Shown: in pieces, positions 1 through 64,000 of the stretch
How the letters are laid out: each line of letters begins with the position of its first letter
Position numbering within the stretch: position 1 is the first letter of the stretch
Origin: Enterobacteria phage GEC-3S
Length of the DNA stretch: 64,000 nt
Strand: one strand, 5' to 3'
Sequence record: HE978309
The notes under the pieces: model-generated
What the model was told of the DNA's origin: nothing
The model's input: only the letters and a program-made list of their open reading frames with translations
Databases searched by the model: none
Position numbers and translations under genes: made by a program

Positions 1-68
1 GTATGTTGAGCAAAGACAGCGTAGGTAAAAACGCATACTTCCGTCGTGTATGGGTTAAAGGTTGCTAA
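1..68 (+). CDS. 23: Major capsid protein gp23, C-terminal fragment (5' end outside window)
   Basis: Frame-3 translation ...SVGKNAYFRRVWVKGC* matches conserved T4 gp23 C-terminus (...GKNAYFRRVYVKGI); gene 24 follows as in T4. Confidence 0.8.
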   Translation, partial: MLSKDSVGKNAYFRRVWVKGC

Positions 69-153
69 TATAAGCCATTTCTGAAAAACTCCGGTCGGGT
101 GCAATACCCGACTTATCATAAACCTTATGACAGTGTAAAGTGTTAATTCCAAA

Positions 154-182
154 GGGAAGACTCGAAAGGGTCTTCCCTTTTT
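154..182 (+). terminator. Rho-independent terminator downstream of gene 23
   Basis: GGGAAGAC / GTCTTCCC stem with 8-nt loop followed by TTTTT. Confidence 0.7.
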
Positions 183-198
183 GCGTATTATATCCCGT

Positions 199-206
199 TA
201 TAAATA
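199..206 (+). promoter_or_regulatory. T4-type late promoter core TATAAATA
   Basis: Exact TATAAATA directly after gene 23 terminator; downstream target unclear (small ORF at 568 is about 360 nt away). Confidence 0.4.
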
Positions 207-567
207 AGGTTGCAAGCCTATATTCTATTGGGAGCGAAAATAGATACACACAACAAAGACGGAAGATGCAGAACATCGGTGGGTCGCGAGCCTAAATCCA
301 GTGGCTATGATATGTGTGATTGCTTTTGATGCTGGATTTATTAAAACACAACAAACAATTCCACCAATTTTCGTAGTAACCGCATGGCAAAGGACCAATG
401 AATGAAATGAGCGTTCATGTTGATATTGTGTCGGATAGATTTGGTAGATATACAGATCTGGTGTATGTCGACCTTGTTATGGCATTCCAGCGTGACGCTA
501 GCGGTAATTTTTGGTTTTGGTACGCTGTTCCCTGAATTAACCCAAAATTCTCCATAAGGAGGAATGC

Positions 568-720
568 ATGAGTAAGAAAGAAAACAGCTATGTTATGACT
601 CGTAAGGAATACAACGAATTGATGTTAGCATTAGCTTATGCAATTATTCGTTCTGATCATGCAATTAATCTGGTAAACAAAGTTAACCGTAGCGTTGATA
701 ATGTTTCTAGGAAGAAGTAA
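568..720 (+). CDS. Hypothetical small protein (50 aa) between genes 23 and 24
   Basis: ATG preceded by AAGGAGG at 5-nt spacing; MSKKENSYVMTRKEYNELMLALAYAIIRSDHAINLVNKVNRSVDNVSRKK; below ORF-track size cutoff. Confidence 0.35.
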   Translation: MSKKENSYVMTRKEYNELMLALAYAIIRSDHAINLVNKVNRSVDNVSRKK

Positions 721-729
721 GTTTATTTT

Positions 730-758
730 GGAATCCTTCGGATTCCTTTTTCTTTTTT
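730..758 (+). terminator. Hairpin plus T-run terminator upstream of gene 24 promoter
   Basis: GGAATCC-TTC-GGATTCC followed by TTTTTCTTTTTT. Confidence 0.5.
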
Positions 759-759
759 G

Positions 760-767
760 TATAAATA
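760..767 (+). promoter_or_regulatory. T4-type late promoter (TATAAATA) for gene 24
   Basis: Exact TATAAATA about 38 nt upstream of gene 24 ATG. Confidence 0.6.
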
Positions 768-804
768 TGATATATCCATTAAGGCAAATACAGGATTCAT
801 AAAC

Positions 805-2046
805 ATGACTCATATTTTTACTGAACTGTTGCGGGAATCTACTTCCTCAGTAGCTAACCAGACAGCGCGACCGCAACTATTATCATTAACTCGCGCGGTA
901 AACAACCTGATTTTCTCTGATCTGGTAGCAATCCAGCCAACGGATCAACCAGTATCTGCATTGTACGGCCTACGTTATCTTAATCATGATGGTCAGATGA
1001 CTTTCCGAACTGCTGCAACCTACGGTGGCGCGGTTGGTGATCGCACAGAGATTGAAGAGTTTTCAAAAGAAAAATCTTATGACGAAGGCGCACTATTCAA
1101 ATCAGGCGATGTTGTATACGAAGTTGTGACCGCTGGTACAGTCGGTGAAGATGCCGCAACTCCAGAAGCTGCGATCTTTAAAGGCGTAATGACAAACAAA
1201 ATTCGTTTCTATAGCGATTGTGCATCGGTAGAATACTTTGAAGATAAAAACACCGAAATTGCGTCTACCTCTATGCAGTTTGACAAGTGGCAAGTTAATG
1301 TAGGTTCTCGTAAACTGAAAACCTCGTTCACCACTGAATTAATGCAGGATCTTGAGGCAAGCCAAATCAACTCTGAAAACTCTGTAATTGATCTTCTGGC
1401 TACTGTTGCTTCCGAAGAGATCAACAAAGATATTATTCAGAAGTTGATCACTGTATCATCTCGCTATAAAATTAAAGGGATCACCCCTGATGGCGTACTT
1501 TCTCTCGTTAGCGTTCAGGATGCACCAACACAAGCGCGTGAACTTTACCGCTATGCTTGCGAGATGAGCAATCAAATGTTGCGGACTTCCTCCTTTGCTG
1601 GTACATACGTTTTGGCGTCTTCTCGCGTGGTTGGCCTCCTGCAATCTTCCGGTTGGATGGAAGAAACCGACAATGCTCTAAGCGAAGGTCGTCTACGTTG
1701 CGGTCTGGAAGTGTACGCAGACACGACAACACCTTTCGATTATATGCTCGTTGGTTGTAAGCACATGATCGGTGATATGGAGAGTGTAGGTTCTCTGTTC
1801 TACTCCCCATATACAGAAGCCGACGGCGCTGGCGCGTATAAGAGTGTAATTGACCCTAATAGCTTCCAGCATCATGTAGCTATTATGAATCGTTATTCAC
1901 TCTCTGTCAACCCATACACATCAAAAGTTGATCAGGAAGAACACCAGGTCATCAAGGGTGACGATTGGGGTAAAATGGCTGGACGTTCAGAAATGTCCTA
2001 CATTTTAGGAATCGAACTGCCACCGCTTGAGATTGACAACGCTTAA
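805..2046 (+). CDS. 24: Head vertex protein gp24 (gp23 paralog)
   Basis: MTHIFTELLREST... aligns with T4 gp24 (MAKINELLRESTT...; SRKLKT..ELAQDLEA; MAGRS); ORF-track ORF 757 starts at TTG, first ATG with AGGA at 805. Confidence 0.9.
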   Translation: MTHIFTELLRESTSSVANQTARPQLLSLTRAVNNLIFSDLVAIQPTDQPVSALYGLRYLNHDGQMTFRTAATYGGAVGDRTEIEEFSKEKSYDEGALFKSGDVVYEVVTAGTVGEDAATPEAAIFKGVMTNKIRFYSDCASVEYFEDKNTEIASTSMQFDKWQVNVGSRKLKTSFTTELMQDLEASQINSENSVIDLLATVASEEINKDIIQKLITVSSRYKIKGITPDGVLSLVSVQDAPTQARELYRYACEMSNQMLRTSSFAGTYVLASSRVVGLLQSSGWMEETDNALSEGRLRCGLEVYADTTTPFDYMLVGCKHMIGDMESVGSLFYSPYTEADGAGAYKSVIDPNSFQHHVAIMNRYSLSVNPYTSKVDQEEHQVIKGDDWGKMAGRSEMSYILGIELPPLEIDNA

Positions 2047-2634
2047 CTAAATATCTAACCAAGACAAGTCAGATCCGCCCAAGATTTTTTCGACGGCGGA
2101 TCTATTTTCTTGATGATATAAGTTAAAACATGGTATCCCATGTCTACGGGCAACATAAACAGCAATTCGAGTTCCTCCCGAAACGATTCCATTAACTTCT
2201 TTCGCCCAGAATATCACACAATCTACAGGATCATCAAGTGTCTCACCTAAGACTTGAGCAACATTTCTAGAAAACAGATTTTGCATGTATAACGGTATAG
2301 AACGAGGATTATCATAAACGTGTTCTAATTCATCCATCGCCAGATTTTTTTGTTCTAAGGTTTGCCATGCAATCACATCATGACCGTTATGCTTGTGGTC
2401 ATAAAACTTCCAATTTGGAATGAAAATTTTTCTATAATCTGGATCGTAATACTTCATGAAAGCATTGTCCATACCGTAAGCCCCTCCAGAATGCGCTACA
2501 ACGCGATTTTCTGACAATACCCTCCCAATGGTACTAGCCATTATCAAAATGTCGCTAGGCGCTTTTCTAGAGCCGATTAAAGCACATCTACGAAGTGGTT
2601 TTACTCCAAATAGATCTTGTAACTGGTCAAACAT
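2047..2634 (-). CDS. DprA/Smf-like Rossmann-fold protein
   Basis: Motifs IGSRK, SGGAYGMDNA, FSRN, GGTRIAVYVARRHGIPCF resemble DprA Rossmann domain; GGAGG RBS; function inferred. Confidence 0.6.
   Translation of the reverse strand: MFDQLQDLFGVKPLRRCALIGSRKAPSDILIMASTIGRVLSENRVVAHSGGAYGMDNAFMKYYDPDYRKIFIPNWKFYDHKHNGHDVIAWQTLEQKNLAMDELEHVYDNPRSIPLYMQNLFSRNVAQVLGETLDDPVDCVIFWAKEVNGIVSGGTRIAVYVARRHGIPCFNLYHQENRSAVEKILGGSDLSWLDI
2071..2111 (+). terminator. Possible terminator for gene 24 embedded in 3' end of convergent gene
   Basis: 9-bp stem AGATCCGCC/GGCGGATCT with long loop followed by T-rich run; weak. Confidence 0.3.
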
Positions 2635-2786
2635 AATATTTCCTCCATAGAAAGCAATATCATACTACAAGTTAATAACAAATACAAGTATCCGCGTAGC
2701 GGAAGCGAGCACAGCGAGCAATAAAACACTTCCAGTAATTGATTAATAAATGTTCGAAACAAATTTTTATTATTCTATAAGATAAG

Positions 2787-2812
2787 TCTTCGTTTTGATC
2801 ATAATTTAATCA
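2787..2812. repeat. 26-bp direct repeat, copy 1 (TCTTCGTTTTGATCATAATTTAATCA)
   Basis: Perfect 26-bp repeat in AT-rich intergenic region upstream of DprA-like gene. Confidence 0.8.
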
Positions 2813-2935
2813 TACATGTAAAAACTACACAAAAGGATATCGCTTCGCGAACTCCTACGGAGTATAACATTTGTGTTACAATATGTAGTGATTAATAATT
2901 AACCAAAGATACATTTTCTATGTTCTAAAGATCTT

Positions 2936-2961
2936 TCTTCGTTTTGATCATAATTTAATCA
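2936..2961. repeat. 26-bp direct repeat, copy 2
   Basis: Identical to copy at 2787-2812, 149 bp apart; nearby TGATTAATAA also duplicated. Confidence 0.8.
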
Positions 2962-3011
2962 AACAGTATTAATATTGTGCACATGTAAACTAAAATTATG
3001 TTAATAACAGA

Positions 3012-3040
3012 TACAAAAAAGCCGCCCCAAAGGACGGCTA
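3012..3040 (-). terminator. Terminator after minus-strand gene 3048..3485
   Basis: A-run / AGCCGCC..GACGGCT hairpin on plus strand (hairpin plus U-run on minus transcript). Confidence 0.5.
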
Positions 3041-3047
3041 ATGTTAA

Positions 3048-3485
3048 TTATTTGTTGATAACGATCTGATTTCGGCGAATGGTAACATTACTCTTAGAGA
3101 TGATCAGATCATCCGGCACTACGTTAGTTTTGTATGGTTGGAAGCGAACAAGCATCTGATTGCGTTTAGACCCTTCCTTAATCTTGATTTCCATCTGGAT
3201 ATTGTTGCCTACGTGAGCAACCGCAATTTCACCTTTATTCTCATAGACCCACTTGCTGGTAACGTCTCCAGCAAAAGCCTTAATAACTTGCAATGCTTCG
3301 TCGTATGCGGTAGAGCTGTGAACTTTCAGAAGGCCAGCCGTAGCAAGACGTGAGCAGGTGATCGCCGGAGATTGCCAAACATCAACATTAATTTGCTCAA
3401 TCAGAGTAACACCGCCCTGATCAACTGCTTTGAATGCTTCGAACATTGCCTTTTTCATTGCTACGTGGTTTTTACGGAATTTCAT
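3048..3485 (-). CDS. Hypothetical protein (145 aa)
   Basis: ORF with GAGGTG RBS; no recognised domain. Confidence 0.6.
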   Translation of the reverse strand: MKFRKNHVAMKKAMFEAFKAVDQGGVTLIEQINVDVWQSPAITCSRLATAGLLKVHSSTAYDEALQVIKAFAGDVTSKWVYENKGEIAVAHVGNNIQMEIKIKEGSKRNQMLVRFQPYKTNVVPDDLIISKSNVTIRRNQIVINK

Positions 3486-3531
3486 AATTAGTCACCTCTA
3501 TTGATTAGTTATTCAGAATATTAATTACAAA

Positions 3532-3807
3532 TCAGGACATTGCCCTTTTGAATGCGTCCATTATAACAGTGTTATTTGGCTTGTCAACACGTTTTTGAAC
3601 TTTATTTTTAAATTTTTTGTTGATGTGGTGTTTACGATAAACAACCTTTTCACGGTTGGCGTAAGCCTCGCGTGCGTCTTTTACCATCAACCATGCCTTA
3701 GCCGCATCTTGTCCGCTGATCCCGCCAATCTTCTTAGCAATATCAACAAAATTAAGACCGTGGTCTTCGCGTAGCATGTAAACCATTAACGCTGTTTTCT
3801 TGTCCAT
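3532..3807 (-). CDS. Hypothetical protein (91 aa), translationally coupled
   Basis: Internal ATG at 3807 overlaps stop of upstream gene (TGATG); ORF-track ORF extends to 3915. Confidence 0.45.
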   Translation of the reverse strand: MDKKTALMVYMLREDHGLNFVDIAKKIGGISGQDAAKAWLMVKDAREAYANREKVVYRKHHINKKFKNKVQKRVDKPNNTVIMDAFKRAMS

Positions 3808-4004
3808 CACTTCGCCCCATTGACGATTAACAGGATAGTGATTAGCACCGGAAACTGGATCATGATAGTGCCAATAAACCGGATAAATGCATTTTCTGAC
3901 TTCCACACATGACATGCGACTAGCTGATAGACCATTGTTGAAACCAGAACTAGGATATAAACCGAAAGCGGTGTAACTTCGATTAGTCGGGAAATCTCAT
4001 TCAT
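3807..4004 (-). CDS. Small membrane protein (65 aa, two hydrophobic segments)
   Basis: GAGGTG RBS; hydrophobic runs LSVYILVLVSTMVYQLV and IMIQFPVLITILLIV. Confidence 0.5.
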   Translation of the reverse strand: MNEISRLIEVTPLSVYILVLVSTMVYQLVACHVWKSENAFIRFIGTIMIQFPVLITILLIVNGAK

Positions 4005-4131
4005 ACTTCACCTCATACATTCATAAACACAACAACGAATAATACAGTAACAGTTATCAACGCCATTTTCAACCCCATATTCATAATATGTTCTTCGCCT
4101 CACTATGGACAGTAGCATGTCGATGCGTGCC

Positions 4132-4160
4132 ATTATAGACATCTAAATCGCTCTGTCAAG
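4132..4160 (-). promoter_or_regulatory. Sigma70-like early promoter (TTGACA-17-TATAAT) for 3807..4004 gene
   Basis: Minus strand TTGACA and TATAAT with 17-nt spacer, immediately after hoc terminator. Confidence 0.45.
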
Positions 4161-4164
4161 CACA

Positions 4165-4196
4165 AAAACAAAAAAGCCACCCCGAAGGATGGCTGA
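4165..4196 (-). terminator. Rho-independent terminator after hoc
   Basis: A-run then AGCCACCCC-GAA-GGATGGCT hairpin on plus strand (hairpin plus U-run on minus transcript). Confidence 0.6.
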
Positions 4197-4205
4197 TAGA
4201 TTTCA

Positions 4206-5420
4206 TTAAGCAGGATGCGTTTCACGAATGCGTAGAACTCGCTCTAACGTATCTCGGTCCAGTTTATGTAACTCTTTGGAATGATACATGAAACCATTGC
4301 GAGATTCCATGCAAGTGCAATCACTATATTTTTCTTCCGCTGCCGCGATTGTCTCCAGATCTTTGGCGTACTTGCTGGTTGAATAAACTTCTCGATCACG
4401 CCACTCTAACCCAGACTCATTGAATTTAACAATCTCGTCAAATACCCACCATCCAATGTAGATAAATGAAGTTTTGCGCCACGGGATCGGATGTACGTAA
4501 CGAAACATTTTAACAACTTCCATTGAACATTTTCGGCTTGTACTTGCTGCAACTTCTACTGTTTCATCTTCGATCTGTTGATATAGTTTAGCAACACACC
4601 AGAATTTGGCTGTGTCATCGTAAGTAGCACTCTCTTTGAACAGATGACCGTCTGGAGTGATAGAAAATCCTTCCAGTGCTTCGCCGACCTCACTACCGAT
4701 CAGAGTCGGTGACATTTGCCCTTCGCGCTGCAAATACCAGTTATATTTGATCGTCAAATTAGGCATACCGCTAGAATCGCCTACAATGTTCTCTGACACA
4801 ACATAATTAAGTAAGATCTCATTACCTAGTGCCACGGTCTTTGATTCCACCACATCCTGATCTACGTTCATTGTTGCCAGCATTATTTTAGTCGATGCGC
4901 TAGCGGCTGAATCTTCCGACTCGCCCCACACTTTTACAGTATACACGCCGTTTTTATCTGCTGTAAATTCTTGGATCGTAATATCCTTTTTTGTGTCTAT
5001 AACGTCATCGCCCTTACTCCAACTATAATGTAGTTCATAGTTGTCTGCTGGAGTCTTCCCACCAGAAAAATTTACTGTTGCATGTAATTCTACGTCTTTT
5101 TGTGATGATACGTAGAAATGCTGCGGTTCGGTGATATTTACGATTAATTCAGCTTCTTCCATGAGGAAAACTTCAGATTCTACTGATGTCATCGTATCGG
5201 TATCTTGTACCGTTACTTTATAGCTACCCGCATTTTCACTTGTTGCGTCTGCTACAGTTAGCGTAGCTGTGCTATTTTCATGCGGTTGGTCGTCTTTTGT
5301 CCATGTATATGTCAAATTGCTGGGTAATGGTTCGTCACCCGCTACAGTCGCCGTTAAGGTGAAACCATCTCCAGCAAGAAAACATCTTTTGTTAGATTGT
5401 ATTGATACTGTGAAAGCCAT
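4206..5420 (-). CDS. hoc: Hoc-like outer capsid decoration protein with Ig-like domains
   Basis: Repeated Ig-like segments (TYTWTKDDQ...GSYKVTV, YSWSKGDD...GVYTVKV), C-terminal capsid-binding-like region; T4 position between 24 and uvsW. Confidence 0.8.
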   Translation of the reverse strand: MAFTVSIQSNKRCFLAGDGFTLTATVAGDEPLPSNLTYTWTKDDQPHENSTATLTVADATSENAGSYKVTVQDTDTMTSVESEVFLMEEAELIVNITEPQHFYVSSQKDVELHATVNFSGGKTPADNYELHYSWSKGDDVIDTKKDITIQEFTADKNGVYTVKVWGESEDSAASASTKIMLATMNVDQDVVESKTVALGNEILLNYVVSENIVGDSSGMPNLTIKYNWYLQREGQMSPTLIGSEVGEALEGFSITPDGHLFKESATYDDTAKFWCVAKLYQQIEDETVEVAASTSRKCSMEVVKMFRYVHPIPWRKTSFIYIGWWVFDEIVKFNESGLEWRDREVYSTSKYAKDLETIAAAEEKYSDCTCMESRNGFMYHSKELHKLDRDTLERVLRIRETHPA

Positions 5421-5515
5421 ATAAAGCCACTCCCATCGAAAATCCGAATTTAATTAATTGAAATAGTTGATTGTCATCAACCAGATAACCATTGCGAGAT
5501 TCCAATACATGAGTA

Positions 5516-5680
5516 TTAGAATAGTGATGCAACGAGGCCGAAATAGTATCGATCTCGTCTGGGTATTTGTTCTGCTATAAAGTCTGCTGTACTAACAACA
5601 ATCTTTAACAGAAGTGGATGACCAACGGAGCCATAAACCGGATCTTCTGTTTGATGTAATACATTGATTTTGTTAGACAT
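5516..5680 (-). CDS. Hypothetical small protein (54 aa)
   Basis: Internal ATG with AGAGGA RBS; ORF-track ORF extends to 5704. Confidence 0.4.
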   Translation of the reverse strand: MSNKINVLHQTEDPVYGSVGHPLLLKIVVSTADFIAEQIPRRDRYYFGLVASLF

Positions 5681-5760
5681 GTAGTATCCTCTTTTTAATT
5701 GCATAACGGAACTACAATTAAAATTATAACAAATATTTCACAACTTTTATCACCCAAAAA

Positions 5761-6486
5761 TTACTTGAGTGTGTGGAATTGGCTATGTTTAGTCTCTCGC
5801 ACCTTGACAGACCCATCGCGTTTGATATAATAGATCAGTGACTTGAGGGTGTCGTGTACATACGCGTGCGGGAAACGCTCTGGATACTTCTTCCAATCTG
5901 GAGTATTAACGATCCAGTCGAAAATCCACCACGGGCAGGAGTAGTAACCACGACCGCCACCGATCAAACAAATGGTCGGACGGAAACCAGTAAGATCGCA
6001 AAATGAATCAGTGTCATGTGCAGGAGAACGATGCTCTGCTTCGTCAGAGAAAATGTTTGCTACCGGAGATTTCACTTTAACTTCCGGTGCTTCTTCAACA
6101 TCTGACTTAACTTCTTCGACCACTGGTTCAACTGCTGGAGATTCTTCTTTTGTTTCTTCAATGACGATCTCAGGTTCTTTCATTGCTTCAACCAGAGACG
6201 GATCAACTTCGTCGAATACTACTTTATCATCTGCGGTATCTGCTGCCAGAATAAGATCGTTAATACTGGTTCCTTCTGCCGGAGTTTCTTCTTCCATTTC
6301 GGAAGCCAGTTTAGTTAATTCGGTTTCTACGAACTCGATCATGTTCTCTAACGAGAGCGTCTTTTTGACCTTTATATCAAATTGTTTTGCGTAGTCCGCT
6401 AATTCTGTTTTAGCGGTTTTCTGTGCTTCTTTGTCGTCGGACGCCGCAATAGCGCGGAGTTCTTCGAAATATTCTTTATCAAACAT
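5761..6486 (-). CDS. Hypothetical acidic protein (positional equivalent of T4 inh; homology not verified)
   Basis: 241-aa ORF with AGGAGA RBS, acidic central region, Cys/Trp-rich C-terminus; sits between hoc and uvsW. Confidence 0.5.
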   Translation of the reverse strand: MFDKEYFEELRAIAASDDKEAQKTAKTELADYAKQFDIKVKKTLSLENMIEFVETELTKLASEMEEETPAEGTSINDLILAADTADDKVVFDEVDPSLVEAMKEPEIVIEETKEESPAVEPVVEEVKSDVEEAPEVKVKSPVANIFSDEAEHRSPAHDTDSFCDLTGFRPTICLIGGGRGYYSCPWWIFDWIVNTPDWKKYPERFPHAYVHDTLKSLIYYIKRDGSVKVRETKHSQFHTLK

Positions 6487-6512
6487 GTTATTCTCCTGAT
6501 TGGGGGTGTTTG

Positions 6513-6520
6513 TATAAATA
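6513..6520 (+). promoter_or_regulatory. T4-type late promoter (TATAAATA) for uvsW
   Basis: Exact TATAAATA 37 nt upstream of uvsW ATG. Confidence 0.6.
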
Positions 6521-6556
6521 TTTGTATACTGTATTTATTGAGTGAGGCTATTCGCT

Positions 6557-8059
6557 ATGCAAGATATTAAAATTCACTTTCTGAACTACTCCCATGTTCA
6601 AATTGAATGTAGCGATTCAATTTTATTAGAAATGCGAGATTATTTTAGTTTTGAAGTCGAGGGAGCAAGATTTCAAAAAAGATTTAAGTATGGTGGATGG
6701 GATGGGCGTATTCGTCTTTTAGATTACAACGGAAAGCTGCCAATCGGTCTAACTAAAACCGTGGGAATCTTCGCTAAAAATATGGGCTATAGCGTATGGG
6801 TAGATCCTCGCTTATTCGAAAAAGAACAAGTTACAGAAGAAGAAATTACAAAATGGTGTAATGACTTAGAATTATATTCCGGTGCTAACAGGATCACCCC
6901 TCATTGGTATCAATCAAAGGCCGTCTTTGAAGGTATTCATCATAAACGCCGTATGTTAGTTTTGCCTACGTCCGCTGGTAAATCTGCGATTGCTTGTATG
7001 TTGTCTCGTTGGTACTTAGAGAATTACGAAGGGAAAGTGTTGATCATCGTTCCTACCACGTCGCTAGTGCTGCAAATGCGTGATGACTTTGTTGATTATC
7101 GCCAGTTTCCTTATGAAGCAATTCATACTATCATGAGCGGTACTAGTAAACACGTAGGTGATCGCCTGATCGTTGTTAGTACGTGGCAATCTGCATGTAA
7201 ACAACCTAGTGAGTGGTTCCAACAATTCGGGATGGTTATTGTTGACGAATGTCACAAGGCTACTGCTAAAAACCTGCTAAACATCGTTACTGATATGGAT
7301 CATTGCCAATTTAAGATCGGCATGACTGGTTCCCCTCGTGACGGGAAAGCTAACATGATGCAGTATGTCGGGCTTTTTGGTGATATTTCTAAGATCGTGA
7401 GTATTGACCGCCTGATGGAAGAAGGTCAAGTGACAAAACTGAAAATTAACTGCCTTTTCCTTCGTTATACCGATGAGGAATGTAGCGCGGTTAAGGGGCG
7501 AGAATATGCGGAAGAGATCAAGTATATTACATCTAACCCACGACGAAATAAGTTTGCTTGCAATTTGGCGCTAAAACTCGCTAAGAAGGGCGAAAACGTA
7601 TTCCTGATGTTCCGCAATACTAAGCACGGAAAACTTATGTATGATGCGTTACAGAAGGTACACGACAAGGTTTATTATATTGACGGTGGAGTTAAGACAG
7701 AAGAACGTGATGAATTTAAGAAAATGGCGGAGGGTGACACCGGGATCATTTGTGTTGCGTCTTATGGTGTGTTCTCTACTGGTGTTTCAATTAAGAATTT
7801 GCACCATGTTATTTTCGGTCATCCAGTGAAGGAATCAACTATCGTTCGTCAGAGTATCGGTCGTGCATTGCGTAAACATGGTTCGAAAGACATTGCAACG
7901 GTCTGGGATCTTATAGATCATCTGGCGGTGAAGACAAAGAGCAAGAATGCTAAGAAACAGTTTAGTCACCTTAATTATGCTCTTAAACATGCCCTTGAAA
8001 GAATAAAAATTTACAATACCGACCGATTCGAATATGTCACGAAAACCATCGAGATTTAA
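6557..8059 (+). CDS. uvsW: UvsW DNA/RNA helicase
   Basis: Strong similarity to T4 UvsW (FSFE..RF..RF.YG.WDGRIRLLDYN; LPTSAGKS; VDECH; ATVWDLID); GAGG RBS. Confidence 0.93.
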   Translation: MQDIKIHFLNYSHVQIECSDSILLEMRDYFSFEVEGARFQKRFKYGGWDGRIRLLDYNGKLPIGLTKTVGIFAKNMGYSVWVDPRLFEKEQVTEEEITKWCNDLELYSGANRITPHWYQSKAVFEGIHHKRRMLVLPTSAGKSAIACMLSRWYLENYEGKVLIIVPTTSLVLQMRDDFVDYRQFPYEAIHTIMSGTSKHVGDRLIVVSTWQSACKQPSEWFQQFGMVIVDECHKATAKNLLNIVTDMDHCQFKIGMTGSPRDGKANMMQYVGLFGDISKIVSIDRLMEEGQVTKLKINCLFLRYTDEECSAVKGREYAEEIKYITSNPRRNKFACNLALKLAKKGENVFLMFRNTKHGKLMYDALQKVHDKVYYIDGGVKTEERDEFKKMAEGDTGIICVASYGVFSTGVSIKNLHHVIFGHPVKESTIVRQSIGRALRKHGSKDIATVWDLIDHLAVKTKSKNAKKQFSHLNYALKHALERIKIYNTDRFEYVTKTIEI

Positions 8060-8102
8060 TAAATAGGGGATTTAATGCCCCTTTATTCTACGGAGATTAA
8101 AA

Positions 8103-8339
8103 ATGATTAGCTTTAAACGTTTTTTGGTTGAGGCCGCTATTGACGGTTTCATGCGTAAGATTTATTCTTGTAATACTATCGAGGGATTAAATGAACTTGA
8201 GGCATATTATGAGAAGCGCAAGAAAGAAACAGAATTGAAACCTGCTGATGATATTTCGATCCGTGATGCCATCGCTGGACGCCGTAAGCAATTGGAAGCG
8301 GACAACGAGCCAGAAGAGGAGCCGGAAGAGGATTTTTAA
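8103..8339 (+). CDS. uvsW.1: UvsW.1-like small acidic protein
   Basis: 78-aa ORF immediately after uvsW, same position and size as T4 uvsW.1. Confidence 0.8.
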   Translation: MISFKRFLVEAAIDGFMRKIYSCNTIEGLNELEAYYEKRKKETELKPADDISIRDAIAGRRKQLEADNEPEEEPEEDF

Positions 8340-8344
8340 GATAT

Positions 8345-8370
8345 AAAAAAGCCCCATCAATGATGGGGCA
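8345..8370 (-). terminator. Hairpin terminator after uvsY operon
   Basis: AAAAAA then GCCCCATC-AAT-GATGGGGC on plus strand. Confidence 0.5.
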
Positions 8371-8402
8371 AAATAAACCAATTAAAATCGGTTATCAACA
8401 AA

Positions 8403-8579
8403 TTACATTAACAGCATTGTTTGCTCTACGAGTTGTTCTTGTTCTTCGCCGTTCGCATCTTCACTAATCGAACGTTCTGTTACTAGCTGTAAGCAGTAGC
8501 CAGTGTGAACAACGCCGTTTTCTGTCTGGACTGATAACGCATCCTCGACAGGTTGTTTACAACAAATACAGATTTTCAT
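8403..8579 (-). CDS. Small Cys-containing protein (58 aa), uvsY.-2-like position
   Basis: ATG with AGGAGG RBS 7 nt upstream; MKICICCKQPVEDALSVQTENGVVHTGYCLQLV...; below ORF-track cutoff. Confidence 0.45.
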   Translation of the reverse strand: MKICICCKQPVEDALSVQTENGVVHTGYCLQLVTERSISEDANGEEQEQLVEQTMLLM

Positions 8580-8600
8580 AAAAATTCCTCCTGCATGTAT

Positions 8601-9008
8601 TTAGCGACCAGATTCCAGCATACGCAATTCTATAGCATTCTTGATCGCAAATCCACGAGATTTAACGATATCAAGTGCGCGACCAGCAAAATCCATTACC
8701 ATCTGGTAATATGCAATTTTCGTATCAAGCGGTAAGATCTCGTCGTCTGCTGCCATGACAACTTTCAATTCTGATTTCTCATATTCAGCACGACACCAGT
8801 CATCACTACGGTTAGTGTAAAAGTCAAGACGATTTTTCATAGCCTTTTTCTTTTTAGCCTCAAGAGCAATCGTCTCTCTTTTCGCCTCGCTGTAAATCCT
8901 TAACCACTTTGAGTATACTACCGGATTATTCAGCGCCTCCCATTGCAACTTAGTCGCATCGATCTTCATGTCAGCTTCTAATTGTTCTTTCAAATCGTTT
9001 AGGTCCAT
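8601..9008 (-). CDS. uvsY: UvsY recombination mediator
   Basis: Aligns with T4 UvsY (KLQ.EA.NN...YSKWL; YEKSE.K.V; KSRGFAIK). Confidence 0.9.
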   Translation of the reverse strand: MDLNDLKEQLEADMKIDATKLQWEALNNPVVYSKWLRIYSEAKRETIALEAKKKKAMKNRLDFYTNRSDDWCRAEYEKSELKVVMAADDEILPLDTKIAYYQMVMDFAGRALDIVKSRGFAIKNAIELRMLESGR

Positions 9009-9055
9009 AATATCCCCTTATTCACACTAAGACCTATATCATATCACACACAAAA

Positions 9056-9442
9056 TCACTTTGCAAGTCTTATGCGTAGTTGTTCAAGATCATCTGGGTT
9101 ATCTATTACTGAAAAGTAGATTGATACTATGATTGAGTTATCGTCGTACTGCGGGGTTACTTCTACTGTCAGGTTTCGGACCCGTGGTTCATAGTTTCGG
9201 ATCGCCTCATTGATGTTTTTTGATAAGGTATCCACTGTCAGTGGGTTCATGTTCTCAAACAGTGATTTATTGAGATCGCATCCAAACAGTGGATCAAATG
9301 GACGAGATCCCTTGCGAGTAGTCACGATCAGTAGAATAGAATCTTTAACCGCTTTAATCCCTATGTTCTTTTTAACGTCGTTATTCCACGATCTGGATAT
9401 ATTGAGATCCAAATCAGTATACATCTGATTAATAGTTGCCAT
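9056..9442 (-). CDS. 25: Baseplate wedge subunit gp25
   Basis: Aligns with T4 gp25 (TTRKGSRPFDP.FGCDL; RNYEPR; FSVIDNPDD); ATG at 9442 with GAGG RBS. Confidence 0.9.
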   Translation of the reverse strand: MATINQMYTDLDLNISRSWNNDVKKNIGIKAVKDSILLIVTTRKGSRPFDPLFGCDLNKSLFENMNPLTVDTLSKNINEAIRNYEPRVRNLTVEVTPQYDDNSIIVSIYFSVIDNPDDLEQLRIRLAK

Positions 9443-9450
9443 GTTATACC

Positions 9451-10080
9451 TCAAAGAATTTTAAGGAAACTGGATAGACCTGATAATGAATATACACCAG
9501 ATTCCCCGCATTCGCACTTGATCGGTACTGCCAGCGTGATTTGATTTCTTGTTAGCTCGTCGATCACTTCTTCCACTTTATCCGTGGTAAGCATATCCAG
9601 CACGCGGTCAAAGTCCTGTGCGTTCAGGTCGTCTATATTGAATTGCTGATCGCCGATCACGATATATTCGATACATGCAATTACCATCTGCATAATATCA
9701 ACATCTTCTGTAAACTTAGGTTGACGAAACTTGATTTTTACTTGTCCTAAGTCCAGAATATACGGTTCAACTTCTGGTATCTGTGTGCGTGAAACATCAA
9801 GAGAGTATACTTTCTCTTTATTGCATACACCACACACCCAAGTAGCATCAATTTTCATCTTATTGAGGCTGTGACACCATAAGAGAAGAAAAATATATTC
9901 TGCTTCGCATTTCTCTAGCTCTAATGCATTGACCCCCGTACATTCATGTATGATCTCTATAACAACCTCTGACAGCTTGCCAGTCTCTTTTGCTGCTACC
10001 AGTTTTTGAAATTCGCCGAAGGTGAAAGCACGGGCGTGTATCAACTTTTCGCCTAATTGGATCTTGAAAAAGTATTGCAT
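9451..10080 (-). CDS. 26: Baseplate hub subunit gp26 (by position and size)
   Basis: 209 aa, directly upstream of gene 25, CxxC motifs; T4 gp26 is 208 aa. Confidence 0.75.
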   Translation of the reverse strand: MQYFFKIQLGEKLIHARAFTFGEFQKLVAAKETGKLSEVVIEIIHECTGVNALELEKCEAEYIFLLLWCHSLNKMKIDATWVCGVCNKEKVYSLDVSRTQIPEVEPYILDLGQVKIKFRQPKFTEDVDIMQMVIACIEYIVIGDQQFNIDDLNAQDFDRVLDMLTTDKVEEVIDELTRNQITLAVPIKCECGESGVYSLSGLSSFLKIL

Positions 10081-10122
10081 AATAAAACACCCTTTATAAA
10101 CACATAGAATTATTTAGTATTT

Positions 10123-10130
10123 TATAAATA
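10123..10130 (+). promoter_or_regulatory. T4-type late promoter (TATAAATA) for gene 51 operon
   Basis: Exact TATAAATA about 21 nt upstream of gene 51 ATG. Confidence 0.55.
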
Positions 10131-10150
10131 CCCGAAAGGGGGATTATACC

Positions 10151-10921
10151 ATGAATATTATCAGAATAAAACTACCGGAAGGTGTGCAGAGATTTAAACC
10201 ATTCACGGTAAAAGATTATAGAGATTTCCTTCTGGTGTCAACTGAAATTAAGATGAATCCAGAAGAAGAACAAACGATTCTTGATGAGCTATTAGAAGAA
10301 ATATATCCAGACGTAGATCCGGCATTTCGTGAATATATTTTCCTGAATGTCTTTACTAGTTCAATTGGTAAAACTAAGATACCGCTTTGTTTTACTTGCC
10401 CGACTTGCAACAAAGAAAGAAAAATGTTGCTTAACTTACAGATTGAAGCACTAAAACCAATCGTTCTAGAGGCCGCAGGGCTTAAAATAACTTTCCGGTA
10501 TGTTAAACCATCAACCGACTATGCAAAAACGTTTCTGGATGCGATAGAGCGTGTATCTGATGGTATTAATGATTATCTATGGACTGAATTACCGGAAGAA
10601 GTTAGAGAACAGGTTATCGATTCAATCTCATTTGCTGAATTTGAAGAAGTTGTCAAGCAGATGCACACAATCAAGATCGAACAAAAGATATCTTGTTGTG
10701 AAAGTCATGACCTGAAATACATAGGTCTTCTTCCATTATTCAAATTGTTGTTGAATCCAGATGAGTTATTCATCTTTTATCGAATAAACCATCTATTGGC
10801 AAAATCAAATTATTCTATCAGTGATCTTATGGATATGTTACCGGTCGAGAGAAACATTGCACTGACACTGGTCGAGAAAGACGTAAAAGAGGCAAATAAT
10901 GCAAAGAACGGGGTTTCCTAA
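10151..10921 (+). CDS. 51: Baseplate hub assembly protein gp51 (by position)
   Basis: 256 aa, first gene of coupled 51-27-28-29-48-54 operon; CPTCNKE motif similar to gp26. Confidence 0.7.
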   Translation: MNIIRIKLPEGVQRFKPFTVKDYRDFLLVSTEIKMNPEEEQTILDELLEEIYPDVDPAFREYIFLNVFTSSIGKTKIPLCFTCPTCNKERKMLLNLQIEALKPIVLEAAGLKITFRYVKPSTDYAKTFLDAIERVSDGINDYLWTELPEEVREQVIDSISFAEFEEVVKQMHTIKIEQKISCCESHDLKYIGLLPLFKLLLNPDELFIFYRINHLLAKSNYSISDLMDMLPVERNIALTLVEKDVKEANNAKNGVS

Positions 10922-11681
10922 TGTCTCAATAAAACTTTATGCTGTTAATAACGTAACTAGCATGATTGATGCCATCTATAAGGAAGTTCCTTTATGGAAA
11001 CCTACTATAAAGGGTGATAACGTTGTTATTCCTCGTTGTCCGTGGGTTAGTACCATAAATGACTATATGGATTTTGTGAGGGCATACGGGCAAAGCGTAG
11101 AAACAGAGTCTTTCGTGTATTGCTGGGAAGATTTTGATGGTATAACGATAGCTGGACACGATACAATATTAAAAAATGAGCCAATACCAGCTATAATCTG
11201 TGAGCCTAGACTCATGGGGCAATTTATTGATATGTCGCCTAATCTGATGGTTTTTAATTTCGAGTGGCAGACTAAGAGCAATGCTAAAGTTAAAAATTCA
11301 TTTAGCAATGTGACATACACAACTATTGATTTTGTTACTAAGCAGTATAATAAAATTATTGTTGGTAATGGGGATAACATTGCACACTTTGTTCATGGTG
11401 GCGCTTATGGCGATTTAACTTATAAGAATGCGTTTTTGGAAGGTTCTAAACTTGCCACAATAGAACAATATGATTCATATGCTACCGCCGTGTGTCACGG
11501 TAATTTTTCGTTGCGCCCCGGTATGGTTATTCGATTCTTTGATGAGAAGCAACAAGCACGCAATGATTTTATTGTTGACGAAGTGGTGCATGAAATTAGC
11601 CGAGAGCAATCATTAACTCACCTGTATATGATCGGTAACAGCGAAGAATTACAGGAAGTCAAATTTGAAGGTAAGATATAA
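10899..11681 (+). CDS. 27: Baseplate hub subunit gp27
   Basis: N-terminus (MQRTGFPNVSIKL) and C-terminal half align with T4 gp27 (GQFI; HGGAYGD.TYKN; QYD.YA; GNF.L.PG; VDEV.HE.S...THLYM); shorter than T4 (260 vs 391 aa). Confidence 0.8.
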   Translation: MQRTGFPNVSIKLYAVNNVTSMIDAIYKEVPLWKPTIKGDNVVIPRCPWVSTINDYMDFVRAYGQSVETESFVYCWEDFDGITIAGHDTILKNEPIPAIICEPRLMGQFIDMSPNLMVFNFEWQTKSNAKVKNSFSNVTYTTIDFVTKQYNKIIVGNGDNIAHFVHGGAYGDLTYKNAFLEGSKLATIEQYDSYATAVCHGNFSLRPGMVIRFFDEKQQARNDFIVDEVVHEISREQSLTHLYMIGNSEELQEVKFEGKI

Positions 11682-12199
11682 TGACAGAAACTAAACCTAT
11701 GTTAAAATTTGTTGTTCCTGTAAAAAAATTAGATATAAACGGGAAACATATCAAGATCCCAAAAATGGGGATTAAGCAACATCGATTATTAAAAGATGTT
11801 CGTAGCTGTGATGAAACATTAAAGATTCTTCTTGATTCAATCTGTCCTGGGTTAAACGCTGCCGAGTCTGAATTGGTTATGCTTAACCTTTGTGCGTTTA
11901 ATGGTAAGTGTCTGGAAGAAAAGGATGGTCTTAAGCTGTCTGATGTGTATATTTGTACAGAGACTGAATTTACTTTAAATGGTAAAGTCTTTAAATTTAA
12001 AAATCCAATGTATACTTCTGACCCCATTATCGATGACGCTGATTTCTTGAGTCATCATTATCACGATCCTAGTGTAGACTTCCATGATTTCCCAGCTTTT
12101 ATTATGGATTGGGCTACAGGATTAAGAAAAACTATTGCACTGGATACACCGGAAGGTACTATCTATGGTGGAATTAACATATTGGATCGCCTATCATGA
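11681..12199 (+). CDS. 28: Baseplate hub distal subunit gp28 (by position and size)
   Basis: 172 aa, TAATG coupling to gene 27; T4 gp28 is 177 aa. Confidence 0.7.
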   Translation: MTETKPMLKFVVPVKKLDINGKHIKIPKMGIKQHRLLKDVRSCDETLKILLDSICPGLNAAESELVMLNLCAFNGKCLEEKDGLKLSDVYICTETEFTLNGKVFKFKNPMYTSDPIIDDADFLSHHYHDPSVDFHDFPAFIMDWATGLRKTIALDTPEGTIYGGINILDRLS

Positions 12200-13929
12200 A
12201 TGACGCATTAACATCATTTCGCGGGATGCGCAAGGAAGCGGAAGAAAACCCGATTGATAAACTTAACAAATTAGATAAACTTGATTCTATTGATAATTTG
12301 CAAGCCGCTACCGAATTGGTGGCGGAGACAGTAGAACAAAAATCTAATGAAGTTGTTGGTGCGGTAGAGGATAACACCGCAGCCAATGAATTGACGGCAG
12401 AAAATACACAATCTACCGCTGGCAATACCAAAAAAACTTATGAAGAATTGCAAAAACTCAATAATTTCTCTTCTCAGATGAATGAGAAATTACGTGGTTT
12501 TGGTGTTATGATGGAACGTAGATTTGGTGTTGTCAGTAAAATGGCTAGCGGTATTGGTGCGATTGAAGAAGCACTGAAAAAACCGGAACAACCGCAAACA
12601 ATGCCATCACCTCAGCCAGTTTTGCCTACTGTGCCGGAACAGCCTAATAATGACAACTATCAAGGTCTTCCAAAGAAAAAACCAGATGTTGAGGAACGGA
12701 AGAAAAAGAACGCCACAGATAAGCGTAATGCCGATTCTATGGAAAATCTTCTTAAAGTTGTTCGTGGAGGATTTAAAGAAACCATAGGTATCTCTAATAA
12801 GGTCTTAGGGATGTTATTTAAGATCACCTTGACCGCTATGGCAGAAGCCGCAAAATGGGGCGCTATTTTGATGGGTATTGTTTTTGCCATTGATACCCTT
12901 ATGATTCATTTCAGATATTGGAGTGATTTATTCGAAACAAAATTTGATGAATTTATGGATAAAGCCGGAGAATGGGCTGGACCAATTAGTGATATTCTAA
13001 CAACTATTCGTCAAGTTCGAGATTATTGGTCTAAAGGCGAATATGGAGAGTTAATTAAATCTCTTGTTATGGGTATTGGTGATGCATTCTATAAAACCTT
13101 TATCCAACTTGATCGAATTATCACTACTGGTATTGCTAAAATTCTTCGCATGATCCCTGGTATGGGTGATTATGCCGATAAGTTAGAATACGGTGCTTTA
13201 AAGTCTGCTGTCGCTCAAGGCTATACTCCAAATGAAAGAGAACTCGAATTAATGGATAAGGTCGAGTCTGAACATGAAGAAGACAAATATGGAGAGCGTA
13301 CTGGTTGGACCGGAAAAGCCCGTGATATTGGCGAAGCTATTGGGGATTCTATTAAGGATAAAGTTAACGAAGGTCTTGTTAGTCTGGGCTGGCGAGATCA
13401 AAAGGATGTTGACGCAGAGAAACGACAAGAAGAATTAAAACGCGGGGAATATAAGTCTGTTTCTGCTGAACAACGATCTGCTAGTCGTAAACTTAGAATT
13501 AAAAGCGAGGGCGCGATCAATAATATTAATGAAGTTATGGAGAATTTGAGCGGTGACTATGACAAAGAAAGAATGGGAGAGTTGAAAAAGGATATTGATG
13601 TTTACCGTGAGCAAGTTCAAGATCCTACATTAGTTGAAAGTGATCGTTCTCAGTTAGAGCGTCTTATTGAAAAATTTGATGAGATGTATGCTGATAAAAC
13701 TAAGGGTGCGGTTCCAACTAATCCTGTTCCTGCAACTGAAACGGAAACAGCAAAACAAGCGGAACGTACTGAACAAATGCAGAAACAAGCTGCAATCCAG
13801 CAACAAACGACAAATCAGACCTCAAACGTAAATAATACACAAATTGTAACAAACAATAGAACTGTTAAACAGGGTGCACCAACAACTAGAATTGATGCCC
13901 CCGGTACAATTAATATGGGGAACTTTTAA
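12196..13929 (+). CDS. 29: Tail tube length determinator gp29 (by position and size)
   Basis: 577 aa, ATGA overlap with gene 28, coiled-coil-rich; T4 gp29 is 590 aa. Confidence 0.75.
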   Translation: MNDALTSFRGMRKEAEENPIDKLNKLDKLDSIDNLQAATELVAETVEQKSNEVVGAVEDNTAANELTAENTQSTAGNTKKTYEELQKLNNFSSQMNEKLRGFGVMMERRFGVVSKMASGIGAIEEALKKPEQPQTMPSPQPVLPTVPEQPNNDNYQGLPKKKPDVEERKKKNATDKRNADSMENLLKVVRGGFKETIGISNKVLGMLFKITLTAMAEAAKWGAILMGIVFAIDTLMIHFRYWSDLFETKFDEFMDKAGEWAGPISDILTTIRQVRDYWSKGEYGELIKSLVMGIGDAFYKTFIQLDRIITTGIAKILRMIPGMGDYADKLEYGALKSAVAQGYTPNERELELMDKVESEHEEDKYGERTGWTGKARDIGEAIGDSIKDKVNEGLVSLGWRDQKDVDAEKRQEELKRGEYKSVSAEQRSASRKLRIKSEGAINNINEVMENLSGDYDKERMGELKKDIDVYREQVQDPTLVESDRSQLERLIEKFDEMYADKTKGAVPTNPVPATETETAKQAERTEQMQKQAAIQQQTTNQTSNVNNTQIVTNNRTVKQGAPTTRIDAPGTINMGNF

Positions 13930-14987
13930 TGAAAATTAGTGTTATCAATGATGCCGTTGATAGCTTTAAAGCGGGGGTTAAAACCTCCGCTGGTTTTACC
14001 TCAAAAAATAAAGGAAAAACATTAACCGCTCAATTCCCCGCTGAACGTGCTAGCGGTAATGATGCTAGCGGTTATTATATCAACGACTTATATAATAATG
14101 GTCTGTTATTCACTGCATACGATTATACATCTCGTACTACTGGATCGTTGCGTGATTTCAGGAAAAAGAAAAATGTTGCTAGCGGTTTTGGCGGTAGCGT
14201 TAATATCGCTGGTTTTGATTTAAATTTGGGAGGGAGAAATGCTGCATTTGACCGCGAGGCAATTGCTAATATTCTTCTTCCTCGTAGTCAATCTGACGTT
14301 GACGCTGCTAGCCATAAGTTTAATGATGTTGGTGAATCTGTCATTTCTCGCGGCGGTGGTACTTTAGGCGGTGCTCTTTCTAATATGGCATCTACTGCCG
14401 TTTTTGGTGGTATCGAAAGTATTACTGGTGGATACCTTGCCGATCACGGTGAACAGATTTATAATACTGCGCGAAGCATGTATGCGGGTGCTGACGCACG
14501 AACTAAAAACTACGTATGGCATTTAACCCCACGTAGTATTGAAGACCTTCGCAATATTCTGATCATATACGAAACGTTTTTAGAATTGTCTTATGGATCT
14601 AGTGGTATTTCCAGCACCGCAAAAGAATTAAAAGCGGAAGTTGATGCGTGGTATAAAAATACACTATTGAGAAAATCCACCCCAGAGGAAGCGAAGAGAA
14701 ATGATACTCTGTTTGAAGGGATCACCGATTTTCTATCAAACGCAATTACTGTATCTAACCCGACAATATGGATGATCTCTAACTTCGGTAAGCGTACATC
14801 GTTTGAAGGGCGTAGCGATGCATTTGGTCCCGCTCAGATCTCAAGTGTACGTCTGGACAAGTCGCCGGATGGTAAGTTTAATGGCCTTGCTATTTCTCCT
14901 AACTTGCCGAGTACCTTTGTTCTGGAAGTATCATTTAGAGAGATCTTGACACTTTCCCGTGGTACTATATTTGGGAGTGCGGTATAA
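13929..14987 (+). CDS. 48: Baseplate tail tube cap gp48 (by position and size)
   Basis: 352 aa, TAATG coupling; T4 gp48 is 364 aa. Confidence 0.75.
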   Translation: MKISVINDAVDSFKAGVKTSAGFTSKNKGKTLTAQFPAERASGNDASGYYINDLYNNGLLFTAYDYTSRTTGSLRDFRKKKNVASGFGGSVNIAGFDLNLGGRNAAFDREAIANILLPRSQSDVDAASHKFNDVGESVISRGGGTLGGALSNMASTAVFGGIESITGGYLADHGEQIYNTARSMYAGADARTKNYVWHLTPRSIEDLRNILIIYETFLELSYGSSGISSTAKELKAEVDAWYKNTLLRKSTPEEAKRNDTLFEGITDFLSNAITVSNPTIWMISNFGKRTSFEGRSDAFGPAQISSVRLDKSPDGKFNGLAISPNLPSTFVLEVSFREILTLSRGTIFGSAV

Positions 14988-15919
14988 TGTTTGATTTAAA
15001 TGATTTTAACGAACAAGCCGCTAACCTTGACTTTCAGCGATCCAACTTATTCAGCGTGGCATTTGCCACCACTCCAAGTAATAAGACACAAGCGATCCTA
15101 GAAAGTATGGGCGGTGCGGTATATGATATTATACCAAATGCATTAAATGACTATTTCGGGATTACTCGTGGTGATTATACTGACGCATTAACAAATCTTG
15201 CTGTACAGGGTGTTAGGCGTGCTGTTGATTCATCCGGTGTCAAAAAGTATCTTTTAGGTGCAATGTCATCCCGCGTAGTTCAATCTCTTCTGGGGCAATT
15301 TGATGTTGGTACATATGCGCTTGACTGGTTCAATATGGCATATAAGACAAGCGGTCTTCTGGTGTATGCTGTTAAGGTTCCAGAAAACAGATTGAATTAT
15401 GAAATGGACCGTAACCACAATGCGCCAAACATTCGAATTACCGGACGTGATTTTGATCCGCTTGTGTTGAGCTTTAGAATGGACTCTAGCGCATCAAACT
15501 ATAGAGCAATGCAGGATTGGGTTAACTCAGTAGAAGACCCCGTCACAGGGCTTCGTGCGCTTCCTGTTGACGTTGAAGCGGATATTCAGGTCAACTTACA
15601 TAACCGAATGGGAGTCCCTCACACGATTATGATGTTTAATGGTTGTGTTCCTGTTGGTGTGAGTGCACCGGAATTAACCTATGAAAACAACAACGAAATT
15701 ACAACATTCGATGTTACTTTCGCATATCGTTCTATGCAAACTGGTGCTGTAGGAGAGCAAGCCGCGCGAGAATGGATTGAGGATAAGGCAATAAACGCAA
15801 TAACAAACACTTTCGGCAATAATTTACTTGATAGTGGGTTATCTGCTGCTGGTAATGCTTTATCGCGTCTAAATGGCGTTGGTGGGCGTGTGGTGAATAC
15901 TGTCACTAACTGGTTCTGA
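14987..15919 (+). CDS. 54: Baseplate tail tube initiator gp54 (by position and size)
   Basis: 310 aa, TAATG coupling; T4 gp54 is 320 aa. Confidence 0.75.
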   Translation: MFDLNDFNEQAANLDFQRSNLFSVAFATTPSNKTQAILESMGGAVYDIIPNALNDYFGITRGDYTDALTNLAVQGVRRAVDSSGVKKYLLGAMSSRVVQSLLGQFDVGTYALDWFNMAYKTSGLLVYAVKVPENRLNYEMDRNHNAPNIRITGRDFDPLVLSFRMDSSASNYRAMQDWVNSVEDPVTGLRALPVDVEADIQVNLHNRMGVPHTIMMFNGCVPVGVSAPELTYENNNEITTFDVTFAYRSMQTGAVGEQAAREWIEDKAINAITNTFGNNLLDSGLSAAGNALSRLNGVGGRVVNTVTNWF

Positions 15920-15925
15920 TAAGCG

Positions 15926-15955
15926 AAAGGCGGGGATTATCCCCGCCTTTTTATT
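15926..15955. terminator. Bidirectional rho-independent terminator between gene 54 and minus-strand alt cluster
   Basis: AAA-GGCGGGG-ATTAT-CCCCGCC-TTTTTATTTT. Confidence 0.7.
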
Positions 15956-16436
15956 TTGCTAAATCATTGCAATATTTTAGTGCCTTAGTTTGAAATTCTG
16001 CGCTGTTAAGTTCTTCATAACGGTCATAATCACCGTTTAATGCTGCCTTTCTTGCTTCTTGCTCTATCTGCATGTCAGACATGATAATACAGCGATCCCG
16101 TGCTTTCATCTTCTCAAGTTGTTTAGACTCTTCTTTCTGCTTGCGCAATTCTTCTTGACGCTTCTTTTCTTCTTGTTCTTTCTCTTCCCGCGCTTCTTTG
16201 ATTGCATCCTTGAACATCTGCGTTTGTGGTGCTAAACCAACTTTAACGCGATCCACGTCTCGACGTTCCATTTTAGAAATAAAGCATGATTCGATCTGGT
16301 CATCACTTGCATATGCTGCTTTACATTCACGAAGCAAGAAAACCGGATCTGATTTAGCATTCATCATAGCTTCCATGTTGGTACAACCAGTAAGCATGAA
16401 TGCAGCCGCAAGACCAATCAGTTTAATCATTTTCAT
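15951..16436 (-). CDS. Predicted lipoprotein with charged coiled-coil region
   Basis: N-terminal signal peptide with lipobox LTGC; KEAREEKEQEEKKRQEELRKQKEESK; GGTGAGGTGA RBS; coupled to upstream ART gene. Confidence 0.6.
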   Translation of the reverse strand: MKMIKLIGLAAAFMLTGCTNMEAMMNAKSDPVFLLRECKAAYASDDQIESCFISKMERRDVDRVKVGLAPQTQMFKDAIKEAREEKEQEEKKRQEELRKQKEESKQLEKMKARDRCIIMSDMQIEQEARKAALNGDYDRYEELNSAEFQTKALKYCNDLAK

Positions 16437-17257
16437 TTAGTCACCTCACCGAAAATTGTAAATTGTCTACGATTCTCATCGCCGAAAGATTCTACTACGT
16501 CGTTTACCTTGACGCAAGTCCCGCGCGGTAAAATTACTTCACATTCGCAAGGGTTCCATGCAATTGATCCAACAACAAAACCTTTATGATCTTTTACGTC
16601 AATTACCCATGATACATTACAAGAATGTTGCATCTTTCCGGTCATGGATTCATATCGATTCTCACAATAAAGGCTAGTGCTATTTGAAAGCCAGCCTCCA
16701 AAGATGATTGGTGTCATGCTGGTCGATACAAAGTTTTTAAAGGTAAACTCCTTATCTTCAATAATACGCTCTATTGTCTGAATGTCAAGATGTTGACCGC
16801 GATAAAGAGTACCGTTTAACTTTTCGGTTTTATCCATGACACAATCCATCAAATCAACAATCTCTGATATCTCATCGGTCATGTCTTCTTCCCCTAAGAG
16901 AGCACCATTTACCCATTCGTATTGTTCAGACACATAATCACAGATTGCATTATATTCTGCTGGGGTTATGTTGTTATGTTTGTAATGTTTGAATACATTA
17001 TCTCCAAAGTCTTCGGAGTGTACTTCATACATCACATTAATGATTTTCTTGACAAATCCATAATCTTGTGTCTCGCGCTCAAGGAAGCGGATAACCTTCA
17101 CATAATCATCAAAGTTAATCTGATCGCTGATCATCTCAGTGATCATGTAACCATTAATCCCCTCAATGTCATATGTTTCGATGTAATTATCCATACGTTC
17201 CATCATTGATTCGCGTGATTCTTCTGAAAGACGAAAATCCTGTAATTTCTTGAACAT
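16433..17257 (-). CDS. Alt-like ADP-ribosyltransferase paralog (R-S-E class)
   Basis: TLYRGQ (Arg), NFVSTSMTP (STS), ECEVILPRG (ExE) motifs, matching Alt C-terminal catalytic motifs. Confidence 0.7.
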   Translation of the reverse strand: MFKKLQDFRLSEESRESMMERMDNYIETYDIEGINGYMITEMISDQINFDDYVKVIRFLERETQDYGFVKKIINVMYEVHSEDFGDNVFKHYKHNNITPAEYNAICDYVSEQYEWVNGALLGEEDMTDEISEIVDLMDCVMDKTEKLNGTLYRGQHLDIQTIERIIEDKEFTFKNFVSTSMTPIIFGGWLSNSTSLYCENRYESMTGKMQHSCNVSWVIDVKDHKGFVVGSIAWNPCECEVILPRGTCVKVNDVVESFGDENRRQFTIFGEVTK

Positions 17258-17335
17258 TTTAAACCTCCCATATAACAGAAAACGGGGCTAGTATAAAACT
17301 AGTCCCCGTTTGAGTCAACCATTATTTCTTAAAAA

Positions 17336-19387
17336 TTACATTTTAAATTTATCTGGCATTGCGTCTACAGATACCAGATCAGCGATAAGCTGACGTAGAG
17401 TTGCCTTATCTGCTTTCTTACGTTCGGTTTTAGCTTCGCTAATGAAGCTGGAGAAAGACAGGTCAGAAGCAGGTTTAACAACACCCTCACGGATGAATGC
17501 ATCACCGTCCGCGATCATCTCGCCAGATTCTTGTAATGCTGCCAGTTCACTTTTGTTCATAATATGTGCCTCAATGTAATAAGTTTCTTGTGAATCCGTA
17601 GATGCCGTAGCACGAGTTACCGTATCAAAGGATAACACAACACCGCGAGGAAGTAAAATCTCGCATTCTTTGTAAGCAAATGCTTTGTTACCTACTGGCA
17701 ATACAGGGATGTTTTCCGCGCCAGCAATGGAGAAAGCAACATTAGCGCCACCTTCACCGCGAGATCCAGCCATAGAATCTACCCCAGCAACGGCACTAGC
17801 CACGTTTGCATTCCAGCCGCCAAAAATGTTAGGTGCAAGGGAAGTGCTCACGTAGTTTTTAAAGTAAAACGCTTTTTGCTTACGTGCAGTTTCCCACATT
17901 TGAGACCGGAAGTCCATACCACGATACAGAATAGTACCCGGATCAAGTTTAACGCCATAGTTAGAGAAGGCATTATCCAGTGCATCGCACATCTTGACCA
18001 ATTCTTCTGGATCTGCGATTCCCTCAAACTCTTCCAGCTTGCGATCAGTTAGGAAGTTGTTCATATTGATGTATGCTGCATCGGCATATTCGCTCAACAC
18101 AAAACCTTCCGCGCCCGGCAGATCAAGATCAATATCTGCCATCATTTCACCCATGTTGCTAGCAATTGCTTCAAACATACCGGAAGCAACATTACGAAGG
18201 GCATCGGTTTTAATCTGGGTGATATGACTACGCAGCATTTCAGCTTTTACATCTGCTGGCATAGACTGGTCTACTCGATCCATTGCCAGGGCGGTGATCT
18301 TGTTTTCGAATACTTCCTCGCTCATGATTTCTTTTAAGCGTTTGATTGATGCTGCGATAACTTCCGCAGACAACGGATCATATTGATCCTGAACTTTTAC
18401 CAGTTCGCTTACTGCGTATTTTGCATCGGCTTCGCTTTCAAAAATAGTACGCATGAAACCATAGCGAGTGATAATATCACTTGTCCAGTCATTCAGAGAA
18501 CGGGCGGTTGAACGTTCTAAGGCTTGACGGTCAATCAGAGTATTAAACTGTTTCTTAGGTTCTGCTTCGGTGATATCTTCTTCCGGTTTAAGATTAATTT
18601 TTTCTGGATGATTCACATAGTCGCTGTTATAGGTCGCTTGAGTTTTCAGCATTTCTTCTTTAGTCAAACGAGATTTAGCCGCTACGCGTTGTTCTGCTTC
18701 CGCGTTTCGTTCTTCTTCTGACACAAGACTAGCCGCATATGCCTCATCTTTAGTCAGAGATTCACCAGTAGCCTTAGATACCCAGCGATCACCTAAATCA
18801 CTTTCTACTTTAGTGAACAAGGATTCATCAAGTTTAATCCCTTTAATCTTATCAATCGCCATCCCGCGACGCTTGACAACAACTAAAGCGATCTTTTTGC
18901 TGGTCATTACTTCCTGCTGGAATACTTCAAACTTCGGTGTACGACGCACCAAACGCTCTATAACGCGCTTAACCAGTTCGGTCTTACCTTTCATGCGGGA
19001 TACGTTAAAACGGAACATAACAGCGTCTAATTGCGCTTTACGGGCTGTTTCCATAACCACATCAAACGCACTTGCCATAACTGCAATCGGGTTATCGCCT
19101 AGACCATTTTTAAGCTGTACAATACGACCGCTTTTGTTCATTTCGCACAGTACAACATGTGCGGTCTTGTCGCCCATACGAATGATTTTAGGTGTTTTGT
19201 TGGTGAAGTTACAAAGACGGACAATCACATCTTTATCGCGTGTCTGTACTGCAAAAAGCTGTTTAGGATTCTGCTTAGGCTTTAAGCACTGTACCGGAGC
19301 AATACTGCCAAAGTTTTCTTCCTCTTCCGTCAACAGCCATTTCTCGAAAGATTCAATCATTAGATCGTCGATTTCTAAGTTAAACAT
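17336..19387 (-). CDS. alt: Alt ADP-ribosyltransferase
   Basis: 683 aa (T4 Alt 682 aa), T4 position next to gene 54; ILYRGMDFR, NYVSTSLAP, YKECEILLPRG motifs. Confidence 0.85.
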   Translation of the reverse strand: MFNLEIDDLMIESFEKWLLTEEEENFGSIAPVQCLKPKQNPKQLFAVQTRDKDVIVRLCNFTNKTPKIIRMGDKTAHVVLCEMNKSGRIVQLKNGLGDNPIAVMASAFDVVMETARKAQLDAVMFRFNVSRMKGKTELVKRVIERLVRRTPKFEVFQQEVMTSKKIALVVVKRRGMAIDKIKGIKLDESLFTKVESDLGDRWVSKATGESLTKDEAYAASLVSEEERNAEAEQRVAAKSRLTKEEMLKTQATYNSDYVNHPEKINLKPEEDITEAEPKKQFNTLIDRQALERSTARSLNDWTSDIITRYGFMRTIFESEADAKYAVSELVKVQDQYDPLSAEVIAASIKRLKEIMSEEVFENKITALAMDRVDQSMPADVKAEMLRSHITQIKTDALRNVASGMFEAIASNMGEMMADIDLDLPGAEGFVLSEYADAAYINMNNFLTDRKLEEFEGIADPEELVKMCDALDNAFSNYGVKLDPGTILYRGMDFRSQMWETARKQKAFYFKNYVSTSLAPNIFGGWNANVASAVAGVDSMAGSRGEGGANVAFSIAGAENIPVLPVGNKAFAYKECEILLPRGVVLSFDTVTRATASTDSQETYYIEAHIMNKSELAALQESGEMIADGDAFIREGVVKPASDLSFSSFISEAKTERKKADKATLRQLIADLVSVDAMPDKFKM

Positions 19388-19427
19388 TTTATATCCTCTA
19401 GTTGATAACCTATAAACCTATATTTAT

Positions 19428-19455
19428 GAAAAAGGGGCTTAACGCCCCCTTTTAT
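19428..19455. terminator. Hairpin terminator between small early gene and alt
   Basis: AAAAA-GGGGC-TTAA-CGCCCC-TTTTA. Confidence 0.6.
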
Positions 19456-19667
19456 TATAATGCACCATCGAGCAATTGCTCTAAGGTGTATCCTGAATAG
19501 TCTTTTTCAATCAGGGTATATTTTCCTACTCGTTTAATACAACCGCGCATTTCCACGTATTCTGTGTAGTTGATGGTACGAGTTGTTCCATCTTCCAGTA
19601 ATGCAGTACCGATTTCGTTAATGCGGTCATAAGTTACGTCGGTAATGATGATTTCGATGTTAGCCAT
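19455..19667 (-). CDS. Hypothetical early protein (70 aa)
   Basis: ORF preceded by GGAG RBS and own sigma70-like promoter. Confidence 0.55.
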   Translation of the reverse strand: MANIEIIITDVTYDRINEIGTALLEDGTTRTINYTEYVEMRGCIKRVGKYTLIEKDYSGYTLEQLLDGAL

Positions 19668-19701
19668 TTGATACTCCTTAGTAGTTCGTTTCGGTATGGG
19701 T

Positions 19702-19733
19702 GTATTATGATATACACCCTCTGTTATGTCAAC
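19702..19733 (-). promoter_or_regulatory. Sigma70-like early promoter
   Basis: Minus strand AAAAAGTTGTTGACA ... CATAAT, conserved leader CCGAAACGAA plus GGAG RBS. Confidence 0.55.
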
Positions 19734-19739
19734 AACTTT

Positions 19740-19919
19740 TTAGAACATTTTTGAAATTAATTTTGCTTTGATTTCGCAGAGAACACCTAAAGATTTCTCG
19801 TCACCCGCTTTTGCTGCTTCTGATTGCATTTTTGAAATGGCTTCAATGTCAGTGCAATTATAAGCCGCTTGAACTTTAGCGATTGCGATGATTGCCGATT
19901 CGATGGTTAAGTGTTTCAT
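19740..19919 (-). CDS. Hypothetical early protein (59 aa)
   Basis: MKHLTIESAIIAIAKVQAAYNCTDIEAISKMQ...; RBS GGAGAATCAA; below ORF-track cutoff. Confidence 0.45.
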   Translation of the reverse strand: MKHLTIESAIIAIAKVQAAYNCTDIEAISKMQSEAAKAGDEKSLGVLCEIKAKLISKMF

Positions 19920-19951
19920 GTTTGATTCTCCTTTCGTTTCGGTATGTGTGC

Positions 19952-19981
19952 ATTATAGGGGATCACCGATCCCCTGTCAAC
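19952..19981 (-). promoter_or_regulatory. Sigma70-like early promoter with palindromic spacer
   Basis: TTGACA - GGGGATCGGTGATCCCC (17 nt) - TATAAT on minus strand. Confidence 0.6.
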
Positions 19982-19987
19982 AACTTT

Positions 19988-20506
19988 TTAGTTATTTTTT
20001 AATTGCTCATCTTGCAATAGGGAAATCACATGCTGGCGATGTTCTTCCGATTGAGGAACACCGAAAAAGTTTGTTTTGTAGAAATACTCTAATCGGTCTT
20101 CTCGTGTGCTCTCTTCCATCATGATCGCGGGTAGTCCGAGATTTCGGAAACGTCGCTTTTCTGCTGGCGTAAAATCACTGTAATACAACATAGAATCATC
20201 ATTACCCGCAATGCTAAATTCATCCTTCATAAAGGAGAATATTGCGTTTAAACGCTGTTTACCGTCCACGATTTCGATCTCATAGCGAGATCCATCATCA
20301 ATCTTAGCCATTGCGATAGCACCAACCGGAAAATCATTAATCAGGTTTTCGATAAACATACGTTTGTTTTCGGTGTCCCATACCAAAGGACGCTGATAAT
20401 CTGGGTTCATGTTGATATAGCCATCTTCTAACCACGCCTCATAAACAGAGATGACAAAGTTTTTAGTATTGGTATAGTAACGGCGTTTAGGCGTTAAACG
20501 GTTCAT
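19988..20506 (-). CDS. DUF262 / ParB-like nuclease-domain protein
   Basis: NPDYQRPLVWD ... IVDGKQRLNAI resembles DUF262 DGQQR-type motif; ATG at 20506 with GGAG RBS, adjacent to stop of upstream gene. Confidence 0.6.
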   Translation of the reverse strand: MNRLTPKRRYYTNTKNFVISVYEAWLEDGYINMNPDYQRPLVWDTENKRMFIENLINDFPVGAIAMAKIDDGSRYEIEIVDGKQRLNAIFSFMKDEFSIAGNDDSMLYYSDFTPAEKRRFRNLGLPAIMMEESTREDRLEYFYKTNFFGVPQSEEHRQHVISLLQDEQLKNN

Positions 20507-20507
20507 G

Positions 20508-20840
20508 TTATAGTCTCCTGAATGGATCATCACGTAAATCAATATCTTTTAAGAACTCATCCCATGAATGGCGGATATTGTTCTTAATTCTCCAGATAAG
20601 CGCAGGGATTGAACGCTCTCCCATCTGGAAGTAGGGATCATATGATCCGTATGCCCAATATGCTACTACAATTCCACAATCAGCGCAATAGTATTCTATT
20701 TCACTTGCTGGCGACCAAATTCCATCAATATGATCGGTGATCCTGCTTTCGATGTTATGGCTATGGCAATCAGGGCAACGGATGCAATGACCTTGTTTAT
20801 CGTAATTTGACGTTAGCGAATACTTAAACAATCTCATCAT
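20508..20840 (-). CDS. Cys/His zinc-ribbon-like protein (110 aa)
   Basis: CIRCPDCHSH ... CADCG; ATGA overlap with upstream methyltransferase-like gene. Confidence 0.55.
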   Translation of the reverse strand: MMRLFKYSLTSNYDKQGHCIRCPDCHSHNIESRITDHIDGIWSPASEIEYYCADCGIVVAYWAYGSYDPYFQMGERSIPALIWRIKNNIRHSWDEFLKDIDLRDDPFRRL

Positions 20841-21553
20841 AGATCCTTATTGGCTTCAAATACTGCCTTTGCGAATCCTCGCGGGGTAAGTGACCTGATA
20901 GTCTTTGTTCTGGTTCCTTTCCCGCCTAGCTTAGAATGCTGTTTACTGTACCCTTTATTAATATGCAACGGTTTCTTTTCTGGCATTATAAAGCCTTGTC
21001 CGGTCCATAAGCAAGTCTTTTTCGGGTACATATCACGGGCGGCGATATACTCAGGAAACGTAGGATGTTTATCATCTTCCGGCAAATAACCGCCATATTC
21101 CCACGGATGGAACATGTAATCAGGCTTACGCCACATACTAGAGATAACGCTTACAGGATTCTCTATCATGTAGGGAACTCCTAGCCATTCACCCAAATAA
21201 GCGGTTATTTTAGCTGCCCGTACATCATGAACTTGAATCAACGGTCCTTGTTCTCGTTTCTTTCGTTCAAAGTGTGCAGCGCCACTAACAGCTAAATTGG
21301 TACACGGTGGGAATGCAAAGATAATATCCGGTTTCCCCCATTCAAGGTCCATTGCTCTTTCCAGCCAGTTCAAATCAATCCAGGTGTTTACATAGGTAAT
21401 GTTTGGATGTTCAAATCTGGTATTATACTTTTTGTATGTACCGTGGTCGGCGTCATCCGCATTAAAGCAGACTACCTTATGACCTGCTTTAGCCCATTCT
21501 AGACCCATTATCCCCGATCCATCAAAGTTGCAGAATATTAATTTTTGTTTCAT
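20837..21553 (-). CDS. Compact DNA (cytosine-5)-methyltransferase-like protein
   Basis: Motif I FCNFDGSGIMG, motif IV FPPCTNLAVSG, motif VI MIENP, C-terminal RSLTPRGFAKA in canonical C5-MTase order; only 238 aa. Confidence 0.6.
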   Translation of the reverse strand: MKQKLIFCNFDGSGIMGLEWAKAGHKVVCFNADDADHGTYKKYNTRFEHPNITYVNTWIDLNWLERAMDLEWGKPDIIFAFPPCTNLAVSGAAHFERKKREQGPLIQVHDVRAAKITAYLGEWLGVPYMIENPVSVISSMWRKPDYMFHPWEYGGYLPEDDKHPTFPEYIAARDMYPKKTCLWTGQGFIMPEKKPLHINKGYSKQHSKLGGKGTRTKTIRSLTPRGFAKAVFEANKDL

Positions 21554-21795
21554 ATACGACCCTTTAACCCAGCACAGATTTTAGTCGGTTCTTTACCGTG
21601 CCACATTAAGTAAAGTCCGTTAATGCGACCTTGTTTTGTGTGTGATTCTTTTCTGATCTTCTTATAGTGTCGTGCTTCCTCAACTGATTGTTTAGAATAC
21701 CAATCATAAAGGAAGAGGCACAAAGGCCAACCATTAGCGGCCTTAATGCAGTTATTAAGAAATTCCTTATTGCGTTTAATTAATTTTCTTTTCAC
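21550..21795 (-). CDS. Hypothetical basic protein (81 aa), GTG start
   Basis: GTGA overlap with upstream gene and ATGA overlap with downstream gene. Confidence 0.45.
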   Translation of the reverse strand: MKRKLIKRNKEFLNNCIKAANGWPLCLFLYDWYSKQSVEEARHYKKIRKESHTKQGRINGLYLMWHGKEPTKICAGLKGRI

Positions 21796-22043
21796 GCTGC
21801 CCCCGTTGGTTTGATAGTAACAGAATCTAAAAGACCTTTGTTAGCCAGTTCGCGGCAAGTTTTCAGATCCGCAACTTCCCAGCCAGCCGCAATCAGGTTA
21901 TCAATCAGGCTGTTAGCAACTTCTTCGCTCATGAAAGAGCACTGTTTGCCGATGGTGTAGCGTACACGCTGTAATTTCAGTTTACGGAAGCCTTTAACGT
22001 TCAGGTCTTTAGCGATTTTCTTTGCGGTTTCGATGTTAGCCAT
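21792..22043 (-). CDS. Hypothetical protein (83 aa), first gene of five-gene operon
   Basis: Own sigma70-like promoter and GGAGAATCAA RBS. Confidence 0.55.
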   Translation of the reverse strand: MANIETAKKIAKDLNVKGFRKLKLQRVRYTIGKQCSFMSEEVANSLIDNLIAAGWEVADLKTCRELANKGLLDSVTIKPTGAA

Positions 22044-22083
22044 TGTTTGATTCTCCTAAGTGGTATCTCGTCTTGATGGTTGT

Positions 22084-22113
22084 ATTGTAGGGGAGTTATC
22101 CTCCCCTGTCAAC
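22084..22113 (-). promoter_or_regulatory. Sigma70-like early promoter with palindromic spacer
   Basis: TTGACA - GGGGAGGATAACTCCCC - TACAAT on minus strand. Confidence 0.6.
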
Positions 22114-22126
22114 ACTTTTTATAAAA

Positions 22127-22294
22127 TTATTTGTTAATTTCTGGTGCGTTGCTAGGATAGTAACCTTCTTTAACTCCGAGGTATTTCGCAACCATCCCTA
22201 CAATCTTCTGTGCTACTACAATGTCAAATTTCAGATAATCTTCGCCGTAGGTTTCAATGATATATGCTTCACATGCTGCTTTAGTCTCGAACAT
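22127..22294 (-). CDS. Hypothetical early protein (55 aa); paralog of 25403..25570
   Basis: MFETKAACEAYIIETYGEDYLKFDIVVAQKIVGMVAKYLGVKEGYYPSNAPEINK; near-identical C-terminus to 25403..25570. Confidence 0.45.
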   Translation of the reverse strand: MFETKAACEAYIIETYGEDYLKFDIVVAQKIVGMVAKYLGVKEGYYPSNAPEINK

Positions 22295-22329
22295 TTTGAT
22301 TCTCCTATATTTCGTTTCGGTATGGGTGT

Positions 22330-22359
22330 ATTATAGGGGATCTCCCGATCCCCGTCAAC
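22330..22359 (-). promoter_or_regulatory. Sigma70-like early promoter with palindromic spacer
   Basis: TTGACG - GGGGATCGGGAGATCCCC - TATAAT on minus strand. Confidence 0.6.
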
Positions 22360-22372
22360 AACTTTTTTAAAA

Positions 22373-22654
22373 TTATTCGTGATTAGTTTCGATGTTGTGC
22401 ATTTTGCACCAGTTCAGCCAATCGACCAGGTCTTGATAGTTGATGCTTTTATCTGCTGCCATCGTTTTTGTCTTGATACCCATATGTGCGTTATGAGTAA
22501 GCATTTTTACAGTGAACTCAATTTTATCGCCTTTAGCTTTAACATCAACCAGTTTGGTCCACTGGCTACCAGCGCCGCGAATGTTCATGCCAACGATGTT
22601 TCCGATGTATGCTTCTTTGTTTTTCAGGATTTCGGTTGCTTTGATGAATTTCAT
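22373..22654 (-). CDS. Hypothetical early protein (93 aa)
   Basis: ORF with own promoter and GGAGAATCAAA RBS. Confidence 0.55.
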   Translation of the reverse strand: MKFIKATEILKNKEAYIGNIVGMNIRGAGSQWTKLVDVKAKGDKIEFTVKMLTHNAHMGIKTKTMAADKSINYQDLVDWLNWCKMHNIETNHE

Positions 22655-22687
22655 TTTTGATTCTCCAGTTCGTTTCGGTATGGGTGT

Positions 22688-22717
22688 ATTATGCTATGTT
22701 CTTACTTTGGTGTCAAC
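22688..22717 (-). promoter_or_regulatory. Sigma70-like early promoter
   Basis: TTGACA - 17 nt - CATAAT on minus strand. Confidence 0.55.
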
Positions 22718-22724
22718 AACTTTT

Positions 22725-22994
22725 TTAGATATTTTCAGAAATAAATTTTAAAACTTGACGTAAATGTTTCTCATCTTTGATAGTCGCCGGAAGTTCTTCT
22801 TTTACTTCCTGTGCAAGATAGATATTTCCGTTCCAAGTGAAAGATCCGTCTTCGTTTACGCGATAGCTGAACATCCACTCGCAATCATTTTCGATTTCAT
22901 ATACACATAGAAGAGTATAATCTTCAAAGCTATTGATTTCAAGGTCGAAGCCGTGACGTTTTGCAAAGTTGGTAGTGGTTTTAGTCAGTGCCAT
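22725..22994 (-). CDS. Hypothetical early protein (89 aa)
   Basis: ORF with own promoter and GGAGAATCAAA RBS. Confidence 0.55.
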   Translation of the reverse strand: MALTKTTTNFAKRHGFDLEINSFEDYTLLCVYEIENDCEWMFSYRVNEDGSFTWNGNIYLAQEVKEELPATIKDEKHLRQVLKFISENI

Positions 22995-23034
22995 TGTTTG
23001 ATTCTCCTAAGTGGTATCTCGTTTCGATGGGTGT

Positions 23035-23065
23035 ATTATGCTATAGGCGTGATCTGGTGTCAATT
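23035..23065 (-). promoter_or_regulatory. Sigma70-like early promoter
   Basis: TTGACA - 18 nt - CATAAT on minus strand. Confidence 0.5.
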
Positions 23066-23086
23066 CTTTTTTTAAATTTTATGCAA

Positions 23087-23116
23087 TAAAAAAGCCGACG
23101 CTATGGTCGGCTAATA
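23087..23116 (-). terminator. Hairpin terminator after 23120..23428
   Basis: A-run then GCCGAC-GCTATG-GTCGGC on plus strand. Confidence 0.5.
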
Positions 23117-23119
23117 AAA

Positions 23120-23428
23120 TCATTTAGACAAATAATCATTCAGTGCAATCCGGTCGGCGTATGCTGGTGTTACGTCAATCGCAATCACTTTAACGCGTGC
23201 TTTCTTGCGACCTGGGTTTTCACGTAACCAGTGCTCATGACCGTGAACATTTTTATACTGCGATGCTTCTTCGAAGGTACGGATCGGACCTGGGTAATCA
23301 GCGTAAAGGATCTCTAGATCTTCGGTGATGTAAAAATATACATCGTAATTGCTGTTCTCTAGCTTAAGCAGAGACTTTCGGAACATTGGGAGATTTTCGC
23401 GGGTAAATTCAAAGATATTATCTTTCAT
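23120..23428 (-). CDS. HxHW-motif family protein (paralog 1 of 6)
   Basis: VHGHEHWL...VKVIAIDVTPAYADRIA shared pattern with five other ORFs. Confidence 0.55.
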   Translation of the reverse strand: MKDNIFEFTRENLPMFRKSLLKLENSNYDVYFYITEDLEILYADYPGPIRTFEEASQYKNVHGHEHWLRENPGRKKARVKVIAIDVTPAYADRIALNDYLSK

Positions 23429-23452
23429 AGTATTATCCTCAATAGTTGGATG

Positions 23453-23472
23453 AAAAGGGGCGTTAACGCCCC
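23453..23472 (-). terminator. Hairpin after 23479..23766
   Basis: AAAA-GGGGCG-TTAA-CGCCCC on plus strand. Confidence 0.45.
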
Positions 23473-23478
23473 CATATA

Positions 23479-23766
23479 TTAAAACAGTCCTTCCTGTACA
23501 CCGTAGTAGAGTTCGTCGCTGATAATTTCATTAATGCGACGGTGTGCATATTCCTGATTTGCGAAGTTGTCAGCAAGTTCTATTTTAGTTTCGCCGTCAT
23601 GAGTCCATTTAGTGATAACTTTACCATCTGCAAATTTGAAGTTGAACTCTTTAGCTACTGCATCGCGTACCAGACGTGCAAACTTATTGTTGCGGATTGC
23701 ATTGTCGGTTTCGTGTGCAGCGTGAGCAAATTTGTTAACTTTCAGAGTGATAGTGATGTATGCCAT
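23479..23766 (-). CDS. Hypothetical early protein (95 aa); shares AKEFN motif with 26806..27117
   Basis: ORF with own promoter and GGAGAATCAAA RBS. Confidence 0.55.
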   Translation of the reverse strand: MAYITITLKVNKFAHAAHETDNAIRNNKFARLVRDAVAKEFNFKFADGKVITKWTHDGETKIELADNFANQEYAHRRINEIISDELYYGVQEGLF

Positions 23767-23812
23767 AATTTGATTCTCCTAGTTAGAAAGTGTATCTCGT
23801 TTCGATGGGGAT

Positions 23813-23842
23813 ATTATGCTATATCCCCGATCCGGTGTCAAC
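23813..23842 (-). promoter_or_regulatory. Sigma70-like early promoter, palindrome spanning -10
   Basis: TTGACA ... GGGGATAT-AGCATA-ATATCCCC containing CATAAT. Confidence 0.55.
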
Positions 23843-23847
23843 ACTTT

Positions 23848-24126
23848 TTATAAAATAATTTTTTGATATTTTTCTATGATGTTCGTGTAAGTCACATCAA
23901 CCGCTAGCACTGTTGCTTCGAATCCACCGTTTAGCCAATGGCTATGATCATGGTCGTGAAAGAAACCTAGACCAGTACGAAGACCTTCTTTATATTCTGC
24001 GCGTACATTCAGTTTGTCGTCGATAAACAGATAAAACCATGAATTTTTACTAGGATTGATGATACAACCTTTCAGATTAGGGAGAATATCACGACTAAGA
24101 ATAAACTTATCACCTACTTTGAACAT
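23848..24126 (-). CDS. HxHW-motif family protein (paralog 2)
   Basis: FHDHDHSHWL...TVLAVDVT; internal ATG at 24126 with GAGGA RBS. Confidence 0.55.
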   Translation of the reverse strand: MFKVGDKFILSRDILPNLKGCIINPSKNSWFYLFIDDKLNVRAEYKEGLRTGLGFFHDHDHSHWLNGGFEATVLAVDVTYTNIIEKYQKIIL

Positions 24127-24130
24127 AATA

Positions 24131-24451
24131 TTAGTCCTCACTTATAAGGTCAAACCAATTGTTTTTCGCATAATGCTTAATGCGTGCTTGATCTGCTTCC
24201 GCTGGTGATAGATTCCATGCAACCACTACAACTTCTGACGCATCGTCATCAGTTTCCGATACCCAATGATTGTGATTCATACAGTTATTTGCTATCGAGT
24301 GAGCAAATGATTTCATCACTGGAGACGTATAATCATAGTAACGGATTTTCAGATTTTCATCAACATACAAATAGATCGTATAAGGTTTATATTCAGTAAC
24401 AAGTAACAGACAGTTACGCAATTCTGGGAAAATCTTTTTAGTTAATTTCAT
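24131..24451 (-). CDS. HxHW-motif family protein (paralog 3)
   Basis: MNHNHWVSE...VVVVAWNLSPAEADQA. Confidence 0.55.
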   Translation of the reverse strand: MKLTKKIFPELRNCLLLVTEYKPYTIYLYVDENLKIRYYDYTSPVMKSFAHSIANNCMNHNHWVSETDDDASEVVVVAWNLSPAEADQARIKHYAKNNWFDLISED

Positions 24452-24653
24452 ATTCTAGTTCTCCGTAATACACGGTAATCCATTTTTCTTCATATTTTGT
24501 ATCTTTCCAGCACACAATACCGTTTACTGTGCAATCTTTGGAATTGACGAATGATTCATATTGTTCCGCATCTTCCATCATTTCATGAGCGGTCTTTTCA
24601 TCGAATATATCGCAGATCGCTTTATATGCTCGATAATCTTTAAATTTGCTCAT
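24438..24653 (-). CDS. Hypothetical small protein (71 aa); tandem paralog of 24656..24865
   Basis: Both start MSKFKDY[RK]AY; internal ATG at 24653. Confidence 0.45.
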   Translation of the reverse strand: MSKFKDYRAYKAICDIFDEKTAHEMMEDAEQYESFVNSKDCTVNGIVCWKDTKYEEKWITVYYGELEYEIN

Positions 24654-24655
24654 AA

Positions 24656-24865
24656 TTAACACCACTCAAGAGTTTTTGAAAACACATCTATCCATTGTTG
24701 AGTATATGCGGTTTCTTTCCATGATACAATACCAGTCGAATAATGGTTTTTGTTTCCAGAAAAGGACGGGCATTTTGATGCATCTTCCATCATCTTTTCG
24801 GCGAACTCTGGTTCGTATACTCGCAAGATCTGTTGATATGCTTTATAATCTTTAAACTTACTCAT
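24656..24865 (-). CDS. Hypothetical small protein (69 aa); tandem paralog of 24438..24653
   Basis: ATGA overlap with upstream gene. Confidence 0.5.
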   Translation of the reverse strand: MSKFKDYKAYQQILRVYEPEFAEKMMEDASKCPSFSGNKNHYSTGIVSWKETAYTQQWIDVFSKTLEWC

Positions 24866-25146
24866 AACAACACCACCGATACATCGTAATCATTCGCGAC
24901 CTTATCGGCTTCTTCAACCGACATAATACCTTCTGCGACAATTGGCATAGGGTGATCGTGATTCCACCAATGGTCATGTATATCAATTTCAGTTTTGCCG
25001 GAAAATGAATCATGTTTGACGTTTTTCACTTTATACCCGATGTGACCGTCGTGGTCAATAAAGATATAGTTTCCGAAAATCGGTGTCTGTAAAATCATAC
25101 CGAAAAATTTTTCTTTGTTGTTCGGGTCGAGTGTAATCATTTTCAT
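24862..25146 (-). CDS. HxHW-motif family protein (paralog 4)
   Basis: IDIHDHWWNHDH...AEGIMSVEEADKVA; AAGAGG RBS. Confidence 0.55.
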   Translation of the reverse strand: MKMITLDPNNKEKFFGMILQTPIFGNYIFIDHDGHIGYKVKNVKHDSFSGKTEIDIHDHWWNHDHPMPIVAEGIMSVEEADKVANDYDVSVVLL

Positions 25147-25158
25147 AATATATTCCTC

Positions 25159-25338
25159 TTAGAAAGGGATGGTCATTTCTTGAGCTTGTACATTCTCGTT
25201 AGGATTAAACTTCATCCAACCGATATTGTCTACCAGCATATGCACATTTTTATCATATCCTACGTGAGTAGTCAACACTAAATGTGCTTTACATTCAACG
25301 ATGATTTCCATGTACTTCTGAACTTCGATAGCTTTCAT
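25159..25338 (-). CDS. Hypothetical early protein (59 aa)
   Basis: MKAIEVQKYMEIIVECKAHLVLTTHVGYDKNVHMLVDNIGWMKF...; GGAGAATCAAA RBS; below ORF-track cutoff. Confidence 0.45.
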   Translation of the reverse strand: MKAIEVQKYMEIIVECKAHLVLTTHVGYDKNVHMLVDNIGWMKFNPNENVQAQEMTIPF

Positions 25339-25370
25339 TTTGATTCTCCGTTTGTTGTCTTGATGGGAGT

Positions 25371-25400
25371 ATCTTACTACTCCCTTTAATCATTGTCAAC
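25371..25400 (-). promoter_or_regulatory. Sigma70-like early promoter (GGGAGTA...TACTCCC palindrome around -10)
   Basis: TTGACA - 17 nt - TAAGAT; palindrome identical to copies near 35.02 and 61.85 kb. Confidence 0.5.
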
Positions 25401-25402
25401 GA

Positions 25403-25570
25403 TTATTTGTTAATTTCTGGTGCGTTGCTCGGATAGTAACCTTCTTTAACACCCAGATATTTTGCAACCATTCCGGTGATCTTCTGTGCTACTACGATAT
25501 CGAATTTCAGGTAGTCTTCACCGTGGTTTGCTACAATGTATGCTTCGCATTCTGCTTTAGTCTGGAACAT
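25403..25570 (-). CDS. Hypothetical early protein (55 aa); paralog of 22127..22294
   Basis: MFQTKAECEAYIVANHGEDYLKFDIVVAQKITGMVAKYLGVKEGYYPSNAPEINK; internal ATG of ORF-track ORF 25403..25636. Confidence 0.5.
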   Translation of the reverse strand: MFQTKAECEAYIVANHGEDYLKFDIVVAQKITGMVAKYLGVKEGYYPSNAPEINK

Positions 25571-25604
25571 TTTTGATTCTCCTATATCTCGTTGGTATGT
25601 GTGT

Positions 25605-25634
25605 AGTATAGGGGATCGGTGATCCCCTGTCAAC
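25605..25634 (-). promoter_or_regulatory. Sigma70-like early promoter with palindromic spacer
   Basis: TTGACA - GGGGATCACCGATCCCC - TATACT on minus strand. Confidence 0.6.
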
Positions 25635-25641
25635 AACTTTT

Positions 25642-25950
25642 TTATTCTTCATCTTCATTTTTATCTTTATATGCGTACTTCATAAATTTGTCTGCTACTT
25701 TGTCCGCGTTTTCAGGTTCTACGTCTGACGCTAGGACAACAGCTAGTTCGGTTTTGTCGTTTCCGTCATACCAATGATTATGAGTGTCGTTTTCTTCGAT
25801 ATAAAACGAATCATTTGGAGTTGTTCGACAATATACGTCTAAATTCCCATCGATATAAAAGATCCAATCCGAATACAAAATGATTGCTTTAGCCAGATTT
25901 TTATTGTCTCTTACAAAAGGTTCCGCGACAAATAGCTTAGTTTGTTCCAT
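25642..25950 (-). CDS. HxHW-motif family protein (paralog 5)
   Basis: NDTHNHWYDG...ELAVVLASDVEPENADKVA; ATG at 25950 with GAGGAA RBS. Confidence 0.55.
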   Translation of the reverse strand: MEQTKLFVAEPFVRDNKNLAKAIILYSDWIFYIDGNLDVYCRTTPNDSFYIEENDTHNHWYDGNDKTELAVVLASDVEPENADKVADKFMKYAYKDKNEDEE

Positions 25951-25966
25951 AATATTTTCCTCAAAA

Positions 25967-26158
25967 TTATACAGCTTCGTAAACTTCCCAATGTTCAGCG
26001 CCAACACGCTTAACGAAAAGGTTTTCTTTGATGTTATTCATAAACGTCTGGATAGATTTAATGCGGTTGGAAGGTTTCCAGTCTTCGTTGGCATTGCGGC
26101 GATACATAATAACATTACCAGTTCGCTTATATTCAGCAACCATTTTAAGATCACACAT
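25967..26158 (-). CDS. Hypothetical small protein (63 aa)
   Basis: ORF with GAGGA RBS. Confidence 0.45.
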   Translation of the reverse strand: MCDLKMVAEYKRTGNVIMYRRNANEDWKPSNRIKSIQTFMNNIKENLFVKRVGAEHWEVYEAV

Positions 26159-26215
26159 AATATTATCCTCAATTTGTGGGAGAGTATTACCCCTCCCAAT
26201 GATTGTTATGTTATA

Positions 26216-26536
26216 TCACACAAAATGGCGTGTCAATGCTTCTTTTGCGGTTCCGCTAAGACTTTCGATCTCGCCTGGCATAACATCAACCGCCAGAACT
26301 TCGACAACATCCTCGGACCCTAACCAGTGAGTATGGCCTTTGTAGAACTTGATAACCAGACTACCTTCCTCATCCCATTTAACGCTATCGCTAGCCCACC
26401 ACACATCACCGTCGATAAAGTTGATGTAAAGCACACTACGCCACATTGAATTAATTACTTTCAATACTGCGCCTTTCATCTCTTCCACGGTATGGTCTTC
26501 CATTTTGAAGACCTCACCTACCTGAACTTTTGCCAT
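26216..26536 (-). CDS. HxHW-motif family protein (paralog 6)
   Basis: YKGHTHWLGSEDVVEVLAVDVMP; GAGAGGTGA RBS. Confidence 0.55.
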   Translation of the reverse strand: MAKVQVGEVFKMEDHTVEEMKGAVLKVINSMWRSVLYINFIDGDVWWASDSVKWDEEGSLVIKFYKGHTHWLGSEDVVEVLAVDVMPGEIESLSGTAKEALTRHFV

Positions 26537-26553
26537 TTAGTCACCTCTCTTTA

Positions 26554-26733
26554 TTACATAACAATCACGCCAGCCGTTGAAAGTTGATGTTTCAACTGAG
26601 CATTTTCTGCTACCGTCAAATCAATGATTTCTTGTGACGCTGCAATCATATATCCATTGGTGATATTGTTTTGCATCAGTTCAATGGTTTCTTCGTTGTA
26701 GCGGATTTTAGCGATGATTTCGTTGAAGTTCAT
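26554..26733 (-). CDS. Hypothetical early protein (59 aa)
   Basis: MNFNEIIAKIRYNEETIELMQNNITNGYMIAASQEIIDLTVAENAQLKHQ...; GGAGAATCAATC RBS; below ORF-track cutoff. Confidence 0.45.
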   Translation of the reverse strand: MNFNEIIAKIRYNEETIELMQNNITNGYMIAASQEIIDLTVAENAQLKHQLSTAGVIVM

Positions 26734-26767
26734 GATTGATTCTCCTAGTTCGTTTCGGTATGTGTGT

Positions 26768-26798
26768 ATTATAGGGGATCTCCCGATCCCCTGTCAAC
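26768..26798 (-). promoter_or_regulatory. Sigma70-like early promoter with palindromic spacer
   Basis: TTGACA - GGGGATCGGGAGATCCCC - TATAAT on minus strand. Confidence 0.6.
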
Positions 26799-26805
26799 AA
26801 CTTTT

Positions 26806-27117
26806 TTAAAGTTTTTCCATGATAACGGTCATAATTACATCTTCTGCGCGAGCGGTCAGATTATCAGCGTCAGCATGTGGGCGGTTGGTTGTTACAGAGA
26901 TAGCACCGTTGCGCACTGGTTTGATATTGATATCAAGATGATCCGCGAAACGTTCGCCAGTTACAGAATGAATTTTGGTGTTAAATTCTTTTGCCAGTGC
27001 CTTGCGAACTTCACGAATCAGGGTAGCGTTTTTCAGTTGGTTCTCCGCGCTCATGGTCTTCTGGGTGTTCATGGTTCCGTCGAAGTCAATCATTGGCAGC
27101 GTTACGATGTATTTCAT
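26806..27117 (-). CDS. Hypothetical early protein (103 aa)
   Basis: ORF with own promoter and GGAGAATCAAA RBS. Confidence 0.55.
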   Translation of the reverse strand: MKYIVTLPMIDFDGTMNTQKTMSAENQLKNATLIREVRKALAKEFNTKIHSVTGERFADHLDINIKPVRNGAISVTTNRPHADADNLTARAEDVIMTVIMEKL

Positions 27118-27162
27118 TTTTGATTCTCCGTTTAAGAAAGTGTGTTTCGTTTTGATGTGTGT

Positions 27163-27193
27163 ATTATAAGGGGATCACCGATCCCCTGTCAAC
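27163..27193 (-). promoter_or_regulatory. Sigma70-like early promoter with palindromic spacer
   Basis: TTGACA - GGGGATCGGTGATCCCC - TATAAT on minus strand. Confidence 0.6.
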
Positions 27194-27204
27194 AACTTTT
27201 TGAA

Positions 27205-27681
27205 TTATTTTTCTTGATGCTCGCGCTCGTACTTTTCGAAATAAAATTCTACTGGCTGATCGTGGATTGAAAGCAAGCCAAAGCGTTTAGCCGCTCGCAA
27301 TCCCATATTGCGCTGAATGTACTTCTGGAAGTTCTCGCGTATACACTTACGCCAGTATTCTAAGCCCATACAGCTTTTATAAAGATTGCATTGCACACAC
27401 GCCGGATTCATGTTATCAAGTATATCATGTTCCGGTTTATGCATTCCTACAACCTTATACTTCCACGATCCATCATCATTACGGGCAATTCGTCCATTTT
27501 CATCATAGACTACCTTTGAGCGTCGCAATACTGGTTTGATATGGTCTGCGTGCCAGCGATCCCCTAGTTCCTCGCCACAATAGGCACAACGCCCACCGTA
27601 TTTCATTTTCAGGATCTGGCGTTGCTCTTTCTTTGACAATTTTTTAGGTTTAGGGGCTTTCGCCCCTTCATTATCACACAT
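27205..27681 (-). CDS. HNH homing-endonuclease-like protein
   Basis: CAYCG ... WHADHIKP ... CVQCN (HNH-type Cys/His motifs); overlaps 3' end of ligase gene by 8 nt. Confidence 0.7.
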   Translation of the reverse strand: MCDNEGAKAPKPKKLSKKEQRQILKMKYGGRCAYCGEELGDRWHADHIKPVLRRSKVVYDENGRIARNDDGSWKYKVVGMHKPEHDILDNMNPACVQCNLYKSCMGLEYWRKCIRENFQKYIQRNMGLRAAKRFGLLSIHDQPVEFYFEKYEREHQEK

Positions 27682-29170
27682 CGAATACCTCTTTTACTGT
27701 ATTTGCCGTGGTCTTGTCGTAGCGAATACGTTTGATGATCGGGAGAAATAAAGAGAACTCCGGTTCATCTTCTTTACGTGATTTGCTGCGAATGTACCCG
27801 TTGCATGTCATCTCAATGACTTTTCCGACCAGGTTATGCCGTTCAGCCCATAACATTTCTCGGTCAAGTTCATTTCGACGATCGAACGGAATTACACGTT
27901 CAGTACCATCATCACCTTTTTCGGTTGTAGTGTCGGTTAATCCCGATCCGGTGTTAGTCATCATTCGTCCGCACGCACTACGGACAGTAAAACCGCCTAC
28001 CTTATTGGGGTCTTTACTATGCGGATATACATCAACAATTTCCGCGTCGAAGTCAATAACTTCTTTAAATTTAACCTGATCTTTACTGCGACGATCTTCA
28101 AATACACCATGTAAATTTTTAAGGATAATACCTTCTAAGCCCATGTTTACATAGCGATGATATACTTCGCGAGCTTCATCGATATTGTTAACTACGGTAT
28201 TTTCGATTATCTGAACACGAGGATCGTTAAGTTCTTCAACAATCTGTTTTAGTTCTTCGAATCGATCTTTATATTGCTTCGTTGCTTTCTCGTTTCCGTA
28301 ATACACATCACGGTCGATAACATCCCAGACAGTGTAAACAATACATTGGGCTTCTTCTTTTGGAATAGTTCCTTTCAGTGATTTGTTGAGGATACCATTT
28401 CCGGTCTGACGATCTGCAACAACGGATTCTTTCACCGCTTCCGCTACTGGCGTTAATGGCATTTCCTCTTCTTCAAATATCCATGACAGAGTACCATCAT
28501 AAACGCTCTCAACGAAGTTCTGCGCTGGTGTTTGCGAAAGGGTAGGCATATATACCAATTCGCCATCTAGAACAATTCCACGGCCTCGTAGACGCTCTAA
28601 AACCGCAAACAAATCATCAAGCCCTTGATAGGTATTACCTGAGCGGGTATAGATTGCTAATGTTTCCCCGTCAATATCAGCCATACCACGAGCGCCATCG
28701 CTTTTAAGTTGTGCATACGCCGGATACTTGATATTAGAAATAGTCTTATCAGAACATGACGATGCAAGGTGGCACGGTTGCTGAGGGATCAGTTTCTTCC
28801 ATACCTTGTTTGCAGTGGTAGCGGAACAACCGCATTCCAGGTCACGATTCAGGACCATCATTGCAACTTTAGCATCATCCTCTGACAAGCAAGTCAGAGT
28901 ATCGGTAACTAGCTGTAATGCTGCGTTGCCAGTTACTTGACGCGTGGCAAGTTTATTTTTAAAGACCTGTAATGCACCGGATAAAGACAATACAGACGAA
29001 TAGCGAGATGGTTTATCGTATTTCTTTACGCCAAACGTAACCTGTTTGCAATATGCCAGATAAAAGCATTCTTTCAGCGTTTCATTGCTCGCGGATTCTT
29101 TCAGAATCTTTTCTTTCAGCGATGTTTTGTCTGTTGCTGCAAGCTGATTAATGATATTAAGAATTGACAT
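27674..29170 (-). CDS. 30: ATP-dependent DNA ligase gp30
   Basis: Aligns with T4 DNA ligase (AQLKSDGAR KxDG site; TRQVTGNAA; NRDLECG; ANKSLKGTI.KEEAQC; EGIILKN); ATG at 29170 with GAGGTG RBS. Confidence 0.93.
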   Translation of the reverse strand: MSILNIINQLAATDKTSLKEKILKESASNETLKECFYLAYCKQVTFGVKKYDKPSRYSSVLSLSGALQVFKNKLATRQVTGNAALQLVTDTLTCLSEDDAKVAMMVLNRDLECGCSATTANKVWKKLIPQQPCHLASSCSDKTISNIKYPAYAQLKSDGARGMADIDGETLAIYTRSGNTYQGLDDLFAVLERLRGRGIVLDGELVYMPTLSQTPAQNFVESVYDGTLSWIFEEEEMPLTPVAEAVKESVVADRQTGNGILNKSLKGTIPKEEAQCIVYTVWDVIDRDVYYGNEKATKQYKDRFEELKQIVEELNDPRVQIIENTVVNNIDEAREVYHRYVNMGLEGIILKNLHGVFEDRRSKDQVKFKEVIDFDAEIVDVYPHSKDPNKVGGFTVRSACGRMMTNTGSGLTDTTTEKGDDGTERVIPFDRRNELDREMLWAERHNLVGKVIEMTCNGYIRSKSRKEDEPEFSLFLPIIKRIRYDKTTANTVKEVFDV

Positions 29171-29636
29171 TTTCACCTCGTTTTGTTAAACGTTCACGAA
29201 TATCATTGAGGATACTACAAAATTCCGATTCAGTCAATATAGTCTTTAACGGATCTGTTCCACCTATACTATGACGCAATTTCTTATTTCCGGTAGCGAG
29301 TAATGCTTTACAAAATTCTGGGTTATTCCGTGCCATCGTAACAAATGCCAGATGTACCAGTCTGTAATAATGCTCACTCATTCGATGAATCGGGCGACCC
29401 TGAAAATATAGCATGTGATTCTCTATCTTTTCAGTCCTTCCGGTTCTTTTTGCTTTGCCACCGTGCATCAAAAAGATTTCTCTTTGTCTCTGGGGGTTCT
29501 TGAATCTTAATCCCTGTAAAAATCCTTCTGTGCTGTTAATATCGCAACCAAATAGACGGAATGGTCTTTTATTGAAATTACTCAATTCACCCGATGGATA
29601 AGGTCCACCCGCATAGATATCAATTTCATAAGTCAT
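29157..29636 (-). CDS. NADAR (YbiA-like) domain protein
   Basis: SNFNKRPF, STEGFLQGLRF, KALLATGNKKL...GG resemble NADAR family motifs; function inferred. Confidence 0.5.
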   Translation of the reverse strand: MTYEIDIYAGGPYPSGELSNFNKRPFRLFGCDINSTEGFLQGLRFKNPQRQREIFLMHGGKAKRTGRTEKIENHMLYFQGRPIHRMSEHYYRLVHLAFVTMARNNPEFCKALLATGNKKLRHSIGGTDPLKTILTESEFCSILNDIRERLTKRGENVNS

Positions 29637-29790
29637 TGAAACTAATCTCGCTAATCAGAGAGAACGGATCATAATCGTCATTAGGAATATCGATAGTAAT
29701 CGAATGAGGATTTACCCATACACCAAACTGGTCTTCTTCGGTGAATACTTCGGTATGGATTTCGTGGATGTTTACATTCATAGTTTTCAT
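29626..29790 (-). CDS. Hypothetical small protein (54 aa)
   Basis: ATG with AAGGAA RBS; stop overlaps NADAR start; below ORF-track cutoff. Confidence 0.4.
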   Translation of the reverse strand: MKTMNVNIHEIHTEVFTEEDQFGVWVNPHSITIDIPNDDYDPFSLISEISFNDL

Positions 29791-29839
29791 AATAAAATTC
29801 CTTAATAATCAATAACTTACAAAATCATATAGCCAAAAT

Positions 29840-29866
29840 ATAGGCGGGATTATTTCCCGCCGTTTA
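29840..29866 (-). terminator. Hairpin terminator after gene 31
   Basis: GGCGGGA-TTATTT-CCCGCC followed on minus strand by U-rich tract. Confidence 0.5.
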
Positions 29867-29873
29867 AAAATCA

Positions 29874-30197
29874 TTAACCGTAAACTACCACAATATTCTG
29901 TTTGTGCGTTACAGTCCATTTCAGGTCGATCTCTTCTTCCTTCTTAACGCCGTTAATAACGTCTGGATGAGGAACTTTATTCATCTTTCCGTGTGGCAGT
30001 AGAACAGTTTTACCCAGCAATTCTTTATCTACAGTTTCACCAATATCAATAATCTTACCTACCAGCGGAATCTCGCCCATAGTGCGCTTTTGCTCAATAA
30101 TGATCCCCATAGAGCTTTTTACTTCGGTCCCTGCGCTTTCTGCTTTAGCTTCGATAATTACATAATCACCAAGTGCTTTAGGAGTTTTAACGGTCAT
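29874..30197 (-). CDS. 31: Co-chaperonin gp31 (GroES-like)
   Basis: 107 aa; GEYVI/GDYVII, SGLIIG-like, VPHP motifs shared with T4 gp31; T4 position. Confidence 0.7.
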   Translation of the reverse strand: MTVKTPKALGDYVIIEAKAESAGTEVKSSMGIIIEQKRTMGEIPLVGKIIDIGETVDKELLGKTVLLPHGKMNKVPHPDVINGVKKEEEIDLKWTVTHKQNIVVVYG

Positions 30198-30238
30198 AAT
30201 TTTATTACCTCTTCAAATCAATACAGTTTAATGATGAA

Positions 30239-30553
30239 TTATTTATAAATTTCGACGATCTGTGCTGGAGTCAGCCCGTCTACATTAATCAGACTATCAA
30301 GCCCAAAACTACGGAAACCTTCAACTGCAATTTCATATACGGGCAAAGATGTTTCTGATTCTTTACGCGGTTTTTCTACATTAGGAACTAACCACTTTTC
30401 GTATGTTTCAAACGGCATCAGTGCCGGATCTCGCGTGGCGATCATCTCGCGGACAGTACCATCTTTCTTAGTAAACTGCAAAGAGTGAGTACCGACCGAA
30501 AACATTTTCTTTAGTGCTTCACGAATTGCGATATTATCAATTTGTTCAGTCAT
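30239..30553 (-). CDS. Hypothetical protein (104 aa)
   Basis: ORF; ATG at 30553 (ORF-track start at 30559 is TTG). Confidence 0.5.
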   Translation of the reverse strand: MTEQIDNIAIREALKKMFSVGTHSLQFTKKDGTVREMIATRDPALMPFETYEKWLVPNVEKPRKESETSLPVYEIAVEGFRSFGLDSLINVDGLTPAQIVEIYK

Positions 30554-31052
30554 TATCAATACCCTTCAAATCAGTCAATAATGCTTTTGGAATACGCGTA
30601 ACCGTAATGTCGGCTTTATCCAAAATATCAGCCCAATCACGCCCACCATTTCGATCATATGTGTCGCAATAATATAGATGTTTAATTCCACTGTTTGCAA
30701 TTGCTTTAGCGCAATCTGGACATGGTGAAGCAGTACACCACATACTAGCGCCTTCAATCGATACACCGCTACGGGCAGCAAACAAAATAGCATTTAATTC
30801 AGCGTGGATCTCGTTTTTCTGTGACCATGCACTATGCTCTGACCGTTTTTCAGGGATCATTTTACCTTCATCATCCAGCCAACCGCTTTTATGTGCATGA
30901 CAGCTACAATTTACTTGCCCTGCTGGAGTTCCATTAAATCCAGTAGAAATGATTCGCCCGTCTTTTTCAATTAGTGCGCCTACCTTCCACGAAACGCATT
31001 TAGAGTTCTTTGCGATTAGATAGGCGATCTGCATGTAAGTTTGTGACAACAT
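30546..31052 (-). CDS. cd: dCMP deaminase
   Basis: Zinc-binding motifs HAELNAI and PCPDC; GTGAGG RBS; T4 position. Confidence 0.9.
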   Translation of the reverse strand: MLSQTYMQIAYLIAKNSKCVSWKVGALIEKDGRIISTGFNGTPAGQVNCSCHAHKSGWLDDEGKMIPEKRSEHSAWSQKNEIHAELNAILFAARSGVSIEGASMWCTASPCPDCAKAIANSGIKHLYYCDTYDRNGGRDWADILDKADITVTRIPKALLTDLKGIDND

Positions 31053-31073
31053 AATATAATCCTCACATATTAA

Positions 31074-31277
31074 TTAACCGTATACGCGAAAGTATTCTAC
31101 TGATCCGTCGCTATACTGTTTTACATTGAATGTATTCACACCATGATTATTGCTCATAATGACATATACACTACGACGCTCATCGCTAAACGGGTTAACT
31201 GGTGCGGGTTCAATTTCAACATTAAAACCACGTTTAGCAAGTGCTTCGCCTAATTGCTTGAGTTTATCGGTAAACAT
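31074..31277 (-). CDS. Hypothetical small protein (67 aa)
   Basis: ORF with GGAGAC RBS; TAATG coupling to pseT. Confidence 0.5.
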   Translation of the reverse strand: MFTDKLKQLGEALAKRGFNVEIEPAPVNPFSDERRSVYVIMSNNHGVNTFNVKQYSDGSVEYFRVYG

Positions 31278-32155
31278 TAAAAGTCTCCGTAGTTAACCTG
31301 AAAACATTCTACACCAATTGCGCGGTACATGTCAACCACTTGATCACGGTCATCTACTGCCAACACAACATGATAACGCGGTGCAATTTCAGAGAAGAAA
31401 ATCTCTTTCTTCACTTCATGGTCAGGACGACGATCATTAGTTTCACGTTGAAAGTGATCACTAGGTTCAATACCCTGTTCACGCAGCCATTGCAGAGTAT
31501 CTTCTTCGCAAACATCCTCACGCCCTGAGCATGTAATGATACGATAACCATTATCACGATACAGTTTAAGCATTTCGATCACTTGCGGACGCGGTTTATC
31601 TTCTTTGACCTTTGTCCAGTCAAACGGATGACGACCGCCCTTATCCGCTAATGTCCCATCAATATCAAAGATCACTGCTTTCGGCAGCATGGTATTCGGT
31701 TTGTATACTTCTTGACCCATATATTCCTGCATCAGATAAAATTGGTTGCGCAAATGAGAAAGTGGAATTGCTTTCTCTCCGCGATAGAAATTACGTTTCT
31801 TTAGTGTCTCAAATGATTCATTGAACACTTGTTCAGTATACACCGCGTTAAATTCTTTTGCAAGTTTTTTGTAGAATACACGATGTTTTTCTTTCAGGTT
31901 AGTATCAGAGATAATGATACTTAATCCGCGTGATAGAGTCTCACGAGCAATCATTCTCTGAATAGACTCTACCAGCTTTTCTTTTTCCTTAGTATACTTG
32001 TATTTCAAATGTGAGTCAACACCAAACAACATAAGACGAAGGTCATCACGATTCACATTACGATAATTACTAAACCGTTTACATGTCTCCATAGCCCATG
32101 TAGTTTTACCGGACCCAGAACAACCAACGGTTAAAATCACTTCACATTTCGGCAT
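31277..32155 (-). CDS. pseT: Polynucleotide 5'-kinase / 3'-phosphatase
   Basis: P-loop GCSGSGKTT and HAD motif DIDGTL in same order as T4 Pnk; ATG at 32155 with AAGGAG. Confidence 0.9.
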   Translation of the reverse strand: MPKCEVILTVGCSGSGKTTWAMETCKRFSNYRNVNRDDLRLMLFGVDSHLKYKYTKEKEKLVESIQRMIARETLSRGLSIIISDTNLKEKHRVFYKKLAKEFNAVYTEQVFNESFETLKKRNFYRGEKAIPLSHLRNQFYLMQEYMGQEVYKPNTMLPKAVIFDIDGTLADKGGRHPFDWTKVKEDKPRPQVIEMLKLYRDNGYRIITCSGREDVCEEDTLQWLREQGIEPSDHFQRETNDRRPDHEVKKEIFFSEIAPRYHVVLAVDDRDQVVDMYRAIGVECFQVNYGDF

Positions 32156-32607
32156 TATTTCTCCTTCGGTTTGCACCGTTCCTCATTAAGTTCTTTGCGA
32201 TAATAACACATGATCAACTTACTTTCAAGTGTATATCTCTTAATATCCGCAAGCCAGACTCTGAATTTTTGGGAGTCCTCCCACGACATAGAAACTCTAG
32301 GTTTACCGTCTATTGTATCCACTTTCAGGTCAATGTCAACTTTTTCTATTGGTGCTGGTAGTGGAGGATGTAATTTCGGTTCTTGTGAATAATGGTCCAT
32401 TGTACACGAAGAAAGCACAAATACAATAGGCACAGCGAAGACATGGATTATGGAGGTCTGAAAATTCTTGTGTACTTTCTTAAACATCCAGTGTATCACG
32501 AAAATTGAAAACACCATCAGAATAATAATGCTTGCACCTATCCACAAATAATCAACCAGATTAAAATTGCTTATCTGCTCTTGCGTAGGCAATATTTCTA
32601 TGCTCAT
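32155..32607 (-). CDS. o-spanin candidate (lipobox, Pro-rich); N-terminal extent uncertain
   Basis: Lipoprotein signal MFKKVHKNFQTSIIHVFAVPIVFVLSSC then PPLPAP; full ORF has AAGGAGG RBS and ATGA coupling at 32607; possible internal start at 32487. Confidence 0.5.
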   Translation of the reverse strand: MSIEILPTQEQISNFNLVDYLWIGASIIILMVFSIFVIHWMFKKVHKNFQTSIIHVFAVPIVFVLSSCTMDHYSQEPKLHPPLPAPIEKVDIDLKVDTIDGKPRVSMSWEDSQKFRVWLADIKRYTLESKLIMCYYRKELNEERCKPKEK

Positions 32608-32927
32608 TTAGTAGCCTCCTTTAATTCTTCGGTAAACTCCTTAAATGAGTCATTAAGCTGTTTCTCTACCAACTTGGGTTTTTGTGCTACTACATAGCCT
32701 CGTGTAGCGTCTTTCATTGCTTTGTTTTGTTCTTCTGCAAACTTAGTTCTTATTCCGTACATCTCCTTTTGCAGCGAGTCTACAATCTTCATCTTTTCAT
32801 CTGTCTTTTTCTTATACTCTGTAAATTCCTGATTCAGTCGATCTACCTCCTTTTTATTTTCCCACCACATATTTCCACCTACCCCCAGCAACACAGAGAT
32901 GATAACAATGTATATCAGCTTTGACAT
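32604..32927 (-). CDS. i-spanin candidate (N-terminal TM plus coiled coil)
   Basis: MSKLIYIVIISVLLGVGG TM segment followed by charged coiled-coil region; next to lipoprotein ORF and pseT as T4 pseT.3/pseT.2. Confidence 0.55.
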   Translation of the reverse strand: MSKLIYIVIISVLLGVGGNMWWENKKEVDRLNQEFTEYKKKTDEKMKIVDSLQKEMYGIRTKFAEEQNKAMKDATRGYVVAQKPKLVEKQLNDSFKEFTEELKEATK

Positions 32928-32940
32928 ATTACCCCCAACG

Positions 32941-32970
32941 ACAAAAGGCGGGGAACTAGCCCCGCTTATT
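32941..32970 (-). terminator. Hairpin terminator after rnlA
   Basis: GGCGGGG-AACTAG-CCCCGC; U-run on minus transcript. Confidence 0.55.
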
Positions 32971-32971
32971 A

Positions 32972-34141
32972 TTACCAATCAATCTTATCTGCCGGAATCA
33001 GTTTCTTATAATTCCGTAGATAGTAAGTTTTCATTGAATCCAGAATACGGTCATAATCAAGACCATCGAATGCAATCATCAGACACATGAAAATATATGC
33101 TTGTGCATCACCATGTTTACGCGATTCGATAGTCGCATTGGATGCATATGTCTTTCTGTCTTCTCCCGCGTGTTCGTTATAAAACTCTGTTGCTGTCGTA
33201 AAGGCATTGCGAAGAATAGACCTGAATGCTTCCTCGAATAACTCGATTCGTTCCAGTGCTTCCGGTTCGCCTTCATATGCAGCACGCAAATCATCGGTTT
33301 CGCTTTCTACGACATAGTAGATCAGGTTATTAGGAAACATCGATGTGTTTTTAATGTTATGCACACCAATATACCATTCACTCTTCACTTTGAACAGTTG
33401 ACCGTCTTTAGTGCGTGCAACAATTCCTTCGATACCTTCTGCGGTCCGAACTTCATCAAGAATATTGCTAAAACGCGCTGAATCAACCTGTAACGCATTT
33501 ACCAGATGAGGACGTAGGATTGAATCGGCGAATAGCATTTGATGCGGTACATACTCTCCTGTGACGTTATGGCGTACATTCAGAAGTGTTAGCGACGGTT
33601 CAGAATATTCTACAACAATTCGGTTGCTGGGTGCTGTATATTCAAAGTTGAAAGTATAATCAGACCCAATATCGGCGATCTTAGCGCGTAGATCCGCATA
33701 CTTCTCGGAATACAGAAGACCGTTTGCTCTCTCTGCCTGGCTTGAGTATAAGGCCGCTTTAGACTTCAACTGAACATAGCCGTTATCAATGTATGTGCTT
33801 ACTAGACTACCGTCCATTTTGTCCATGACCATTTCCACATCTTCCGGCTTAAAGCGAGCGCGATCATTCTCACCTAAATTAAAAAACTTCTCCATAGGAC
33901 GAGATGCAATGCGGACCGGACTACCTTTATCGTCAATTTCAAACATGATCCCGCGACACTCTAACGCATCTGGTTTATTCCACATTTCCGGTTTGCTCAA
34001 GTACAGATAACTAAAAATGCGCATACGGGTTTGCATCGCCGTAATTTCATCTTTGTAATAGAACGTATCAGATCCGTCACATAGTGCCATCAGATTTTTG
34101 AACAATGCTAAAACTTTTTTGTTGTTTTCTTTTGTTGACAT
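32972..34141 (-). CDS. rnlA: RNA ligase 1
   Basis: Aligns with T4 Rnl1 (LF.NLM.LC; PDALECRGIMFE; VRIASRPMEKFFNL; KMDGSLVSTY KxDG). Confidence 0.85.
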   Translation of the reverse strand: MSTKENNKKVLALFKNLMALCDGSDTFYYKDEITAMQTRMRIFSYLYLSKPEMWNKPDALECRGIMFEIDDKGSPVRIASRPMEKFFNLGENDRARFKPEDVEMVMDKMDGSLVSTYIDNGYVQLKSKAALYSSQAERANGLLYSEKYADLRAKIADIGSDYTFNFEYTAPSNRIVVEYSEPSLTLLNVRHNVTGEYVPHQMLFADSILRPHLVNALQVDSARFSNILDEVRTAEGIEGIVARTKDGQLFKVKSEWYIGVHNIKNTSMFPNNLIYYVVESETDDLRAAYEGEPEALERIELFEEAFRSILRNAFTTATEFYNEHAGEDRKTYASNATIESRKHGDAQAYIFMCLMIAFDGLDYDRILDSMKTYYLRNYKKLIPADKIDW

Positions 34142-34538
34142 AATTTGTGTTCCATTCTGGTTTAAATTTGGTGATCAAAACAGGTTCTTCGATATCGGCA
34201 GTGCTTATAATATCCTTACCCGTTGGATTCTCAATATATAACTCAAAGCACTGGCGGTAATAGAATGTTACTGTCTTACCTTCCTCTAGCGCCTTATGAA
34301 TATTCTTACTCTTGCGAGTATCCGCTGTTGGTGTTTGTCTGTTAATGCTAGTCCGGTAATAATTGATCCGCTTTCTGAGATTGACAGTCTGACCAATGTA
34401 TACCAGTTCATTATCAACCGCAATAGCGTAAAGAACATTTAAACGGTTCTTCTGAGGCGGTAGAATAACGTCACCATCTTTACACTCTAAACATGAATAT
34501 TTAACGAATCCATAGTTTTCTATTAGCTCATTAATCAT
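34077..34538 (-). CDS. GIY-YIG endonuclease-like protein
   Basis: LYAIAVDNELVYIGQTVNLRKR matches GIY-x10-YIG...R pattern; 3' end overlaps rnlA start by 65 nt. Confidence 0.6.
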   Translation of the reverse strand: MINELIENYGFVKYSCLECKDGDVILPPQKNRLNVLYAIAVDNELVYIGQTVNLRKRINYYRTSINRQTPTADTRKSKNIHKALEEGKTVTFYYRQCFELYIENPTGKDIISTADIEEPVLITKFKPEWNTNYVNKRKQQKSFSIVQKSDGTM

Positions 34539-34588
34539 TATCCTTTCCTCACGTCACAACAAAGGCGGGATTTCTCCCGCCCACCTTA

Positions 34589-34987
34589 TTAACTTTCCAG
34601 AATATCGCGAGCTTCGTTACGCTCCTTGATGATTTTCAGGACAAATTCCAGTTTTTCTTTGTTTAGTGTTCCGTTTTCCATTGCTTCTTTGACGGTAAAC
34701 ACTCCGCCACCTTGCCCGTATACAGTGACAGTGATTTCACCTAACATCGTGGTATGAAAACCGCCAATTTTCGGTGATTCGAAAGAAACAATTACCTCGC
34801 GGACAGTATTACCGTCGTTGATTTCTGAGAGGGTAATGTCGTTTTTGTAGGCGGTTGCTTTAACCATACGGATCAGCATAGTCTGATCTGGGGAGATGGT
34901 CATTTTGTCCATTGCATGTTGCAATGCAGCGTAACCGAAAACTTTAACGAAGTCCAGAACGTCTTTGCGAGTTTGAAATTTAATCAT
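34589..34987 (-). CDS. Hypothetical protein (132 aa)
   Basis: ORF with own promoter and AAGGAGTATCAAG RBS. Confidence 0.55.
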   Translation of the reverse strand: MIKFQTRKDVLDFVKVFGYAALQHAMDKMTISPDQTMLIRMVKATAYKNDITLSEINDGNTVREVIVSFESPKIGGFHTTMLGEITVTVYGQGGGVFTVKEAMENGTLNKEKLEFVLKIIKERNEARDILES

Positions 34988-35020
34988 CTTGATACTCCTT
35001 AGTTGTTTTAGTATTGGAGT

Positions 35021-35050
35021 ATCTTACTACTCCCGTGATATGCTGTCAAC
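35021..35050 (-). promoter_or_regulatory. Sigma70-like early promoter (GGGAGTA...TACTCCC palindrome around -10)
   Basis: TTGACA - 17 nt - TAAGAT. Confidence 0.5.
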
Positions 35051-35057
35051 TGCTTTT

Positions 35058-35207
35058 TTATGCAACCGCAAACATCAACATTTGAACATTCTTGGCTGTC
35101 TGGCTTTCAAAGTTCTGACATTCTTTGATAATGTCCTCTACTTTCTCTCCGGAGATCTCCGCGTAAGTTTCGATTGCCATTTTCAGTACCGCGTCAAAGT
35201 TGTTCAT
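35058..35207 (-). CDS. Hypothetical early protein (49 aa)
   Basis: MNNFDAVLKMAIETYAEISGEKVEDIIKECQNFESQTAKNVQMLMFAVA; GGAGAATCAAATG; below ORF-track cutoff. Confidence 0.45.
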   Translation of the reverse strand: MNNFDAVLKMAIETYAEISGEKVEDIIKECQNFESQTAKNVQMLMFAVA

Positions 35208-35245
35208 TTGATTCTCCTTAAAGTGTATTTCGTTTCGATGGGGGT

Positions 35246-35275
35246 ATATTAATACCCCCGTTATTCAGTGTCAAC
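35246..35275 (-). promoter_or_regulatory. Sigma70-like early promoter with GGGGGTAT...ATACCCCC palindrome
   Basis: TTGACA - 17 nt - TAATAT. Confidence 0.5.
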
Positions 35276-35493
35276 TACTTTTTAATGACAAGTTCGAATT
35301 TTGCTACCTTGCGTCCGCGTTTATTGAAAGCAACCCACGGACGGTTTTCAATGTAGAACAATTCTTCGCCAATAATGAATACTGGCTGATTGTAAAGTCG
35401 ACCCATCAGGTCACGTTGACGAATAGTAGTAGATTCGTATACTTCGCCCACTACAAAGTGTTTGTTGATAGAGTCGGTGCAAATAAATTTCAT
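35275..35493 (-). CDS. Hypothetical early protein (72 aa)
   Basis: ORF with own promoter and GGAGAATCAAAATG. Confidence 0.55.
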   Translation of the reverse strand: MKFICTDSINKHFVVGEVYESTTIRQRDLMGRLYNQPVFIIGEELFYIENRPWVAFNKRGRKVAKFELVIKK

Positions 35494-35522
35494 TTTGATT
35501 CTCCTTTGTTTCTTGGTGGGGT

Positions 35523-35552
35523 ATATTACTACCCCCGTTATTCAGTGTAAAC
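35523..35552 (-). promoter_or_regulatory. Sigma70-like early promoter (GTTTACA -35)
   Basis: GTTTACA - 17 nt - TAATAT with GGGGGTAGTAATATACCCC palindrome. Confidence 0.5.
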
Positions 35553-35558
35553 TACTTT

Positions 35559-35777
35559 TTACTTGTTGTATTCATTCCACCATTGGGTGAGCTTATCAAT
35601 TATTTTTGTGTTTCTATCCAACTTATCCCACCGTTTTCGAGGGTTTATCAACCGGAATAGGTAAGGTGTACTTGTTAAGTGAACTCGGTCAATATAGTGA
35701 TTGATGTACTGCTTTTCGATTCTAAGTTTCATCTTTTTACGATGAAAATATGCAATAACTTGTTCTTCTGTTTCCAT
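35559..35777 (-). CDS. Hypothetical early protein (72 aa)
   Basis: ORF with GGAGGAA RBS and own promoter. Confidence 0.55.
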   Translation of the reverse strand: METEEQVIAYFHRKKMKLRIEKQYINHYIDRVHLTSTPYLFRLINPRKRWDKLDRNTKIIDKLTQWWNEYNK

Positions 35778-35801
35778 ATGTTCCTCCGTCTCGATGTGCG
35801 T

Positions 35802-35831
35802 ATTATGCTATGGTAAGATCCGATTGTCAAC
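35802..35831 (-). promoter_or_regulatory. Sigma70-like early promoter
   Basis: TTGACA - 17 nt - CATAAT. Confidence 0.55.
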
Positions 35832-35841
35832 ACCCAATAAC

Positions 35842-35872
35842 AAAAAAGTCGCCACTATGGGCGACTTTGAAC
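35842..35872 (-). terminator. Hairpin terminator after HAD-like gene
   Basis: A-run then GTCGCC-ACTATGG-GCGAC on plus strand. Confidence 0.5.
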
Positions 35873-35877
35873 AAACA

Positions 35878-36354
35878 TTAATCATGACCGTGATTTGCAA
35901 TATCCGCTCGCGTCTTATCTTTGTGATTTCCTACGTCAAAAACACGATAACCATTTTCACGCAAAACTTTAATCACTTCTGGGTTATCCTCAAAGACTCC
36001 GACAACTTCATCTTTATCAAAGGATTTAATTACCTCTAATTTGATGTGATAGTCTTTACGGGAGTCTGTGCGGCCTCTCATAAAGATTTTATCAAAACAC
36101 ACCCCGTTAGAAATTAACCAATCAATTGTTTCCATGTAAGCATGTGAACTTCGTCCGGTGAGGATGTAAATCAAATGCCCGTTATCGGAAAGAGCATTAA
36201 TAACACGAATTACATCGTAAATGGGGGAATCTCCCCCACATGCCTTGTTATATTCGATCCATGACTCAACTTTATCAAGATTTTCGGTTGGCATCTTTGT
36301 TAGTCGATGTGTTGGATCTGTGATCGTAAAATCTAAATCGACAAAATATATCAT
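35878..36354 (-). CDS. HAD-superfamily phosphatase-like protein
   Basis: N-terminal FVDLDFTITD (DxDxT motif I); overlaps nrdB stop. Confidence 0.6.
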   Translation of the reverse strand: MIYFVDLDFTITDPTHRLTKMPTENLDKVESWIEYNKACGGDSPIYDVIRVINALSDNGHLIYILTGRSSHAYMETIDWLISNGVCFDKIFMRGRTDSRKDYHIKLEVIKSFDKDEVVGVFEDNPEVIKVLRENGYRVFDVGNHKDKTRADIANHGHD

Positions 36355-37511
36355 AGATATTTCCCGAATCGGTTGTAGTCATCGTCTGTTAAATCGGTAT
36401 TAACCTGAGATACCAGATACATAATCTCTACTTCCTGCGCTGCATTCTGTACTTCGTCAGAGTTCAACCATTTACGCATCCACGGTAACGGATGACGACG
36501 AACACTAAACGGGCTTTTCAGTCCGGCAGCACGCATACGGGAATCTGCCAGGTATTCTACATAGGTTTTCAGAATTTCCGGTGACAGGTTAGGAATTGCC
36601 CCCATTGCGAATAGGTGGTCTACCCATTCTTTTTCTTGCTCGACAACATCCAGAAAGATTTTCGTTGCTTCGCCTTCAAGTTCTTCCGCAATCTGTTTCC
36701 ACTCATCACCATCAACCCCCGTTTGCCATTGACGAATAATGTATTGTGTGCCTTTTAAGTGAAGTTGTTCATCACGCGCAATAAATTTCATGATCTTCGC
36801 GTTACCTTCCAGTAAACCACGTTCGGCAAAGCTGAAAGTACATGCAAAGGACACATAAAAACGAATTGCTTCCAGTGCATTGACGCAGTGTGCACACAGA
36901 TAAATCGAAGCCATCAGATCTCGTTTTGTATCTTCAAAAAATCTTCTTGCATCATCTAATGCTGTCTGGTCGTCTCGTTCTTCCCAATAGCGGAGATCTT
37001 CTTTTGCATTCTCATACTTACGAATCCAATAAAGAACATCATCATAATATTTCCCGATAGATTCCGCTCGCTTCATGATAGCAGGGTTATCGATGATCTG
37101 GTCGAACTCACTAGCCGGATCAATGAAACAGTTACGCATAATGTGTGTATAGCTTCGGCTATGAATCGTTTCGCTGAATGTCCATGTTTGCAACCATGTA
37201 TCGAGAGTTGGATCAGATACAATTGGACCAAATGCTGCGGACGGTGCGCGTCCTTGAATAGAATCAAGTAATGTCTGATACTTCAAATTTTCGGTAAAGA
37301 AACGCTTTTCAACGTCACCCATATTAAGATATTGAATGCGGTCGGTTGCAAGTGAAATTTCTTCGGGGCGCCAAAAAAATGACAATTGCTTTTCGATCAG
37401 TTCTTCAAATACTTGATGACGCTGAATATCATAGCGAGCGATACCCAACCCACTACCCAGAAACATTGGTTCGTTCATAATATCAACATGTTCGCGGTTA
37501 AATACGCTCAT
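36351..37511 (-). CDS. nrdB: Ribonucleotide reductase beta subunit
   Basis: Class Ia R2 features (FSFAERGLLEGNAKIMKFIARDEQLH; di-iron ligand pattern); 386 aa; T4 order. Confidence 0.93.
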   Translation of the reverse strand: MSVFNREHVDIMNEPMFLGSGLGIARYDIQRHQVFEELIEKQLSFFWRPEEISLATDRIQYLNMGDVEKRFFTENLKYQTLLDSIQGRAPSAAFGPIVSDPTLDTWLQTWTFSETIHSRSYTHIMRNCFIDPASEFDQIIDNPAIMKRAESIGKYYDDVLYWIRKYENAKEDLRYWEERDDQTALDDARRFFEDTKRDLMASIYLCAHCVNALEAIRFYVSFACTFSFAERGLLEGNAKIMKFIARDEQLHLKGTQYIIRQWQTGVDGDEWKQIAEELEGEATKIFLDVVEQEKEWVDHLFAMGAIPNLSPEILKTYVEYLADSRMRAAGLKSPFSVRRHPLPWMRKWLNSDEVQNAAQEVEIMYLVSQVNTDLTDDDYNRFGKYL

Positions 37512-37526
37512 TAATTCACCTCACTA

Positions 37527-37694
37527 TCACTTTTTAACACAAAAGAACTTAGTATTTCTGTTAACTTCGCTATCCTGCTGCAATTCCTGCACAGCTTCAA
37601 AACAATTTTGATATGATGAAAACTCTACGCTGGTAACAGTTCCTTTATTATATACGCCTACGCTAACGGAAAGCAATAACCATAATGTAGCCAT
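37527..37694 (-). CDS. Small protein with N-terminal hydrophobic segment (55 aa); tandem paralog
   Basis: MATLWLLLSVSVGVYNKGTVTSVEFSSYQNCFEAVQELQQDSEVNRNTKFFCVKK; TAATG coupling. Confidence 0.4.
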   Translation of the reverse strand: MATLWLLLSVSVGVYNKGTVTSVEFSSYQNCFEAVQELQQDSEVNRNTKFFCVKK

Positions 37695-37867
37695 TAGTTC
37701 ACCTTTTGTTTTTCAACGCAATATAGATTCATAAAGCGTTTATTGTCTTCGCGGATAATCTCGCGAGCTTTAACGCAATCCTGCTTTGTTGCAAATTCAA
37801 TGCTTGACATATTTCCGTAATTATACATTGAATTGCTGATTGCAATCAATAACCATACAGTAGCCAT
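37694..37867 (-). CDS. Small protein with N-terminal hydrophobic segment (57 aa); tandem paralog
   Basis: MATVWLLIAISNSMYNYGNMSSIEFATKQDCVKAREIIREDNKRFMNLYCVEKQKVN; TAATG coupling. Confidence 0.4.
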   Translation of the reverse strand: MATVWLLIAISNSMYNYGNMSSIEFATKQDCVKAREIIREDNKRFMNLYCVEKQKVN

Positions 37868-38055
37868 TATTCGACAACCTCAAAGCATTTATCATCAGGA
37901 AGAATAGCCCATTCTATGCCGTATTCATCCTCAACGTAGTAGCAAGCCCCATCATGTCGAGCATCATATTCATCACGTCGAGCATCATATACATCACCGA
38001 CAACAAAGCTATCAGCTAGCTCAAAATCTACAGCAACACATTTTAATTTGGTCAT
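37867..38055 (-). CDS. Hypothetical acidic small protein (62 aa)
   Basis: Internal ATG at 38055 with GAGGA RBS; ORF-track ORF extends to 38118. Confidence 0.45.
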   Translation of the reverse strand: MTKLKCVAVDFELADSFVVGDVYDARRDEYDARHDGACYYVEDEYGIEWAILPDDKCFEVVE

Positions 38056-38084
38056 AATAAAATCCTCACTTGTTTTTGATGGTT

Positions 38085-38118
38085 GAATTATAGCGGGGAT
38101 TTCTCCCCGCGTCAACAC
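38085..38118 (-). promoter_or_regulatory. Sigma70-like promoter with embedded terminator-like hairpin after nrdA
   Basis: TTGACG - GCGGGGAGAAATCCCCGC - TATAAT on minus strand. Confidence 0.45.
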
Positions 38119-38123
38119 TTATT

Positions 38124-40367
38124 TTACAGCTTGCAAGATGAGCACTCGCTAGAGTCTTCCGTACCATCTGCACCGTCGCGAACGTTCGCATAATACAGGG
38201 TTTTCAGACCGTAATATTGAGCAAACAACATATCATCTAAAACATCAGCAATATCGACTTTACCCGTCTTATAAGTGCTTGGGTCGTAGGATGTATTGGA
38301 ACTAATCGCCTGGTCTACAAACTTCTGCATGATCGCTGCCAGTGTCAGATAAGGCTTGTTACCTTTCTTGATCAGTGTCCAAAGCAGGTCAATAACATCA
38401 GCATTATTCTCTACGTTCGGAATAACCTGATTAAATTGCCCTTCTTTCGATCCTTTAACCGATACAATCCCGCGAGGCGGTTCAATACCGTTTGTGCTGT
38501 TAGACACCTGAGAAGACGACTCACAAGGCATCAGCGCCGAAAGCGTACTGTTACGAATGCCATATTTTTTCAGGTCTTCGCGCAGTTCTTCCCAATCCAT
38601 CTCATACACCGGATCAACCAGTTCATCTACTGTCTTTTTGTACCAGTCGATAGGAAGTTCACCGCGACCATAGCGTGTTTCGTGCATCAGTTCGCAAGCA
38701 CCCTTCTCTTTTGCTAGCTGCACACTAGCTTTAATCAGAGCATATTGCAAGCGTTCAAACGTTTTATGCGTAAACTCGTTAGCGTCTTCATATGTGAAGA
38801 AATTATCTGCTAGATATGATGCAAAGTTAGTCACACCAACACCCAGAGAGCGACGTTTTTTGGCTGTCAGAGCTTGTTCTACAGGATAATCCTGGTAATC
38901 TAACAGGTTGTCAAGTGCACGCACCATAACCATAGCAATGCGTTCTACTTCTTCCATATTTTCGATATCAAAGTTTCCTAAAACATATGCTGCCAAAGTG
39001 CATAGGCTGATCTCTGAATCATCACGACCCATCGGTTTTGTAGGCAGAGCAATTTCACAACACAGGTTGGATTGTTTAATCGGTGCTACATTACGAATAA
39101 ACGCCCCGTGATTGTTCATGTTGTCTGTGAACGTTGGGTAGATTCGACCAGTGTTAAAACGTTCAATTGCCACCGCTAAAAACAGGTCTTCGGCTTTAAC
39201 ACGAGTTTTACGAACACTCGGATCTTTTTCCAGTTTTTCGTAAAGCTGGCGGAAACCTTCCTCATCTCGGAAGTATAGATCCCACAACAAGCCACCTGCA
39301 ACATCTGGACTAAACAGAGTAATGTAATCCCGTTTAAGGAATCGCTCTACCATCAGGTTATTAATCTGTACGCCGTAGTCAAGATGGCGAATGCGGTTAT
39401 CTTCCACGCCCTTATTGTTCTTTAACACAATCAGACTTTCAAACTCTAAATGCCACATTGGGTAATAGAGAGTCGCCGCCCCGCCACGAATACCGCCTTG
39501 TGAGCATGACTTAACGGCAGTCTGAAAATGTTTCCAGAATGGGATAACGCCAGTATGACGAACTTCACCATGCCCGATCTTAGATCCTTCCGCGCGAATC
39601 ATGCCAGCGTTGATACCGATACCCGCACGCTTGCTAATATACTTGATGATTGCATTTGCTGTTTCGTTGATGCCCTGCAATGAGTCATCACTTTCAATCA
39701 CCACACACGAACTAAATTGGCGTGTTGGGGTACGCACACCAGCCATAATCGGAGTAGGCAGAGAGATTTGCTTATTCGAAACAGCATTATAAAAATCAAT
39801 CACATGTTCAAGTCGATTTTCTGTCTCTTCTTGATGCAAGCACATACCGATCAGCATATACGCAAATTGCGGTGTTTCGATGATTTTCTTAGTGCTGCGA
39901 TCCTGAACAAGATATTTCTCTTTTAACTGCATCGCACCAGCATAGGTCATTTTAAAATCAAGTTTATGGTCGATGAATTTCTCCAGATATTCCACTTCTT
40001 CACGGGAATACTTTTGCAGAATTTCACGATCATATTTTCCGGTTGCAATATTACGCTCAATATGGCTGTAAAAATCAATCGGTTGGAATTGACCGTATAC
40101 TGATTTGCGAAGCGCGAACATTGCAAGGTTACTTGCTACATATTGATAATCGGGTGTTTCTACAGTAATGTTATCTGCTGCGACCTTAATCAATACTTTC
40201 TGGATATCATTGGTAGACATACCTTCTGTCAGAAGTGGTTCAACCATATCAAACAATTCATATGGATCAACGTTATGACCTTCGGCTGCCGCTTCCAGAA
40301 TTTTCATTACTTTTTCTTTTTCAAACGGAACAGTCAGACCGGAAGACTTAACAACATTTTTAATCAT
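38124..40367 (-). CDS. nrdA: Ribonucleotide reductase alpha subunit
   Basis: 747 aa; class Ia R1 features (ATP-cone N-terminus, NLCCEI, C-terminal CSSC); GTGAGG RBS. Confidence 0.95.
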   Translation of the reverse strand: MIKNVVKSSGLTVPFEKEKVMKILEAAAEGHNVDPYELFDMVEPLLTEGMSTNDIQKVLIKVAADNITVETPDYQYVASNLAMFALRKSVYGQFQPIDFYSHIERNIATGKYDREILQKYSREEVEYLEKFIDHKLDFKMTYAGAMQLKEKYLVQDRSTKKIIETPQFAYMLIGMCLHQEETENRLEHVIDFYNAVSNKQISLPTPIMAGVRTPTRQFSSCVVIESDDSLQGINETANAIIKYISKRAGIGINAGMIRAEGSKIGHGEVRHTGVIPFWKHFQTAVKSCSQGGIRGGAATLYYPMWHLEFESLIVLKNNKGVEDNRIRHLDYGVQINNLMVERFLKRDYITLFSPDVAGGLLWDLYFRDEEGFRQLYEKLEKDPSVRKTRVKAEDLFLAVAIERFNTGRIYPTFTDNMNNHGAFIRNVAPIKQSNLCCEIALPTKPMGRDDSEISLCTLAAYVLGNFDIENMEEVERIAMVMVRALDNLLDYQDYPVEQALTAKKRRSLGVGVTNFASYLADNFFTYEDANEFTHKTFERLQYALIKASVQLAKEKGACELMHETRYGRGELPIDWYKKTVDELVDPVYEMDWEELREDLKKYGIRNSTLSALMPCESSSQVSNSTNGIEPPRGIVSVKGSKEGQFNQVIPNVENNADVIDLLWTLIKKGNKPYLTLAAIMQKFVDQAISSNTSYDPSTYKTGKVDIADVLDDMLFAQYYGLKTLYYANVRDGADGTEDSSECSSCKL

Positions 40368-40413
40368 ATTACCTCACTTCATATTTTAGCAGGAACAAGT
40401 TTATCCTCCATAT

Positions 40414-40429
40414 TGGGGGCTTTCGCCCC
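40414..40429 (-). other. GC-rich stem-loop between td and nrdA (GGGGGC-TTTC-GCCCCC)
   Basis: Perfect 6-bp GC stem with tetraloop; same motif near 27652 and 52063. Confidence 0.4.
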
Positions 40430-40435
40430 CTTTGT

Positions 40436-41659
40436 TTATACTGCCATTTGAGCGGTGATCGCTGGATGGCTTTGATAGTTGTGAATTTTAAAATCTTTCG
40501 GAGTCTTTGTCAATACCTCATCTAAAGATTTAAATTCCGGCAACTCAATTGTTGGTTTATCAAACGGAACACGGCTTAACTGTTCCATAACTTGATCAAA
40601 ATGGTTTTTGTAAATGTGGCAATCCCCACACTGATAAACCAGTTCGCCAACTTCTAACCCGCAAATCTTCGCGATGATATGCGTTAACAGTGCATAGCTC
40701 GCTACGTTGAACGGATTCCCTAAAAAGAGATCATTCGAACGCATGAAAAATAAACAACTCAATTTGTTGTCGTTGGAAACATAAAACTGTACCATCGGAT
40801 GACATACACCTAACACAGCATTATGCGTTTCCTGTACGTTCCATGAATCAATGATAATACGACGACTATACGGATCATTCTTGATCATGTCAATAACTTT
40901 TTGTAACTGGTCTTCCCAAATCTTCGGGCGATAGACATATTCTTCATCGTCTTTAGTGCTTGATGTGTCTACGTCCATACTAACAAACATCGTGGTATCC
41001 GGTGCTATAATATCCCCACCCAGATAATCACTATCAAGCAGATAACCGAAATAACCATCATCTACCCATTCCTGGAATCCCCACAAGCAATATGCATCAT
41101 TAACAAAATTAGATTGAGTCTTCCAGTGGTCTGCTACCAGAATATAATCAAACTCTTCATAACGCATACCACGCCAGATAGCACATAAACGGTCTTCTGT
41201 GTCATTGGTTGGCGTAAAGTCTTCTACCCACGGGTGCTTAAATGTATGTGTATATTTGCTCTTAACGCGCTTAATTTTGATTTCACCATGTGGATGAATC
41301 GGTTTGCGTCGCCACGCCATACCATACATATTGCCGACATTATAACCATTGAATCGCAAGGGATTCTTTTCTTTCATATCAAGACAGTTGCCGCGCCAAA
41401 TATCAAAGGCTTCCTCGTCAAACTTGCCGCGTGTAATTTCCTGTAAGCGACGGCGGTCAAGTGATCCCTCCATAAACCATAGCAATTCGCCAATCACAGA
41501 GGCTGTAGCCATCTTTTTAGTGGTCAGTAATGGGAAACCCTTGCTTAAATCAATTCGCATCTCTGCGCCGAATTTAGAGAGCGTACCTACCCCCGTGCGG
41601 TCTTCACGAGGACAGCCATTATCAAGAACATCACGCAACAGTTTCAAATATTCTTTCAT
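40436..41659 (-). CDS. td: Thymidylate synthase with large internal insertion
   Basis: ThyA motifs (REDRTGVGT; FPLLTTKK; ELLWF; DPYSRRIII; CHPMVQFYV; FMRSNDLFLGNPFNVASYALL) in one 407-aa ORF; about 120 extra residues mid-protein. Confidence 0.9.
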   Translation of the reverse strand: MKEYLKLLRDVLDNGCPREDRTGVGTLSKFGAEMRIDLSKGFPLLTTKKMATASVIGELLWFMEGSLDRRRLQEITRGKFDEEAFDIWRGNCLDMKEKNPLRFNGYNVGNMYGMAWRRKPIHPHGEIKIKRVKSKYTHTFKHPWVEDFTPTNDTEDRLCAIWRGMRYEEFDYILVADHWKTQSNFVNDAYCLWGFQEWVDDGYFGYLLDSDYLGGDIIAPDTTMFVSMDVDTSSTKDDEEYVYRPKIWEDQLQKVIDMIKNDPYSRRIIIDSWNVQETHNAVLGVCHPMVQFYVSNDNKLSCLFFMRSNDLFLGNPFNVASYALLTHIIAKICGLEVGELVYQCGDCHIYKNHFDQVMEQLSRVPFDKPTIELPEFKSLDEVLTKTPKDFKIHNYQSHPAITAQMAV

Positions 41660-41900
41660 CCCACATCACCTTTTTCTTGTTGATTGCTTTCTTACGCAGT
41701 TTTGCTACTGTCTCGTCAATATCGATAAAGACAACGCCACGGTCGAATATAGTAGCAGGTCTTGAGATATCGCTATTTTCTTGCACAGGAAGCCATGATG
41801 CGCTCGCTTCATCATAGAGATATTGTAAACCGTAATAATCTACGGCTACTGCGTAGTTTTCACTGGTAGCCGTCCATAATTGAATAATACCGACTTTCAT
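41631..41900 (-). CDS. Hypothetical protein (89 aa)
   Basis: Internal ATG at 41900; 3' end overlaps td start. Confidence 0.45.
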   Translation of the reverse strand: MKVGIIQLWTATSENYAVAVDYYGLQYLYDEASASWLPVQENSDISRPATIFDRGVVFIDIDETVAKLRKKAINKKKVMWDERIFETVA

Positions 41901-41992
41901 TATTGTTCCCGTCCGCAATGTAAGCACCGACTACCAGCAAACATCAAAGATTCACCACAATGTTTGCACTCATAATCTGTAAGAATTTTCAT
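41900..41992 (-). CDS. Possible 30-aa zinc-ribbon peptide
   Basis: MKILTDYECKHCGESLMFAGSRCLHCGREQ; TAATG coupling to downstream gene; very short. Confidence 0.3.
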   Translation of the reverse strand: MKILTDYECKHCGESLMFAGSRCLHCGREQ

Positions 41993-41993
41993 G

Positions 41994-42563
41994 TTACGCC
42001 TTCTTACGTTCTAAAATTTGTTCGCTGATCAGGTAATTATCAAGGAAGTAATTATGTTCTTCTTTGGTTACAAAGTCAAAATACAATTCCTGAATCATTT
42101 CCTTAGAGATACCAACATCATATTCAAATGGATCGTTGATCCCTGAACGTTGAACATACGTTAACACAATACGGTCCGCAAAGTCAACCGCTTTTTCAAT
42201 CAGGGAAGGTCCGCCGATAACACTTACCAAACCTTGCGTTTTCTCCAGGACTTTTAACAGATCCTTTAATTCAATTCCAGTATACACATTAGGCTGGTCG
42301 CCGTTTTTGGCTTTCGGTGTCGGCTTGCTGGCATCGGTACTAATAACCACATTAAGACGACCTTCCAGTGCTTTAGGGAGACTTTCAAAGGTATTACGTC
42401 CCATTACAACCGCCGCAAGATCAACATCTCCCATAGTGCGCATTTTAAAGTTTTCCATGTCCTTTTTAATTGGACGCCCCCACGGTAAACCGCCTTTAAA
42501 ACCAAAAGACCATTTTTCATCTGACATTTTAGTGTCACCAATAGCAAATACACATTGAATCAT
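41994..42563 (-). CDS. frd: Dihydrofolate reductase
   Basis: 189 aa; DHFR-like pattern (GGLPW; VVMGRNTFESLP; VIGG); T4 position. Confidence 0.9.
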   Translation of the reverse strand: MIQCVFAIGDTKMSDEKWSFGFKGGLPWGRPIKKDMENFKMRTMGDVDLAAVVMGRNTFESLPKALEGRLNVVISTDASKPTPKAKNGDQPNVYTGIELKDLLKVLEKTQGLVSVIGGPSLIEKAVDFADRIVLTYVQRSGINDPFEYDVGISKEMIQELYFDFVTKEEHNYFLDNYLISEQILERKKA

Positions 42564-42578
42564 AATATAAATCTCCCA

Positions 42579-42908
42579 TCAAATCAGTTTGAAATAGTTT
42601 TCGTTTACATTTTCTTCTGTGATTGCTGTCTTAAATTCTTGACCGTTATCCGGTGTGATGAAATAACGGTCAGAATAATCACGAAAACGTTTTAAGTGAG
42701 ATACCCCAACATTAACACCATTTTCCCAAAAACGAAAGGTAATCATTTTTGGTTCATATCGATAGTCGCTGGTTAACACAGTACCATCACCGCGACGGGC
42801 TTCATAAACCGTAATACATTCACGATTAGCGGCTTTAAGGCATTCTTCAATAGTGCCGCATGAGATAATACTTACTTTTTCATCTACGATTTGTTCTACA
42901 GTCCACAT
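42579..42908 (-). CDS. Hypothetical protein (109 aa)
   Basis: Internal ATG at 42908 with GAGAGGA RBS downstream of own promoter. Confidence 0.5.
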   Translation of the reverse strand: MWTVEQIVDEKVSIISCGTIEECLKAANRECITVYEARRGDGTVLTSDYRYEPKMITFRFWENGVNVGVSHLKRFRDYSDRYFITPDNGQEFKTAITEENVNENYFKLI

Positions 42909-42939
42909 AATATAATCCTCTCTTTGTTTCGATATGTGC

Positions 42940-42968
42940 ATTATACACTATTGCGTTACGCTGTCAAC
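42940..42968 (-). promoter_or_regulatory. Sigma70-like early promoter
   Basis: TTGACA - 16 nt - TATAAT. Confidence 0.5.
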
Positions 42969-44134
42969 TCTTTTTCAAAAGATTTTACGATATACATGAT
43001 GGTGCTCAATTCGGACGGCGCTACTGTCTCTGTGTAGCCATCCGGCATATCTTCTTTCGAGATATAGGAAGTTTTACCTTTCATTGCTTCCTTGATTTTG
43101 TTCTCTAATTCTAAGATCTTTTGACCGTCTTGTAAAGTCAATTCATAAAAGATCTCATGATCGAACTTTGAAACACGAGATTGGTTTCTCATGCGCTCAT
43201 GTGTTTCTTTGTTTGTTATTCCAAATTTCACGCCAACAAAGGAATCATTGTTGGTTAATTTCTGTATATAAAGAGTTCCTGTCTTTAATGCCTGATAACC
43301 ATGCTTAGAACACAACGGGCAGCGTGTTCCGCGATTAACAAAATTATCAATAGTTACATCCCATTCATGGTTACGTTCGCATGTCAGAAGTATTCTTGTT
43401 AATGCACCTTTCCACTTTCCTGAAATCCCAATAAATTTTAGTCTGTTGGTTTCGCATATTTTTTCAATTTGTTTTAATCGGTCACTTTTTGTTATTGGTG
43501 CTGTTCCGCTACATTTGCGACACCGACGACCTAGTTTGAACTTATCATAACTTTGTTCGTAAATGTGATTATTAGGACACTCAAATTTAAGTTTAGTTTT
43601 TGTTCCTCTCCATTCCCCAATTATACCCAAAAATTTATAATCTCCTTTATTTTCATTTATATAAGATAAGGAATCTTCTTTATCATGCATCTTGCCCCCG
43701 TTACATAAAGGACATCTTGTTTTTTGATGAATGAAATCTGTATATGTTGGTTGGTATGTGTGTCCGTTTGTACAGTTCATAATGAGTCTTGTTCTGCTAT
43801 TTTTATACTCCCCACCAACAAAACCAACAAATACATCGTTTGTTTCTTGTTTTATTCTTTCTATCACATTGTTTGGGTTTAATCTTTGAGAATCAACCAC
43901 ACATTTCTTACACGAAACTTTTTTCCTGATATTTGCTAGAGTTGATGTGTATTCATGCTTGTTATTACATAATATAAGAGCTTTTGTTTTGAGACCAGAC
44001 CATTCTCCAACAAACCCCATGAAAGAATAACCAACTTCCAAACATGATTTTTTTACAACATTTTCCCAATAGAAGGGAGTTTTCGTGTTTCCTTTTATTT
44101 CTATACGAATCTCATGTGCTTGACGTACTAACAT
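42956..44134 (-). CDS. Four tandem Cys/His zinc-ribbon repeats plus C-terminal T5orf172/GIY-YIG-like domain
   Basis: Four ~45-aa repeats each with C..H...CxxC, then LYIQKL...FVGVKFGIT...R; ATG at 44134 with GGAGGAT RBS. Confidence 0.6.
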   Translation of the reverse strand: MLVRQAHEIRIEIKGNTKTPFYWENVVKKSCLEVGYSFMGFVGEWSGLKTKALILCNNKHEYTSTLANIRKKVSCKKCVVDSQRLNPNNVIERIKQETNDVFVGFVGGEYKNSRTRLIMNCTNGHTYQPTYTDFIHQKTRCPLCNGGKMHDKEDSLSYINENKGDYKFLGIIGEWRGTKTKLKFECPNNHIYEQSYDKFKLGRRCRKCSGTAPITKSDRLKQIEKICETNRLKFIGISGKWKGALTRILLTCERNHEWDVTIDNFVNRGTRCPLCSKHGYQALKTGTLYIQKLTNNDSFVGVKFGITNKETHERMRNQSRVSKFDHEIFYELTLQDGQKILELENKIKEAMKGKTSYISKEDMPDGYTETVAPSELSTIMYIVKSFEKELTA

Positions 44135-44164
44135 ATTTTTATCCTCCGTTGTTTCGATGATTGT

Positions 44165-44193
44165 ATTATACATTACCACATCAGCATGTCAAT
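44165..44193 (-). promoter_or_regulatory. Sigma70-like early promoter
   Basis: TTGACA - 16 nt - TATAAT. Confidence 0.5.
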
Positions 44194-44217
44194 ACATTTT
44201 CATAAAATTTTAGGCAA

Positions 44218-44246
44218 TAAAAAAGCCTTCCCGAAGGAAGGCTTTA
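44218..44246 (-). terminator. Rho-independent terminator after gene 32
   Basis: AAAAAA-GCCTTCC-CGAA-GGAAGGC on plus strand. Confidence 0.6.
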
Positions 44247-44253
44247 AAATTCA

Positions 44254-45222
44254 TTACATCGCTAACAGAGAGTCAAGGTCATCCAGATCAGAAGCGGAGG
44301 AAGTACCGCCACCCAGGTCCAGAGATGCCATCAGGTCATCAGCGGAAGAATCTAACGCCGTGCTAGCTGCGTTAATACCAACTACAGTGCTAGCTGCGGT
44401 AATACCAGAGTCGAATGCATTCATCTGTGCGTCAAAATCGTCAAGCTGACTGTTAATCGCTGCCGCAGCACTGGAAGCCGCAGCACCCGCTACCATAGAA
44501 ACGCCCATAGTTTTCTTAAATTTGGTTTCCAGTTCATCGAACGGTTTAAACTGGCTAGGCGCTACAATCTCACTCAGATCAACCATGTTTTCCATCAGAT
44601 ATTTCTGATATGCTTCGTCTTCAATCTTCGGAAGCTGTGATTGCTGCATGAAACGAGAATCATCATAGTTCTGGTGTTTATCAACCTTCTTAGCTTTCAG
44701 GAGGAAGTTAGCACCGGAGAACACACAAGTTACATCTACCGGAACTTCGCCCATGTCGGTATTCACGTTCACCATTGCAACGATCTTATCATAAATTTTC
44801 TGACCGAATCGGAATTTGAATACTTTACCTTCATTTTCTGGTGCTTGAGGATCTTTCAGTACAAGAATGTTTGCGTAGTAAGACGCTTTACGCTTAATCA
44901 GTTGCCATTCGGTTTTATCGGTATTGTATAGGTCTTTTTCGTTAATATATTTGCACACAGGGCAAGAATCAAAATCACCGTGGGTGCTGGAGCAGTTTTC
45001 CCAATACCATTTACCATTAACTTTGAAGGAATGGTTTACCAGTTTCACAATCGGCAGACCGTCTTCTGTCTTAGACGGCAGGAAGCGAATCAGGGCTTCA
45101 CCGTTACCTGCTGCATCAGTCTTAATCTTCCACTCTTTCGGATCTTCTTTTGAGAAACCGTTGCCACCTTTCAGTGCGGCCAGTTGAGCTTGCAGTTTGG
45201 AAGAATCTTGGCGTTTAAACAT
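44254..45222 (-). CDS. 32: Single-stranded DNA-binding protein gp32
   Basis: Aligns with T4 gp32 (MFKR; [13 protein letters not shown]; [22 protein letters not shown]; [12 protein letters not shown]; DLDSLLAM); ATG at 45222. Confidence 0.93.
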
Positions 45223-45282
45223 ATTCACTATTCCTTCTTTTGATTAATTTACTAGACTATTATACAGATTTAAATTTACTTG

Positions 45283-45963
45283 TCAACTATTTGTTTCGGC
45301 TTTTAATTGAGATATTTCTTTACACTCTTTAACTACTTTAACAAATAATGCTCTTGCTTTTGCGGCGTCAATAACAAGTAGTTTCTTGTACGCCTTCATT
45401 TTAACACTATAAGTTTGCCAAATCAAGTCTTTGGCTACCTTGTCGTGTTCGTCGATTATATTTAGAAAGCTATCTAACAACATAAACGACTCAAACGATA
45501 TAATCCGATTTTGCAGTAGTTTAAAGATACCGCTAGTTTCGGTTGCGGGATTGTATGTAATTAGCTCTTTAAGAGTAACCCCGCGTTTCTCGGAGAAGTA
45601 TACCAGACTTTTAATGTCATCGTCAAATCTTGTTGCTGCATCGGTTATCTTTCCTATGTATTCCATATAAAAGCCGTATGCGTCAACATCAGTGATTTCA
45701 CCTACCCATGCATCGGTATTAGCTACCAGATTGCTTAGGAATAAGAAGTATAATTCTCTTAGATTGTACTTTTCCGCTAATTTTGCGAAATAATACTTAT
45801 CTCTGCGTTTATTGAATGCGGCATCAGACAACCGCATCCTCCAATTGTATTTTACGCAATCATAACGCCCGTTCATATGAGCTTTCATCATGCAATATAA
45901 CATATACACAGATTTAGCATTAATTCGCATATCTGGATCTGGAGGAAGACGGTTTCTGATCAT
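45283..45963 (-). CDS. 59: Helicase loader gp59
   Basis: Aligns with T4 gp59 (KSVY.LY.M.K.HMNG.YD..KYNW.MR.SDAA; FLSNLVAN.DAW; ISFE.F.LLDSFLNIID). Confidence 0.9.
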   Translation of the reverse strand: MIRNRLPPDPDMRINAKSVYMLYCMMKAHMNGRYDCVKYNWRMRLSDAAFNKRRDKYYFAKLAEKYNLRELYFLFLSNLVANTDAWVGEITDVDAYGFYMEYIGKITDAATRFDDDIKSLVYFSEKRGVTLKELITYNPATETSGIFKLLQNRIISFESFMLLDSFLNIIDEHDKVAKDLIWQTYSVKMKAYKKLLVIDAAKARALFVKVVKECKEISQLKAETNS

Positions 45964-45972
45964 ACATACCCC

Positions 45973-46242
45973 TTAAATATCGAGAGTGTTGGTCGGTTCG
46001 TCGATCACTCCCTTCCTGAGCGTTCTATTTACTATACATTCTTGTGTGATCTTGTCAATAATGGACACCGGAATATACTTCTGATAGTGACCATATTCTA
46101 TAGAGTTTTCCTCGACAAACTGAGTTGTCGCTTCAAGATAAGTCAATCCCTCTTCAACAACCAGTTTTTCGATTGCAAGACCGTTTGCTGTTTTATTCGC
46201 GGCTTTTACCGCATGTTCATTAAGCATTGAACACCCGATCAT
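45973..46242 (-). CDS. 33: Late-transcription co-activator gp33
   Basis: IEKLVVEEGLTYLEATTQFVEENSI ... NTLDI aligns with T4 gp33 C-terminal region; N-terminus shorter than T4. Confidence 0.75.
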   Translation of the reverse strand: MIGCSMLNEHAVKAANKTANGLAIEKLVVEEGLTYLEATTQFVEENSIEYGHYQKYIPVSIIDKITQECIVNRTLRKGVIDEPTNTLDI

Positions 46243-46495
46243 AGAGTTCTACCGCTTCATCGCGTTCTGCTTCGAAGGTTTCGCGCTGTTGCTGGTGATA
46301 CAGTTTAAACAGAATGCCCCACATTTTACCATCTACACCTAATTCTTCTTTAGCACGCTGTTTGATCTCTTTGATCTTATCGCCATATGCTTCTTGAATG
46401 GTTTTCTGATCGCTGGCTTCTTTAATCAGTTGTGCCAGGGTATTTCCGTGCGCTGCTTCGTCAAATACTACTTTTTCTTTTTTCTGTTCAGTCAT
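46220..46495 (-). CDS. dsbA: dsDNA-binding protein DsbA
   Basis: Aligns with T4 DsbA (FDEA.HG..LA..IKEASD; RAKDELGVDGKM; FEAE..E.VELYD.VF). Confidence 0.85.
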   Translation of the reverse strand: MTEQKKEKVVFDEAAHGNTLAQLIKEASDQKTIQEAYGDKIKEIKQRAKEELGVDGKMWGILFKLYHQQQRETFEAERDEAVELYDRVFNA

Positions 46496-46499
46496 AATA

Positions 46500-47096
46500 T
46501 TAACCCTCTTTCGTCATTAATTGAAAACCACGTTCAGCTTTTGAAATTTCGCTAGGACTTAAATCGTCACCCACATATTCTAGCATCATTTCTCGGATAA
46601 TGTCAAGTGCTTTTTCATCGCCTGATTTTAACTCAAACTCAAGTTCATAGTGAGCATCTCCCATTACTTCGCCGACTTTGCAATAATAGAAAGTGTCTCT
46701 GCACATTTCCACTATACCACAACCCATATCTAGAGTCAATGACTTGCGGTATGTCATTACTTGAAGTAAAGGAACGATAAGGTCGGAGTTTACGCCTAGA
46801 CTATCAACATAGTGATAGAAATCATCCATTGTTGAAAAAGTAATTTCTTCTCGGTTGAATAGTCCAGATTCACCATCACCTATTTTGACCATGATCAATG
46901 ATCTATTAACGTCAAGTCGTGCATAAATTCCTTTTTGACGTAGAGCATGATCTTTGGTATCATAATAAAATTCGTGTTTTATAATGTTATCTCGGTCTAC
47001 GAGATTGTACCCGTCATACATTGCTACCCACAAATCACAGATTGTTTCGACGCCAATTTGTGAGTGTGCATAGTATTTTAATTCAAGTTCTTTCAT
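46500..47096 (-). CDS. CYTH-like (triphosphate tunnel metalloenzyme) domain protein
   Basis: N-terminal ELELKY (ExExK) and C-terminal YELEFELK, basic residues between, consistent with CYTH signature; function inferred. Confidence 0.55.
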   Translation of the reverse strand: MKELELKYYAHSQIGVETICDLWVAMYDGYNLVDRDNIIKHEFYYDTKDHALRQKGIYARLDVNRSLIMVKIGDGESGLFNREEITFSTMDDFYHYVDSLGVNSDLIVPLLQVMTYRKSLTLDMGCGIVEMCRDTFYYCKVGEVMGDAHYELEFELKSGDEKALDIIREMMLEYVGDDLSPSEISKAERGFQLMTKEG

Positions 47097-47106
47097 GTGT
47101 CAACCC

Positions 47107-48054
47107 TTAGAACTCACCAATTTTCTGCAACATTTTAACTAACGCATTTGTTACAAAATAGTTATAAATTTTACCGCGTGGTGCTGGTTTAGATTTTTCC
47201 CATGACTCCAGAATCTGAGTCTTAATATTGTCTGGGATGTAATCGAAATCAATAAGTTCGCGGTTTTCGTCAAAGCGTCGTGCTTCTTCCTCTGTCATTA
47301 AAGACTTTGGATCTTCGGCATCGAAAATTTGCTCTAACCATTTGGTTGCAACCGGTTTAGCTCGTTCCCCTTCCAGTCGAGAGATAATGAAATCACTACG
47401 ACACTTGACAGAAGCCACACCGTCTTTTGCGTCACCCTTAACACATTTTACCATAAGGTCTTTGTAAGGGCTACCATATTTGCATTTCTTCCATGCTTTC
47501 TGTACTGGCGCCCACTGTTTCACGTTTTTGTATTTGTGCAACTGCGTGTAGTCACCATCACCGGAGTTGATCAGCACCTGGCGACCTTCTACAGAAAACT
47601 TTTTAGTTAATACAGCGATTATATCATCCGCTTCAACTTTGTCAACCTTAATAACGTGATAAGGCATATTCTCTTTAAACTCTTCGGTGATCTTATTGAT
47701 CGCAGCAAAGATCATCTCCCAATCACGCGGATCTGCGTCTCGCTTTTCCTTACGGTTGCGTTTATAGTAAGGGGCGATATCACGTCGCCAGTAACCTTTG
47801 CTTGAATCAAAAGCAAGTACCGTAATAGGGTATTGCTCTTTGAATTTTGTCATATTATAACGCATGGTGTCAAGAATAAGATGACGGATCATGCCTTCAT
47901 TAATAGGATCTTCCGGTTTAAATGTATGCGAGATAGTAGCAATCATAAGCTGTGACATATCAATCAAATGCACACCTTCCGGCAGTTTATCTTCTGGATC
48001 ATCGAAGAAATCATTAAGTGTAGCGGTAGTTTTTGTAAACGGGTTATATGTCAT
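47107..48054 (-). CDS. rnh: RNase H / 5'-3' exonuclease (FEN-like)
   Basis: Aligns with T4 RNase H (GYWRRD.A.YYK.NR; HKYKNVKQW; DFDYIPDNI; PRGKIY.YFV). Confidence 0.9.
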   Translation of the reverse strand: MTYNPFTKTTATLNDFFDDPEDKLPEGVHLIDMSQLMIATISHTFKPEDPINEGMIRHLILDTMRYNMTKFKEQYPITVLAFDSSKGYWRRDIAPYYKRNRKEKRDADPRDWEMIFAAINKITEEFKENMPYHVIKVDKVEADDIIAVLTKKFSVEGRQVLINSGDGDYTQLHKYKNVKQWAPVQKAWKKCKYGSPYKDLMVKCVKGDAKDGVASVKCRSDFIISRLEGERAKPVATKWLEQIFDAEDPKSLMTEEEARRFDENRELIDFDYIPDNIKTQILESWEKSKPAPRGKIYNYFVTNALVKMLQKIGEF

Positions 48055-48056
48055 AA

Positions 48057-48242
48057 TTAAGTTCTCTCCACTCTCACAACAACATATTCGCCAAACGAGT
48101 TAGATACTTCACGATCATAACCGTACTTCTCCATAACTCGCAGAATTGCATTGTTTAATTCGGCGCGGAAATAATTGTAATCCTTATCAGGGATTCTGTC
48201 AACTACCCATTTTGCACCGTCTGACAAATCAACTTTAACCAT
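48057..48242 (-). CDS. Hypothetical small protein (61 aa)
   Basis: ORF with AAGAGGAT RBS; stop abuts rnh start. Confidence 0.5.
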   Translation of the reverse strand: MVKVDLSDGAKWVVDRIPDKDYNYFRAELNNAILRVMEKYGYDREVSNSFGEYVVVRVERT

Positions 48243-48280
48243 AATATATCATCCTCTTTTGTTTCTATCAAGCCTTATTT

Positions 48281-48288
48281 TATAAATA
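48281..48288 (+). promoter_or_regulatory. T4-type late promoter (TATAAATA) for gene 34
   Basis: Exact TATAAATA 29 nt upstream of gene 34 ATG; AAGGAG RBS. Confidence 0.6.
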
Positions 48289-48316
48289 TGATCATACTAT
48301 AAAAGGAGACCCAATA

Positions 48317-51300
48317 ATGGCAGATTTTTCTCAACATTTCAAGGCCACATTTGGCTTTGACGCTGGTAATGAAAAGGTCGTCAATGTAGCATTGGCTGAT
48401 AAGAATGTCAACACCGATGCGGTCAACGTTGAATTTTTCAATTACCATAATGGTATTACTCAGTATGACACAACTCGCGGTTATGATCAATACGGAACTA
48501 CAATCTATCAAAACCGTCCGTATTATGCAAAAGAAGATATCACAAAACCAGCAGGTGATTTTGACCCGACTAAATGGCAAGCACTGCGCACGGACCCACG
48601 TTGGGATTATATTGCAGCAACTTCCGGTGATACTCCTTTACAGTCTGGTGATTATATCGCAGCAGATGGTCAATTTGCAAACTTGACTTTCTCTATGCCA
48701 ACTAAACCAGCAGAGGGAGACACTATAACAGTAAAAGATATCGGTGGCAAGTGTGGTGTTAACGAATTATCGTTCTTGAGTTCAGGACATGAGTTTTACC
48801 ATAACGGTAATGTGTATAACCGAAAATGGTATTGCACTACCCCGTATGCAATGAACTATTTCATCTTTGTTCGTAATCGTTGGCATGTTTATCAGACAGG
48901 AACAGAGCCACGCGGTGTGTACGCACAGCCAGCGATTGATGCTATTCAAATGCAGAATGGTGATCAGGTCTTTCGTCGTAGTTCGTTGGGTAATATTACC
49001 TTAGTGCTTCCTAAGTTTGCCAACAATGGCGACATGATCCAGACTACAGACCTTGACGGATTAACCGCAACCAACCACGTTACGGTTAAAGTTCATGAGC
49101 ACGCAGAAGAACAATCAATTGGCACGTCCGGTCTAAAAGAGATTATCGGTAAGCGTAGCGGTCATGGTGTATTCATCTTTGACAAGACGGAAAACTTATG
49201 GCGTTTGTGGGATGGTGATCAGTCTGTTCGTCTTAAACCGATCATCGATGACACTCGCTTGCAACCTAATAGCTATGTTGCCGTATTTGGTGATCGTGAT
49301 GTTACTCTGACGCTGCCGACCAATGTCGAGCCGGGTGATCGTATTCAAGTTTCTATGCAGTATATGCACGGAAACCAGAATTGCCGTATTATCACCGCCA
49401 CAGAGGATACAAAAATCCTTATGCAGAAAAACATGGTTCAGTTTCCTAAGCGTAGCGAGTACCCATTCAATGGGACCGATACATGGACGGGAGTTTCTGA
49501 ATTGTCTTTCAACGCTGCAAATGATTATGTACCTTATCTGGAGTTCTCTTATTCAGAAGGTGATGATGGTAAGAAATACTGGTTGGTGGCACATGCTCAC
49601 CCGATTGTAGAACGAGTAGATCCGACTCGTAAAGACCGTGTTGGTGTAATTGCACTGGCTACCCAGGATGAAACAAACAAAAACCATGAAGATAATCCTA
49701 GCGACGAAGTTGCGGTGACTCCAAAGGTTCTGGCTAATAAAACAGCCAACGAAACTCGACGCGGTATTGCTCGCATTGCGACTCAAGCGGAAACGCATCA
49801 AGATACTGGTTCTAACTTCCTGGATGATGTTATCGTTACGCCTAAAAAGTTAAATGACTGTGTTGCTACCGAAGCCCGTCGTGGTGTGATGGAAATTGCA
49901 ACCCAGCACGAAACCAATGAAGGTTTAGACGATACCCGCGCTATTACTCCTAAGAAATTAGAAGAACGTCGCGCTTCCGAAGATCTCGCTGGTATTGCTG
50001 AAATTGTTCAGGTTGGCGGTAGTGCTGCCGCTCGACGTGGCGAAGCTGGTACAGGGATCTATAACATCAATGACCATGCTAAAATTGTTACGCCAAAAAA
50101 CATCAACGAAGTCAAGGCGACCGAAACTTCCCGTGGTGTTGGCTATCTGGCAACTGACGCGGAAGTGCAAGGGGCTACAGAATCAACCCCGCAAGATGCT
50201 TTACTAATCACTACTCGCACGCTAACTAAACGTACTGCTACCGAATCGCGCACTGGTATCGCTGAAATTGCAACTCAGGAAGAAACAAACTTAGGTCAAA
50301 GTGATAACCATATCATCACGCCTAAAAAGCTGCATACTCGCCGCGCAACGGAAACTTTACATGGTTTAGCAGAAATTGCAACTCAACCGGAGTTTGACGC
50401 AGGTCTTGACGATGCTCGCATTTCTACCCCATTGAAGATTAAAACCTTCTTTGAGAATGCACAGCGTTTGAAAGTAGATCCGACTCAGGGGCTTAACCTT
50501 ACTGGTGATTTGTGGCAAGGTATCATGATCAGCGGTCTGGATGCAACCGAAGACACAAAAGGTGTCGCTAAAGTTGCTACTACTCAGCTTACGGATGCTG
50601 GTCAAGATGATACTACAATCATCACGCCTAAAAAGCTGCAAGGCAAAAAAGCCACCGAAGGTAAAGAAGGTATTATCCGCGTTGGTACTCAAGCCGAAAC
50701 CGTGGCTGGTACACTGGCTAATGTAGCAATTTCTCCGAAGAACTTCAAATATGTTGTTCAGACAGAGGATACATGGAAAGCAACCGAAGCGCGTCGTGGA
50801 TTCTTGAAAGTTGCTACTCAGGAAAACTGTTTTGTTGGTGACAATCTGCAAGGTTCTACTCAAGAACTAGGAAACTACCAGCATGACGGAATTGCTGTTA
50901 CCCCGAAAGGATTAAACTATGCACTTGCTAATTTCTTACCTAAGATGGCAACCGCTCAGAATAGTTTGAAATTGGGTAACGTAGAGGCCGCTAAATGGGC
51001 GCGTAGAGACATTGACCAGACCATAGAGAGCAATTACACGTTTAATAAAAACGTTAACGTGAAGGGCGATTTAGGGTGCTTAAAATCTGGTTCCTTTGAA
51101 ACTCTTTCTGTGACTAAGAACTCTACTGATGTTCCGAGTAATGGTCATCTGGTGTTGGGTAAGCGTGGAGTTGACGGTCACACCGGAATTACTCTGCATG
51201 GTACAACCGCATCGGAAGGCATGAAAAACTCGTGGTCTATTATCGTTGGTGGTACTGGAACAGCGCAAGTTGTTGATAGTGATGCTATCGCTTTCGGTCA

Positions 51301-52057
51301 AATCAATGATGGTGGAGTCGTCGAGCATTACGCCTTTGCTGTGGAACACAATGGCGACGCGACAGCATATAGAGACTTTATTGCAGGTCGTAACCTGTAT
51401 GCGAAACAAGGCGGTTTATACATTGTTGACCAGTCTAATCCGGCAATGACTCGTTCCCAAGATGGTATGCTGAATATCGGTCACGGTGGAAGTGTTAACA
51501 TCAAGGCAGGTTCTCAAAAGTTAACTACAGAGATCGCCGGACAGAAATATCAGATCGTACACGCAGGAAACGCCGACGAAGTTCTTAACCGTCAGTTTGT
51601 TAAGAATGCTGGCGATACAATGGTCGGTAAGCTGACTATGGATAATGCGCCTATTGTTTCTGTTAAGCATGAAGCTAGCGCGGCAACCGCTCCGGCAATC
51701 GGTAACATCGGTTTCTGGAATATGCGAGTTACTACCCAGAACATCAAAGAAACTTATCCAGAGAAGAAAAACGGTACTCTGATGCAATGGGGTACTGACG
51801 CGGACGGGCTTACCCAGCTTTGGTCCCCTGATGGTACTCATAAACATTATATCCGTTCCGGTACTGGTGGTCAATGGACCGCATGGGGTGAAATTTACAC
51901 CAAACAGAATAAGCCTACCGCTCAGGAAATCGGGGCAGTAGTTGCAGAAGGTGGTTTAATGAACTCTATGACGGTTCGTGATTGGATCAAAGTTGGTAAT
52001 GTTAAAATCATCGCCAATAATCTGACTCGTACCGTAGACTTTATCTGGGAAGACTAA
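48317..52057 (+). CDS. 34: Long tail fibre proximal subunit gp34
   Basis: 1246 aa (T4 1289 aa); N-terminus similar to T4 gp34; internal repeats (ETRRGIARIATQAETH / TEARRGVMEIATQHETN ...). Confidence 0.9.
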   Translation: MADFSQHFKATFGFDAGNEKVVNVALADKNVNTDAVNVEFFNYHNGITQYDTTRGYDQYGTTIYQNRPYYAKEDITKPAGDFDPTKWQALRTDPRWDYIAATSGDTPLQSGDYIAADGQFANLTFSMPTKPAEGDTITVKDIGGKCGVNELSFLSSGHEFYHNGNVYNRKWYCTTPYAMNYFIFVRNRWHVYQTGTEPRGVYAQPAIDAIQMQNGDQVFRRSSLGNITLVLPKFANNGDMIQTTDLDGLTATNHVTVKVHEHAEEQSIGTSGLKEIIGKRSGHGVFIFDKTENLWRLWDGDQSVRLKPIIDDTRLQPNSYVAVFGDRDVTLTLPTNVEPGDRIQVSMQYMHGNQNCRIITATEDTKILMQKNMVQFPKRSEYPFNGTDTWTGVSELSFNAANDYVPYLEFSYSEGDDGKKYWLVAHAHPIVERVDPTRKDRVGVIALATQDETNKNHEDNPSDEVAVTPKVLANKTANETRRGIARIATQAETHQDTGSNFLDDVIVTPKKLNDCVATEARRGVMEIATQHETNEGLDDTRAITPKKLEERRASEDLAGIAEIVQVGGSAAARRGEAGTGIYNINDHAKIVTPKNINEVKATETSRGVGYLATDAEVQGATESTPQDALLITTRTLTKRTATESRTGIAEIATQEETNLGQSDNHIITPKKLHTRRATETLHGLAEIATQPEFDAGLDDARISTPLKIKTFFENAQRLKVDPTQGLNLTGDLWQGIMISGLDATEDTKGVAKVATTQLTDAGQDDTTIITPKKLQGKKATEGKEGIIRVGTQAETVAGTLANVAISPKNFKYVVQTEDTWKATEARRGFLKVATQENCFVGDNLQGSTQELGNYQHDGIAVTPKGLNYALANFLPKMATAQNSLKLGNVEAAKWARRDIDQTIESNYTFNKNVNVKGDLGCLKSGSFETLSVTKNSTDVPSNGHLVLGKRGVDGHTGITLHGTTASEGMKNSWSIIVGGTGTAQVVDSDAIAFGQINDGGVVEHYAFAVEHNGDATAYRDFIAGRNLYAKQGGLYIVDQSNPAMTRSQDGMLNIGHGGSVNIKAGSQKLTTEIAGQKYQIVHAGNADEVLNRQFVKNAGDTMVGKLTMDNAPIVSVKHEASAATAPAIGNIGFWNMRVTTQNIKETYPEKKNGTLMQWGTDADGLTQLWSPDGTHKHYIRSGTGGQWTAWGEIYTKQNKPTAQEIGAVVAEGGLMNSMTVRDWIKVGNVKIIANNLTRTVDFIWED

Positions 52058-52060
52058 TTA

Positions 52061-52080
52061 AAGGGGGCGAAAGCCCCCTA
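52061..52080 (+). other. GC-rich stem-loop between genes 34 and 35 (GGGGGC-GAAA-GCCCCC)
   Basis: Perfect 6-bp GC stem with GAAA tetraloop, no following T-run. Confidence 0.4.
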
Positions 52081-52090
52081 TGGGGTTATT

Positions 52091-53230
52091 ATGACACAAG
52101 AGATAGAATTACGCAACACTGGAATTAGGTTTGCGCATTTCGACGAAGACTCTGCGACATTTACCAGCATTTCAGAAAATAACTCTGTGATGTATAAGCT
52201 GGAAGTGCGCGGATCTAATGCGGATTCTACCAAACCAGCAAGGATTAGATTTAATGGAGTGGAGATCGTTGGCACTGGCTATGAAAATGGCCTAAATTTT
52301 AAAGTTCTTACTCCAACTGGACAATTACACGAAGAAAAGGTATTCTATGGTCGCGGTGCTGTTTTGGCAATGCGTGATTATCTTTCTTTGCTGAAAGGTG
52401 ACTATATCATTGCGATGGCAACGCATGGAGAATTGTTTGCAGATCCGGTAAGTGATGTTGTATTTTCTAAGCTGGGATCTGTATCATTCCCGAATCACAT
52501 TTTGTTACAGCAAATGCCTCGTGTATCATATGCAGCAATTTATTCTACGAAAATGGGTAAAATTGTGTGCGAAGGGATGCAAGCAACTCACGGGGAAGGA
52601 CAAGATTCATCTATACAAATTGAGAAAGTCTATGATACTATAGATGATCTTGCTATAACAGGAACACCGCAACGATTTTTAGATTATCCGGTTGAGTATG
52701 TTAGCGAAGATGCCGAACATTTCGAGCTAATACAATGGCCTCACGATGAGATCAGCGCCCCACTTGAGGATTTTAACATAAAGGCAGGTGACAAACTATC
52801 AATATCCTTTGAATTGTTCCGTGATAGTGCCGCAGCCGCAGCCAACGTAACAGCGCGTTTCTATCACAACTACTTCACCGATGGACAATATCAAACTGGT
52901 GTTCGATACAATGCCAGCAAAAAAGATCAATGGGAAAAGTTTGAAGCAGTCTATACCGTACCGGAAGGTGTCGATAGTGTAGTAACTGGTTGTATCAGAT
53001 ATCCAACCAACTCAAGTGAAGGTATTGTTAAAATTAGAAACATACTAATAACGCCGATCAGTGGAGTCGTCAAAACTACTGGTCCTACTTCATTTGGTGT
53101 TAATGGTGTTAGAACAACTCATATTCAGGATAACGGTGATTTTACTAACCCTGTAATGAGTCTTCTTAAGCTGCCTAGAGACAATAAACATATCACATCC
53201 AACAACTTTAAAGAGTTCGATGTTGATTAA
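52091..53230 (+). CDS. 35: Long tail fibre hinge connector gp35 (by position and size)
   Basis: 379 aa (T4 gp35 372 aa), directly downstream of gene 34. Confidence 0.75.
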   Translation: MTQEIELRNTGIRFAHFDEDSATFTSISENNSVMYKLEVRGSNADSTKPARIRFNGVEIVGTGYENGLNFKVLTPTGQLHEEKVFYGRGAVLAMRDYLSLLKGDYIIAMATHGELFADPVSDVVFSKLGSVSFPNHILLQQMPRVSYAAIYSTKMGKIVCEGMQATHGEGQDSSIQIEKVYDTIDDLAITGTPQRFLDYPVEYVSEDAEHFELIQWPHDEISAPLEDFNIKAGDKLSISFELFRDSAAAAANVTARFYHNYFTDGQYQTGVRYNASKKDQWEKFEAVYTVPEGVDSVVTGCIRYPTNSSEGIVKIRNILITPISGVVKTTGPTSFGVNGVRTTHIQDNGDFTNPVMSLLKLPRDNKHITSNNFKEFDVD

Positions 53231-53241
53231 CATTTTTAACA

Positions 53242-53270
53242 AGCCGATCCATGTGGTCGGCTTTATTTTT
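53242..53270 (+). terminator. Rho-independent terminator after gene 35
   Basis: AAGCCGATCCA-TG-TGGTCGGCTT followed by TTATTTTT. Confidence 0.65.
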
Positions 53271-53392
53271 ATACAGTTGGTTAAAATGTAACCAAAACGA
53301 AGAAAGATCTTTAGAATAATAGAAAATTTGTTTCGGTTAAAAATTAGTCAGTGCCTCCGGCACGTCGCGAAGCGATATTTTTGTTAACATTC

Positions 53393-53400
53393 TATAAATA
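53393..53400 (+). promoter_or_regulatory. T4-type late promoter (TATAAATA) for gene 36
   Basis: Exact TATAAATA about 34 nt upstream of gene 36 ATG. Confidence 0.6.
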
Positions 53401-53433
53401 CTCGGAACTATAACTAATTTTTGAGGTTACTTT

Positions 53434-54924
53434 ATGGCAGATTTGAAATATGGATCTACTGTAGGTGGATCTCCCATTTGGACGCAAGGAAACTTGACGA
53501 TCCAGCCAGCGGGGGATCAGCTTTTCTACAAAGGTCATAAAATCTATACCGCTTTTGATAGACCTTCGGCTACCGATTTTGATGCTGTTAGTGCATCCGA
53601 AGGTGGCACATTTCAAAAGCAAGTTCATTTCGAGGAAGGTTTAAGCGTAGGTAGCGCATCGGCTGGAGAAACTAAAAAGAATGGTATCTTTAAAGGTCAG
53701 AGTGACGCTGCTAATTTTGACGGTGTAAGCTGGGGTTTGCATTCATGGAAGTCAATCGGCTTTGTTAATGCCCGTGATGGCGTTATTATGGCGTATATTG
53801 ACACCACAACTGGCGAATTTAAGTCTAAAGGGACTATCGAAGGGACAACCATTAAAGACACAGGTCAACGCGTCTATAGCCCTGTTAATAAACCAACGAA
53901 TAATGATTTAGATTTGGTGTCTCGTCGCGGTGATACTCTCACAGGAACATATAATTTAAACACCGTCACTGTTAAACTATCGGTTGATTCGAAATTAATT
54001 GCAAGGGAACGTGATTTAATTAATTTTGATGCGACTAAGATCTATTATGGTAACGTTCTTGATACGTTGGTCTTCCGAAGTAAAGATGAGCCTACCATTT
54101 TTGTTAATGGCAAAGAAGGTCGTTTTTATCACACCAACAATAAACCAACTAAAGCCGATGTTGGACTAGGCAATGTCACCAATGATGCACAGGTTAAACG
54201 TGCTGGTGATATTATGGAAGGTAACTTGCAAGCGCCTAGAATGTTGGCGACAAACGATCCTGCTGGTCCTAATGAATTGGTTCGTTTGAGCTACTTTGAG
54301 AGAAAATCAATGGTAGCAAATCCAACCATCATTGGAAACGTTGATTGGAACACTCTTATTAATCGCGGTATCTATCGTGTGGAAAATGCTGGATCAGGTA
54401 CTAATAAACCGTCTGATAGCTATTATAACGGCGTTTTGATGGTATATCGCCCAGAAGATGCGGTCGGTACTCGTCGAATTGTTCAGGTGTATTATCCTGA
54501 ATCTATTGACCATCCGATGTGCTGGCGTTCTTGTTCTAATGAATCATGGACTGCATGGAACTATGTAGATCACCGTAAATTAGCCGATATTCGCTATGTT
54601 AACGTAACTGGCGATACCATGACAGGACCGTTAACTGTTCCGGCTGCAAACGGTGTTAGAACAGCTAAAACTAACTATAACGGGGATAACTGTTATGCGG
54701 CGTTAAGCGGTGCTGATGGTACTGCTATGATTCACCGCATTAGTGATATTAAAGGGACCGAAAAGCTGGGGATCACCCACGACTCAAAGGTCGTGTTTTT
54801 CCGTTCTAGAAACAATACTCAAACCGTGGATCGCTATCAGCTTTATCATGAAGGTAATAAACCTACTCCGGCTGATGTTGGAGCGGTTCCACTTAATGCG
54901 GTGATTGATTTTGGTACTTTCTAA
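53434..54924 (+). CDS. 36: Long tail fibre distal connector gp36-like (enlarged)
   Basis: Position between 35 and 37; 496 aa vs 221 aa in T4; N-terminus (MADLKYG...) related to gp34/gp37 N-termini. Confidence 0.65.
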   Translation: MADLKYGSTVGGSPIWTQGNLTIQPAGDQLFYKGHKIYTAFDRPSATDFDAVSASEGGTFQKQVHFEEGLSVGSASAGETKKNGIFKGQSDAANFDGVSWGLHSWKSIGFVNARDGVIMAYIDTTTGEFKSKGTIEGTTIKDTGQRVYSPVNKPTNNDLDLVSRRGDTLTGTYNLNTVTVKLSVDSKLIARERDLINFDATKIYYGNVLDTLVFRSKDEPTIFVNGKEGRFYHTNNKPTKADVGLGNVTNDAQVKRAGDIMEGNLQAPRMLATNDPAGPNELVRLSYFERKSMVANPTIIGNVDWNTLINRGIYRVENAGSGTNKPSDSYYNGVLMVYRPEDAVGTRRIVQVYYPESIDHPMCWRSCSNESWTAWNYVDHRKLADIRYVNVTGDTMTGPLTVPAANGVRTAKTNYNGDNCYAALSGADGTAMIHRISDIKGTEKLGITHDSKVVFFRSRNNTQTVDRYQLYHEGNKPTPADVGAVPLNAVIDFGTF

Positions 54925-54928
54925 TTTT

Positions 54929-54953
54929 AGCGGGGATTATCTCCCCGCTTTTC
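54929..54953 (+). terminator. Rho-independent terminator after gene 36
   Basis: GCGGGGA-TTATC-TCCCCGC followed by TTTT. Confidence 0.65.
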
Positions 54954-54994
54954 TAAATAATATTATTCTAATAACCGTTTAAGGATTTTATAAA

Positions 54995-57763
54995 ATGGCA
55001 GATTTAAGCAGAATCCAATTTAAACGCACTAGCACTAAAGGTCGTAAACCTGATGCTAGTACGATGAATCCGGGGGAATTGGCAATCAACCTTGCGGATC
55101 AATATCTTCTTACTAAAAATGATTCCGGTGCTATTATCAATTTAAGTTGCCCTCCGGTGTATGACCGTGATGTTACAATGGCGGGTAAGGTTAAAGGTAA
55201 TAATTATATCTTAGGTAAAACCGCCAACTATCTGGAAGATCAGACAGCGCGAGATCTTAACTACTTTGGTGCTTTCCGTACCAATGGTCTTGATGGTTTT
55301 CTCGAACTCACGCTAAACGTTCCTCATTCTTCTGGTGTTCAGCATGGTCGAGGATTTACTTTCCAGTATGGACACACAGGAAACCGTGTAGAAACTTATG
55401 GTTATAATAAAGAAGGACAAAAAGCATTTAGCTATAAAATGTATCACGAAGGTGATAAACCAACACCCTCAGAATTGAACGTTTACAGCAAACAAGAAGT
55501 TGACCGTATGTTTGTTAAAAACGTTAAACTTGCTACAGTTCCTGGTGATATAGTTGACGGTTATTTTAAATTAGCAACTGCAATGATTCCGCAAAGCGGT
55601 CGTAGTGTATTTTTCCGTATTCATGGTGGTAACGGATATAACGTTACTGCATACGATCAAGTTGATATTGTAGAAATTGTTATTCGCAGTGGAAATAATC
55701 GTCCTAAAGGTGTTAACGTTATTGCATATCGCCGAAATACAAACAAAGCATTTGATGTTTTGGCTGTTAATACTTCTGGTGATAACTATGATATCTACGT
55801 GAAATATCAGCGTTATACTGATAACGTTATTGTTGAATTTGGTAAAAGTGTTGATGTTAATCTGGTAGTCCATGACGTTCCAGACTTTGTTGTTGATCGT
55901 CCTGCTGGCGATAATGTTATTGGCGGTCGCGCGGTAACTCTTTTTAACACCGAAAACAAACGAGGTGTGTTGAGTTTTGACGATAACACACAAAATAGTT
56001 ATGATATTGTTCACTTGAGTAATGATAGGGGTACTGGACGAAAATATATTCGTAAATTCCGTAGTAACTATAATGAAATGATCTGGCACGAGACGGTTCA
56101 AGGCGCCAGCTATCGTCTGGCTACTGGTGCAACTGATGTTCAGGAGATTCTAACCGTTGAATCTGTTAGCTCAATTGCTGGAACTCATAAAGGTAATATT
56201 ACTTCTGGCCGTATGCTGTTAAATGGTGGTAGTAATGTTATTACCTTGCGGCGTCCTGCTGGTCAATCCAACCATATTGCGTTTCAAGATAATCGTACTG
56301 GAGATATTACCCGTCAAGGATGGATCGGTTATGCCAATGCTGATACTAACGTTTTTGAATGGTATAGTGATGTAGGTGGCAGTTCTATTCGTCAACATAT
56401 CGACGGACAGATCGAATTTCAGACAGGTAGCATGAAGCGAGTTTATACTAACGGACAATTCATTTCATTATATGCCGATGGCTTCCGTACAGTATATGGA
56501 AACTATGGTTCATGGTGGCGAAATGACGGTAGTAACGTTTATCTGATGAGCACAAAATCAGGCGACACTATGGGTCCGTGGAATACCTTTAGGCCGTTCA
56601 TATACAGTCTCGCCAATGGAAACGTTACTCTAGGTGGTAGCGATGCTGGCAACCATTTAATGCGTCTCAATAATGAAAATCGTCAAGTAGAAATAAATGC
56701 AACAACACATTTAGGGTCTCGATTATATTGGGAACGTAGCGAAGGATCGGCATCTAGATTTTTTATTAAGAATTGGGGTAATGGATCTTCTCGCGCTCAA
56801 GTGTGGGAACTTGCTGACGAGACAGGTTATCATGTATATTCTCAGCGAAACGACGCGGGTGTTCTTCAATTCCGTACTGCTGGTAATTTTGAGACTGGTG
56901 GTGATGCTCAAGTAAACGGGACTTTACGTGTCACCAATGTTCTTCGAACAGATAACCAAATTCAGATTTATCGCGATAACAACAAAGAACTCTGGTTTAA
57001 GGATGCTAATGGTACTAACCGTGGTGTTATCTGGGGTGATAGCACAGGTCAAATGCGCATTCGAAACTATAACAGCGGAGAATTTGACCATGTTTTCCAG
57101 ACTGGTATGATTCGCTTAGAACGTGGGTATGCAAACGGTAGCGACCGTGGTTTGATTCGCGGAGAAGTACAAGGTGGTGCTTGGTCAGAATGGAAAACTC
57201 GCGCTGCTGGCTTATTGGTTGACTGTCCAGCTGCTCAAACTTCCGCATATAACGTATGGAAAGCGACCAAATGGGGTTTAGACCACATCGCGGCAATGGG
57301 CGTTCATGTTCCTAGTGGCGTTATTACTAATGCTATGGCACGTCTTCATATTCATACCACAAACTTTGACTTTAACGCCTCCGGTGATTTCCAAGCAGGT
57401 CGTAACGGTAATTTTAACGATGTGTATATTCGTTCTGATGCTCGCCTTAAAATCAATAAGGAAGAGTATAAGGAGAATGCCACCGATAAAGTTAATCGCT
57501 TGACGGTATACACCTATGACAAGGTTAAATCTTTAACCGACCGTACTGTCATTGCTCATGAAGTTGGTATTATTGCTCAGGATCTTGAGAAAGAATTGCC
57601 GGAAGCCGTAACAACTTCTAAGGTCGGCGATCCTGATAAGCCAGAAGAGATCTTAACAATTTCTAACTCTGCTGTCAACGCTCTTTTAATTAAGGCGTTT
57701 CAGGAAATGAGCGAAGAACTTAAAGCCGTTAAAGCTGAACTAGCGGAACTTAAAAAGAATTAA
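54995..57763 (+). CDS. 37: Long tail fibre distal subunit gp37-like with C-terminal intramolecular chaperone (S74-like) domain
   Basis: 922 aa; C-terminal YIRSDARLKINK ... resembles auto-cleaving IMC domains of phage fibres; position upstream of holin t. Confidence 0.8.
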   Translation: MADLSRIQFKRTSTKGRKPDASTMNPGELAINLADQYLLTKNDSGAIINLSCPPVYDRDVTMAGKVKGNNYILGKTANYLEDQTARDLNYFGAFRTNGLDGFLELTLNVPHSSGVQHGRGFTFQYGHTGNRVETYGYNKEGQKAFSYKMYHEGDKPTPSELNVYSKQEVDRMFVKNVKLATVPGDIVDGYFKLATAMIPQSGRSVFFRIHGGNGYNVTAYDQVDIVEIVIRSGNNRPKGVNVIAYRRNTNKAFDVLAVNTSGDNYDIYVKYQRYTDNVIVEFGKSVDVNLVVHDVPDFVVDRPAGDNVIGGRAVTLFNTENKRGVLSFDDNTQNSYDIVHLSNDRGTGRKYIRKFRSNYNEMIWHETVQGASYRLATGATDVQEILTVESVSSIAGTHKGNITSGRMLLNGGSNVITLRRPAGQSNHIAFQDNRTGDITRQGWIGYANADTNVFEWYSDVGGSSIRQHIDGQIEFQTGSMKRVYTNGQFISLYADGFRTVYGNYGSWWRNDGSNVYLMSTKSGDTMGPWNTFRPFIYSLANGNVTLGGSDAGNHLMRLNNENRQVEINATTHLGSRLYWERSEGSASRFFIKNWGNGSSRAQVWELADETGYHVYSQRNDAGVLQFRTAGNFETGGDAQVNGTLRVTNVLRTDNQIQIYRDNNKELWFKDANGTNRGVIWGDSTGQMRIRNYNSGEFDHVFQTGMIRLERGYANGSDRGLIRGEVQGGAWSEWKTRAAGLLVDCPAAQTSAYNVWKATKWGLDHIAAMGVHVPSGVITNAMARLHIHTTNFDFNASGDFQAGRNGNFNDVYIRSDARLKINKEEYKENATDKVNRLTVYTYDKVKSLTDRTVIAHEVGIIAQDLEKELPEAVTTSKVGDPDKPEEILTISNSAVNALLIKAFQEMSEELKAVKAELAELKKN

Positions 57764-57805
57764 GGAAAACTCCCAGGGAAGGGAAACTACTAAGGAGAAA
57801 CGGCT

Positions 57806-58045
57806 ATGGTCTATAATATCGTCATTGGTGCTTTGTCTAGTTTCGGAATGAAATTATTGTCAAAGTTAATTAGTGAAAAGATGCTCACTAAAATTTTCTT
57901 CTATTGCGCTCGTCGTCTTGCGGCTTATACCAATACGCCAATTGATGATCGTTTTGTGGAAGAACTTTATAAGGAGTTTAATAAAGATCAGTCAGAAGAT
58001 AGTAACGAGCAAGAGAAACCTAGTGATAGTCAACTACCTAAATAA
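57806..58045 (+). CDS. Hypothetical small protein with N-terminal hydrophobic segment (79 aa)
   Basis: ORF between gene 37 and t, where T4 has gene 38; no similarity to gp38 recognised. Confidence 0.45.
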   Translation: MVYNIVIGALSSFGMKLLSKLISEKMLTKIFFYCARRLAAYTNTPIDDRFVEELYKEFNKDQSEDSNEQEKPSDSQLPK

Positions 58046-58078
58046 GAGTACACTGTCATAGTTATCTTAGGGCATTAT

Positions 58079-58735
58079 ATGCAAGTTTCTGAAAAAGGGA
58101 AAGACTTTGCTATCTCAAATGTCCTGCGCGCTATTTTCACAACTAAAAGCACGGAGTTGCTCGTACTTCGTGTTTTTGCTGCCGTCGTGTTGTCCATATT
58201 GGCATTTGTCGTTTATAGTAAAAACGAGTTGTTTGCGCTTTATAAAGAGACTCGTTATGAGACTTATGCTCACATTCTCCAGGTAGAGAAAGACCGCAAT
58301 TTTGATAATGCAGCACAGGAGCAGTTACAGATAGTTCATGTGTCGGCTGATGCCGATTTTTCTGCTGTTTTTAGTTTTCGTCCGAAAAACCTAAACTATT
58401 TTGTTGATTTGGTGGCATATGAAGGAAAGTTGCCGCATACAATCGATGAAAAAAATTTAGGCGGATTCCCTATCAATAAAACGAGTGAAGAATATCGTAG
58501 GCATCTTTTAGGTAAATCATATTTTACCGATAAAGATTTCCAGTATATTCCATCAAGAGAAAAGAAATTAGAGAATATCGATATAGGTTTCATGTATTCT
58601 TGTCCTATATTCAATCTCGATAATGTCTATTCTGGTAGTATCGCCATTTCATGGAAGAATAAACCGGATATTGACATTGAGAATTTAGATACTCTTTGCA
58701 ATCAATCTGCCAGAATCCTCGGAAGGATTAGATAA
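58079..58735 (+). CDS. t: Holin T
   Basis: 218 aa; aligns with T4 holin (YETY; EQLQIVH.S.DADFSAV.SFRPKNLNYFVD..AYEGKLP; MYSCP.FNLDN.Y.G.I; ARILGR). Confidence 0.9.
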   Translation: MQVSEKGKDFAISNVLRAIFTTKSTELLVLRVFAAVVLSILAFVVYSKNELFALYKETRYETYAHILQVEKDRNFDNAAQEQLQIVHVSADADFSAVFSFRPKNLNYFVDLVAYEGKLPHTIDEKNLGGFPINKTSEEYRRHLLGKSYFTDKDFQYIPSREKKLENIDIGFMYSCPIFNLDNVYSGSIAISWKNKPDIDIENLDTLCNQSARILGRIR

Positions 58736-58740
58736 CTTAA

Positions 58741-58772
58741 AGGGGAAGCCTTTCGGCCTCCCCTTCTTTTTA
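58741..58772. terminator. Bidirectional terminator between holin t and convergent minus-strand gene
   Basis: AAA-GGGGAAGCC-TTTC-GGCCTCCCC-TTCTTTTTATT. Confidence 0.65.
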
Positions 58773-59018
58773 TTGGCGCATAGAAGCCCCTGAATCACAT
58801 TTTGACGCTGTATGATGAAAACAGGTAGCGTACCAGTCATCGGCTTGTTTGTCTTCGTCAGAAAACGCGTAATTGCGTTGTATGCCGTTTTCTACTTTGA
58901 CCAGTGCAATAGCTGTTTCTGGAAGATCAATCAATCGGACAAAATCACCATCTTCCCACTCTACACGAGCAATATCATAGCCCATCTCAAAGTATACAAT
59001 CGCTTGTTCTAATTTCAT
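58770..59018 (-). CDS. DUF2829/Tad2-like small protein (candidate anti-Thoeris sponge)
   Basis: 82 aa; N-terminal A..Y....G....R.EW and C-terminal acidic DDWY resemble DUF2829 as recalled; low-certainty motif call. Confidence 0.4.
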   Translation of the reverse strand: MKLEQAIVYFEMGYDIARVEWEDGDFVRLIDLPETAIALVKVENGIQRNYAFSDEDKQADDWYATCFHHTASKCDSGASMRQ

Positions 59019-59344
59019 TCTGGAAACTTCCCGTAAACATTCTCTGCCAGCTTACGTGCATCTTTTACAATATCTTTCATGTAGTGACTATAATTTTTAG
59101 CTAGATCAATGATGCAATCAACAAAGAAGTAATAGCGTCGCAGTGCTACCAGCTCAACATCTTCAAGATGACCATTTTCTCCAATCGCTGAAATATGTTT
59201 AAATTCCTTTCGGATCGCATCCATCGCTACATTAACTTCTTTTATAATATCTTTCGTATTATATGCACCTCGACTAATCAAAATTTTGGTTAGGTCTTCT
59301 GCTTTTTCGTGAAAGTTGTCAATTTCAAACTCGATCATAATCAC
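59015..59344 (-). CDS. Hypothetical protein (109 aa); paralog of 59453..59785
   Basis: C-terminal ...ENVYGKFPE vs ...ENIFGKF; ATGA coupling. Confidence 0.5.
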   Translation of the reverse strand: MIMIEFEIDNFHEKAEDLTKILISRGAYNTKDIIKEVNVAMDAIRKEFKHISAIGENGHLEDVELVALRRYYFFVDCIIDLAKNYSHYMKDIVKDARKLAENVYGKFPE

Positions 59345-59452
59345 CTCTCATAATTTCACGCTGTTGTTTCAACATTTTTTCGTGGTTTGCTAATTCTATA
59401 CCTTGTAATAGCATAACCAGTGCAATTTTCAATGATTCATCATCTTTCATAA

Positions 59453-59785
59453 TCAAAATTTACCGAAAATATTCTCTGTCATAATTCTTGCTTCGTCGAT
59501 TATTTTCGTCATGTTCATGGTGTAGTTATGATCATTTAATGCCTTAATGACAACGAGCAAGGAATCTAAAAACACTCGATACCGGGTATATTCTACGCTA
59601 TTTGTGAATACCGATGTTTTCTCTACTTTATCGATCAGATAGCCTAAAACCGATAGCGCCTCGTTTACTTCCCTTGTTACTTTATCGGCGCTAAACAACA
59701 CCGGATAAAGACGCGGTGTGATTAACCGCGCTGCCTCTTTCAATTCGGTCGCTTTCCATGATTCATATTTGTCATAGTTAAACAA
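59453..59785 (-). CDS. Hypothetical protein (110 aa); paralog of 59015..59344
   Basis: Similar length and C-terminal motif. Confidence 0.5.
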   Translation of the reverse strand: MFNYDKYESWKATELKEAARLITPRLYPVLFSADKVTREVNEALSVLGYLIDKVEKTSVFTNSVEYTRYRVFLDSLLVVIKALNDHNYTMNMTKIIDEARIMTENIFGKF

Positions 59786-59797
59786 TGTATAATCTCC

Positions 59798-60130
59798 TTA
59801 CAGATGAAAACCTGTTACAATCACCGCATCGATCATACCGCTAGGAATAAACGGTTCGCCCTCTTTTATTTCAACTTTGAATTGATGCCATTTCGCTAAT
59901 ACTTCTTCCGGTACACCCAGCGATTCGGCGTCTGCTTTAGTTTCATCCATAATCCAACTAGGCTGCATGAGAGCATAGTTTACATAGTCCATTTCTGGGG
60001 TCATGTCATCAATGTTAATATATTTGCAGTTGACGCGTTTCAGAATTTCAAATTCTTTATTGTCAACCTGTACCATGTATAATTCAGTAGTTTCTGGAAT
60101 CAGTTCCCACACAATCAGTACATTTTTCAT
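59798..60130 (-). CDS. Hypothetical protein (110 aa)
   Basis: ORF in tightly packed minus-strand early cluster. Confidence 0.5.
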   Translation of the reverse strand: MKNVLIVWELIPETTELYMVQVDNKEFEILKRVNCKYINIDDMTPEMDYVNYALMQPSWIMDETKADAESLGVPEEVLAKWHQFKVEIKEGEPFIPSGMIDAVIVTGFHL

Positions 60131-60138
60131 AGTTCACC

Positions 60139-60507
60139 TCACTTAACAAAGATTTTCTTTAATGCTTTCAGGATCGTTGCTTCCGGCGCTTCTTCCGGTG
60201 GAGGAAGCAATTCTACCACTTCCTCTTCCAACTCGATATAGTCTACCAGATATTCTACATAGAATGCAAGTGCTTCCATGAAATTAGATGCTACATCCGA
60301 TTCGCCACACGCGCCCACATGCATTGTATAAACATCACTGCGATCAAGTTTGTGGATGCTCCCCAGATAGTTTCGGTTATACCAGACTTCCCACACTTTC
60401 AACTTTCCGGTTTTGGTTGCTGTTTTATAATCGGTTTCGTAATGATGCAATTGACGTTGCAGATCATTGATAATAACACATTTTTCGTAATTGTTTTGAA
60501 TTTCCAT
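60139..60507 (-). CDS. Hypothetical protein (122 aa), acidic C-terminus
   Basis: ORF with GAGGAT RBS. Confidence 0.5.
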   Translation of the reverse strand: MEIQNNYEKCVIINDLQRQLHHYETDYKTATKTGKLKVWEVWYNRNYLGSIHKLDRSDVYTMHVGACGESDVASNFMEALAFYVEYLVDYIELEEEVVELLPPPEEAPEATILKALKKIFVK

Positions 60508-60517
60508 GATGTAATCC

Positions 60518-60709
60518 TCACTTATCGTTAAGAAGTTCTAAAACTTTCTGTCGTACTTTGTCAATATTAGTTGATTCAAAAACTGTACGGTATCCCCAAC
60601 CTTGACCGTATGATCGCGAGCAATCCCCATATCCCCATTGTTCAACCTGATAGTATTCAAGGAATTGGTGCTGCCGAACTATGATACCATCGCGATTAAA
60701 AATTACCAT
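60518..60709 (-). CDS. Hypothetical small protein (63 aa)
   Basis: ORF with GAGGAT RBS. Confidence 0.4.
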   Translation of the reverse strand: MVIFNRDGIIVRQHQFLEYYQVEQWGYGDCSRSYGQGWGYRTVFESTNIDKVRQKVLELLNDK

Positions 60710-60732
60710 AATATAATCCTCACGTCAACAAC

Positions 60733-61014
60733 TTATTTTCGGTTGTAATTCTGCCACTTTCGGTAATACTGCTTGTAATATTGTTTAATGTTTGGTGGTT
60801 CGTCACTATACATGTTATCAACCATCATGTCAATAAGACCTTCCGGTGTTTGATAGTTACCCGCTCGAATGAGTTCCTTAATCAAAAGATCTTGTGTCGC
60901 TTTATACTTGACAATAACAACTGTCTTTTCTGCCTTTCCAATTCCGATCCGGTCGTTAGCTCTCATAGCATCCCACCAATCTTTTTTAAACTTCATGTTG
61001 TTAAATTTCATCAT
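60733..61014 (-). CDS. Hypothetical protein (93 aa)
   Basis: ORF abutting upstream secreted-protein gene. Confidence 0.45.
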   Translation of the reverse strand: MMKFNNMKFKKDWWDAMRANDRIGIGKAEKTVVIVKYKATQDLLIKELIRAGNYQTPEGLIDMMVDNMYSDEPPNIKQYYKQYYRKWQNYNRK

Positions 61015-61815
61015 TTAACCCTTCTTATATTCGCAAACATATTGAGTACCATAATCATAGCTAATGCGACCTTTCTCGATGACTTCAAAGCGGATTTCAT
61101 CGTTTTCCCCTACCCACATTTTGTACTCGTTGAAGTATCCTGCTACATCCGGTTTGCTCATACCAACAACCATATTTTTATATTGTTTGCTGCGTGTCAG
61201 ATTTGATTTAAACACTTCGCGCTCATCAACATATACGAAAGAAGACAATTCACCTTCGGTCATGGTCATTTTCAGCTTGCCGCCCTTGTTGCCATAAGTA
61301 GAGTTGCCATACAATGGATCTTTGCGGCTGTCTGTTTCAATACCATCAATGATTTTCCATGTAAATTTTGCAATGCACTGATAAGTGATAGATCCAGAGA
61401 TTTTCTCTTCTTTCTTCTGTTCTTCCACCACTTTTTCTTCCTGTTTCGGCTGTTCTTCTTCAACCTTCACGGAAGTCTCTGAATCGATTTCTGACGCGGT
61501 TTCTTCTTTAGGTAATACATTCATCAAGTTTTGGATTTGAGCGTTATATACAGCCTCCAGTGGCTGGATCTGCCCGATATTGATCATTGTATCACGAACA
61601 GTTTTATTCCAGTTGCGTTGCTCTTGTTTAAGAGACGGATCAATCTTAACAGCCTTAACATATACTTCATGAAGTTTCGAATCCAGTGCGGAGATTGACT
61701 CATTAGCACAAATAAACTTCTCTGATTTGGTAGTAGCTTTAGCGCAATCAAAGGACGCAGCATTAGCACCGAAAGCAGTAGCAGAAAGAACGATAGCAGC
61801 GATAATGTTTTTCAT
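61015..61815 (-). CDS. Secreted protein with DUF1311/LprI-like N-terminal domain
   Basis: Signal peptide MKNIIAAIVLSATAFGANA; FDCAKATTKSEKFICANESISALDSKL pattern; own promoter. Confidence 0.6.
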   Translation of the reverse strand: MKNIIAAIVLSATAFGANAASFDCAKATTKSEKFICANESISALDSKLHEVYVKAVKIDPSLKQEQRNWNKTVRDTMINIGQIQPLEAVYNAQIQNLMNVLPKEETASEIDSETSVKVEEEQPKQEEKVVEEQKKEEKISGSITYQCIAKFTWKIIDGIETDSRKDPLYGNSTYGNKGGKLKMTMTEGELSSFVYVDEREVFKSNLTRSKQYKNMVVGMSKPDVAGYFNEYKMWVGENDEIRFEVIEKGRISYDYGTQYVCEYKKG

Positions 61816-61848
61816 AATATATTCCTCAATGTTTTTCTTGATGGGAGT

Positions 61849-61878
61849 ATCTTACTACTCCCTTAATCCGGTGTCAAC
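61849..61878 (-). promoter_or_regulatory. Sigma70-like early promoter (GGGAGTA...TACTCCC palindrome around -10)
   Basis: TTGACA - 17 nt - TAAGAT; same palindrome as near 25.37 and 35.02 kb. Confidence 0.5.
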
Positions 61879-61884
61879 TACTTT

Positions 61885-62097
61885 TTAATTTTTACCCACT
61901 CGTGCATTAATGCGCATTTTCTGCATAGCCATGATCTGGTTTACTGCTTCTTCTTTACGTTCTTGCGTGATAACGTGACCAGATTCCGCAAACTCTCCAG
62001 CAACTTCTTCTACGATCTCGCGAACTTGAGAACGTCCAAAGATGCGGTTTCCTTCGTAGCTCATAAATTCAGTCACTACTTGCTCAATAGATTTCAT
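61885..62097 (-). CDS. Hypothetical small protein (70 aa)
   Basis: ORF with GGAGAATCACATG RBS. Confidence 0.5.
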   Translation of the reverse strand: MKSIEQVVTEFMSYEGNRIFGRSQVREIVEEVAGEFAESGHVITQERKEEAVNQIMAMQKMRINARVGKN

Positions 62098-62129
62098 GTG
62101 ATTCTCCTTCTTTCGTTTCGGTGTGGTAG

Positions 62130-62160
62130 TATGTTAATACTCCCATTTCTTTACGTCAAC
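62130..62160 (-). promoter_or_regulatory. Weak sigma70-like promoter (TTGACG -35, poor -10)
   Basis: -35 TTGACG with conserved leader CCGAAACGAA; -10 hexamer not clearly matched. Confidence 0.3.
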
Positions 62161-62166
62161 CAGTTT

Positions 62167-62409
62167 TTAGAAATTTTTCGCTTCTTCTTCGGTCATCATC
62201 ACCGCGCATTCGTGCATAACTTTGAAAACCGGGTCAATCATATCGAATGCTTCGCGGGACAGTTTACGAGAAGCGATTTTGACTGCTTCAACGTCTTCTA
62301 CTACAGGAACAAAAACAGTTTTCAGTTCGTCGAGCATGGCAGCTTCTTTTTCATTCAGGAAGATTCCAGCGTCGTACAATGCAACTTCGATAACATTAAC
62401 TTTAACCAT
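62167..62409 (-). CDS. Hypothetical small protein (80 aa)
   Basis: Internal ATG at 62409 downstream of promoter; ORF-track ORF (to 62472) would overlap the promoter. Confidence 0.5.
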   Translation of the reverse strand: MVKVNVIEVALYDAGIFLNEKEAAMLDELKTVFVPVVEDVEAVKIASRKLSREAFDMIDPVFKVMHECAVMMTEEEAKNF

Positions 62410-62443
62410 TTTTATTTCCTCCAGTTCGTTTCGGTATGGGAGT

Positions 62444-62473
62444 ATAATACTACCGATGACCTTTGGCGTCAAC
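62444..62473 (-). promoter_or_regulatory. Sigma70-like early promoter
   Basis: TTGACG - 17 nt - TATTAT with conserved leader and GGAGGAA RBS. Confidence 0.45.
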
Positions 62474-62673
62474 TAGTTTTTGTTATTTTCGTGAAAATTT
62501 TTCGTCGCCTCATGTGCTTTTCTCTGGGCTTCTTGTTGTGCTTGCTGGCGTGCTGCCTCTTGCGATGTCATAACGGAAGCATTTGCAGCAGTTACAGCCG
62601 CGACCATCGCTGCGGTATTAGCATTTACAGTACATGCACTAGCCAGCAAAGCAATTGCAATCATTTTCTTCAT
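62473..62673 (-). CDS. Small secreted protein (66 aa, signal peptide)
   Basis: MKKMIAIALLASACTVNA signal-peptide-like N-terminus; ATGA coupling. Confidence 0.45.
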   Translation of the reverse strand: MKKMIAIALLASACTVNANTAAMVAAVTAANASVMTSQEAARQQAQQEAQRKAHEATKNFHENNKN

Positions 62674-62840
62674 AGTTTCCCCTTTAGGTTATCTTCGACC
62701 TTCATCCATTCCGCGTATTCTTGCGCGGCTACTTTCGGATTTAGTCCGTCTTCGTACATTGCTTCAAGTAATTCTTCGTCGGTGGGCTTATACCCTAGAT
62801 AAGCCTCCACCTGATTTTTCCAAATTTTATACCAGTTCAT
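62670..62840 (-). CDS. Hypothetical small protein (56 aa; alternative start 62909)
   Basis: Internal ATG at 62840 avoids 65-nt overlap with upstream gene; RBS weak, start uncertain. Confidence 0.35.
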   Translation of the reverse strand: MNWYKIWKNQVEAYLGYKPTDEELLEAMYEDGLNPKVAAQEYAEWMKVEDNLKGKL

Positions 62841-62844
62841 ATTA

Positions 62845-63117
62845 TCACCAGTCAAGAGCGCGTGTCTCTGCGTCTTCCCATGCTTGATCCATAACAGCCT
62901 TGAAAACATATTCTAAAGTATCATCTTTAGAGAATCCGAAGACCTTAGACGGGATATCTTCAATTGCTACTCCCGCAACTTCTGCATTACGCGCTTGGCA
63001 ATAATGCAACTCTAAGTTATCGAGATAGCGACCGCCTAATTTCTCCATATCATCCCAGCATTTCCAGTAACCTACTTTATCTGCAATTGCTAACACTTTG
63101 CTGTTTTTGTTGCTCAT
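62845..63117 (-). CDS. Hypothetical protein (90 aa)
   Basis: Internal ATG at 63117 with GGAGAATCAAAG RBS directly downstream of promoter. Confidence 0.5.
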   Translation of the reverse strand: MSNKNSKVLAIADKVGYWKCWDDMEKLGGRYLDNLELHYCQARNAEVAGVAIEDIPSKVFGFSKDDTLEYVFKAVMDQAWEDAETRALDW

Positions 63118-63148
63118 CTTTGATTCTCCTTTTGTTTGGTATGGGTGT

Positions 63149-63178
63149 ATTATGCAATGCTGGATTTGTGAAGTCAAC
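63149..63178 (-). promoter_or_regulatory. Sigma70-like early promoter
   Basis: TTGACT - 17 nt - CATAAT. Confidence 0.5.
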
Positions 63179-63197
63179 AACTTTTTAAAATAAAAAA

Positions 63198-63222
63198 AGC
63201 CGACCACAAGGATCGGCTTAAT
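63198..63222 (-). terminator. Hairpin terminator after 63229..63624
   Basis: A-run then AGCCGA-CCACAAGGA-TCGGCT on plus strand. Confidence 0.5.
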
Positions 63223-63228
63223 AATCAG

Positions 63229-63624
63229 TTACTTACTAAATTTCTTTTTGGCTTCGTCTACTGCATGAGATGCCAGTACCGCAGCCGCATGTGCACTTTT
63301 ATCTGTGTTGCAGAGAACACCCAGATAAACATCACGCCAAAGTTTAATCATCTCGTAGATCATATCAATATCATTTTCTTGTTTGTTGGCGATGCTATTC
63401 GTCGTTATCTGGTAAGGCAACGGCTTGATCTGTACTGGTTCCGCCATCGGGCTAATCGGTTTCGGATCAGTCATAATAGGTGCTGTTGTGGGCGGTGTTT
63501 TCCATACGCCATTATTCCACGGTTTAATTGTTGTATCGTAAAGTTTATAAGGGTTTTTGTCTGGGTCAACCATCCATGCATGATGAGTACCCAAACCATT
63601 TGAAGTGATGCGTCGTTCAGTCAT
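63229..63624 (-). CDS. Hypothetical protein (131 aa)
   Basis: ORF; no recognised domain. Confidence 0.5.
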   Translation of the reverse strand: MTERRITSNGLGTHHAWMVDPDKNPYKLYDTTIKPWNNGVWKTPPTTAPIMTDPKPISPMAEPVQIKPLPYQITTNSIANKQENDIDMIYEMIKLWRDVYLGVLCNTDKSAHAAAVLASHAVDEAKKKFSK

Positions 63625-63639
63625 AATTTATTTCCCCTC

Positions 63640-63831
63640 TTAAAATTCTTTCATCAAGCTATCGATCTTTGCTCTGTGTTCTGGCGTGTTTGTCATCTCT
63701 GCTAATTTGCTCAGAGATTCACTGGTGATCCGGTTGGATTCTTCCAGTGTTTCAACGACCATTGGCACAATCTTTTTATTGTTGTACAGAAATGCAATAT
63801 AACCGCCTTCTGGATATTCTTTCATAATCAA
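63640..63831 (-). CDS. Hypothetical small protein (63 aa; TTG start in ORF track, ATG 2 codons in)
   Basis: ORF; start uncertain. Confidence 0.4.
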   Translation of the reverse strand: MIMKEYPEGGYIAFLYNNKKIVPMVVETLEESNRITSESLSKLAEMTNTPEHRAKIDSLMKEF

Positions 63832-64000
63832 CCCTTCTTAAGTTCTTTAAGATCTTTCTTATATTCCTTCATTGCGGTCGTCTTTGTCCAATACTCATAT
63901 TCACTATGATGTTTATCGGCATCTTTGACCAGTCGATCATACTCTTCTTGAGTAACGCTATACAATGGCATAGAAACTAGCTTATCGGCGTATGAACGTA

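What the first reader, a model, noticed from the sequence alone, without database searches (positions are those of the whole stretch)
19988..22043. Coupled five-gene early operon: C5-methyltransferase-like, zinc-ribbon and DUF262/ParB-like proteins
Five ORFs are joined by ATGA/GTGA overlaps behind a single promoter. The 238-aa protein carries C5-MTase motifs I, IV, VI and the C-terminal R.LTPR motif in canonical order, but is too short to hold a normal target-recognition domain. A Cys/His zinc-ribbon protein and a DUF262-like protein follow. DUF262 is otherwise best known as the N-terminal domain of modified-DNA-dependent type IV restriction enzymes. A methyltransferase paired with a DUF262 protein in a T4-like phage is not a combination I recognise. 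It could be a DNA modification or counter-restriction module.
Basis: partly seen in the sequence, partly recalled or inferred. Interest (0 to 1): 0.8.

Follow-up and report, generated by a model that had tools for sequence, protein, structure and literature searches.

The report
Phage mini-Dcm methylase accessory gene cassette
The five genes are a real early operon of an RB49/Phi1-type coliphage, but its short methyltransferase belongs to an already characterised family of stand-alone phage cytosine methylases, and its pairing with the DUF262 protein is a genus-specific juxtaposition of unrelated accessory genes rather than a conserved system.

Summary
On the minus strand, 19988-22043 carries five tightly packed genes between two promoter/stem-loop (PeSL) cassettes of a Krischvirus (98.7% identical to phage Phi1 ORF190-187).

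The 238-aa protein is a genuine C5-cytosine methyltransferase of the widespread phage "mini-Dcm" family. This family is found in 1,523 of 50,697 phage records. The protein is 56% identical over its full length to the Dcm of phage KarlJaspers, a close relative of K42. K42 Dcm has been shown experimentally to 5-methylate cytosine at a CCWGG site and to trigger retron Ec86. Its published key residues align with C84, E131, K178 and K179 here, so the small size is normal for the family.

The 172-aa protein is a nuclease-less DUF262 (ParB/Srx fold) protein. It belongs to its own family of about 170-aa phage proteins.

The proposed MTase-DUF262 module is not supported. None of 79 non-Krischvirus MTase loci carries a DUF262 or zinc-ribbon neighbour. 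None of 78 non-Krischvirus DUF262 loci carries the MTase. All five genes have different distributions.

The cassette is present in 55 of 57 Krischvirus records and is cleanly absent from phage MIZ4.

Verdict: already known and mostly ordinary. The function of the mini-DUF262 protein remains open.

The parts
22084..22112 (-). Upstream PeSL: sigma-70-like early promoter (TTGACA-17-TACAAT) with a G/C stem-loop between the hexamers. It drives the five-gene unit.
   Evidence: 11/12 consensus match. It is one of 7 PeSL-like sites in the window against 0.16 expected. PeSLs were shown to act as promoters and terminators in PMC2839356.
21792..22043 (-). p83 (Phi1 ORF190), an 83-aa protein of unknown function found only in Krischvirus.
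   Evidence: PHROG 14908, E 2.5e-58. tblastn finds it in 55 phage records, all at least 95% identical. Weak PADLOC hit to the C-terminal part of RT_UG35, E 2.5e-5.
21550..21795 (-). p81 (Phi1 ORF189.1), an 81-aa protein of unknown function with a GTG start overlapping the p83 stop (GTGA). This is a variable slot.
   Evidence: PHROG 7065, E 3.9e-38. Found in 170 phage records, including T5-like and JS98-like phages. Replaced by a 178-aa gene in phiS and absent in IMG/VR locus L100.
20837..21553 (-). Mini-Dcm: a 238-aa C5-cytosine DNA methyltransferase (Phi1 ORF189). Motif I is F10-D-G-S-G14. The catalytic residue is P83-C84. E131-N-P is motif VI. K178-K179 and the C-terminal R220-SLTP-R225-G are also present.
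   Evidence: PHROG 757, E 9e-91. Pfam PF00145 gives only 15 bits against a cut-off of 22. AF2 pLDDT is 90.9. Best folds are DNMT3A/3B, E 3e-8. It is 56% identical (E 2e-92) to KarlJaspers Dcm. Dcm of the closely related phage K42 is experimentally active.
20508..20840 (-). Zn110 (Phi1 ORF188), a 110-aa Cys-rich zinc-ribbon-like protein of unknown function.
   Evidence: PHROG 2993, E 1.2e-33. Sub-threshold Pfam Zn_Ribbon_TF hit, E 6.5e-4. C19, C22, C25, C52 and C55 are conserved in phage 9g gp22, which is 44% identical. Found in 226 phage records, including Nonagvirus and Felixounavirus.
19988..20506 (-). Mini-DUF262 (Phi1 ORF187), a 172-aa ParB/Srx-fold protein with no nuclease domain. Motifs are Y37-Q-R-x3-W43, D81-G-K-Q-R85 and the C-terminal N146-F-x-G-V-P-Q-S-E-E-H.
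   Evidence: Pfam GmrSD_N, E 3.9e-20. AF2 pLDDT is 95.4. Foldseek finds ParB, PadC, Noc and BrxU. Invariant residues come from 51 sequences. Nearest relatives are about 160-190 aa.
19952..19980 (-). Downstream PeSL (TTGACA-17-TATAAT around a GGGGATC...GATCCCC stem-loop). It is the likely terminator of the five-gene unit and the promoter of the next cassette (ORF186).
   Evidence: 12/12 consensus match and a PeSL pattern match. PeSL stem-loops terminate transcription (PMC2839356). The MIZ4 deletion junction and the SAP 79-bp duplication fall in these repeats.

Best explanation
The stretch is a PeSL-bounded early transcription unit in a hyperplastic region of a Krischvirus (RB49/Phi1-type) genome. 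It strings together five accessory genes of separate origin.

Shown here or in the literature:
- The 238-aa product is a member of the phage mini-Dcm family.
- A close relative of a 56%-identical homologue (K42 Dcm) transfers a methyl group to C5 of cytosine at a CCWGG site when expressed alone. The K42 quadruple alanine mutant of the residues corresponding to Cys84, Glu131, Lys178 and Lys179 here was tested.

Inferred:
- In Krischvirus the enzyme is made early. It methylates phage (and host) DNA at CCWGG, possibly the looser CCNGG.
- This would protect the unmodified-cytosine genome from EcoRII-type, and perhaps SsoII/ScrFI-type, restriction. The cost is that the product can trigger retron Ec86.
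- It needs no partner.
- The zinc-ribbon protein and the 172-aa DUF262 protein are independent accessory proteins that are co-transcribed because they share a cassette.
- The DUF262 protein is most likely a nucleotide-binding ParB/Srx-type switch acting on DNA or on a host protein. Its target is unknown.
For: Identity and operon:
- 98.7% DNA identity to Phi1. Same gene order as Phi1 ORF190-187.
- Promoter and PeSL sites at both ends, none inside. PeSL function is documented in PMC2839356.

Methyltransferase:
- PHROG 757, E 9e-91.
- More than 7,300 homologous clusters; all of the 120 best listed are 219-259 aa.
- Invariant C84, E131 and K178.
- High-confidence model whose best matches are DNMT3A/3B catalytic domains.
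- 56% identity to KarlJaspers bas06_0055, a 711-bp gene.
- The retron Ec86 study of the closely related phage K42 showed that its 711-bp dcm alone methylates msDNA C5 at CCWGG. It used a C82A/E128A/K175A/K176A quadruple mutant and the same DNMT3A structural match. It was published as Cell Rep 2024 43:114857.

Independence of the genes:
- 0 of 79 non-Krischvirus MTase loci have DUF262, Zn110, p83 or p81 within 6 kb, by tblastn and HMM.
- 0 of 78 non-Krischvirus DUF262 loci have the MTase or Zn110 within 8 kb.
- Neither family has a conserved neighbour.
- The five genes occur in 55, 170, 1,523, 226 and 323 phage records respectively.

Dispensability and cassette behaviour:
- MIZ4 lacks window 19709-22294, with the junction in PeSL repeats.

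Consistency with published DNA chemistry:
- Full CCWGG or CCNGG methylation would be only 0.19-0.26% of C. This fits TB34 DNA showing no detectable modified nucleoside and RB49 DNA being cut by HpaII and NheI.
Against: - No methylation data exist for any Krischvirus. TB34, which carries the operon, showed no detectable modified nucleosides by HPLC-MS, so activity in this genus is inferred from a 56%-identical homologue.
- The MTase, Zn110 and DUF262 genes stay together in every Krischvirus variant seen, while p81, p83 and ORF186 vary. They are also translationally close-packed. This is compatible with a functional trio.
- Phage ParB-like proteins are known activators of another class of DNA-modifying enzymes (PMC13229309).
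- The role assigned to the DUF262 and zinc-ribbon proteins is weak. It rests only on fold and motifs.
Confidence: 0.75

Rival explanations
1. Functional trio. The TRD-poor methyltransferase works with the zinc-ribbon protein and the ParB/Srx-fold DUF262 protein. These would load it on DNA, activate it or set its specificity, in the way ParB-like activators switch on some phage thymine dioxygenases.
For: - Tight coupling of the three genes.
- The trio is never split in Krischvirus variants, although flanking genes vary.
- Precedent of ParB-dependent phage 5mYOX enzymes whose ParB lacks a DNA-binding domain (PMC13229309).
- The DUF262 keeps its nucleotide-binding motifs.
Against: - K42 Dcm, the enzyme of a phage closely related to the 56%-identical KarlJaspers, is active alone in E. 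coli.
- 0 of 79 and 0 of 78 reciprocal neighbourhood tests show the pairing.
- All Krischvirus copies are more than 95% identical, so co-retention carries little weight.
- The activator ParBs belong to PF02195 and have a dimerisation domain. They are not DUF262.
Confidence: 0.1
2. Modification plus shield. The phage methylates its DNA, and the nuclease-less DUF262 protein acts as a decoy or dominant-negative subunit against host GmrSD/BrxU-type type IV enzymes that would cut 5mC DNA.
For: - BrxU cleaves 5mC DNA and is a DUF262 enzyme (PMC13390438). The DUF262 model matches BrxU's N-terminal domain.
- Bacterial type IV systems with an extra nuclease-less GmrS-like subunit exist (PMC12373910).
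- TB34 is not restricted by BrxU.
Against: - SAP carries the same operon (no substitutions in the region) yet is restricted by BrxU.
- Mini-DUF262 genes occur in many phages that lack this MTase in the sampled neighbourhoods.
- No binding or inhibition data exist.
Confidence: 0.06
3. The methyltransferase-like protein is not a site-specific DNA protector in this phage. It may be inactive, act on host DNA or RNA for takeover, or be the first step of a cytosine hypermodification route that would explain the hmC and glucosyl-hmC reported for phage SAP.
For: - TB34 DNA shows no detectable modification.
- The SAP modification pathway is unexplained and Krischvirus lacks hmC synthase and glucosyltransferase genes.
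- SAP differs from TB34 by a 79-bp PeSL duplication next to this operon.
Against: - All catalytic residues are invariant, and the family is active on DNA.
- SAP and TB34 have identical coding sequences in the operon.
- The authors report no glucosyltransferase in these genomes and could not identify a modification pathway. I did not scan for a TET/JBP dioxygenase.
- The expected 5mC content is below 0.3% of C, which explains the HPLC result.
Confidence: 0.07

Closest known systems
Phage K42 / KarlJaspers (Bas06) Dcm, the trigger of retron Ec86 (Wang et al., Cell Rep 2024; bioRxiv 10.1101/2023.08.16.553469)
   Same: Full-length homologue: 56% identity to KarlJaspers Dcm, 236 against 238 aa. The K42 residues C82, E128, K175 and K176 map to C84, E131, K178 and K179 here. 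Same DNMT3A-like fold, same minimal recognition region, stand-alone gene.
   Different: It sits in a T4-type myovirus rather than a Drexlerviridae siphovirus. Here it is embedded in a five-gene unit. Its activity, target motif (CCWGG or CCNGG) and ability to trigger the retron are untested for this copy.
E. coli Dcm / M.EcoRII (CCWGG C5-methyltransferases) and canonical Pfam PF00145 enzymes
   Same: Same chemistry and catalytic motifs (FxGxG, PC, ENx). The homologue uses the same reported target site.
   Different: About half the length of Dcm. It lacks a canonical large target-recognition domain and an obvious QxRxR motif. It scores below the Pfam gathering threshold (15 against 22 bits). A profile of the family finds no PDB sequence.
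DNMT3A/DNMT3B catalytic domain
   Same: Closest solved folds (Foldseek E 3e-8 to 1e-6, probability 1.0). These are also C5-MTases with a very small recognition loop.
   Different: Only 13-19% identity and TM 0.41-0.53. The eukaryotic enzymes work as DNMT3L-assisted tetramers on CpG.
GmrSD / BrxU / SspE type IV restriction enzymes (DUF262 + DUF1524)
   Same: The 172-aa protein has the DUF262 N-terminal domain with the DGQQR-type motif (DGKQR here).
   Different: There is no DUF1524/HNH nuclease domain in the protein or downstream. It belongs to a separate family of about 170-aa proteins with its own C-terminal GVPQSEEH motif.
ParB-like activators of phage thymine dioxygenases (PMC13229309)
   Same: A phage-encoded ParB/Srx-fold protein without a DNA-binding domain, encoded next to a post-replicative DNA-modifying enzyme.
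   Different: Those belong to PF02195, carry a C-terminal dimerisation domain, and co-occur consistently with their enzyme. Here the co-occurrence is confined to one genus, and the enzyme family is active alone.
PeSL cassettes of RB49/Phi1 (Arbiol et al. 2010, PMC2839356)
   Same: Same phage group and same promoter/stem-loop elements flanking non-essential genes. Insertions and deletions occur at PeSL junctions.
   Different: None. This is an instance of that known architecture, with five genes in one cassette.

Membership tests
C5-cytosine DNA methyltransferase (PF00145 type) | Motif I FxGxG (SAM binding) | tested here: met
   F10-D-G12-S13-G14. All four named positions are at least 90% conserved in 41 homologues. 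The Pfam match covers residues 10-100, profile positions 7-87.
C5-cytosine DNA methyltransferase (PF00145 type) | Motif IV Pro-Cys catalytic nucleophile and motif VI ENV-type Glu | tested here: met
   P82, P83, C84, T85 and E131, N132, P133 are invariant. They align with C82 and E128, two of the four residues changed in the K42 quadruple mutant.
C5-cytosine DNA methyltransferase (PF00145 type) | Score above the curated Pfam threshold | tested here: not met
   15.0 bits against a cut-off of 22, E 0.017. No NCBIfam hit. No PDB sequence hit with the family profile.
C5-cytosine DNA methyltransferase (PF00145 type) | Motif VIII (QxRxR) and a separate target-recognition domain between motifs VIII and IX | tested here: inconclusive
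   No QxRxR is seen. Only about 88 residues lie between E131 and R220. They are highly conserved (W141, R142, K178, K179) and confidently modelled but mostly non-regular.
C5-cytosine DNA methyltransferase (PF00145 type) | C5-MTase fold | tested here: met
   pLDDT 90.9. Top 15 Foldseek hits are DNMT3A/3B/DNMT1, E 3e-8 to 5e-5.
Phage mini-Dcm family (PHROG 757; K42/KarlJaspers Dcm) | Full-length homology at about 230-240 aa, including K175/K176-equivalent lysines and the C-terminal RSLTPRG | tested here: met
   PHROG 757, E 9e-91. 56% identity, E 2e-92, to bas06_0055. K178 is invariant and K179 is at least 90% conserved.
Phage mini-Dcm family (PHROG 757; K42/KarlJaspers Dcm) | 5-methylation of cytosine at CCWGG | not testable with these tools
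   Shown for K42 Dcm by LC-MS and msDNA site mutants. For Krischvirus there is only an indirect hint from assembly differences at CCSGG sites.
GmrSD-type type IV restriction enzyme | N-terminal DUF262 domain with a DGQQR-type motif | tested here: met
   Pfam GmrSD_N, E 3.9e-20. D81-G-K-Q-R85 is invariant or nearly so.
GmrSD-type type IV restriction enzyme | DUF1524/HNH nuclease domain, fused or in an adjacent gene | tested here: not met
   The protein ends at 172 aa, 7 nt before a PeSL. There is no second domain in Pfam. Downstream ORFs in other phages are unrelated to each other, lack Pfam hits and are absent from the window.
ParB/Srx superfamily | ParB/Srx nucleotide-binding fold | tested here: met
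   pLDDT 95.4. Foldseek finds PadC, ParB, Noc, BrxU, KorB and sulfiredoxin (best E 6e-4, TM 0.42-0.47).
ParB/Srx superfamily | NTP binding and hydrolysis | not testable with these tools
   Only motif conservation is available.
Restriction-modification system | A cognate endonuclease encoded next to the methyltransferase | tested here: not met
   None of the four neighbours hits a nuclease family in Pfam, PHROGs, NCBIfam or PADLOC. The exception is a weak REase_II model hit that lies on the DUF262 domain itself.
PeSL cassette (RB49/Phi1 hyperplastic regions) | Strong sigma-70 promoter with a stem-loop, flanking non-essential genes, with indels at the repeats | tested here: met
   Sites at 22084-22112 and 19952-19980. 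The MIZ4 deletion of 19709-22294 has its junction in the repeats. Definition in PMC2839356.

The most novel reading that the evidence does not exclude
In Krischvirus the mini-Dcm, the zinc-ribbon protein and the nuclease-less DUF262 protein act as one unit. The ParB/Srx-fold protein, perhaps with the zinc ribbon, would be a nucleotide-dependent activator or targeting factor for a methyltransferase that has almost no recognition domain of its own. It might widen the target from CCWGG to CCNGG. Alternatively it would shield the 5mC-marked genome from GmrSD-type enzymes. This would extend the newly described ParB-activated DNA-modification principle from dioxygenases to methyltransferases.
Probability: 0.1. 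Interest if true: 0.6.

Novelty: already known. Interest (0 to 1): 0.22.

Why it matters
If my reading is right, little changes. The operon has been in GenBank since RB49 and Phi1. The methyltransferase is annotated as such in RefSeq, and its family has a published activity and a published role as a retron trigger.

Three practical points follow.
- Krischvirus phages, usually treated as having unmodified DNA, probably carry sparse 5mC at CCWGG or CCNGG. That matters for restriction, retron Ec86 sensitivity and nanopore base-calling.
- The roughly 170-aa mini-DUF262 family is a widespread phage protein family with no known function and no conserved partner. About 450 representative clusters score below E 1e-10. 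It is common in T4-type phages of genera (Krischvirus, Slopekvirus, Pseudotevenvirus) that I recall as lacking hmC; I did not check this here. It is a reasonable target for an anti-defence or regulator screen.
- Natural variants such as MIZ4 (no cassette) and phiS (p81 replaced) provide ready-made genetic controls.

Tried and rejected
- **PDB sequence search.** A search with the MTase family profile gave 0 hits at E up to 1. NCBIfam gave nothing for four of the five proteins.
- **Truncated GmrSD.** I looked for a nuclease domain downstream and in partner ORFs of Morganella vB_Mm5, Klebsiella Miro and Citrobacter Margaery. The partners have no Pfam hits, are not related across these phages (only Miro and Margaery share a short C-terminal stretch), and are absent from the window. 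Rejected.
- **Conserved partner.** I clustered neighbours of 79 MTase loci and 78 DUF262 loci. No family is present in more than 29 and 11 loci respectively, and none is relevant.
- **Zinc-ribbon protein as a trans-acting recognition subunit.** Its homologues in phage 9g and Felixounavirus have no MTase neighbour.
- **Link to the unexplained hmC/glucosyl-hmC of phage SAP.** SAP and TB34 coding sequences in the operon are identical. The only local difference is a 79-bp PeSL duplication. No support.
- **Word-index homologue searches.** The search for Zn110 returned only itself. The search for DUF262 returned only 7 proteins. The exhaustive search was needed.
- **TB34 sequencing platform.** I could not retrieve Kelly et al. 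2023 (AEM) to learn it.
Full report
**What is there**

The window is a Krischvirus, the RB49/Phi1 group of T4-type coliphages. Bases 19700-22300 are 98.7% identical to Phi1 and 97-98% identical to more than 50 other records.

On the minus strand, five ORFs run head to tail:
- p83, 21792-22043
- p81, 21550-21795, GTG start
- a 238-aa protein, 20837-21553
- a 110-aa Cys-rich protein, 20508-20840
- a DUF262 protein, 19988-20506

The start matching the GenBank annotations of the DUF262 gene is the ATG at 20506, giving 172 aa. The upstream TTG listed mechanically is not used. GenBank annotations of Phi1, TB34 and SAP agree. These genes correspond to Phi1 ORF190, 189.1, 189, 188 and 187.

Three junctions are 4-nt overlaps. 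The last is TAA-C-ATG.

A near-consensus sigma-70 promoter with a stem-loop between its hexamers lies at 22112-22084. A perfect one lies at 19980-19952, directly after the last stop codon. Nothing better than chance lies inside the operon.

These are PeSL elements. Seven occur in the window against 0.16 expected. Arbiol et al. showed that they are strong early promoters and efficient terminators, and that recombination between them shuffles cassettes (PMC2839356).

**The methyltransferase**

Pfam's DNA_methylase model matches only weakly (15 bits, cut-off 22). PHROG 757 ("DNA methyltransferase") matches at E 9e-91.

The family is very large. There are more than 7,300 clusters at 90% identity, and the 120 best hits listed are all 219-259 aa. 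It occurs in 1,523 of 50,697 phage records, including Drexlerviridae, Dhillonvirus, Vequintavirus, Webervirus and others.

In 41 members, P82-P83-C84-T85, E131-N-P, K178 and most positions of R220-S-L-T-P-R225-G are invariant, and F10, G12, S13, G14, T223 and P224 are at least 90% conserved. The AlphaFold model is confident (pLDDT 90.9). Its best solved matches are the DNMT3A/3B catalytic domains, the C5-methyltransferases with the smallest recognition loops (E 3e-8).

The decisive evidence is in the literature. The retron Ec86 study isolated escape mutants of phage K42, a KarlJaspers-like phage, in a 711-bp dcm gene. The study showed several things:
- The protein expressed alone triggers the retron.
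- LC-MS detected C5 methylation of msDNA.
- Mutating the CCTGG site in the msDNA abolishes sensing.
- The authors made a C82A/E128A/K175A/K176A mutant, guided by an AlphaFold superposition on DNMT3A.

The work was published as Cell Rep 2024 43:114857.

I fetched KarlJaspers. Its 711-bp "Dcm-like" gene is 56% identical to the window protein over the full length (E 2e-92). C82, E128, K175 and K176 align with C84, E131, K178 and K179.

**The DUF262 protein**

Pfam GmrSD_N matches at E 3.9e-20, above threshold. There is no nuclease domain.

An exhaustive search shows that the nearest relatives are themselves about 160-190 aa, or about 270 aa with an unannotated N-terminal extension. It is therefore not a truncated GmrSD. 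It belongs to a mini-DUF262 family.

Conserved features of this family are Y-Q-R-x3-W, D-G-K-Q-R, N146 and a C-terminal NF-x-GVPQSEEH motif. The model (pLDDT 95.4) has the ParB/Srx fold. Matches include PadC, ParB, Noc, BrxU, KorB and sulfiredoxin.

Homologues of 35-41% identity occur in other T4-type phages (Slopekvirus, Pseudotevenvirus, Morganella vB_Mm5), in Salmonella phage ST64B and in many metagenomic phages.

**The zinc-ribbon and small proteins**

Zn110 keeps five Cys shared with phage 9g gp22. The His residues are not conserved. Its homologues are in Nonagvirus and Felixounavirus, without an MTase neighbour.

p83 is Krischvirus-only. p81 has distant homologues in T5-like and JS98-like phages.

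**Is it a module?**

I tested co-location in both directions.
- Of 80 IMG/VR loci carrying an MTase homologue (46-64% identity), only the Krischvirus locus has DUF262, Zn110, p83 or p81 within 6 kb. This held for both tblastn and a family HMM.
- Of 80 loci carrying a mini-DUF262 homologue, only the two Krischvirus loci have the MTase or Zn110 within 8 kb.
- Neither family has any conserved neighbour.

Within Krischvirus, 55 of 57 records carry the cassette. All copies are more than 95% identical, so there is no depth to infer co-selection.

Natural variants show cassette behaviour:
- MIZ4 lacks window 19709-22294 exactly between PeSL repeats.
- phiS has p81 replaced.
- One IMG/VR relative lacks p81.

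The MTase-Zn110-DUF262 trio is never split in these variants. This is the only point in favour of a functional link, together with a recent precedent that phage ParB-like proteins activate thymine dioxygenases (PMC13229309).

**How it most likely works**

Shown: family membership, catalytic residues and fold of the MTase, and the operon architecture.

From the literature: the family methylates C5 of cytosine at CCWGG without a partner.

Inferred:
- In Krischvirus the enzyme is expressed early and marks the otherwise unmodified genome at CCWGG. RB49 is described as having unmodified DNA, and its DNA is cut by HpaII and NheI (PMC4041780).
- This would protect the phage from EcoRII-type restriction.
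- Full methylation would amount to only 0.19% (CCWGG) to 0.26% (CCNGG) of cytosines. That reconciles the enzyme with the report that TB34 DNA, which carries this operon, shows no detectable modified nucleoside (PMC13390438).
- CCWGG is about two-fold under-represented in the window: 25 sites against 51.8 +/- 7.0 expected.

The DUF262 protein is probably a nucleotide-dependent switch with an unknown target. The decoy-against-GmrSD idea is weakened because SAP, with an identical operon, is restricted by BrxU.

**A side observation**

The published Snippy table for SAP against TB34 lists 14 simple SNPs, all C>T or G>A. The eight that lie in SAP 1-36000 all fall on the central base of a CCSGG pentamer in SAP that reads CCWGG in TB34. 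Half of the CCSGG sites in that stretch (8 of 16) are affected. Phi1 agrees with SAP at six of the eight.

The remaining differences are 1-nt homopolymer indels that would break essential genes in TB34. This looks like long-read assembly error.

A base-caller trained on Dcm-methylated E. coli DNA could read C(5mC)SGG as CCWGG. From my own knowledge, the DH5alpha host has no enzyme for CCSGG, only Dcm (CCWGG), Dam and M.EcoKI. This is therefore a hint that the phage enzyme methylates CCNGG. The hint is unverified, because I could not establish how TB34 was sequenced.

**Verdict**

The feature is already known: annotated genomes, a characterised MTase family and a described PeSL architecture. 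The residual interest lies in the uncharacterised mini-DUF262 family and in the exact specificity of the Krischvirus enzyme.

Noticed in passing
Related genomes: SAP OZ034687.1 1-36000 (L098) against TB34. Window sites 11517 and 13156.: All 14 simple SNPs in the published SAP-vs-TB34 table are C>T or G>A. The 8 I could check each fall on the central base of a CCSGG site in SAP that reads CCWGG in TB34 (8 of 16 CCSGG sites). Phi1 agrees with SAP at 6 of 8. This looks like systematic base-calling error at a methylated motif. It hints that the phage mini-Dcm methylates CCNGG. The sequencing platform of TB34 could not be checked.
   Followed up: partly
L003 (SAP) 3271-3349, corresponding to just downstream of window 19988: SAP carries a 79-bp duplication of the PeSL immediately after the DUF262 gene. 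It creates a spurious 38-aa ORF. It is not in the authors' Snippy table, and in the 8.6-kb stretch compared it is the only difference from TB34 other than single-base indels. There is no evidence that it relates to SAP's unexplained hmC/glucosyl-hmC DNA.
   Followed up: partly
window, whole (25 sites, e.g. 21380-21384 inside the MTase gene): CCWGG is about two-fold under-represented: 25 sites against 51.8 +/- 7.0 in dinucleotide-preserving shuffles, with no shuffle as low. This could reflect avoidance of EcoRII-type restriction or 5mC deamination/VSP effects.
   Followed up: no
window 19709-22294; MIZ4 OR167180.1 (L092): Krischvirus MIZ4 lacks ORF186, the five-gene operon and ORF191 as one block, with the junction inside PeSL repeats. 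It is a natural knockout isolated on E. coli B.
   Followed up: yes
window 21546-21790; phiS PP449093.1 (L094) 2430-2966; IMG/VR L100: The p81 slot is variable. In phiS it is replaced by an unrelated 178-aa gene. It is absent in a 150-kb IMG/VR relative, where p83 is also truncated.
   Followed up: partly
window 19988-20506 and homologues P0122-P0276: The mini-DUF262 family has a strongly conserved C-terminal motif, NF-x-GVPQSEEH, that is not part of the usual description of DUF262. A sister architecture of about 250-290 aa carries an unannotated N-terminal extension of about 120 aa.
   Followed up: partly
L089 3000-3890 (Morganella vB_Mm5), L090 3004-3918 (Klebsiella Miro): In other T4-type phages the mini-DUF262 gene is followed, with an overlap, by a 296-304-aa ORF with no Pfam hit. 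The Mm5 and Miro ORFs show no detectable similarity to each other, and neither has a counterpart in the window.
   Followed up: partly
window 21792-22043 (p83): p83 gives a weak PADLOC hit (E 2.5e-5) to residues 722-785 of the RT_UG35 (DRT) model. This suggests a small domain shared with a defence-associated reverse transcriptase.
   Followed up: no
window 19956-38115 (7 sites: 19956, 22088, 22334, 25609, 26773, 27168, 38091): There are seven PeSL-type promoter/stem-loop sites on the minus strand, against 0.16 expected. They mark a hyperplastic region of single- and multi-gene cassettes downstream of alt.
   Followed up: partly
Host fields of Krischvirus records: Several cassette-positive Krischvirus phages (MIZ2, MIZ3, MIZ6) have E. 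coli B as their recorded host, and RB49 stock was propagated on E. coli B. The lineage of E. coli B carries retron Ec86, which is triggered by the homologous K42 Dcm. Either this enzyme does not trigger the retron, or T4-type phages tolerate or counter it. Untested.
   Followed up: no

Follow-up and report, generated by a model that had tools for sequence, protein, structure and literature searches.

An early-gene region of phage GEC-3S encodes what looks like the same 55-amino-acid protein twice, about 3.3 kb apart. Is this pair a recent duplication, or the product of an older and continuing exchange between gene cassettes? To address this, we analyzed a 64,000-nucleotide stretch of the Enterobacteria phage GEC-3S genome (HE978309; "the window"), in which an initial annotation had noted two near-identical small-gene cassettes and proposed recent duplication or recombination between promoter cassettes. 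Our preferred reading (probability about 85%), based on sequence comparison, is that the two genes are an old paralogue pair, carried in promoter–ORFan cassettes, that probably exchange by recombination at the homology of the promoters and cassettes.

Two copies of a 55-aa gene between alt and gene 30

The window shares 98.5% identity with coliphage Phi1 over 4.2 kb, and its sequence assigns it to Krischvirus, T4-type coliphages of the RB49/Phi1/JSE group. The locus is the early-gene hyperplastic region bounded by alt and DNA ligase (gene 30), with more than 20 hypothetical ORFs around the two genes. Both 55-aa ORFs are present as annotated, on the minus strand: copy A (22127..22294), orthologous to Phi1 ORF191 and RB49 ORF191c, and copy B (25403..25570), orthologous to Phi1 ORF205 and RB49 ORF205c, with the Phi1 numbers taken from the Phi1 annotation. 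Each starts at an ATG that follows GGAGAATCAAA(A). The repeat period from A to B is 3,276 bp, and the block that separates the copies (22295..25402, minus strand) contains ten small ORFs (Phi1 ORF193, 194, and 197–204) plus several further promoter elements. Copy B also lies within a 77-aa ORF with a TTG start; this longer version, which reads through the promoter, does not correspond to the annotated gene.

The two proteins are identical at 48 of 55 residues (87%). Six of the seven differences fall within residues 3–16 and the other is residue 32, so the final 23 residues are identical and the final 39 contain one mismatch; the annotated identity over the C-terminal 35 or so residues was thus off by one residue. 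Residue 16 of copy A is Y in the window and a few other phages, and H in the other sequenced copies. At the DNA level, the copies align without gaps at 142 of 168 nt (84.5%), for which "near-identical" is too strong overall; identity rises along the gene from 78% (nt 1–60) to 81% (nt 61–108) and 93% (nt 109–168), and the last 27 nt do not differ at all. A tblastn search of the window with copy A found copy B at E = 2e-30 and everything else at E ≥ 0.6. There are exactly two copies: searches for a third or partial copy in the window (tblastn to E = 10 and blastn-short) returned only generic promoter-element matches besides the two ORFs.

Promoter–stem-loop elements flank both copies

Arbiol, Comeau, Kutateladze, Adamia, and Krisch (2010; Genome Biol Evol 2:140; PMC2839356) described cassettes in RB49 and Phi1 made up of an ORFan and a PeSL (promoter-early stem-loop), and Comeau et al. 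(2014; PMC4122927) extended PeSLs to T4/PST and KVP40/nt-1. The window represents the same phage group, locus, and elements. The PeSL upstream of copy A (22295..22372, minus strand; PeSL193/191 in Phi1) consists of an AT-rich box (TAATTTTAAAAAAGTTG), a -35 hexamer TTGACG (22358-22353), a -10 hexamer TATAAT (22335-22330), and a GGAG Shine-Dalgarno (SD) site. The PeSL upstream of copy B (25571..25641, minus strand; PeSL206/205 in Phi1) has the AT-rich tract AATAAAAAAGTTG, TTGACA (25633-25628), TATACT (25610-25605), and GGAG; from -35 to ATG, its only difference from the Phi1 element is one A in the SD–ATG spacer. Each promoter matches 11 of 12 sigma-70 consensus positions with a 17-nt spacer, within the 16–18 nt that characterizes PeSLs. 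The GGGGATC...GATCCCC motifs originally reported ahead of both copies proved to be hairpins inside these -35/-10 spacers: GGGGATCGGGAGATCCCC with a 7-bp stem for A, and GGGGATCACCGATCCCC with an 8-bp stem for B. Both elements thus show the set of PeSL features, namely, an AT-rich tract before the -35 that usually includes the stop codon of the preceding gene, a stable polyG...polyC stem-loop within or overlapping a sigma-70 promoter, and an SD site and start codon of a small gene in a hyperplastic location. The PeSL hairpins fold computationally as expected; relative to shuffled sequences, the z-score is weak for the 78-nt segment of A (-0.4) and -2.2 for that of B, with the GGGGATC/GATCCCC palindrome perfect.

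Downstream of copy A, PeSL191/190 (22044..22126, minus strand) begins at the stop codon and is predicted to drive ORF190, with TTGACA (22112-22107), TACAAT (22089-22084), and the hairpin GGGGAGGATAACTCCCC (MFE -20.5 kcal/mol, z = -3.7). Downstream of copy B, PeSL205/204 (25339..25402, minus strand) has its -35 TTGACA (25399-25394) three bases past the stop codon, followed by TAAGAT (25376-25371) and a hairpin, GGGAGTAGTAAGATACTCCC, that overlaps the -10 (MFE -15.2 kcal/mol, z = -3.8). These two downstream elements show no relation to each other, meaning that cassette homology stops at the stop codon.

Promoters of this kind are numerous at the locus: ten on the minus strand match at least 11 of 12 consensus positions within 9 kb. 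The PeSL of copy A is closest to one at 26749-26810 (60 of 62 nt), and the A and B PeSLs are not mutual best matches in the window. We therefore rejected the idea that the promoters were duplicated along with the genes; their similarity is either generic to PeSLs or the result of reshuffling. Promoter and terminator activities at the window's PeSLs are predictions borrowed from Phi1/RB49 data. In Phi1, PeSL206/205, the copy B promoter, is strong in a lacZ fusion (~13,000 Miller units), and PeSL211/210 is a terminator in vivo, where the hairpin ends transcription (PMC2839356).

Copy number and divergence across Krischvirus

Homologous places number 119 in 69 records; after setting aside 12 siphovirus records, 107 remain in 57 Krischvirus records. 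The comparison across relatives that the initial annotation called for gives two places in 50 of the 57 records, one in seven, and zero in none. Base-by-base examination covered 13 of the 57 related genomes, and distinct A and B types were found in all eight two-copy genomes examined this way. Copies in the compared genomes group by position (A or B) rather than by genome. Both copies appear to be under purifying selection, with at least one present in each sampled genome.

Deletion junctions and conversion tracts

We infer the following mechanism from these comparisons and the published work. Each cassette would consist of a strong sigma-70 early promoter, an SD site, and the 55-aa ORF, with the next PeSL starting from the stop codon; the G/C hairpin in the -35/-10 spacer would attenuate read-through from upstream. 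The conserved PeSLs (~60–100 bp) would offer patches of homology to the phage recombination machinery (cf. PMC2839356), and the ~220 bp common to the A and B cassettes would offer further homology. Exchange between the PeSLs that flank A could remove that gene alone and leave a chimeric PeSL, while exchange between the paralogous cassettes could remove ten ORFs and one copy and leave a chimeric cassette. Non-reciprocal exchange could pass short tracts from one copy to the other.

Relatives of GEC-3S carry junctions of these kinds, which upholds the earlier suggestion that recombination between promoter cassettes shuffles genes: in six genomes, the indels are bounded by PeSLs and leave a chimeric PeSL or cassette. 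In Brandy, JK32, and UPWr_E1, copy A is lost and the order is ORF193, chimeric PeSL, ORF190; the crossover lies between the -10 and the SD, and PeSL191/190 supplies the 3' half of the chimera. MIZ4 has lost ORF191-186; a single PeSL now lies between ORF193 and ORF185, with B-type sequence spanning the -35 hexamer through the -10 and 186/185-type sequence thereafter. A whole repeat period of 3,276 bp, with ten ORFs and one copy, is missing from Cognac and FL04, whose gene order is ORF206, one cassette, ORF190. The remaining cassette combines a B-type upstream flank with an A-type coding sequence and downstream flank, and the crossover points differ: that of Cognac lies between the 5'UTR and ATG, that of FL04 within the AT-rich/-35 box. 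In keeping with the model of Arbiol et al., the relatives' junctions fall between -10 and ATG or in the AT-rich box.

Shorter exchanges were recognized as conversion tracts, i.e., uninterrupted stretches of bases diagnostic of the other copy. Copy A of kaaroe has such a tract at nt 108-141, the Cognac gene at nt 114-141, and copy A of PTE-Eco09 from -10 to nt 24, while the B copies of PTE-Eco09 and Brandy both have one at nt 51-75. The chance of such contiguity is 1e-4 to 1e-2 per case. The Brandy B copy holds an A-type tract, and Brandy now has no copy A. These tracts could stem from co-infecting phages rather than from exchange within one genome.

Weighing the alternatives

The alternative that A and B share only a promoter and 5'UTR, or are two short ORFs that resemble each other by chance, is excluded. 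The AT-rich box, -35/-10 boxes, and GGAGAATCAAA SD region are indeed common to all PeSLs, but the similarity of A and B covers 218 nt at 85%, from the hairpin/-10 region through the stop codon TAA, immediately after which it ends, and since it extends through the gapless 168-nt coding region, it is not promoter-only. Recent duplication of the cassette in situ, as first proposed, is hardly tenable. It would fit the 87% protein identity and the identical last 27 nt; however, about 18 of about 34 synonymous sites differ, giving a near-saturated dS of ~0.94 (dN ~0.06; 0.064), and the same A/B diagnostic bases recur in RB49, Phi1, JSE, KFS-EC, FL20, kaaroe, and PTE-Eco09. Orthologues among the genomes compared (A–A and B–B) are 94–100% identical versus 83–90% for A–B; together with the two places found in most records, the persistence of distinct A and B types contradicts a recent origin. 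Somewhat unlikely, though more credible, is that A and B are xenologues, with one allele arriving from a diverged phage on a PeSL mini-circle that integrated at a second PeSL. PeSL mini-circles bearing ORF191 have been detected in virions, and the RB49 mini-circle "band H" carries ORF191-194, four ORFans that include the copy A orthologue (PMC2839356). The family also occurs in the unrelated phages swi2, SeSz-2, D10, and Bas81 and on a non-Krischvirus contig, and A/B homology ends exactly at the cassette boundaries. On the other hand, no non-Krischvirus homologue found is as near to A or B as the two are to one another (87% aa identity), the contig allele (85%) aside, and we found no donor lineage with one type only in another context.

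A separate question is whether the higher identity in the 3' third reflects conversion at all, or instead stronger constraint on the C-terminus or an overlapping nucleic-acid signal, which we consider doubtful. The C-terminal 23 residues are invariant in all sequenced Krischvirus copies, except for a stop at Y45 in FL20 copy A, and the EGYYPSN motif is kept in the siphovirus homologues, as constraint would predict. However, synonymous sites are homogenized too, with a dS of 0.60 in codons 33-55 versus 1.35 in codons 1-32, and the kaaroe A and Cognac tracts are B-type synonymous runs with A-type sequence on both sides. Such contiguous runs mean that protein-level constraint alone cannot yield the pattern. 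An old paralogue pair exchanging through its cassettes remains our preferred reading.

A very small protein family

Both proteins match the PHROG 8009 profile over their full length (residues 1-55 to positions 1-55 of 55; E = 1.7e-37 for A and 1.2e-38 for B), a family labeled "unknown function." Profile searches gave no match in Pfam, PADLOC, or PDB, and comparison with known defence and anti-defence proteins and solved structures gave no sequence or fold match. A word search of 5.8 billion proteins returned five matches and an exhaustive profile search of 1.84 billion representatives returned six; the family is very small. Of the six profile matches, one is spurious, a plant PB1-repeat protein (P0009), and another is an apparently chimeric ORF (P0008). 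The siphovirus homologues in swi2, SeSz-2, D10, and Bas81 share 72–74% aa identity, and the swi2 gene (gp36) is part of a small two-gene unit with divergent transcription. The contig allele noted above (P0003, a third allele, on a 7.6-kb Logan contig) overlaps the preceding ORF and is followed by convergent PHP and dehydrogenase genes, with no PeSL array.

The differences that set A apart from B are conserved, and most fall in predicted helix 1 (residues 3-16). This, with at least one copy in 57 of 57 genomes, would mean two specificity variants. We offer only tentatively, as an unlikely extension, that A and B are two such variants of an early effector against a host or defence target, and that their ~220-bp direct repeats make the ten-ORF block an excisable, transferable 3.3 kb "super-cassette," whose deletion would account for Cognac and FL04 and whose reciprocal product would be a packaged circle.

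Relation to other systems and implications

Arbiol et al. (PMC2839356) drew an analogy between PeSL cassettes and integrons, in which small promoter-associated units bring single ORFs via circular intermediates into a dedicated array. In contrast to integrons, only the usual T4-type recombination machinery is reported for RB49/Phi1, with no integrase, excisionase, or dedicated recombinase (PMC2839356), every PeSL cassette has its own promoter, and exchange is apparently general homologous recombination on short repeats. Lambdoid morons (Hendrix et al. 2000) are likewise lone accessory genes with their own promoter and terminator among other genes, which the swi2 gp36 unit resembles; however, the sequences flanking morons lack conservation and have no presumed role in their movement, whereas the PeSL is a conserved recombination site. 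A further parallel is recombination among direct repeats dispersed in the genomes of T4-type phages, where one period is lost, a hybrid repeat is kept, and short tracts are non-reciprocal; mechanistically we see no difference, and here the products occur in natural isolates. For the T4 system, homologous stretches shorter than 50 bp suffice (Singer et al. 1982, cited in PMC2839356).

The feature is real and its mechanism is already known, as recombination between PeSLs was published as a means of gene shuffling at this same locus in 2010 (PMC2839356). What we add is modest: the paralogy itself, the conversion tracts, and deletions mediated by the paralogues. The main texts of the two PeSL papers (PMC2839356, PMC4122927) do not mention coding homology as a recombination substrate, the ten-ORF deletion, or conversion tracts; they contain neither "paralog" nor "gene conversion," and "duplicat" only in reference to cultures, so the ORF191/ORF205 paralogy apparently went unnoted there. 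A wider literature search on that paralogy returned no relevant paper. With cassette architecture and shuffling described alongside experiments in 2010, the reach beyond the phage field is small. The natural deletion products and conversion tracts in public genomes give comparative support to the PeSL model, and coding-sequence paralogy lengthens the homology available for exchange, allowing a ten-gene block to be lost in one step. Finally, all sampled members of the genus encode this 55-aa early protein, often as two divergent versions, which makes the gene product a reasonable candidate for functional screens for early host-takeover or anti-defence proteins.

Two paralogous early ORFs in Krischvirus

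The initial annotation picked out two similar small genes in the window, and this feature is real, with the correct coordinates: copy A (22127-22294, minus strand; ORF191 in the Phi1 annotation) and copy B (25403-25570, minus strand; ORF205) each encode 55 aa. Both belong to a series of small "hypothetical" early genes that extends from alt to DNA ligase in the Phi1 annotation. The 4.2-kb stretch around the copies shares 98.5% identity with Escherichia phage Phi1 and matches 57 phage records, all from the RB49/Phi1/JSE group; every one of the subset for which taxonomy was looked up is Krischvirus, Straboviridae.

The two proteins differ at seven positions (E3Q, A7E, I13V, E14A, T15N, Y16H, and V32T) and share their final 23 residues. 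Calling the pair near-identical is generous for the DNA, in which 26 of 168 positions differ (84.5% identity); the match improves along the gene, from 78% over nt 1-60 to 93% over nt 109-168, with no difference in the final 27 nt. Similarity between the cassettes starts in the hairpin/-10 region and stops at the stop codon, covering the coding region and not the promoter alone, and the DNA 3' of the copies is unrelated, with the promoter-early stem-loop (PeSL) GGGGAGGATAACTCCCC after A and GGGAGTAGTAAGATACTCCC after B. A tblastn search of the whole window with copy A recovered copy B (E = 2e-30), with every other match at E = 0.6 or above, so the window holds no partial copies beyond the two ORFs.

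Searching 50,697 phage records with copy A (tblastn) located 119 places, spread over 69 records. Siphoviruses account for 12 of the records, each with a single copy; the other 57 are Krischvirus records and hold 107 places, with two copies in 50 of them and one in seven. These 57 agree in number and organism names with the records matching the surrounding DNA, so every sampled member has at least one copy.

Small early ORFs have been duplicated repeatedly in this genome. Two tandem paralogue pairs are encoded on the minus strand, at 24438-24653 and 24656-24865 (46% aa identity; Phi1 ORF201/202) and at 37527-37694 and 37694-37867 (38% aa identity). Six minus-strand ORFs of ~95-120 aa in the same array have translations with a common H-x-H-W motif: 23120-23428, 23848-24141, 24131-24451, 24862-25146, 25642-26007, and 26216-26536 (motif variants HEHWL, HSHWL, HNHWV, HDHWW, HNHWY, and HTHWL). 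Only one pair is detected by blastp at E < 1e-3 (23120-23428 versus 24131-24451, 32% identity), and the six resemble a family of ancient, diverged paralogues.

Age of the duplication and gene conversion

The similarity of the copies had been read as a recent duplication, which their divergence contradicts: by the Nei-Gojobori method, dS is 0.94 and dN is 0.064 (ratio ~0.07). We compared the locus from 13 further Krischvirus genomes, and at the 26 sites that distinguish the copies, the A-type or B-type base is kept by position in nearly every genome. In pairwise nucleotide comparisons, A copies are 95-100% identical to one another and B copies 94-100%, versus 83-90% between A and B. The duplication, or the gain of a second allele, therefore predates diversification of the sampled genus, and purifying selection acts on both copies. 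A recent duplication is thus refuted.

Partial homogenization accounts for the near-identity noted at the 3' ends. In several copies, consecutive diagnostic sites carry the bases of the other copy: B-type nt 108-141 in kaaroe copy A, B-type nt 114-141 in Cognac's copy, B-type bases from the -10 region to nt 24 in PTE-Eco09 copy A (yielding a Q3/E7 protein), and A-type nt 51-75 in copy B of both PTE-Eco09 and Brandy. If minority sites were scattered randomly, such contiguity would arise with a chance of 1e-4 to 1e-2 per case. Two tracts span the 3' third, consistent with the lower synonymous divergence there (dS 0.60 vs. 1.35). Brandy carries an A-type tract in copy B, yet has no copy A; therefore, some exchanges preceded loss or occurred between co-infecting phages. 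In FL20, a change of base 135 to A introduces an early stop (Y45*) into copy A (8001-8168 of the FL20 sequence L007), which the annotation lists as a 44-aa ORF; this copy may be decaying, with copy B still present.

PeSL promoters

As the initial annotation noted, both ORFs lie behind GGGGATC...GATCCCC elements: each is preceded by a sigma-70 promoter with a 17-nt spacer filled by this hairpin. These promoters are PeSLs as defined in RB49 and Phi1, consisting of an AT-rich tract, consensus -35/-10, a GGGG...CCCC stem-loop in or beside the promoter, and the Shine-Dalgarno and ATG of the downstream ORFan (Arbiol et al. 2010, PMC2839356). The same study cloned the copy B promoter, PeSL206/205 (~13,000 Miller units), found a PeSL hairpin to be as good a transcription terminator as rrnB T1, and detected in virions circular DNAs from PeSL x PeSL exchange, one carrying ORF191-194.

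The minus strand of the window between 19.7 and 27.2 kb has ten promoters with at least 11 of 12 consensus positions. The copy A PeSL matches the PeSL upstream of ORF209 (26749-26810) at 60 of 62 nt, better than it matches the copy B PeSL, and JSE copy A has the hairpin that precedes copy B in the window. The upstream neighbor of copy A is ORF193 in Phi1, ORF192 in RB49, and another ORF in JSE; that of copy B differs in PTE-Eco09, where it is ORF210. These comparisons suggest that the promoters reassort independently of the genes.

The loop of the copy B PeSL takes two forms that are exact reverse complements: GGGGATC-ACC-GATCCCC in the window (25605-25633), KFS-EC, and Phi1, and GGGGATC-GGT-GATCCCC in JSE, kaaroe, and RB49. 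Both forms occur elsewhere in the window (19952-19980 and 27163-27192), and the alternation could reflect either hairpin inversion or replacement by another PeSL. In every GGGGATC...GATCCCC hairpin (22330-22358, 25605-25633, 26768-26797, 27163-27192, and 19952-19980), two GATC (Dam) sites fall within the spacer separating the -35 and -10 of a strong early promoter, and a phage-encoded DNA methyltransferase gene (Phi1 ORF189, 20837-21553) lies nearby. Only one site in the array resembles a classical intrinsic terminator, namely AGCCGACCATAGCGTCGGCT with a T-run after it (23093-23112, minus strand). It separates ORF197 from ORF194, an interval that holds ORF195/196 in RB49 but not in Phi1 or the window.

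Single-copy genomes

Cognac and FL04 have the order ORF206, one cassette, ORF190, without one 3,276-bp repeat period (ORF193-204 plus one copy). The cassette that remains is a chimera, B-side in its upstream flank and A-type from the coding sequence through the downstream flank. The switch point is between the 5'UTR and ATG in Cognac and in the AT-rich/-35 box in FL04, so these were two independent events. Brandy, JK32, and UPWr_E1 have lost copy A alone; between ORF193 and ORF190 they carry a chimeric PeSL that combines the AT-rich box, -35, hairpin, and -10 of PeSL193/191 with the transcribed leader of PeSL191/190. In MIZ4, one PeSL links ORF193 to ORF185, so that ORF191-186 are gone; this PeSL is B-type in its -35 hexamer through its -10 and has a 186/185-type leader after that. 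The MIZ5 record has a single, B-type copy by tblastn.

The 55-aa protein

Both copies align end to end with PHROG 8009 ("unknown function"), and Pfam and PADLOC searches gave no match. The family is tiny, with five matches in a 5.8-billion-protein search and six in an exhaustive profile search, two of which were rejected as artifacts. AlphaFold2 predicts a small alpha/beta fold (helices 5-16, 18-22, and 34-39; strands 28-31 and 44-47) with a mean pLDDT of 91, only two of five models being confident, from a nine-sequence alignment. Predicted helix 1 would hold four of the seven A/B differences (A7E, I13V, E14A, and T15N); Y16 of copy A is particular to the window and a few phages.

Siphovirus homologs share 72-74% aa identity (swi2, SeSz-2, D10, Pu29, and Bas81). 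In swi2, gp36 (4001-4156 of the swi2 sequence L010; 74% aa, 66% nt identity) is in a small, divergently transcribed two-gene unit that adjoins the terminase gene and has no GGGG...CCCC hairpin. A third allele, 85% identical, overlaps the upstream ORF on the 7.6-kb Logan contig SRR5584643_240 (L015, 4001-4165). These homologs outside T4-type phages imply that the gene has spread horizontally, unaccompanied by its PeSL. Because the gene has a strong early promoter, either single copy is dispensable, and at least one is retained, we infer a putative accessory early protein acting on the host.

Relation to published work

The initial annotation also proposed recombination between promoter cassettes as a way of shuffling genes, which the chimeric deletion junctions in relatives support. 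This equals the PeSL-mediated "modular shuffling" proposed, and published with experiments for this same locus, by Arbiol et al. 2010 (PMC2839356). The main texts of the PeSL papers (PMC2839356, PMC4122927) apparently do not include the ORF191/ORF205 paralogy, conversion-tract exchange between the copies, or the loss of ten genes as a block from natural isolates via two-cassette recombination. The paralogy, conversion tracts, and ten-gene deletion are thus modest additions to a known mechanism.

Follow-up and report, generated by a model that had tools for sequence, protein, structure and literature searches.

Gene 30.3 and its surroundings

The window, a stretch of 64,000 nucleotides from Enterobacteria phage GEC-3S (sequence record HE978309), carries a counterpart of T4 gene 30.3 within the gene order pseT, cd.2, cd, 31.1, 31, 31.-1, 30.3, 30 and HNH (Table 1). 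The genome that hosts it is that of a Krischvirus, an RB49/Phi1-like relative of T4: the 5-kb stretch around 30.3 is 97.5-98% identical to 58 Krischvirus genomes, and the encoded protein is 99.4% identical to RB49 gp30.3. A first-pass annotation of this DNA had proposed a 159-aa ORF with NADAR/YbiA-like motifs at this position. The ORF is genuine, and all of the quoted motifs are found in its translation, namely S19-N20-F21 followed by F26, T36-EGFLQGLRF-45, and L112-LATG-116 followed by G125-G126.

Because a word-indexed homologue search yielded just 13 proteins, an exhaustive search with the family profile was used, which matched 1665 cluster representatives at E<=1e-3. In addition, a tblastn search with the 30.3 protein found it in 1508 phage records. 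Each of the 58 Krischvirus records contains a full-length, indel-free copy of 480 nt with 95.8-99.6% identity, and pairwise dN/dS values among six Krischvirus alleles lie between 0.02 and 0.05. The gene is thus under strong purifying selection, and the low dN/dS together with the intact ORF in the 58 records argues that its function has been maintained. An ORF that arose by chance is excluded by the match to the Pfam family PF08010 described below, by the occurrence in 1508 phage records and among 1665 representatives, and by the low dN/dS.

On the upstream side, the stop of 31.-1 lies within 30.3, with an overlap of 11 nt between the two genes, and therefore they probably belong to one transcription unit. 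A promoter scan found 11 sites, compared with 11.4 expected from shuffled sequence, and since this count shows no excess, no operon promoter is claimed; the RB49 record has no promoter annotation in the 30.3 region either. On the downstream side, 30.3 lies directly 5' of the gene for an ATP-dependent DNA ligase on the same strand, which agrees with the position that the first-pass annotation had given it. The ligase start in Table 1 is the one annotated in five related genomes (Phi1, RB49, ECD7, Makalu_001 and G2248). A GTG start suggested by the ORF lister was rejected, as this GTG is part of the GAGGTG Shine-Dalgarno sequence and the five related genomes annotate the ATG. The overlap between 30.3 and the ligase gene fits co-transcription, and the two genes may also be translationally coupled.

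Table 1. Positions in the window of gene 30.3, its direct neighbours and selected elements of its protein
Feature	Position	Strand	Basis
31.-1, 54-aa ORF of unassigned function	29626..29790	minus	phrog_15277, E=4.6e-42; named 31.-1 in RB49 record AJ550428
30.3 / adfN orthologue, 159-aa phage-type NADAR domain protein	29157..29636	minus	ATG to TAA
E37 codon, catalytic glutamate	29526..29528	minus	T4 gp30.3 pairwise alignment; hhalign with YbiA profile
R44 codon, arginine at the pyrophosphate-coordinating position	29505..29507	minus	T4 pairwise alignment; hhalign with YbiA profile
H122 codon, last-strand His typical of the phage gp30.3 branch of the NADAR superfamily	29271..29273	minus	invariant in alignments A1 and A3
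C-terminal alpha-helix, residues 136-152, intact	29181..29231	minus	AlphaFold2 model, pLDDT 94
Overlap of 30.3 3' end and gene 30 start, 14 nt	29157..29170	minus	GAGGTG Shine-Dalgarno just upstream of ATG
Gene 30, ATP-dependent DNA ligase	ATG at 29170	minus	DNA_ligase_A_M, 2.8e-22; phrog_114, 4.5e-141

Family, fold and active-site residues

With the Pfam NADAR profile PF08719, which the first-pass annotation had named as a check, the 30.3 protein reaches 15.5 bits (E=0.021) and stays below the gathering threshold of 35.1 bits; it thus belongs not there but in the sister family PF08010 (Phage_30_3, 'Bacteriophage protein GP30.3'), where it scores 132.5 bits (cut-off 36; E=1.2e-38) over profile positions 2-138 of 138. 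It also matches phrog_652 (E=4.5e-45). The NCBIfam model 'NADAR family anti-phage protein' gave a score of 13.8 bits, below its cut-off of 240, and PADLOC returned no match.

As the PF08719 score was below threshold, the superfamily link was tested by profile-profile and fold comparison. Alignment with hhalign of a 48-sequence gp30.3 profile (A3) and a 23-sequence profile of the E. coli YbiA family (A2) gave a probability of 97.7% and E=2.3e-12 over 143 columns. An AlphaFold2 model built from the family alignment has a mean pLDDT of 94.1, and a Foldseek search of the PDB with this model retrieved YbiA (2b3w; E=6e-6, TM 0.66, probability 1.00) and the P. nicotianae NADAR with ADP-ribose (8bau; E=6e-3, probability 1.00), all remaining matches having probabilities <=0.04. 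Furthermore, YbiA was the top and sole relevant match when the family HMM was compared with the PDB (E=0.021). A D-alanine carrier-protein ligase (7vhv, E=3.8e-4), which came out on top in a single-sequence phmmer search of the PDB, is a spurious match: the hit is lost with family profiles, which find YbiA alone, and the fold searches contradict it. The same faint DltA echo occurs in NCBIfam (E=0.24).

The 30.3 protein is thus almost certainly a member of the NADAR superfamily and of its phage gp30.3 branch, a level of confidence that we attach to the family and fold assignment alone. The NADAR/YbiA-like reading of the first-pass annotation holds at the level of the superfamily, to which both hhalign and Foldseek point; at the family level PF08719 was missed and PF08010 is the model that fits. 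As cited in PMC11543638, T4 30.3 has been placed in the NADAR superfamily on bioinformatic grounds, and the classification of this superfamily, with its YbiA fold, is attributed to de Souza and Aravind.

The residues that matter for NADAR activity can be located by alignment. E37 corresponds to E36 of T4 AdfN (the gp30.3 protein of T4), E88 of E. coli C7 DarG1, E43 of the P. nicotianae NADAR and E48 of YbiA, and the glutamate at this position has been described as catalytic (PMC11825919, PMC11543638). H122 is the residue regarded as the signature of the phage gp30.3 branch, YbiA-type proteins having Glu and DarG1-type proteins Asp at this place (PMC11543638, PMC11125620). Across 169 domain hits, which consist of the top representatives of the exhaustive profile search and the earlier homologues, 161 have the Glu and 157 the His. 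Besides these two residues, the SNF and QxxK/R motifs are unaltered in the 30.3 protein, and its alignment with T4 gp30.3 extends to the last T4 residue.

The position of R44 is occupied by Lys in T4 AdfN (K43), DarG1 (K95) and YbiA (K55), and among the same domain hits Lys is found in 158/169 (~94%) and Arg in 6/169. The structure of the P. nicotianae NADAR and mutagenesis of E. coli C7 DarG1 indicate that this Lys coordinates the phosphates of ADP-ribose (PMC11543638). All six of the Krischvirus alleles that were checked have Arg at this position. Arg also occurs in P0002, a metagenomic relative with 68% identity, in P0144, and in the Lazarusvirus AB-Navy97, an Acinetobacter phage whose protein shares about 50% identity. 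The modest novelty of the locus is this natural Lys-to-Arg active-site variant, fixed in the Krischvirus lineage, and nothing else in it is new.

Comparison with T4 AdfN and other NADAR proteins

The window protein is 38% identical to T4 gp30.3 over the full length (E=8e-30). T4 gp30.3 was identified genetically as AdfN, the 'anti-DarT factor NADAR' (Johannesman et al. 2025, PMC11825919), and work published in 2024-25 showed that it acts against DarTG1 as a DNA guanine ADP-ribosylglycohydrolase. The purified protein takes ADP-ribose off DarT1-modified DNA (PMC11825919), hydrolysis of guanine-ADP-ribose on DNA has been observed in vitro (PMC11125620), and the T4 NADAR acts on G-ADPr and not on T-ADPr or C-ADPr (PMC11125620, PMC12945103). 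T4 adfN is both necessary and sufficient against DarTG1: a T4 delta-adfN phage is DarTG1-sensitive, and adfN supplied alone in trans from a plasmid restores the growth of RB69 on DarTG1 hosts (PMC11825919). T-even phages with full-length 30.3 are resistant to DarTG1, whereas RB69, in which a frameshift in 30.3 truncates the allele with loss of the last helix, is sensitive (PMC11825919). The E36A and K43A variants of T4 AdfN are impaired, K43A giving partial rescue, and full action of the protein occurs only during T-even infection (PMC11825919). In an independent transposon screen, T4 30.3 was conditionally essential, with insertions lost on DarTG1 hosts (10.1101/2025.11.20.689424).

The counter-defence role that the first-pass annotation had suggested has therefore been demonstrated experimentally for the T4 orthologue (PMC11825919; 10.1101/2025.11.20.689424; PMC11125620), so both the function and the feature, as gp30.3/AdfN and PF08010, were already known. 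A literature search for DarTG together with RB49 or Krischvirus found nothing relevant. The ORF is the RB49-type orthologue of T4 gp30.3/AdfN in a Krischvirus, and we consider it likely that its product, a small stand-alone enzyme with the NADAR fold, would defeat DarTG1 by hydrolysis of G-ADPr. The orthology itself, the fold, the triad of Glu, a basic residue and His, the C-terminal helix and the purifying selection were established by the present analysis; the substrate of the enzyme, its chemistry and its effect on DarTG1 are predicted by analogy with publications on T4 AdfN and DarG1.

The two phage proteins belong to the same Pfam and PHROG families, are of similar size (159 aa here and 152 aa in T4), are encoded in the genome block between genes 31 and 30, and share the catalytic Glu, the family His and the intact C-terminal helix. 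Unlike T4 AdfN, the window protein has R44 in place of K43, its gene has no internal 30.3' ORF, and it comes from a Krischvirus, outside Tevenvirinae; furthermore, genes 30.1 and 30.2 are missing, and therefore 30.3 is in direct contact with the ligase gene. Antitoxin NADARs of the DarG1 type form the BC4488 family and are represented by the proteins of E. coli C7 and Geobacter lovleyi (8bat) (Schuller et al. 2023, PMC11543638). In contrast to these, the window protein has His and not Asp in the last strand and, with its 159 aa, is without an N-terminal extension; since its gene is flanked by 31.-1 and the ligase and no darT1 gene is adjacent, it can be called an 'orphan antitoxin'. Unlike DarG1, T4 gp30.3 is unable to neutralise DarT1 when the cells are not infected (PMC11825919, PMC11125620).

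Phage orphan NADARs are also found in T5-like phages and Vequintavirinae, where AdfN(Bas32) and AdfN(Bas60) counter DarTG1 (PMC11825919). These two belong to other branches of the NADAR tree, while the window protein is of the T4-type branch; BLAST with T4 AdfN missed them, only DELTA-BLAST brought them up, and their activity does not require infection (PMC11825919).

A mechanism for the Krischvirus protein may be outlined along the same lines. Host DarT1 ADP-ribosylates the N2 amino group of guanine in phage DNA, which is known to block replication. The alignment suggests that gp30.3 would bind the ADP-ribose with R44 replacing the usual Lys at the pyrophosphate, after which E37 and H122, placed at the distal ribose, would drive hydrolysis of the N-glycosidic bond between ribose and guanine, a step for which the T4 E36A variant provides support. 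The products would be free ADP-ribose and unmodified guanine in intact DNA, as published for T4 AdfN and DarG1, so that replication could resume and the Krischvirus phage would escape DarTG1. Several points weigh against this explanation, including the identity of just 38% to the characterised T4 protein, the Arg in place of the phosphate-binding Lys, the position of Krischvirus outside Tevenvirinae, given that T4 AdfN acts fully only in T-even infection, the sub-threshold scores with the Pfam and NCBIfam NADAR models, and the lack of a PADLOC match.

Alternative explanations and the anti-DarT repertoire

The first-pass annotation held that the place beside the ligase fits a role in DNA repair, and 30.3 might indeed be pictured as a repair accessory that works with the adjacent enzyme, for example by cleaning up lesions before sealing. 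The 14-nt gene overlap, with its probable co-transcription, fits this picture, as does the fact that 30.3 and ligase both lie within the gene 31-30 block in T4, AB-Navy97 and Klebsiella phage Matisse, and that the homologue of Caulobacter phage CcrPW lies near an RNA ligase. However, comparison with five other genomes (T4, AB-Navy97, Matisse, Vibrio phage VH7D and CcrPW) reveals that direct adjacency is a Krischvirus feature: two genes separate 30.3 from the ligase in T4 (order 30.3, 30.2, 30.1, 30), one gene intervenes in AB-Navy97 and three small genes in Matisse, the intervening small genes being unrelated, and the VH7D homologue has a deoxyribonucleotidase and gp47/46 as neighbours and no ligase in its vicinity. 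Because it is restricted to Krischvirus, the adjacency is no argument for a repair partnership, and the overlap of stop and start codons is a sign of co-expression and not of a functional partnership. T4-like genomes share this location because they have inherited the synteny of the gene 31-30 early block, and the ligase is a syntenic neighbour of 30.3, not a required partner. Moreover, the published NADAR reaction regenerates intact guanine and leaves neither strand break nor nick (PMC11543638), so no ligation step is required, and plasmid-borne T4 adfN is enough on its own to restore RB69 on DarTG1 hosts (PMC11825919). The repair role is accordingly not supported, and we regard it as very improbable.

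The substitution at position 44 raises two further alternatives. If R44 were a mark of specificity, the enzyme could act on another substrate, such as soluble immune signals derived from ADP-ribose, ADP-ribosylated RNA, or the adducts of a different ADP-ribosyltransferase. That NADARs also remove G-ADPr from RNA (PMC12945103) and that the Lys-to-Arg change is fixed in a subclade would be in line with such a shift; nevertheless, the only tested member of the family, that of T4, acts on G-ADPr DNA with a clear DarTG1 phenotype (PMC11825919; 10.1101/2025.11.20.689424), and the remaining active site (E37, H122, SNF and QxxK/R) is unaltered, which makes another substrate unlikely. Alternatively, loss of the phosphate-binding Lys could have produced a weakened or inactive allele comparable to the defective one of RB69. 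The K95R variant of E. coli C7 DarG1 no longer rescues cells from DarT1 in vivo, although it still hydrolyses in vitro (PMC11543638), and K43A of T4 AdfN rescues just partially (PMC11825919). A weakened allele is hard to reconcile with the low dN/dS and the intact full-length ORF in 58/58 Krischvirus records, with the invariance of R44 in six alleles and its recurrence in the Acinetobacter Lazarusvirus phage at about 50% identity, or with the C-terminal helix, which is missing in RB69 and present in the model of the window protein; this explanation is thus very improbable. Least credible of all is a YbiA-type N-glycosidase that acts on intermediates of the riboflavin pathway. The fold is shared with E. 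coli YbiA, and one phage record names a homologue 'swarming motility YbiA-like protein', but the PF08719 score is sub-threshold, and the D-x-Y-W-G-x-G-G motif and the Glu of the last strand, which are invariant in A2 and distinguish E. coli YbiA (2b3w) and PF08719, are missing from the window protein and A3, where H-S-I-G...T-I-L-T-E-x-E-F occupies the position of the YbiA motif. Removal of C-ADPr is, in addition, a property of the YbiA family and not of the T4 phage NADAR (PMC12945103).

Returning to an anti-DarTG1 enzyme of the AdfN type, we read R44 as a maintained, functional variant and not as a defect. It is conceivable, if unlikely, that the combination of Glu, Arg and His marks an AdfN subclade with altered properties that comprises Krischvirus and AB-Navy97; such proteins could, for example, be tuned to another DarT1 family or adduct, or work without the T-even co-factor on which T4 AdfN depends. 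Otherwise, the Lys-to-Arg swap would be neutral.

That T4-like phages carry an 'orphan antitoxin' enzyme which reverses DNA ADP-ribosylation by DarTG1 is already established for T4. What the Krischvirus phages contribute is a 30.3 gene kept under strong constraint with Arg at the very place where a Lys-to-Arg change disables a bacterial antitoxin in vivo. For phage therapy and host-range considerations, an intact 30.3 would predict DarTG1 resistance of RB49-like phages. With regard to other anti-DarT factors, tblastn with T4 AdfA (61.2) against the window and against RB49 positions 1-56000, a range that takes in the syntenic 61-41 interval, found no match; should AdfA indeed be lacking, gp30.3 could be the sole anti-DarTG1 factor in Krischvirus phages. 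For T4 AdfM, the tk.4 macrodomain protein directed against DarTG2, tblastn identified a 44%-identical RB49 homologue at 50040-50495, outside the window.

Gene arrangement around 30.3

In the window, overlapping stops and starts link the 54-aa ORF 31.-1, 30.3 (the orthologue of T4 gp30.3/AdfN), the DNA ligase gene 30 and an HNH endonuclease gene. ORF 31.-1 is conserved, as judged by its PHROG match, and its 3' end shares 11 nt with the start of 30.3; searches of Pfam and NCBIfam gave it no assignment. At the other end, the ligase stop and the ATG of the HNH gene share an 8-nt overlap. Because a terminator-like hairpin separates gene 31 from 31.-1, the arrangement suggests that 31.-1, 30.3, 30 and HNH may form a separate unit, for which no promoter was identified. 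In T4, alt.1 and alt follow gene 30, whereas Krischvirus has the HNH gene at this site, which suggests that in Krischvirus a free-standing, homing-type endonuclease has been inserted behind gene 30.

Features flanking and including 30.3 in the window
Feature	Coordinates	Strand	Description
Sigma-70-like site	27163..27192	-	TTGACA, 18-nt spacer, TATAAT; perfect consensus, 12/12
HNH endonuclease gene	27205..27681	-	158 aa; Pfam HNH, 5e-6; phrog_2118, 8e-55
30.3	29157..29636	-	159 aa
ORF 31.-1	29626..29790	-	54 aa; phrog_15277, E=4.6e-42
Terminator-like hairpin	29843..29861	-	GGCGGGAAATAATCCCGCC then T-run; between gene 31 and ORF 31.-1
Gene 31	29874..30197		

The sigma-70-like site lies directly downstream of the HNH gene and points toward the next minus-strand ORF. 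In the promoter scan, promoter-like sites were no more frequent across the region than in shuffled sequence.

The family histidine and relatives of gp30.3

The phage histidine has been described as a substitute for the YbiA-type glutamate (PMC11543638, PMC11125620). In hhalign, by contrast, H122, the family histidine of the window protein, is aligned to His126 of the E. coli NADAR-fold protein YbiA, part of a near-invariant E-H-T motif, and a gap faces Glu125 (window residues 119-123 against YbiA 122-127). This pairing appears to depart from the published His-for-Glu equivalence, and either YbiA residue may be the true counterpart of H122.

Two tandem gp30.3-type domains occur in some family members of ~290 aa, and multiple matches were noted for the cluster representatives P0022, P0031, P0058, P0087 and P0014, the last of which (480 aa) carries three partial gp30.3-type matches. 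In the tandem members, the first domain hit retains the Glu and the Lys and stops short of the His position, and in the second domain the Glu is replaced by N, Q or A and the Lys is sometimes changed to Arg. These proteins may be pseudo-enzyme or regulatory duplications.

A single-sequence PDB search with the window protein also gave a borderline-significant match, over residues 45-151, to the D-alanine carrier-protein ligase DltA (7vhv, E=3.8e-4), which was judged a chance similarity since neither family profiles nor the fold search reproduced it.

Comparison with T4 and RB49

An internal out-of-frame ORF, 30.3', is annotated within T4 30.3 (T4 sequence L001:4403-4630), whereas the other frames on the same strand of window 30.3 contain no ORF of at least 40 aa. 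T4 gp30.3 is 152 aa long in NC_000866 (L001:4308-4766), and the construct in the Toxins 2024 methods is given as 'residues 1-208' (PMC11125620); this length, 208 aa, is that of T4 gp61.2, and the published range may be a typo or refer to another accession.

Neither the window nor RB49 positions 1-56000 yielded a homologue of the anti-DarT factor AdfA (61.2). T4 Tk.4, a macrodomain protein lately named AdfM (anti-DarTG2), has a 44% identical homologue in RB49, which lies outside the window (NC_005066 50040..50495; L015:241-696).
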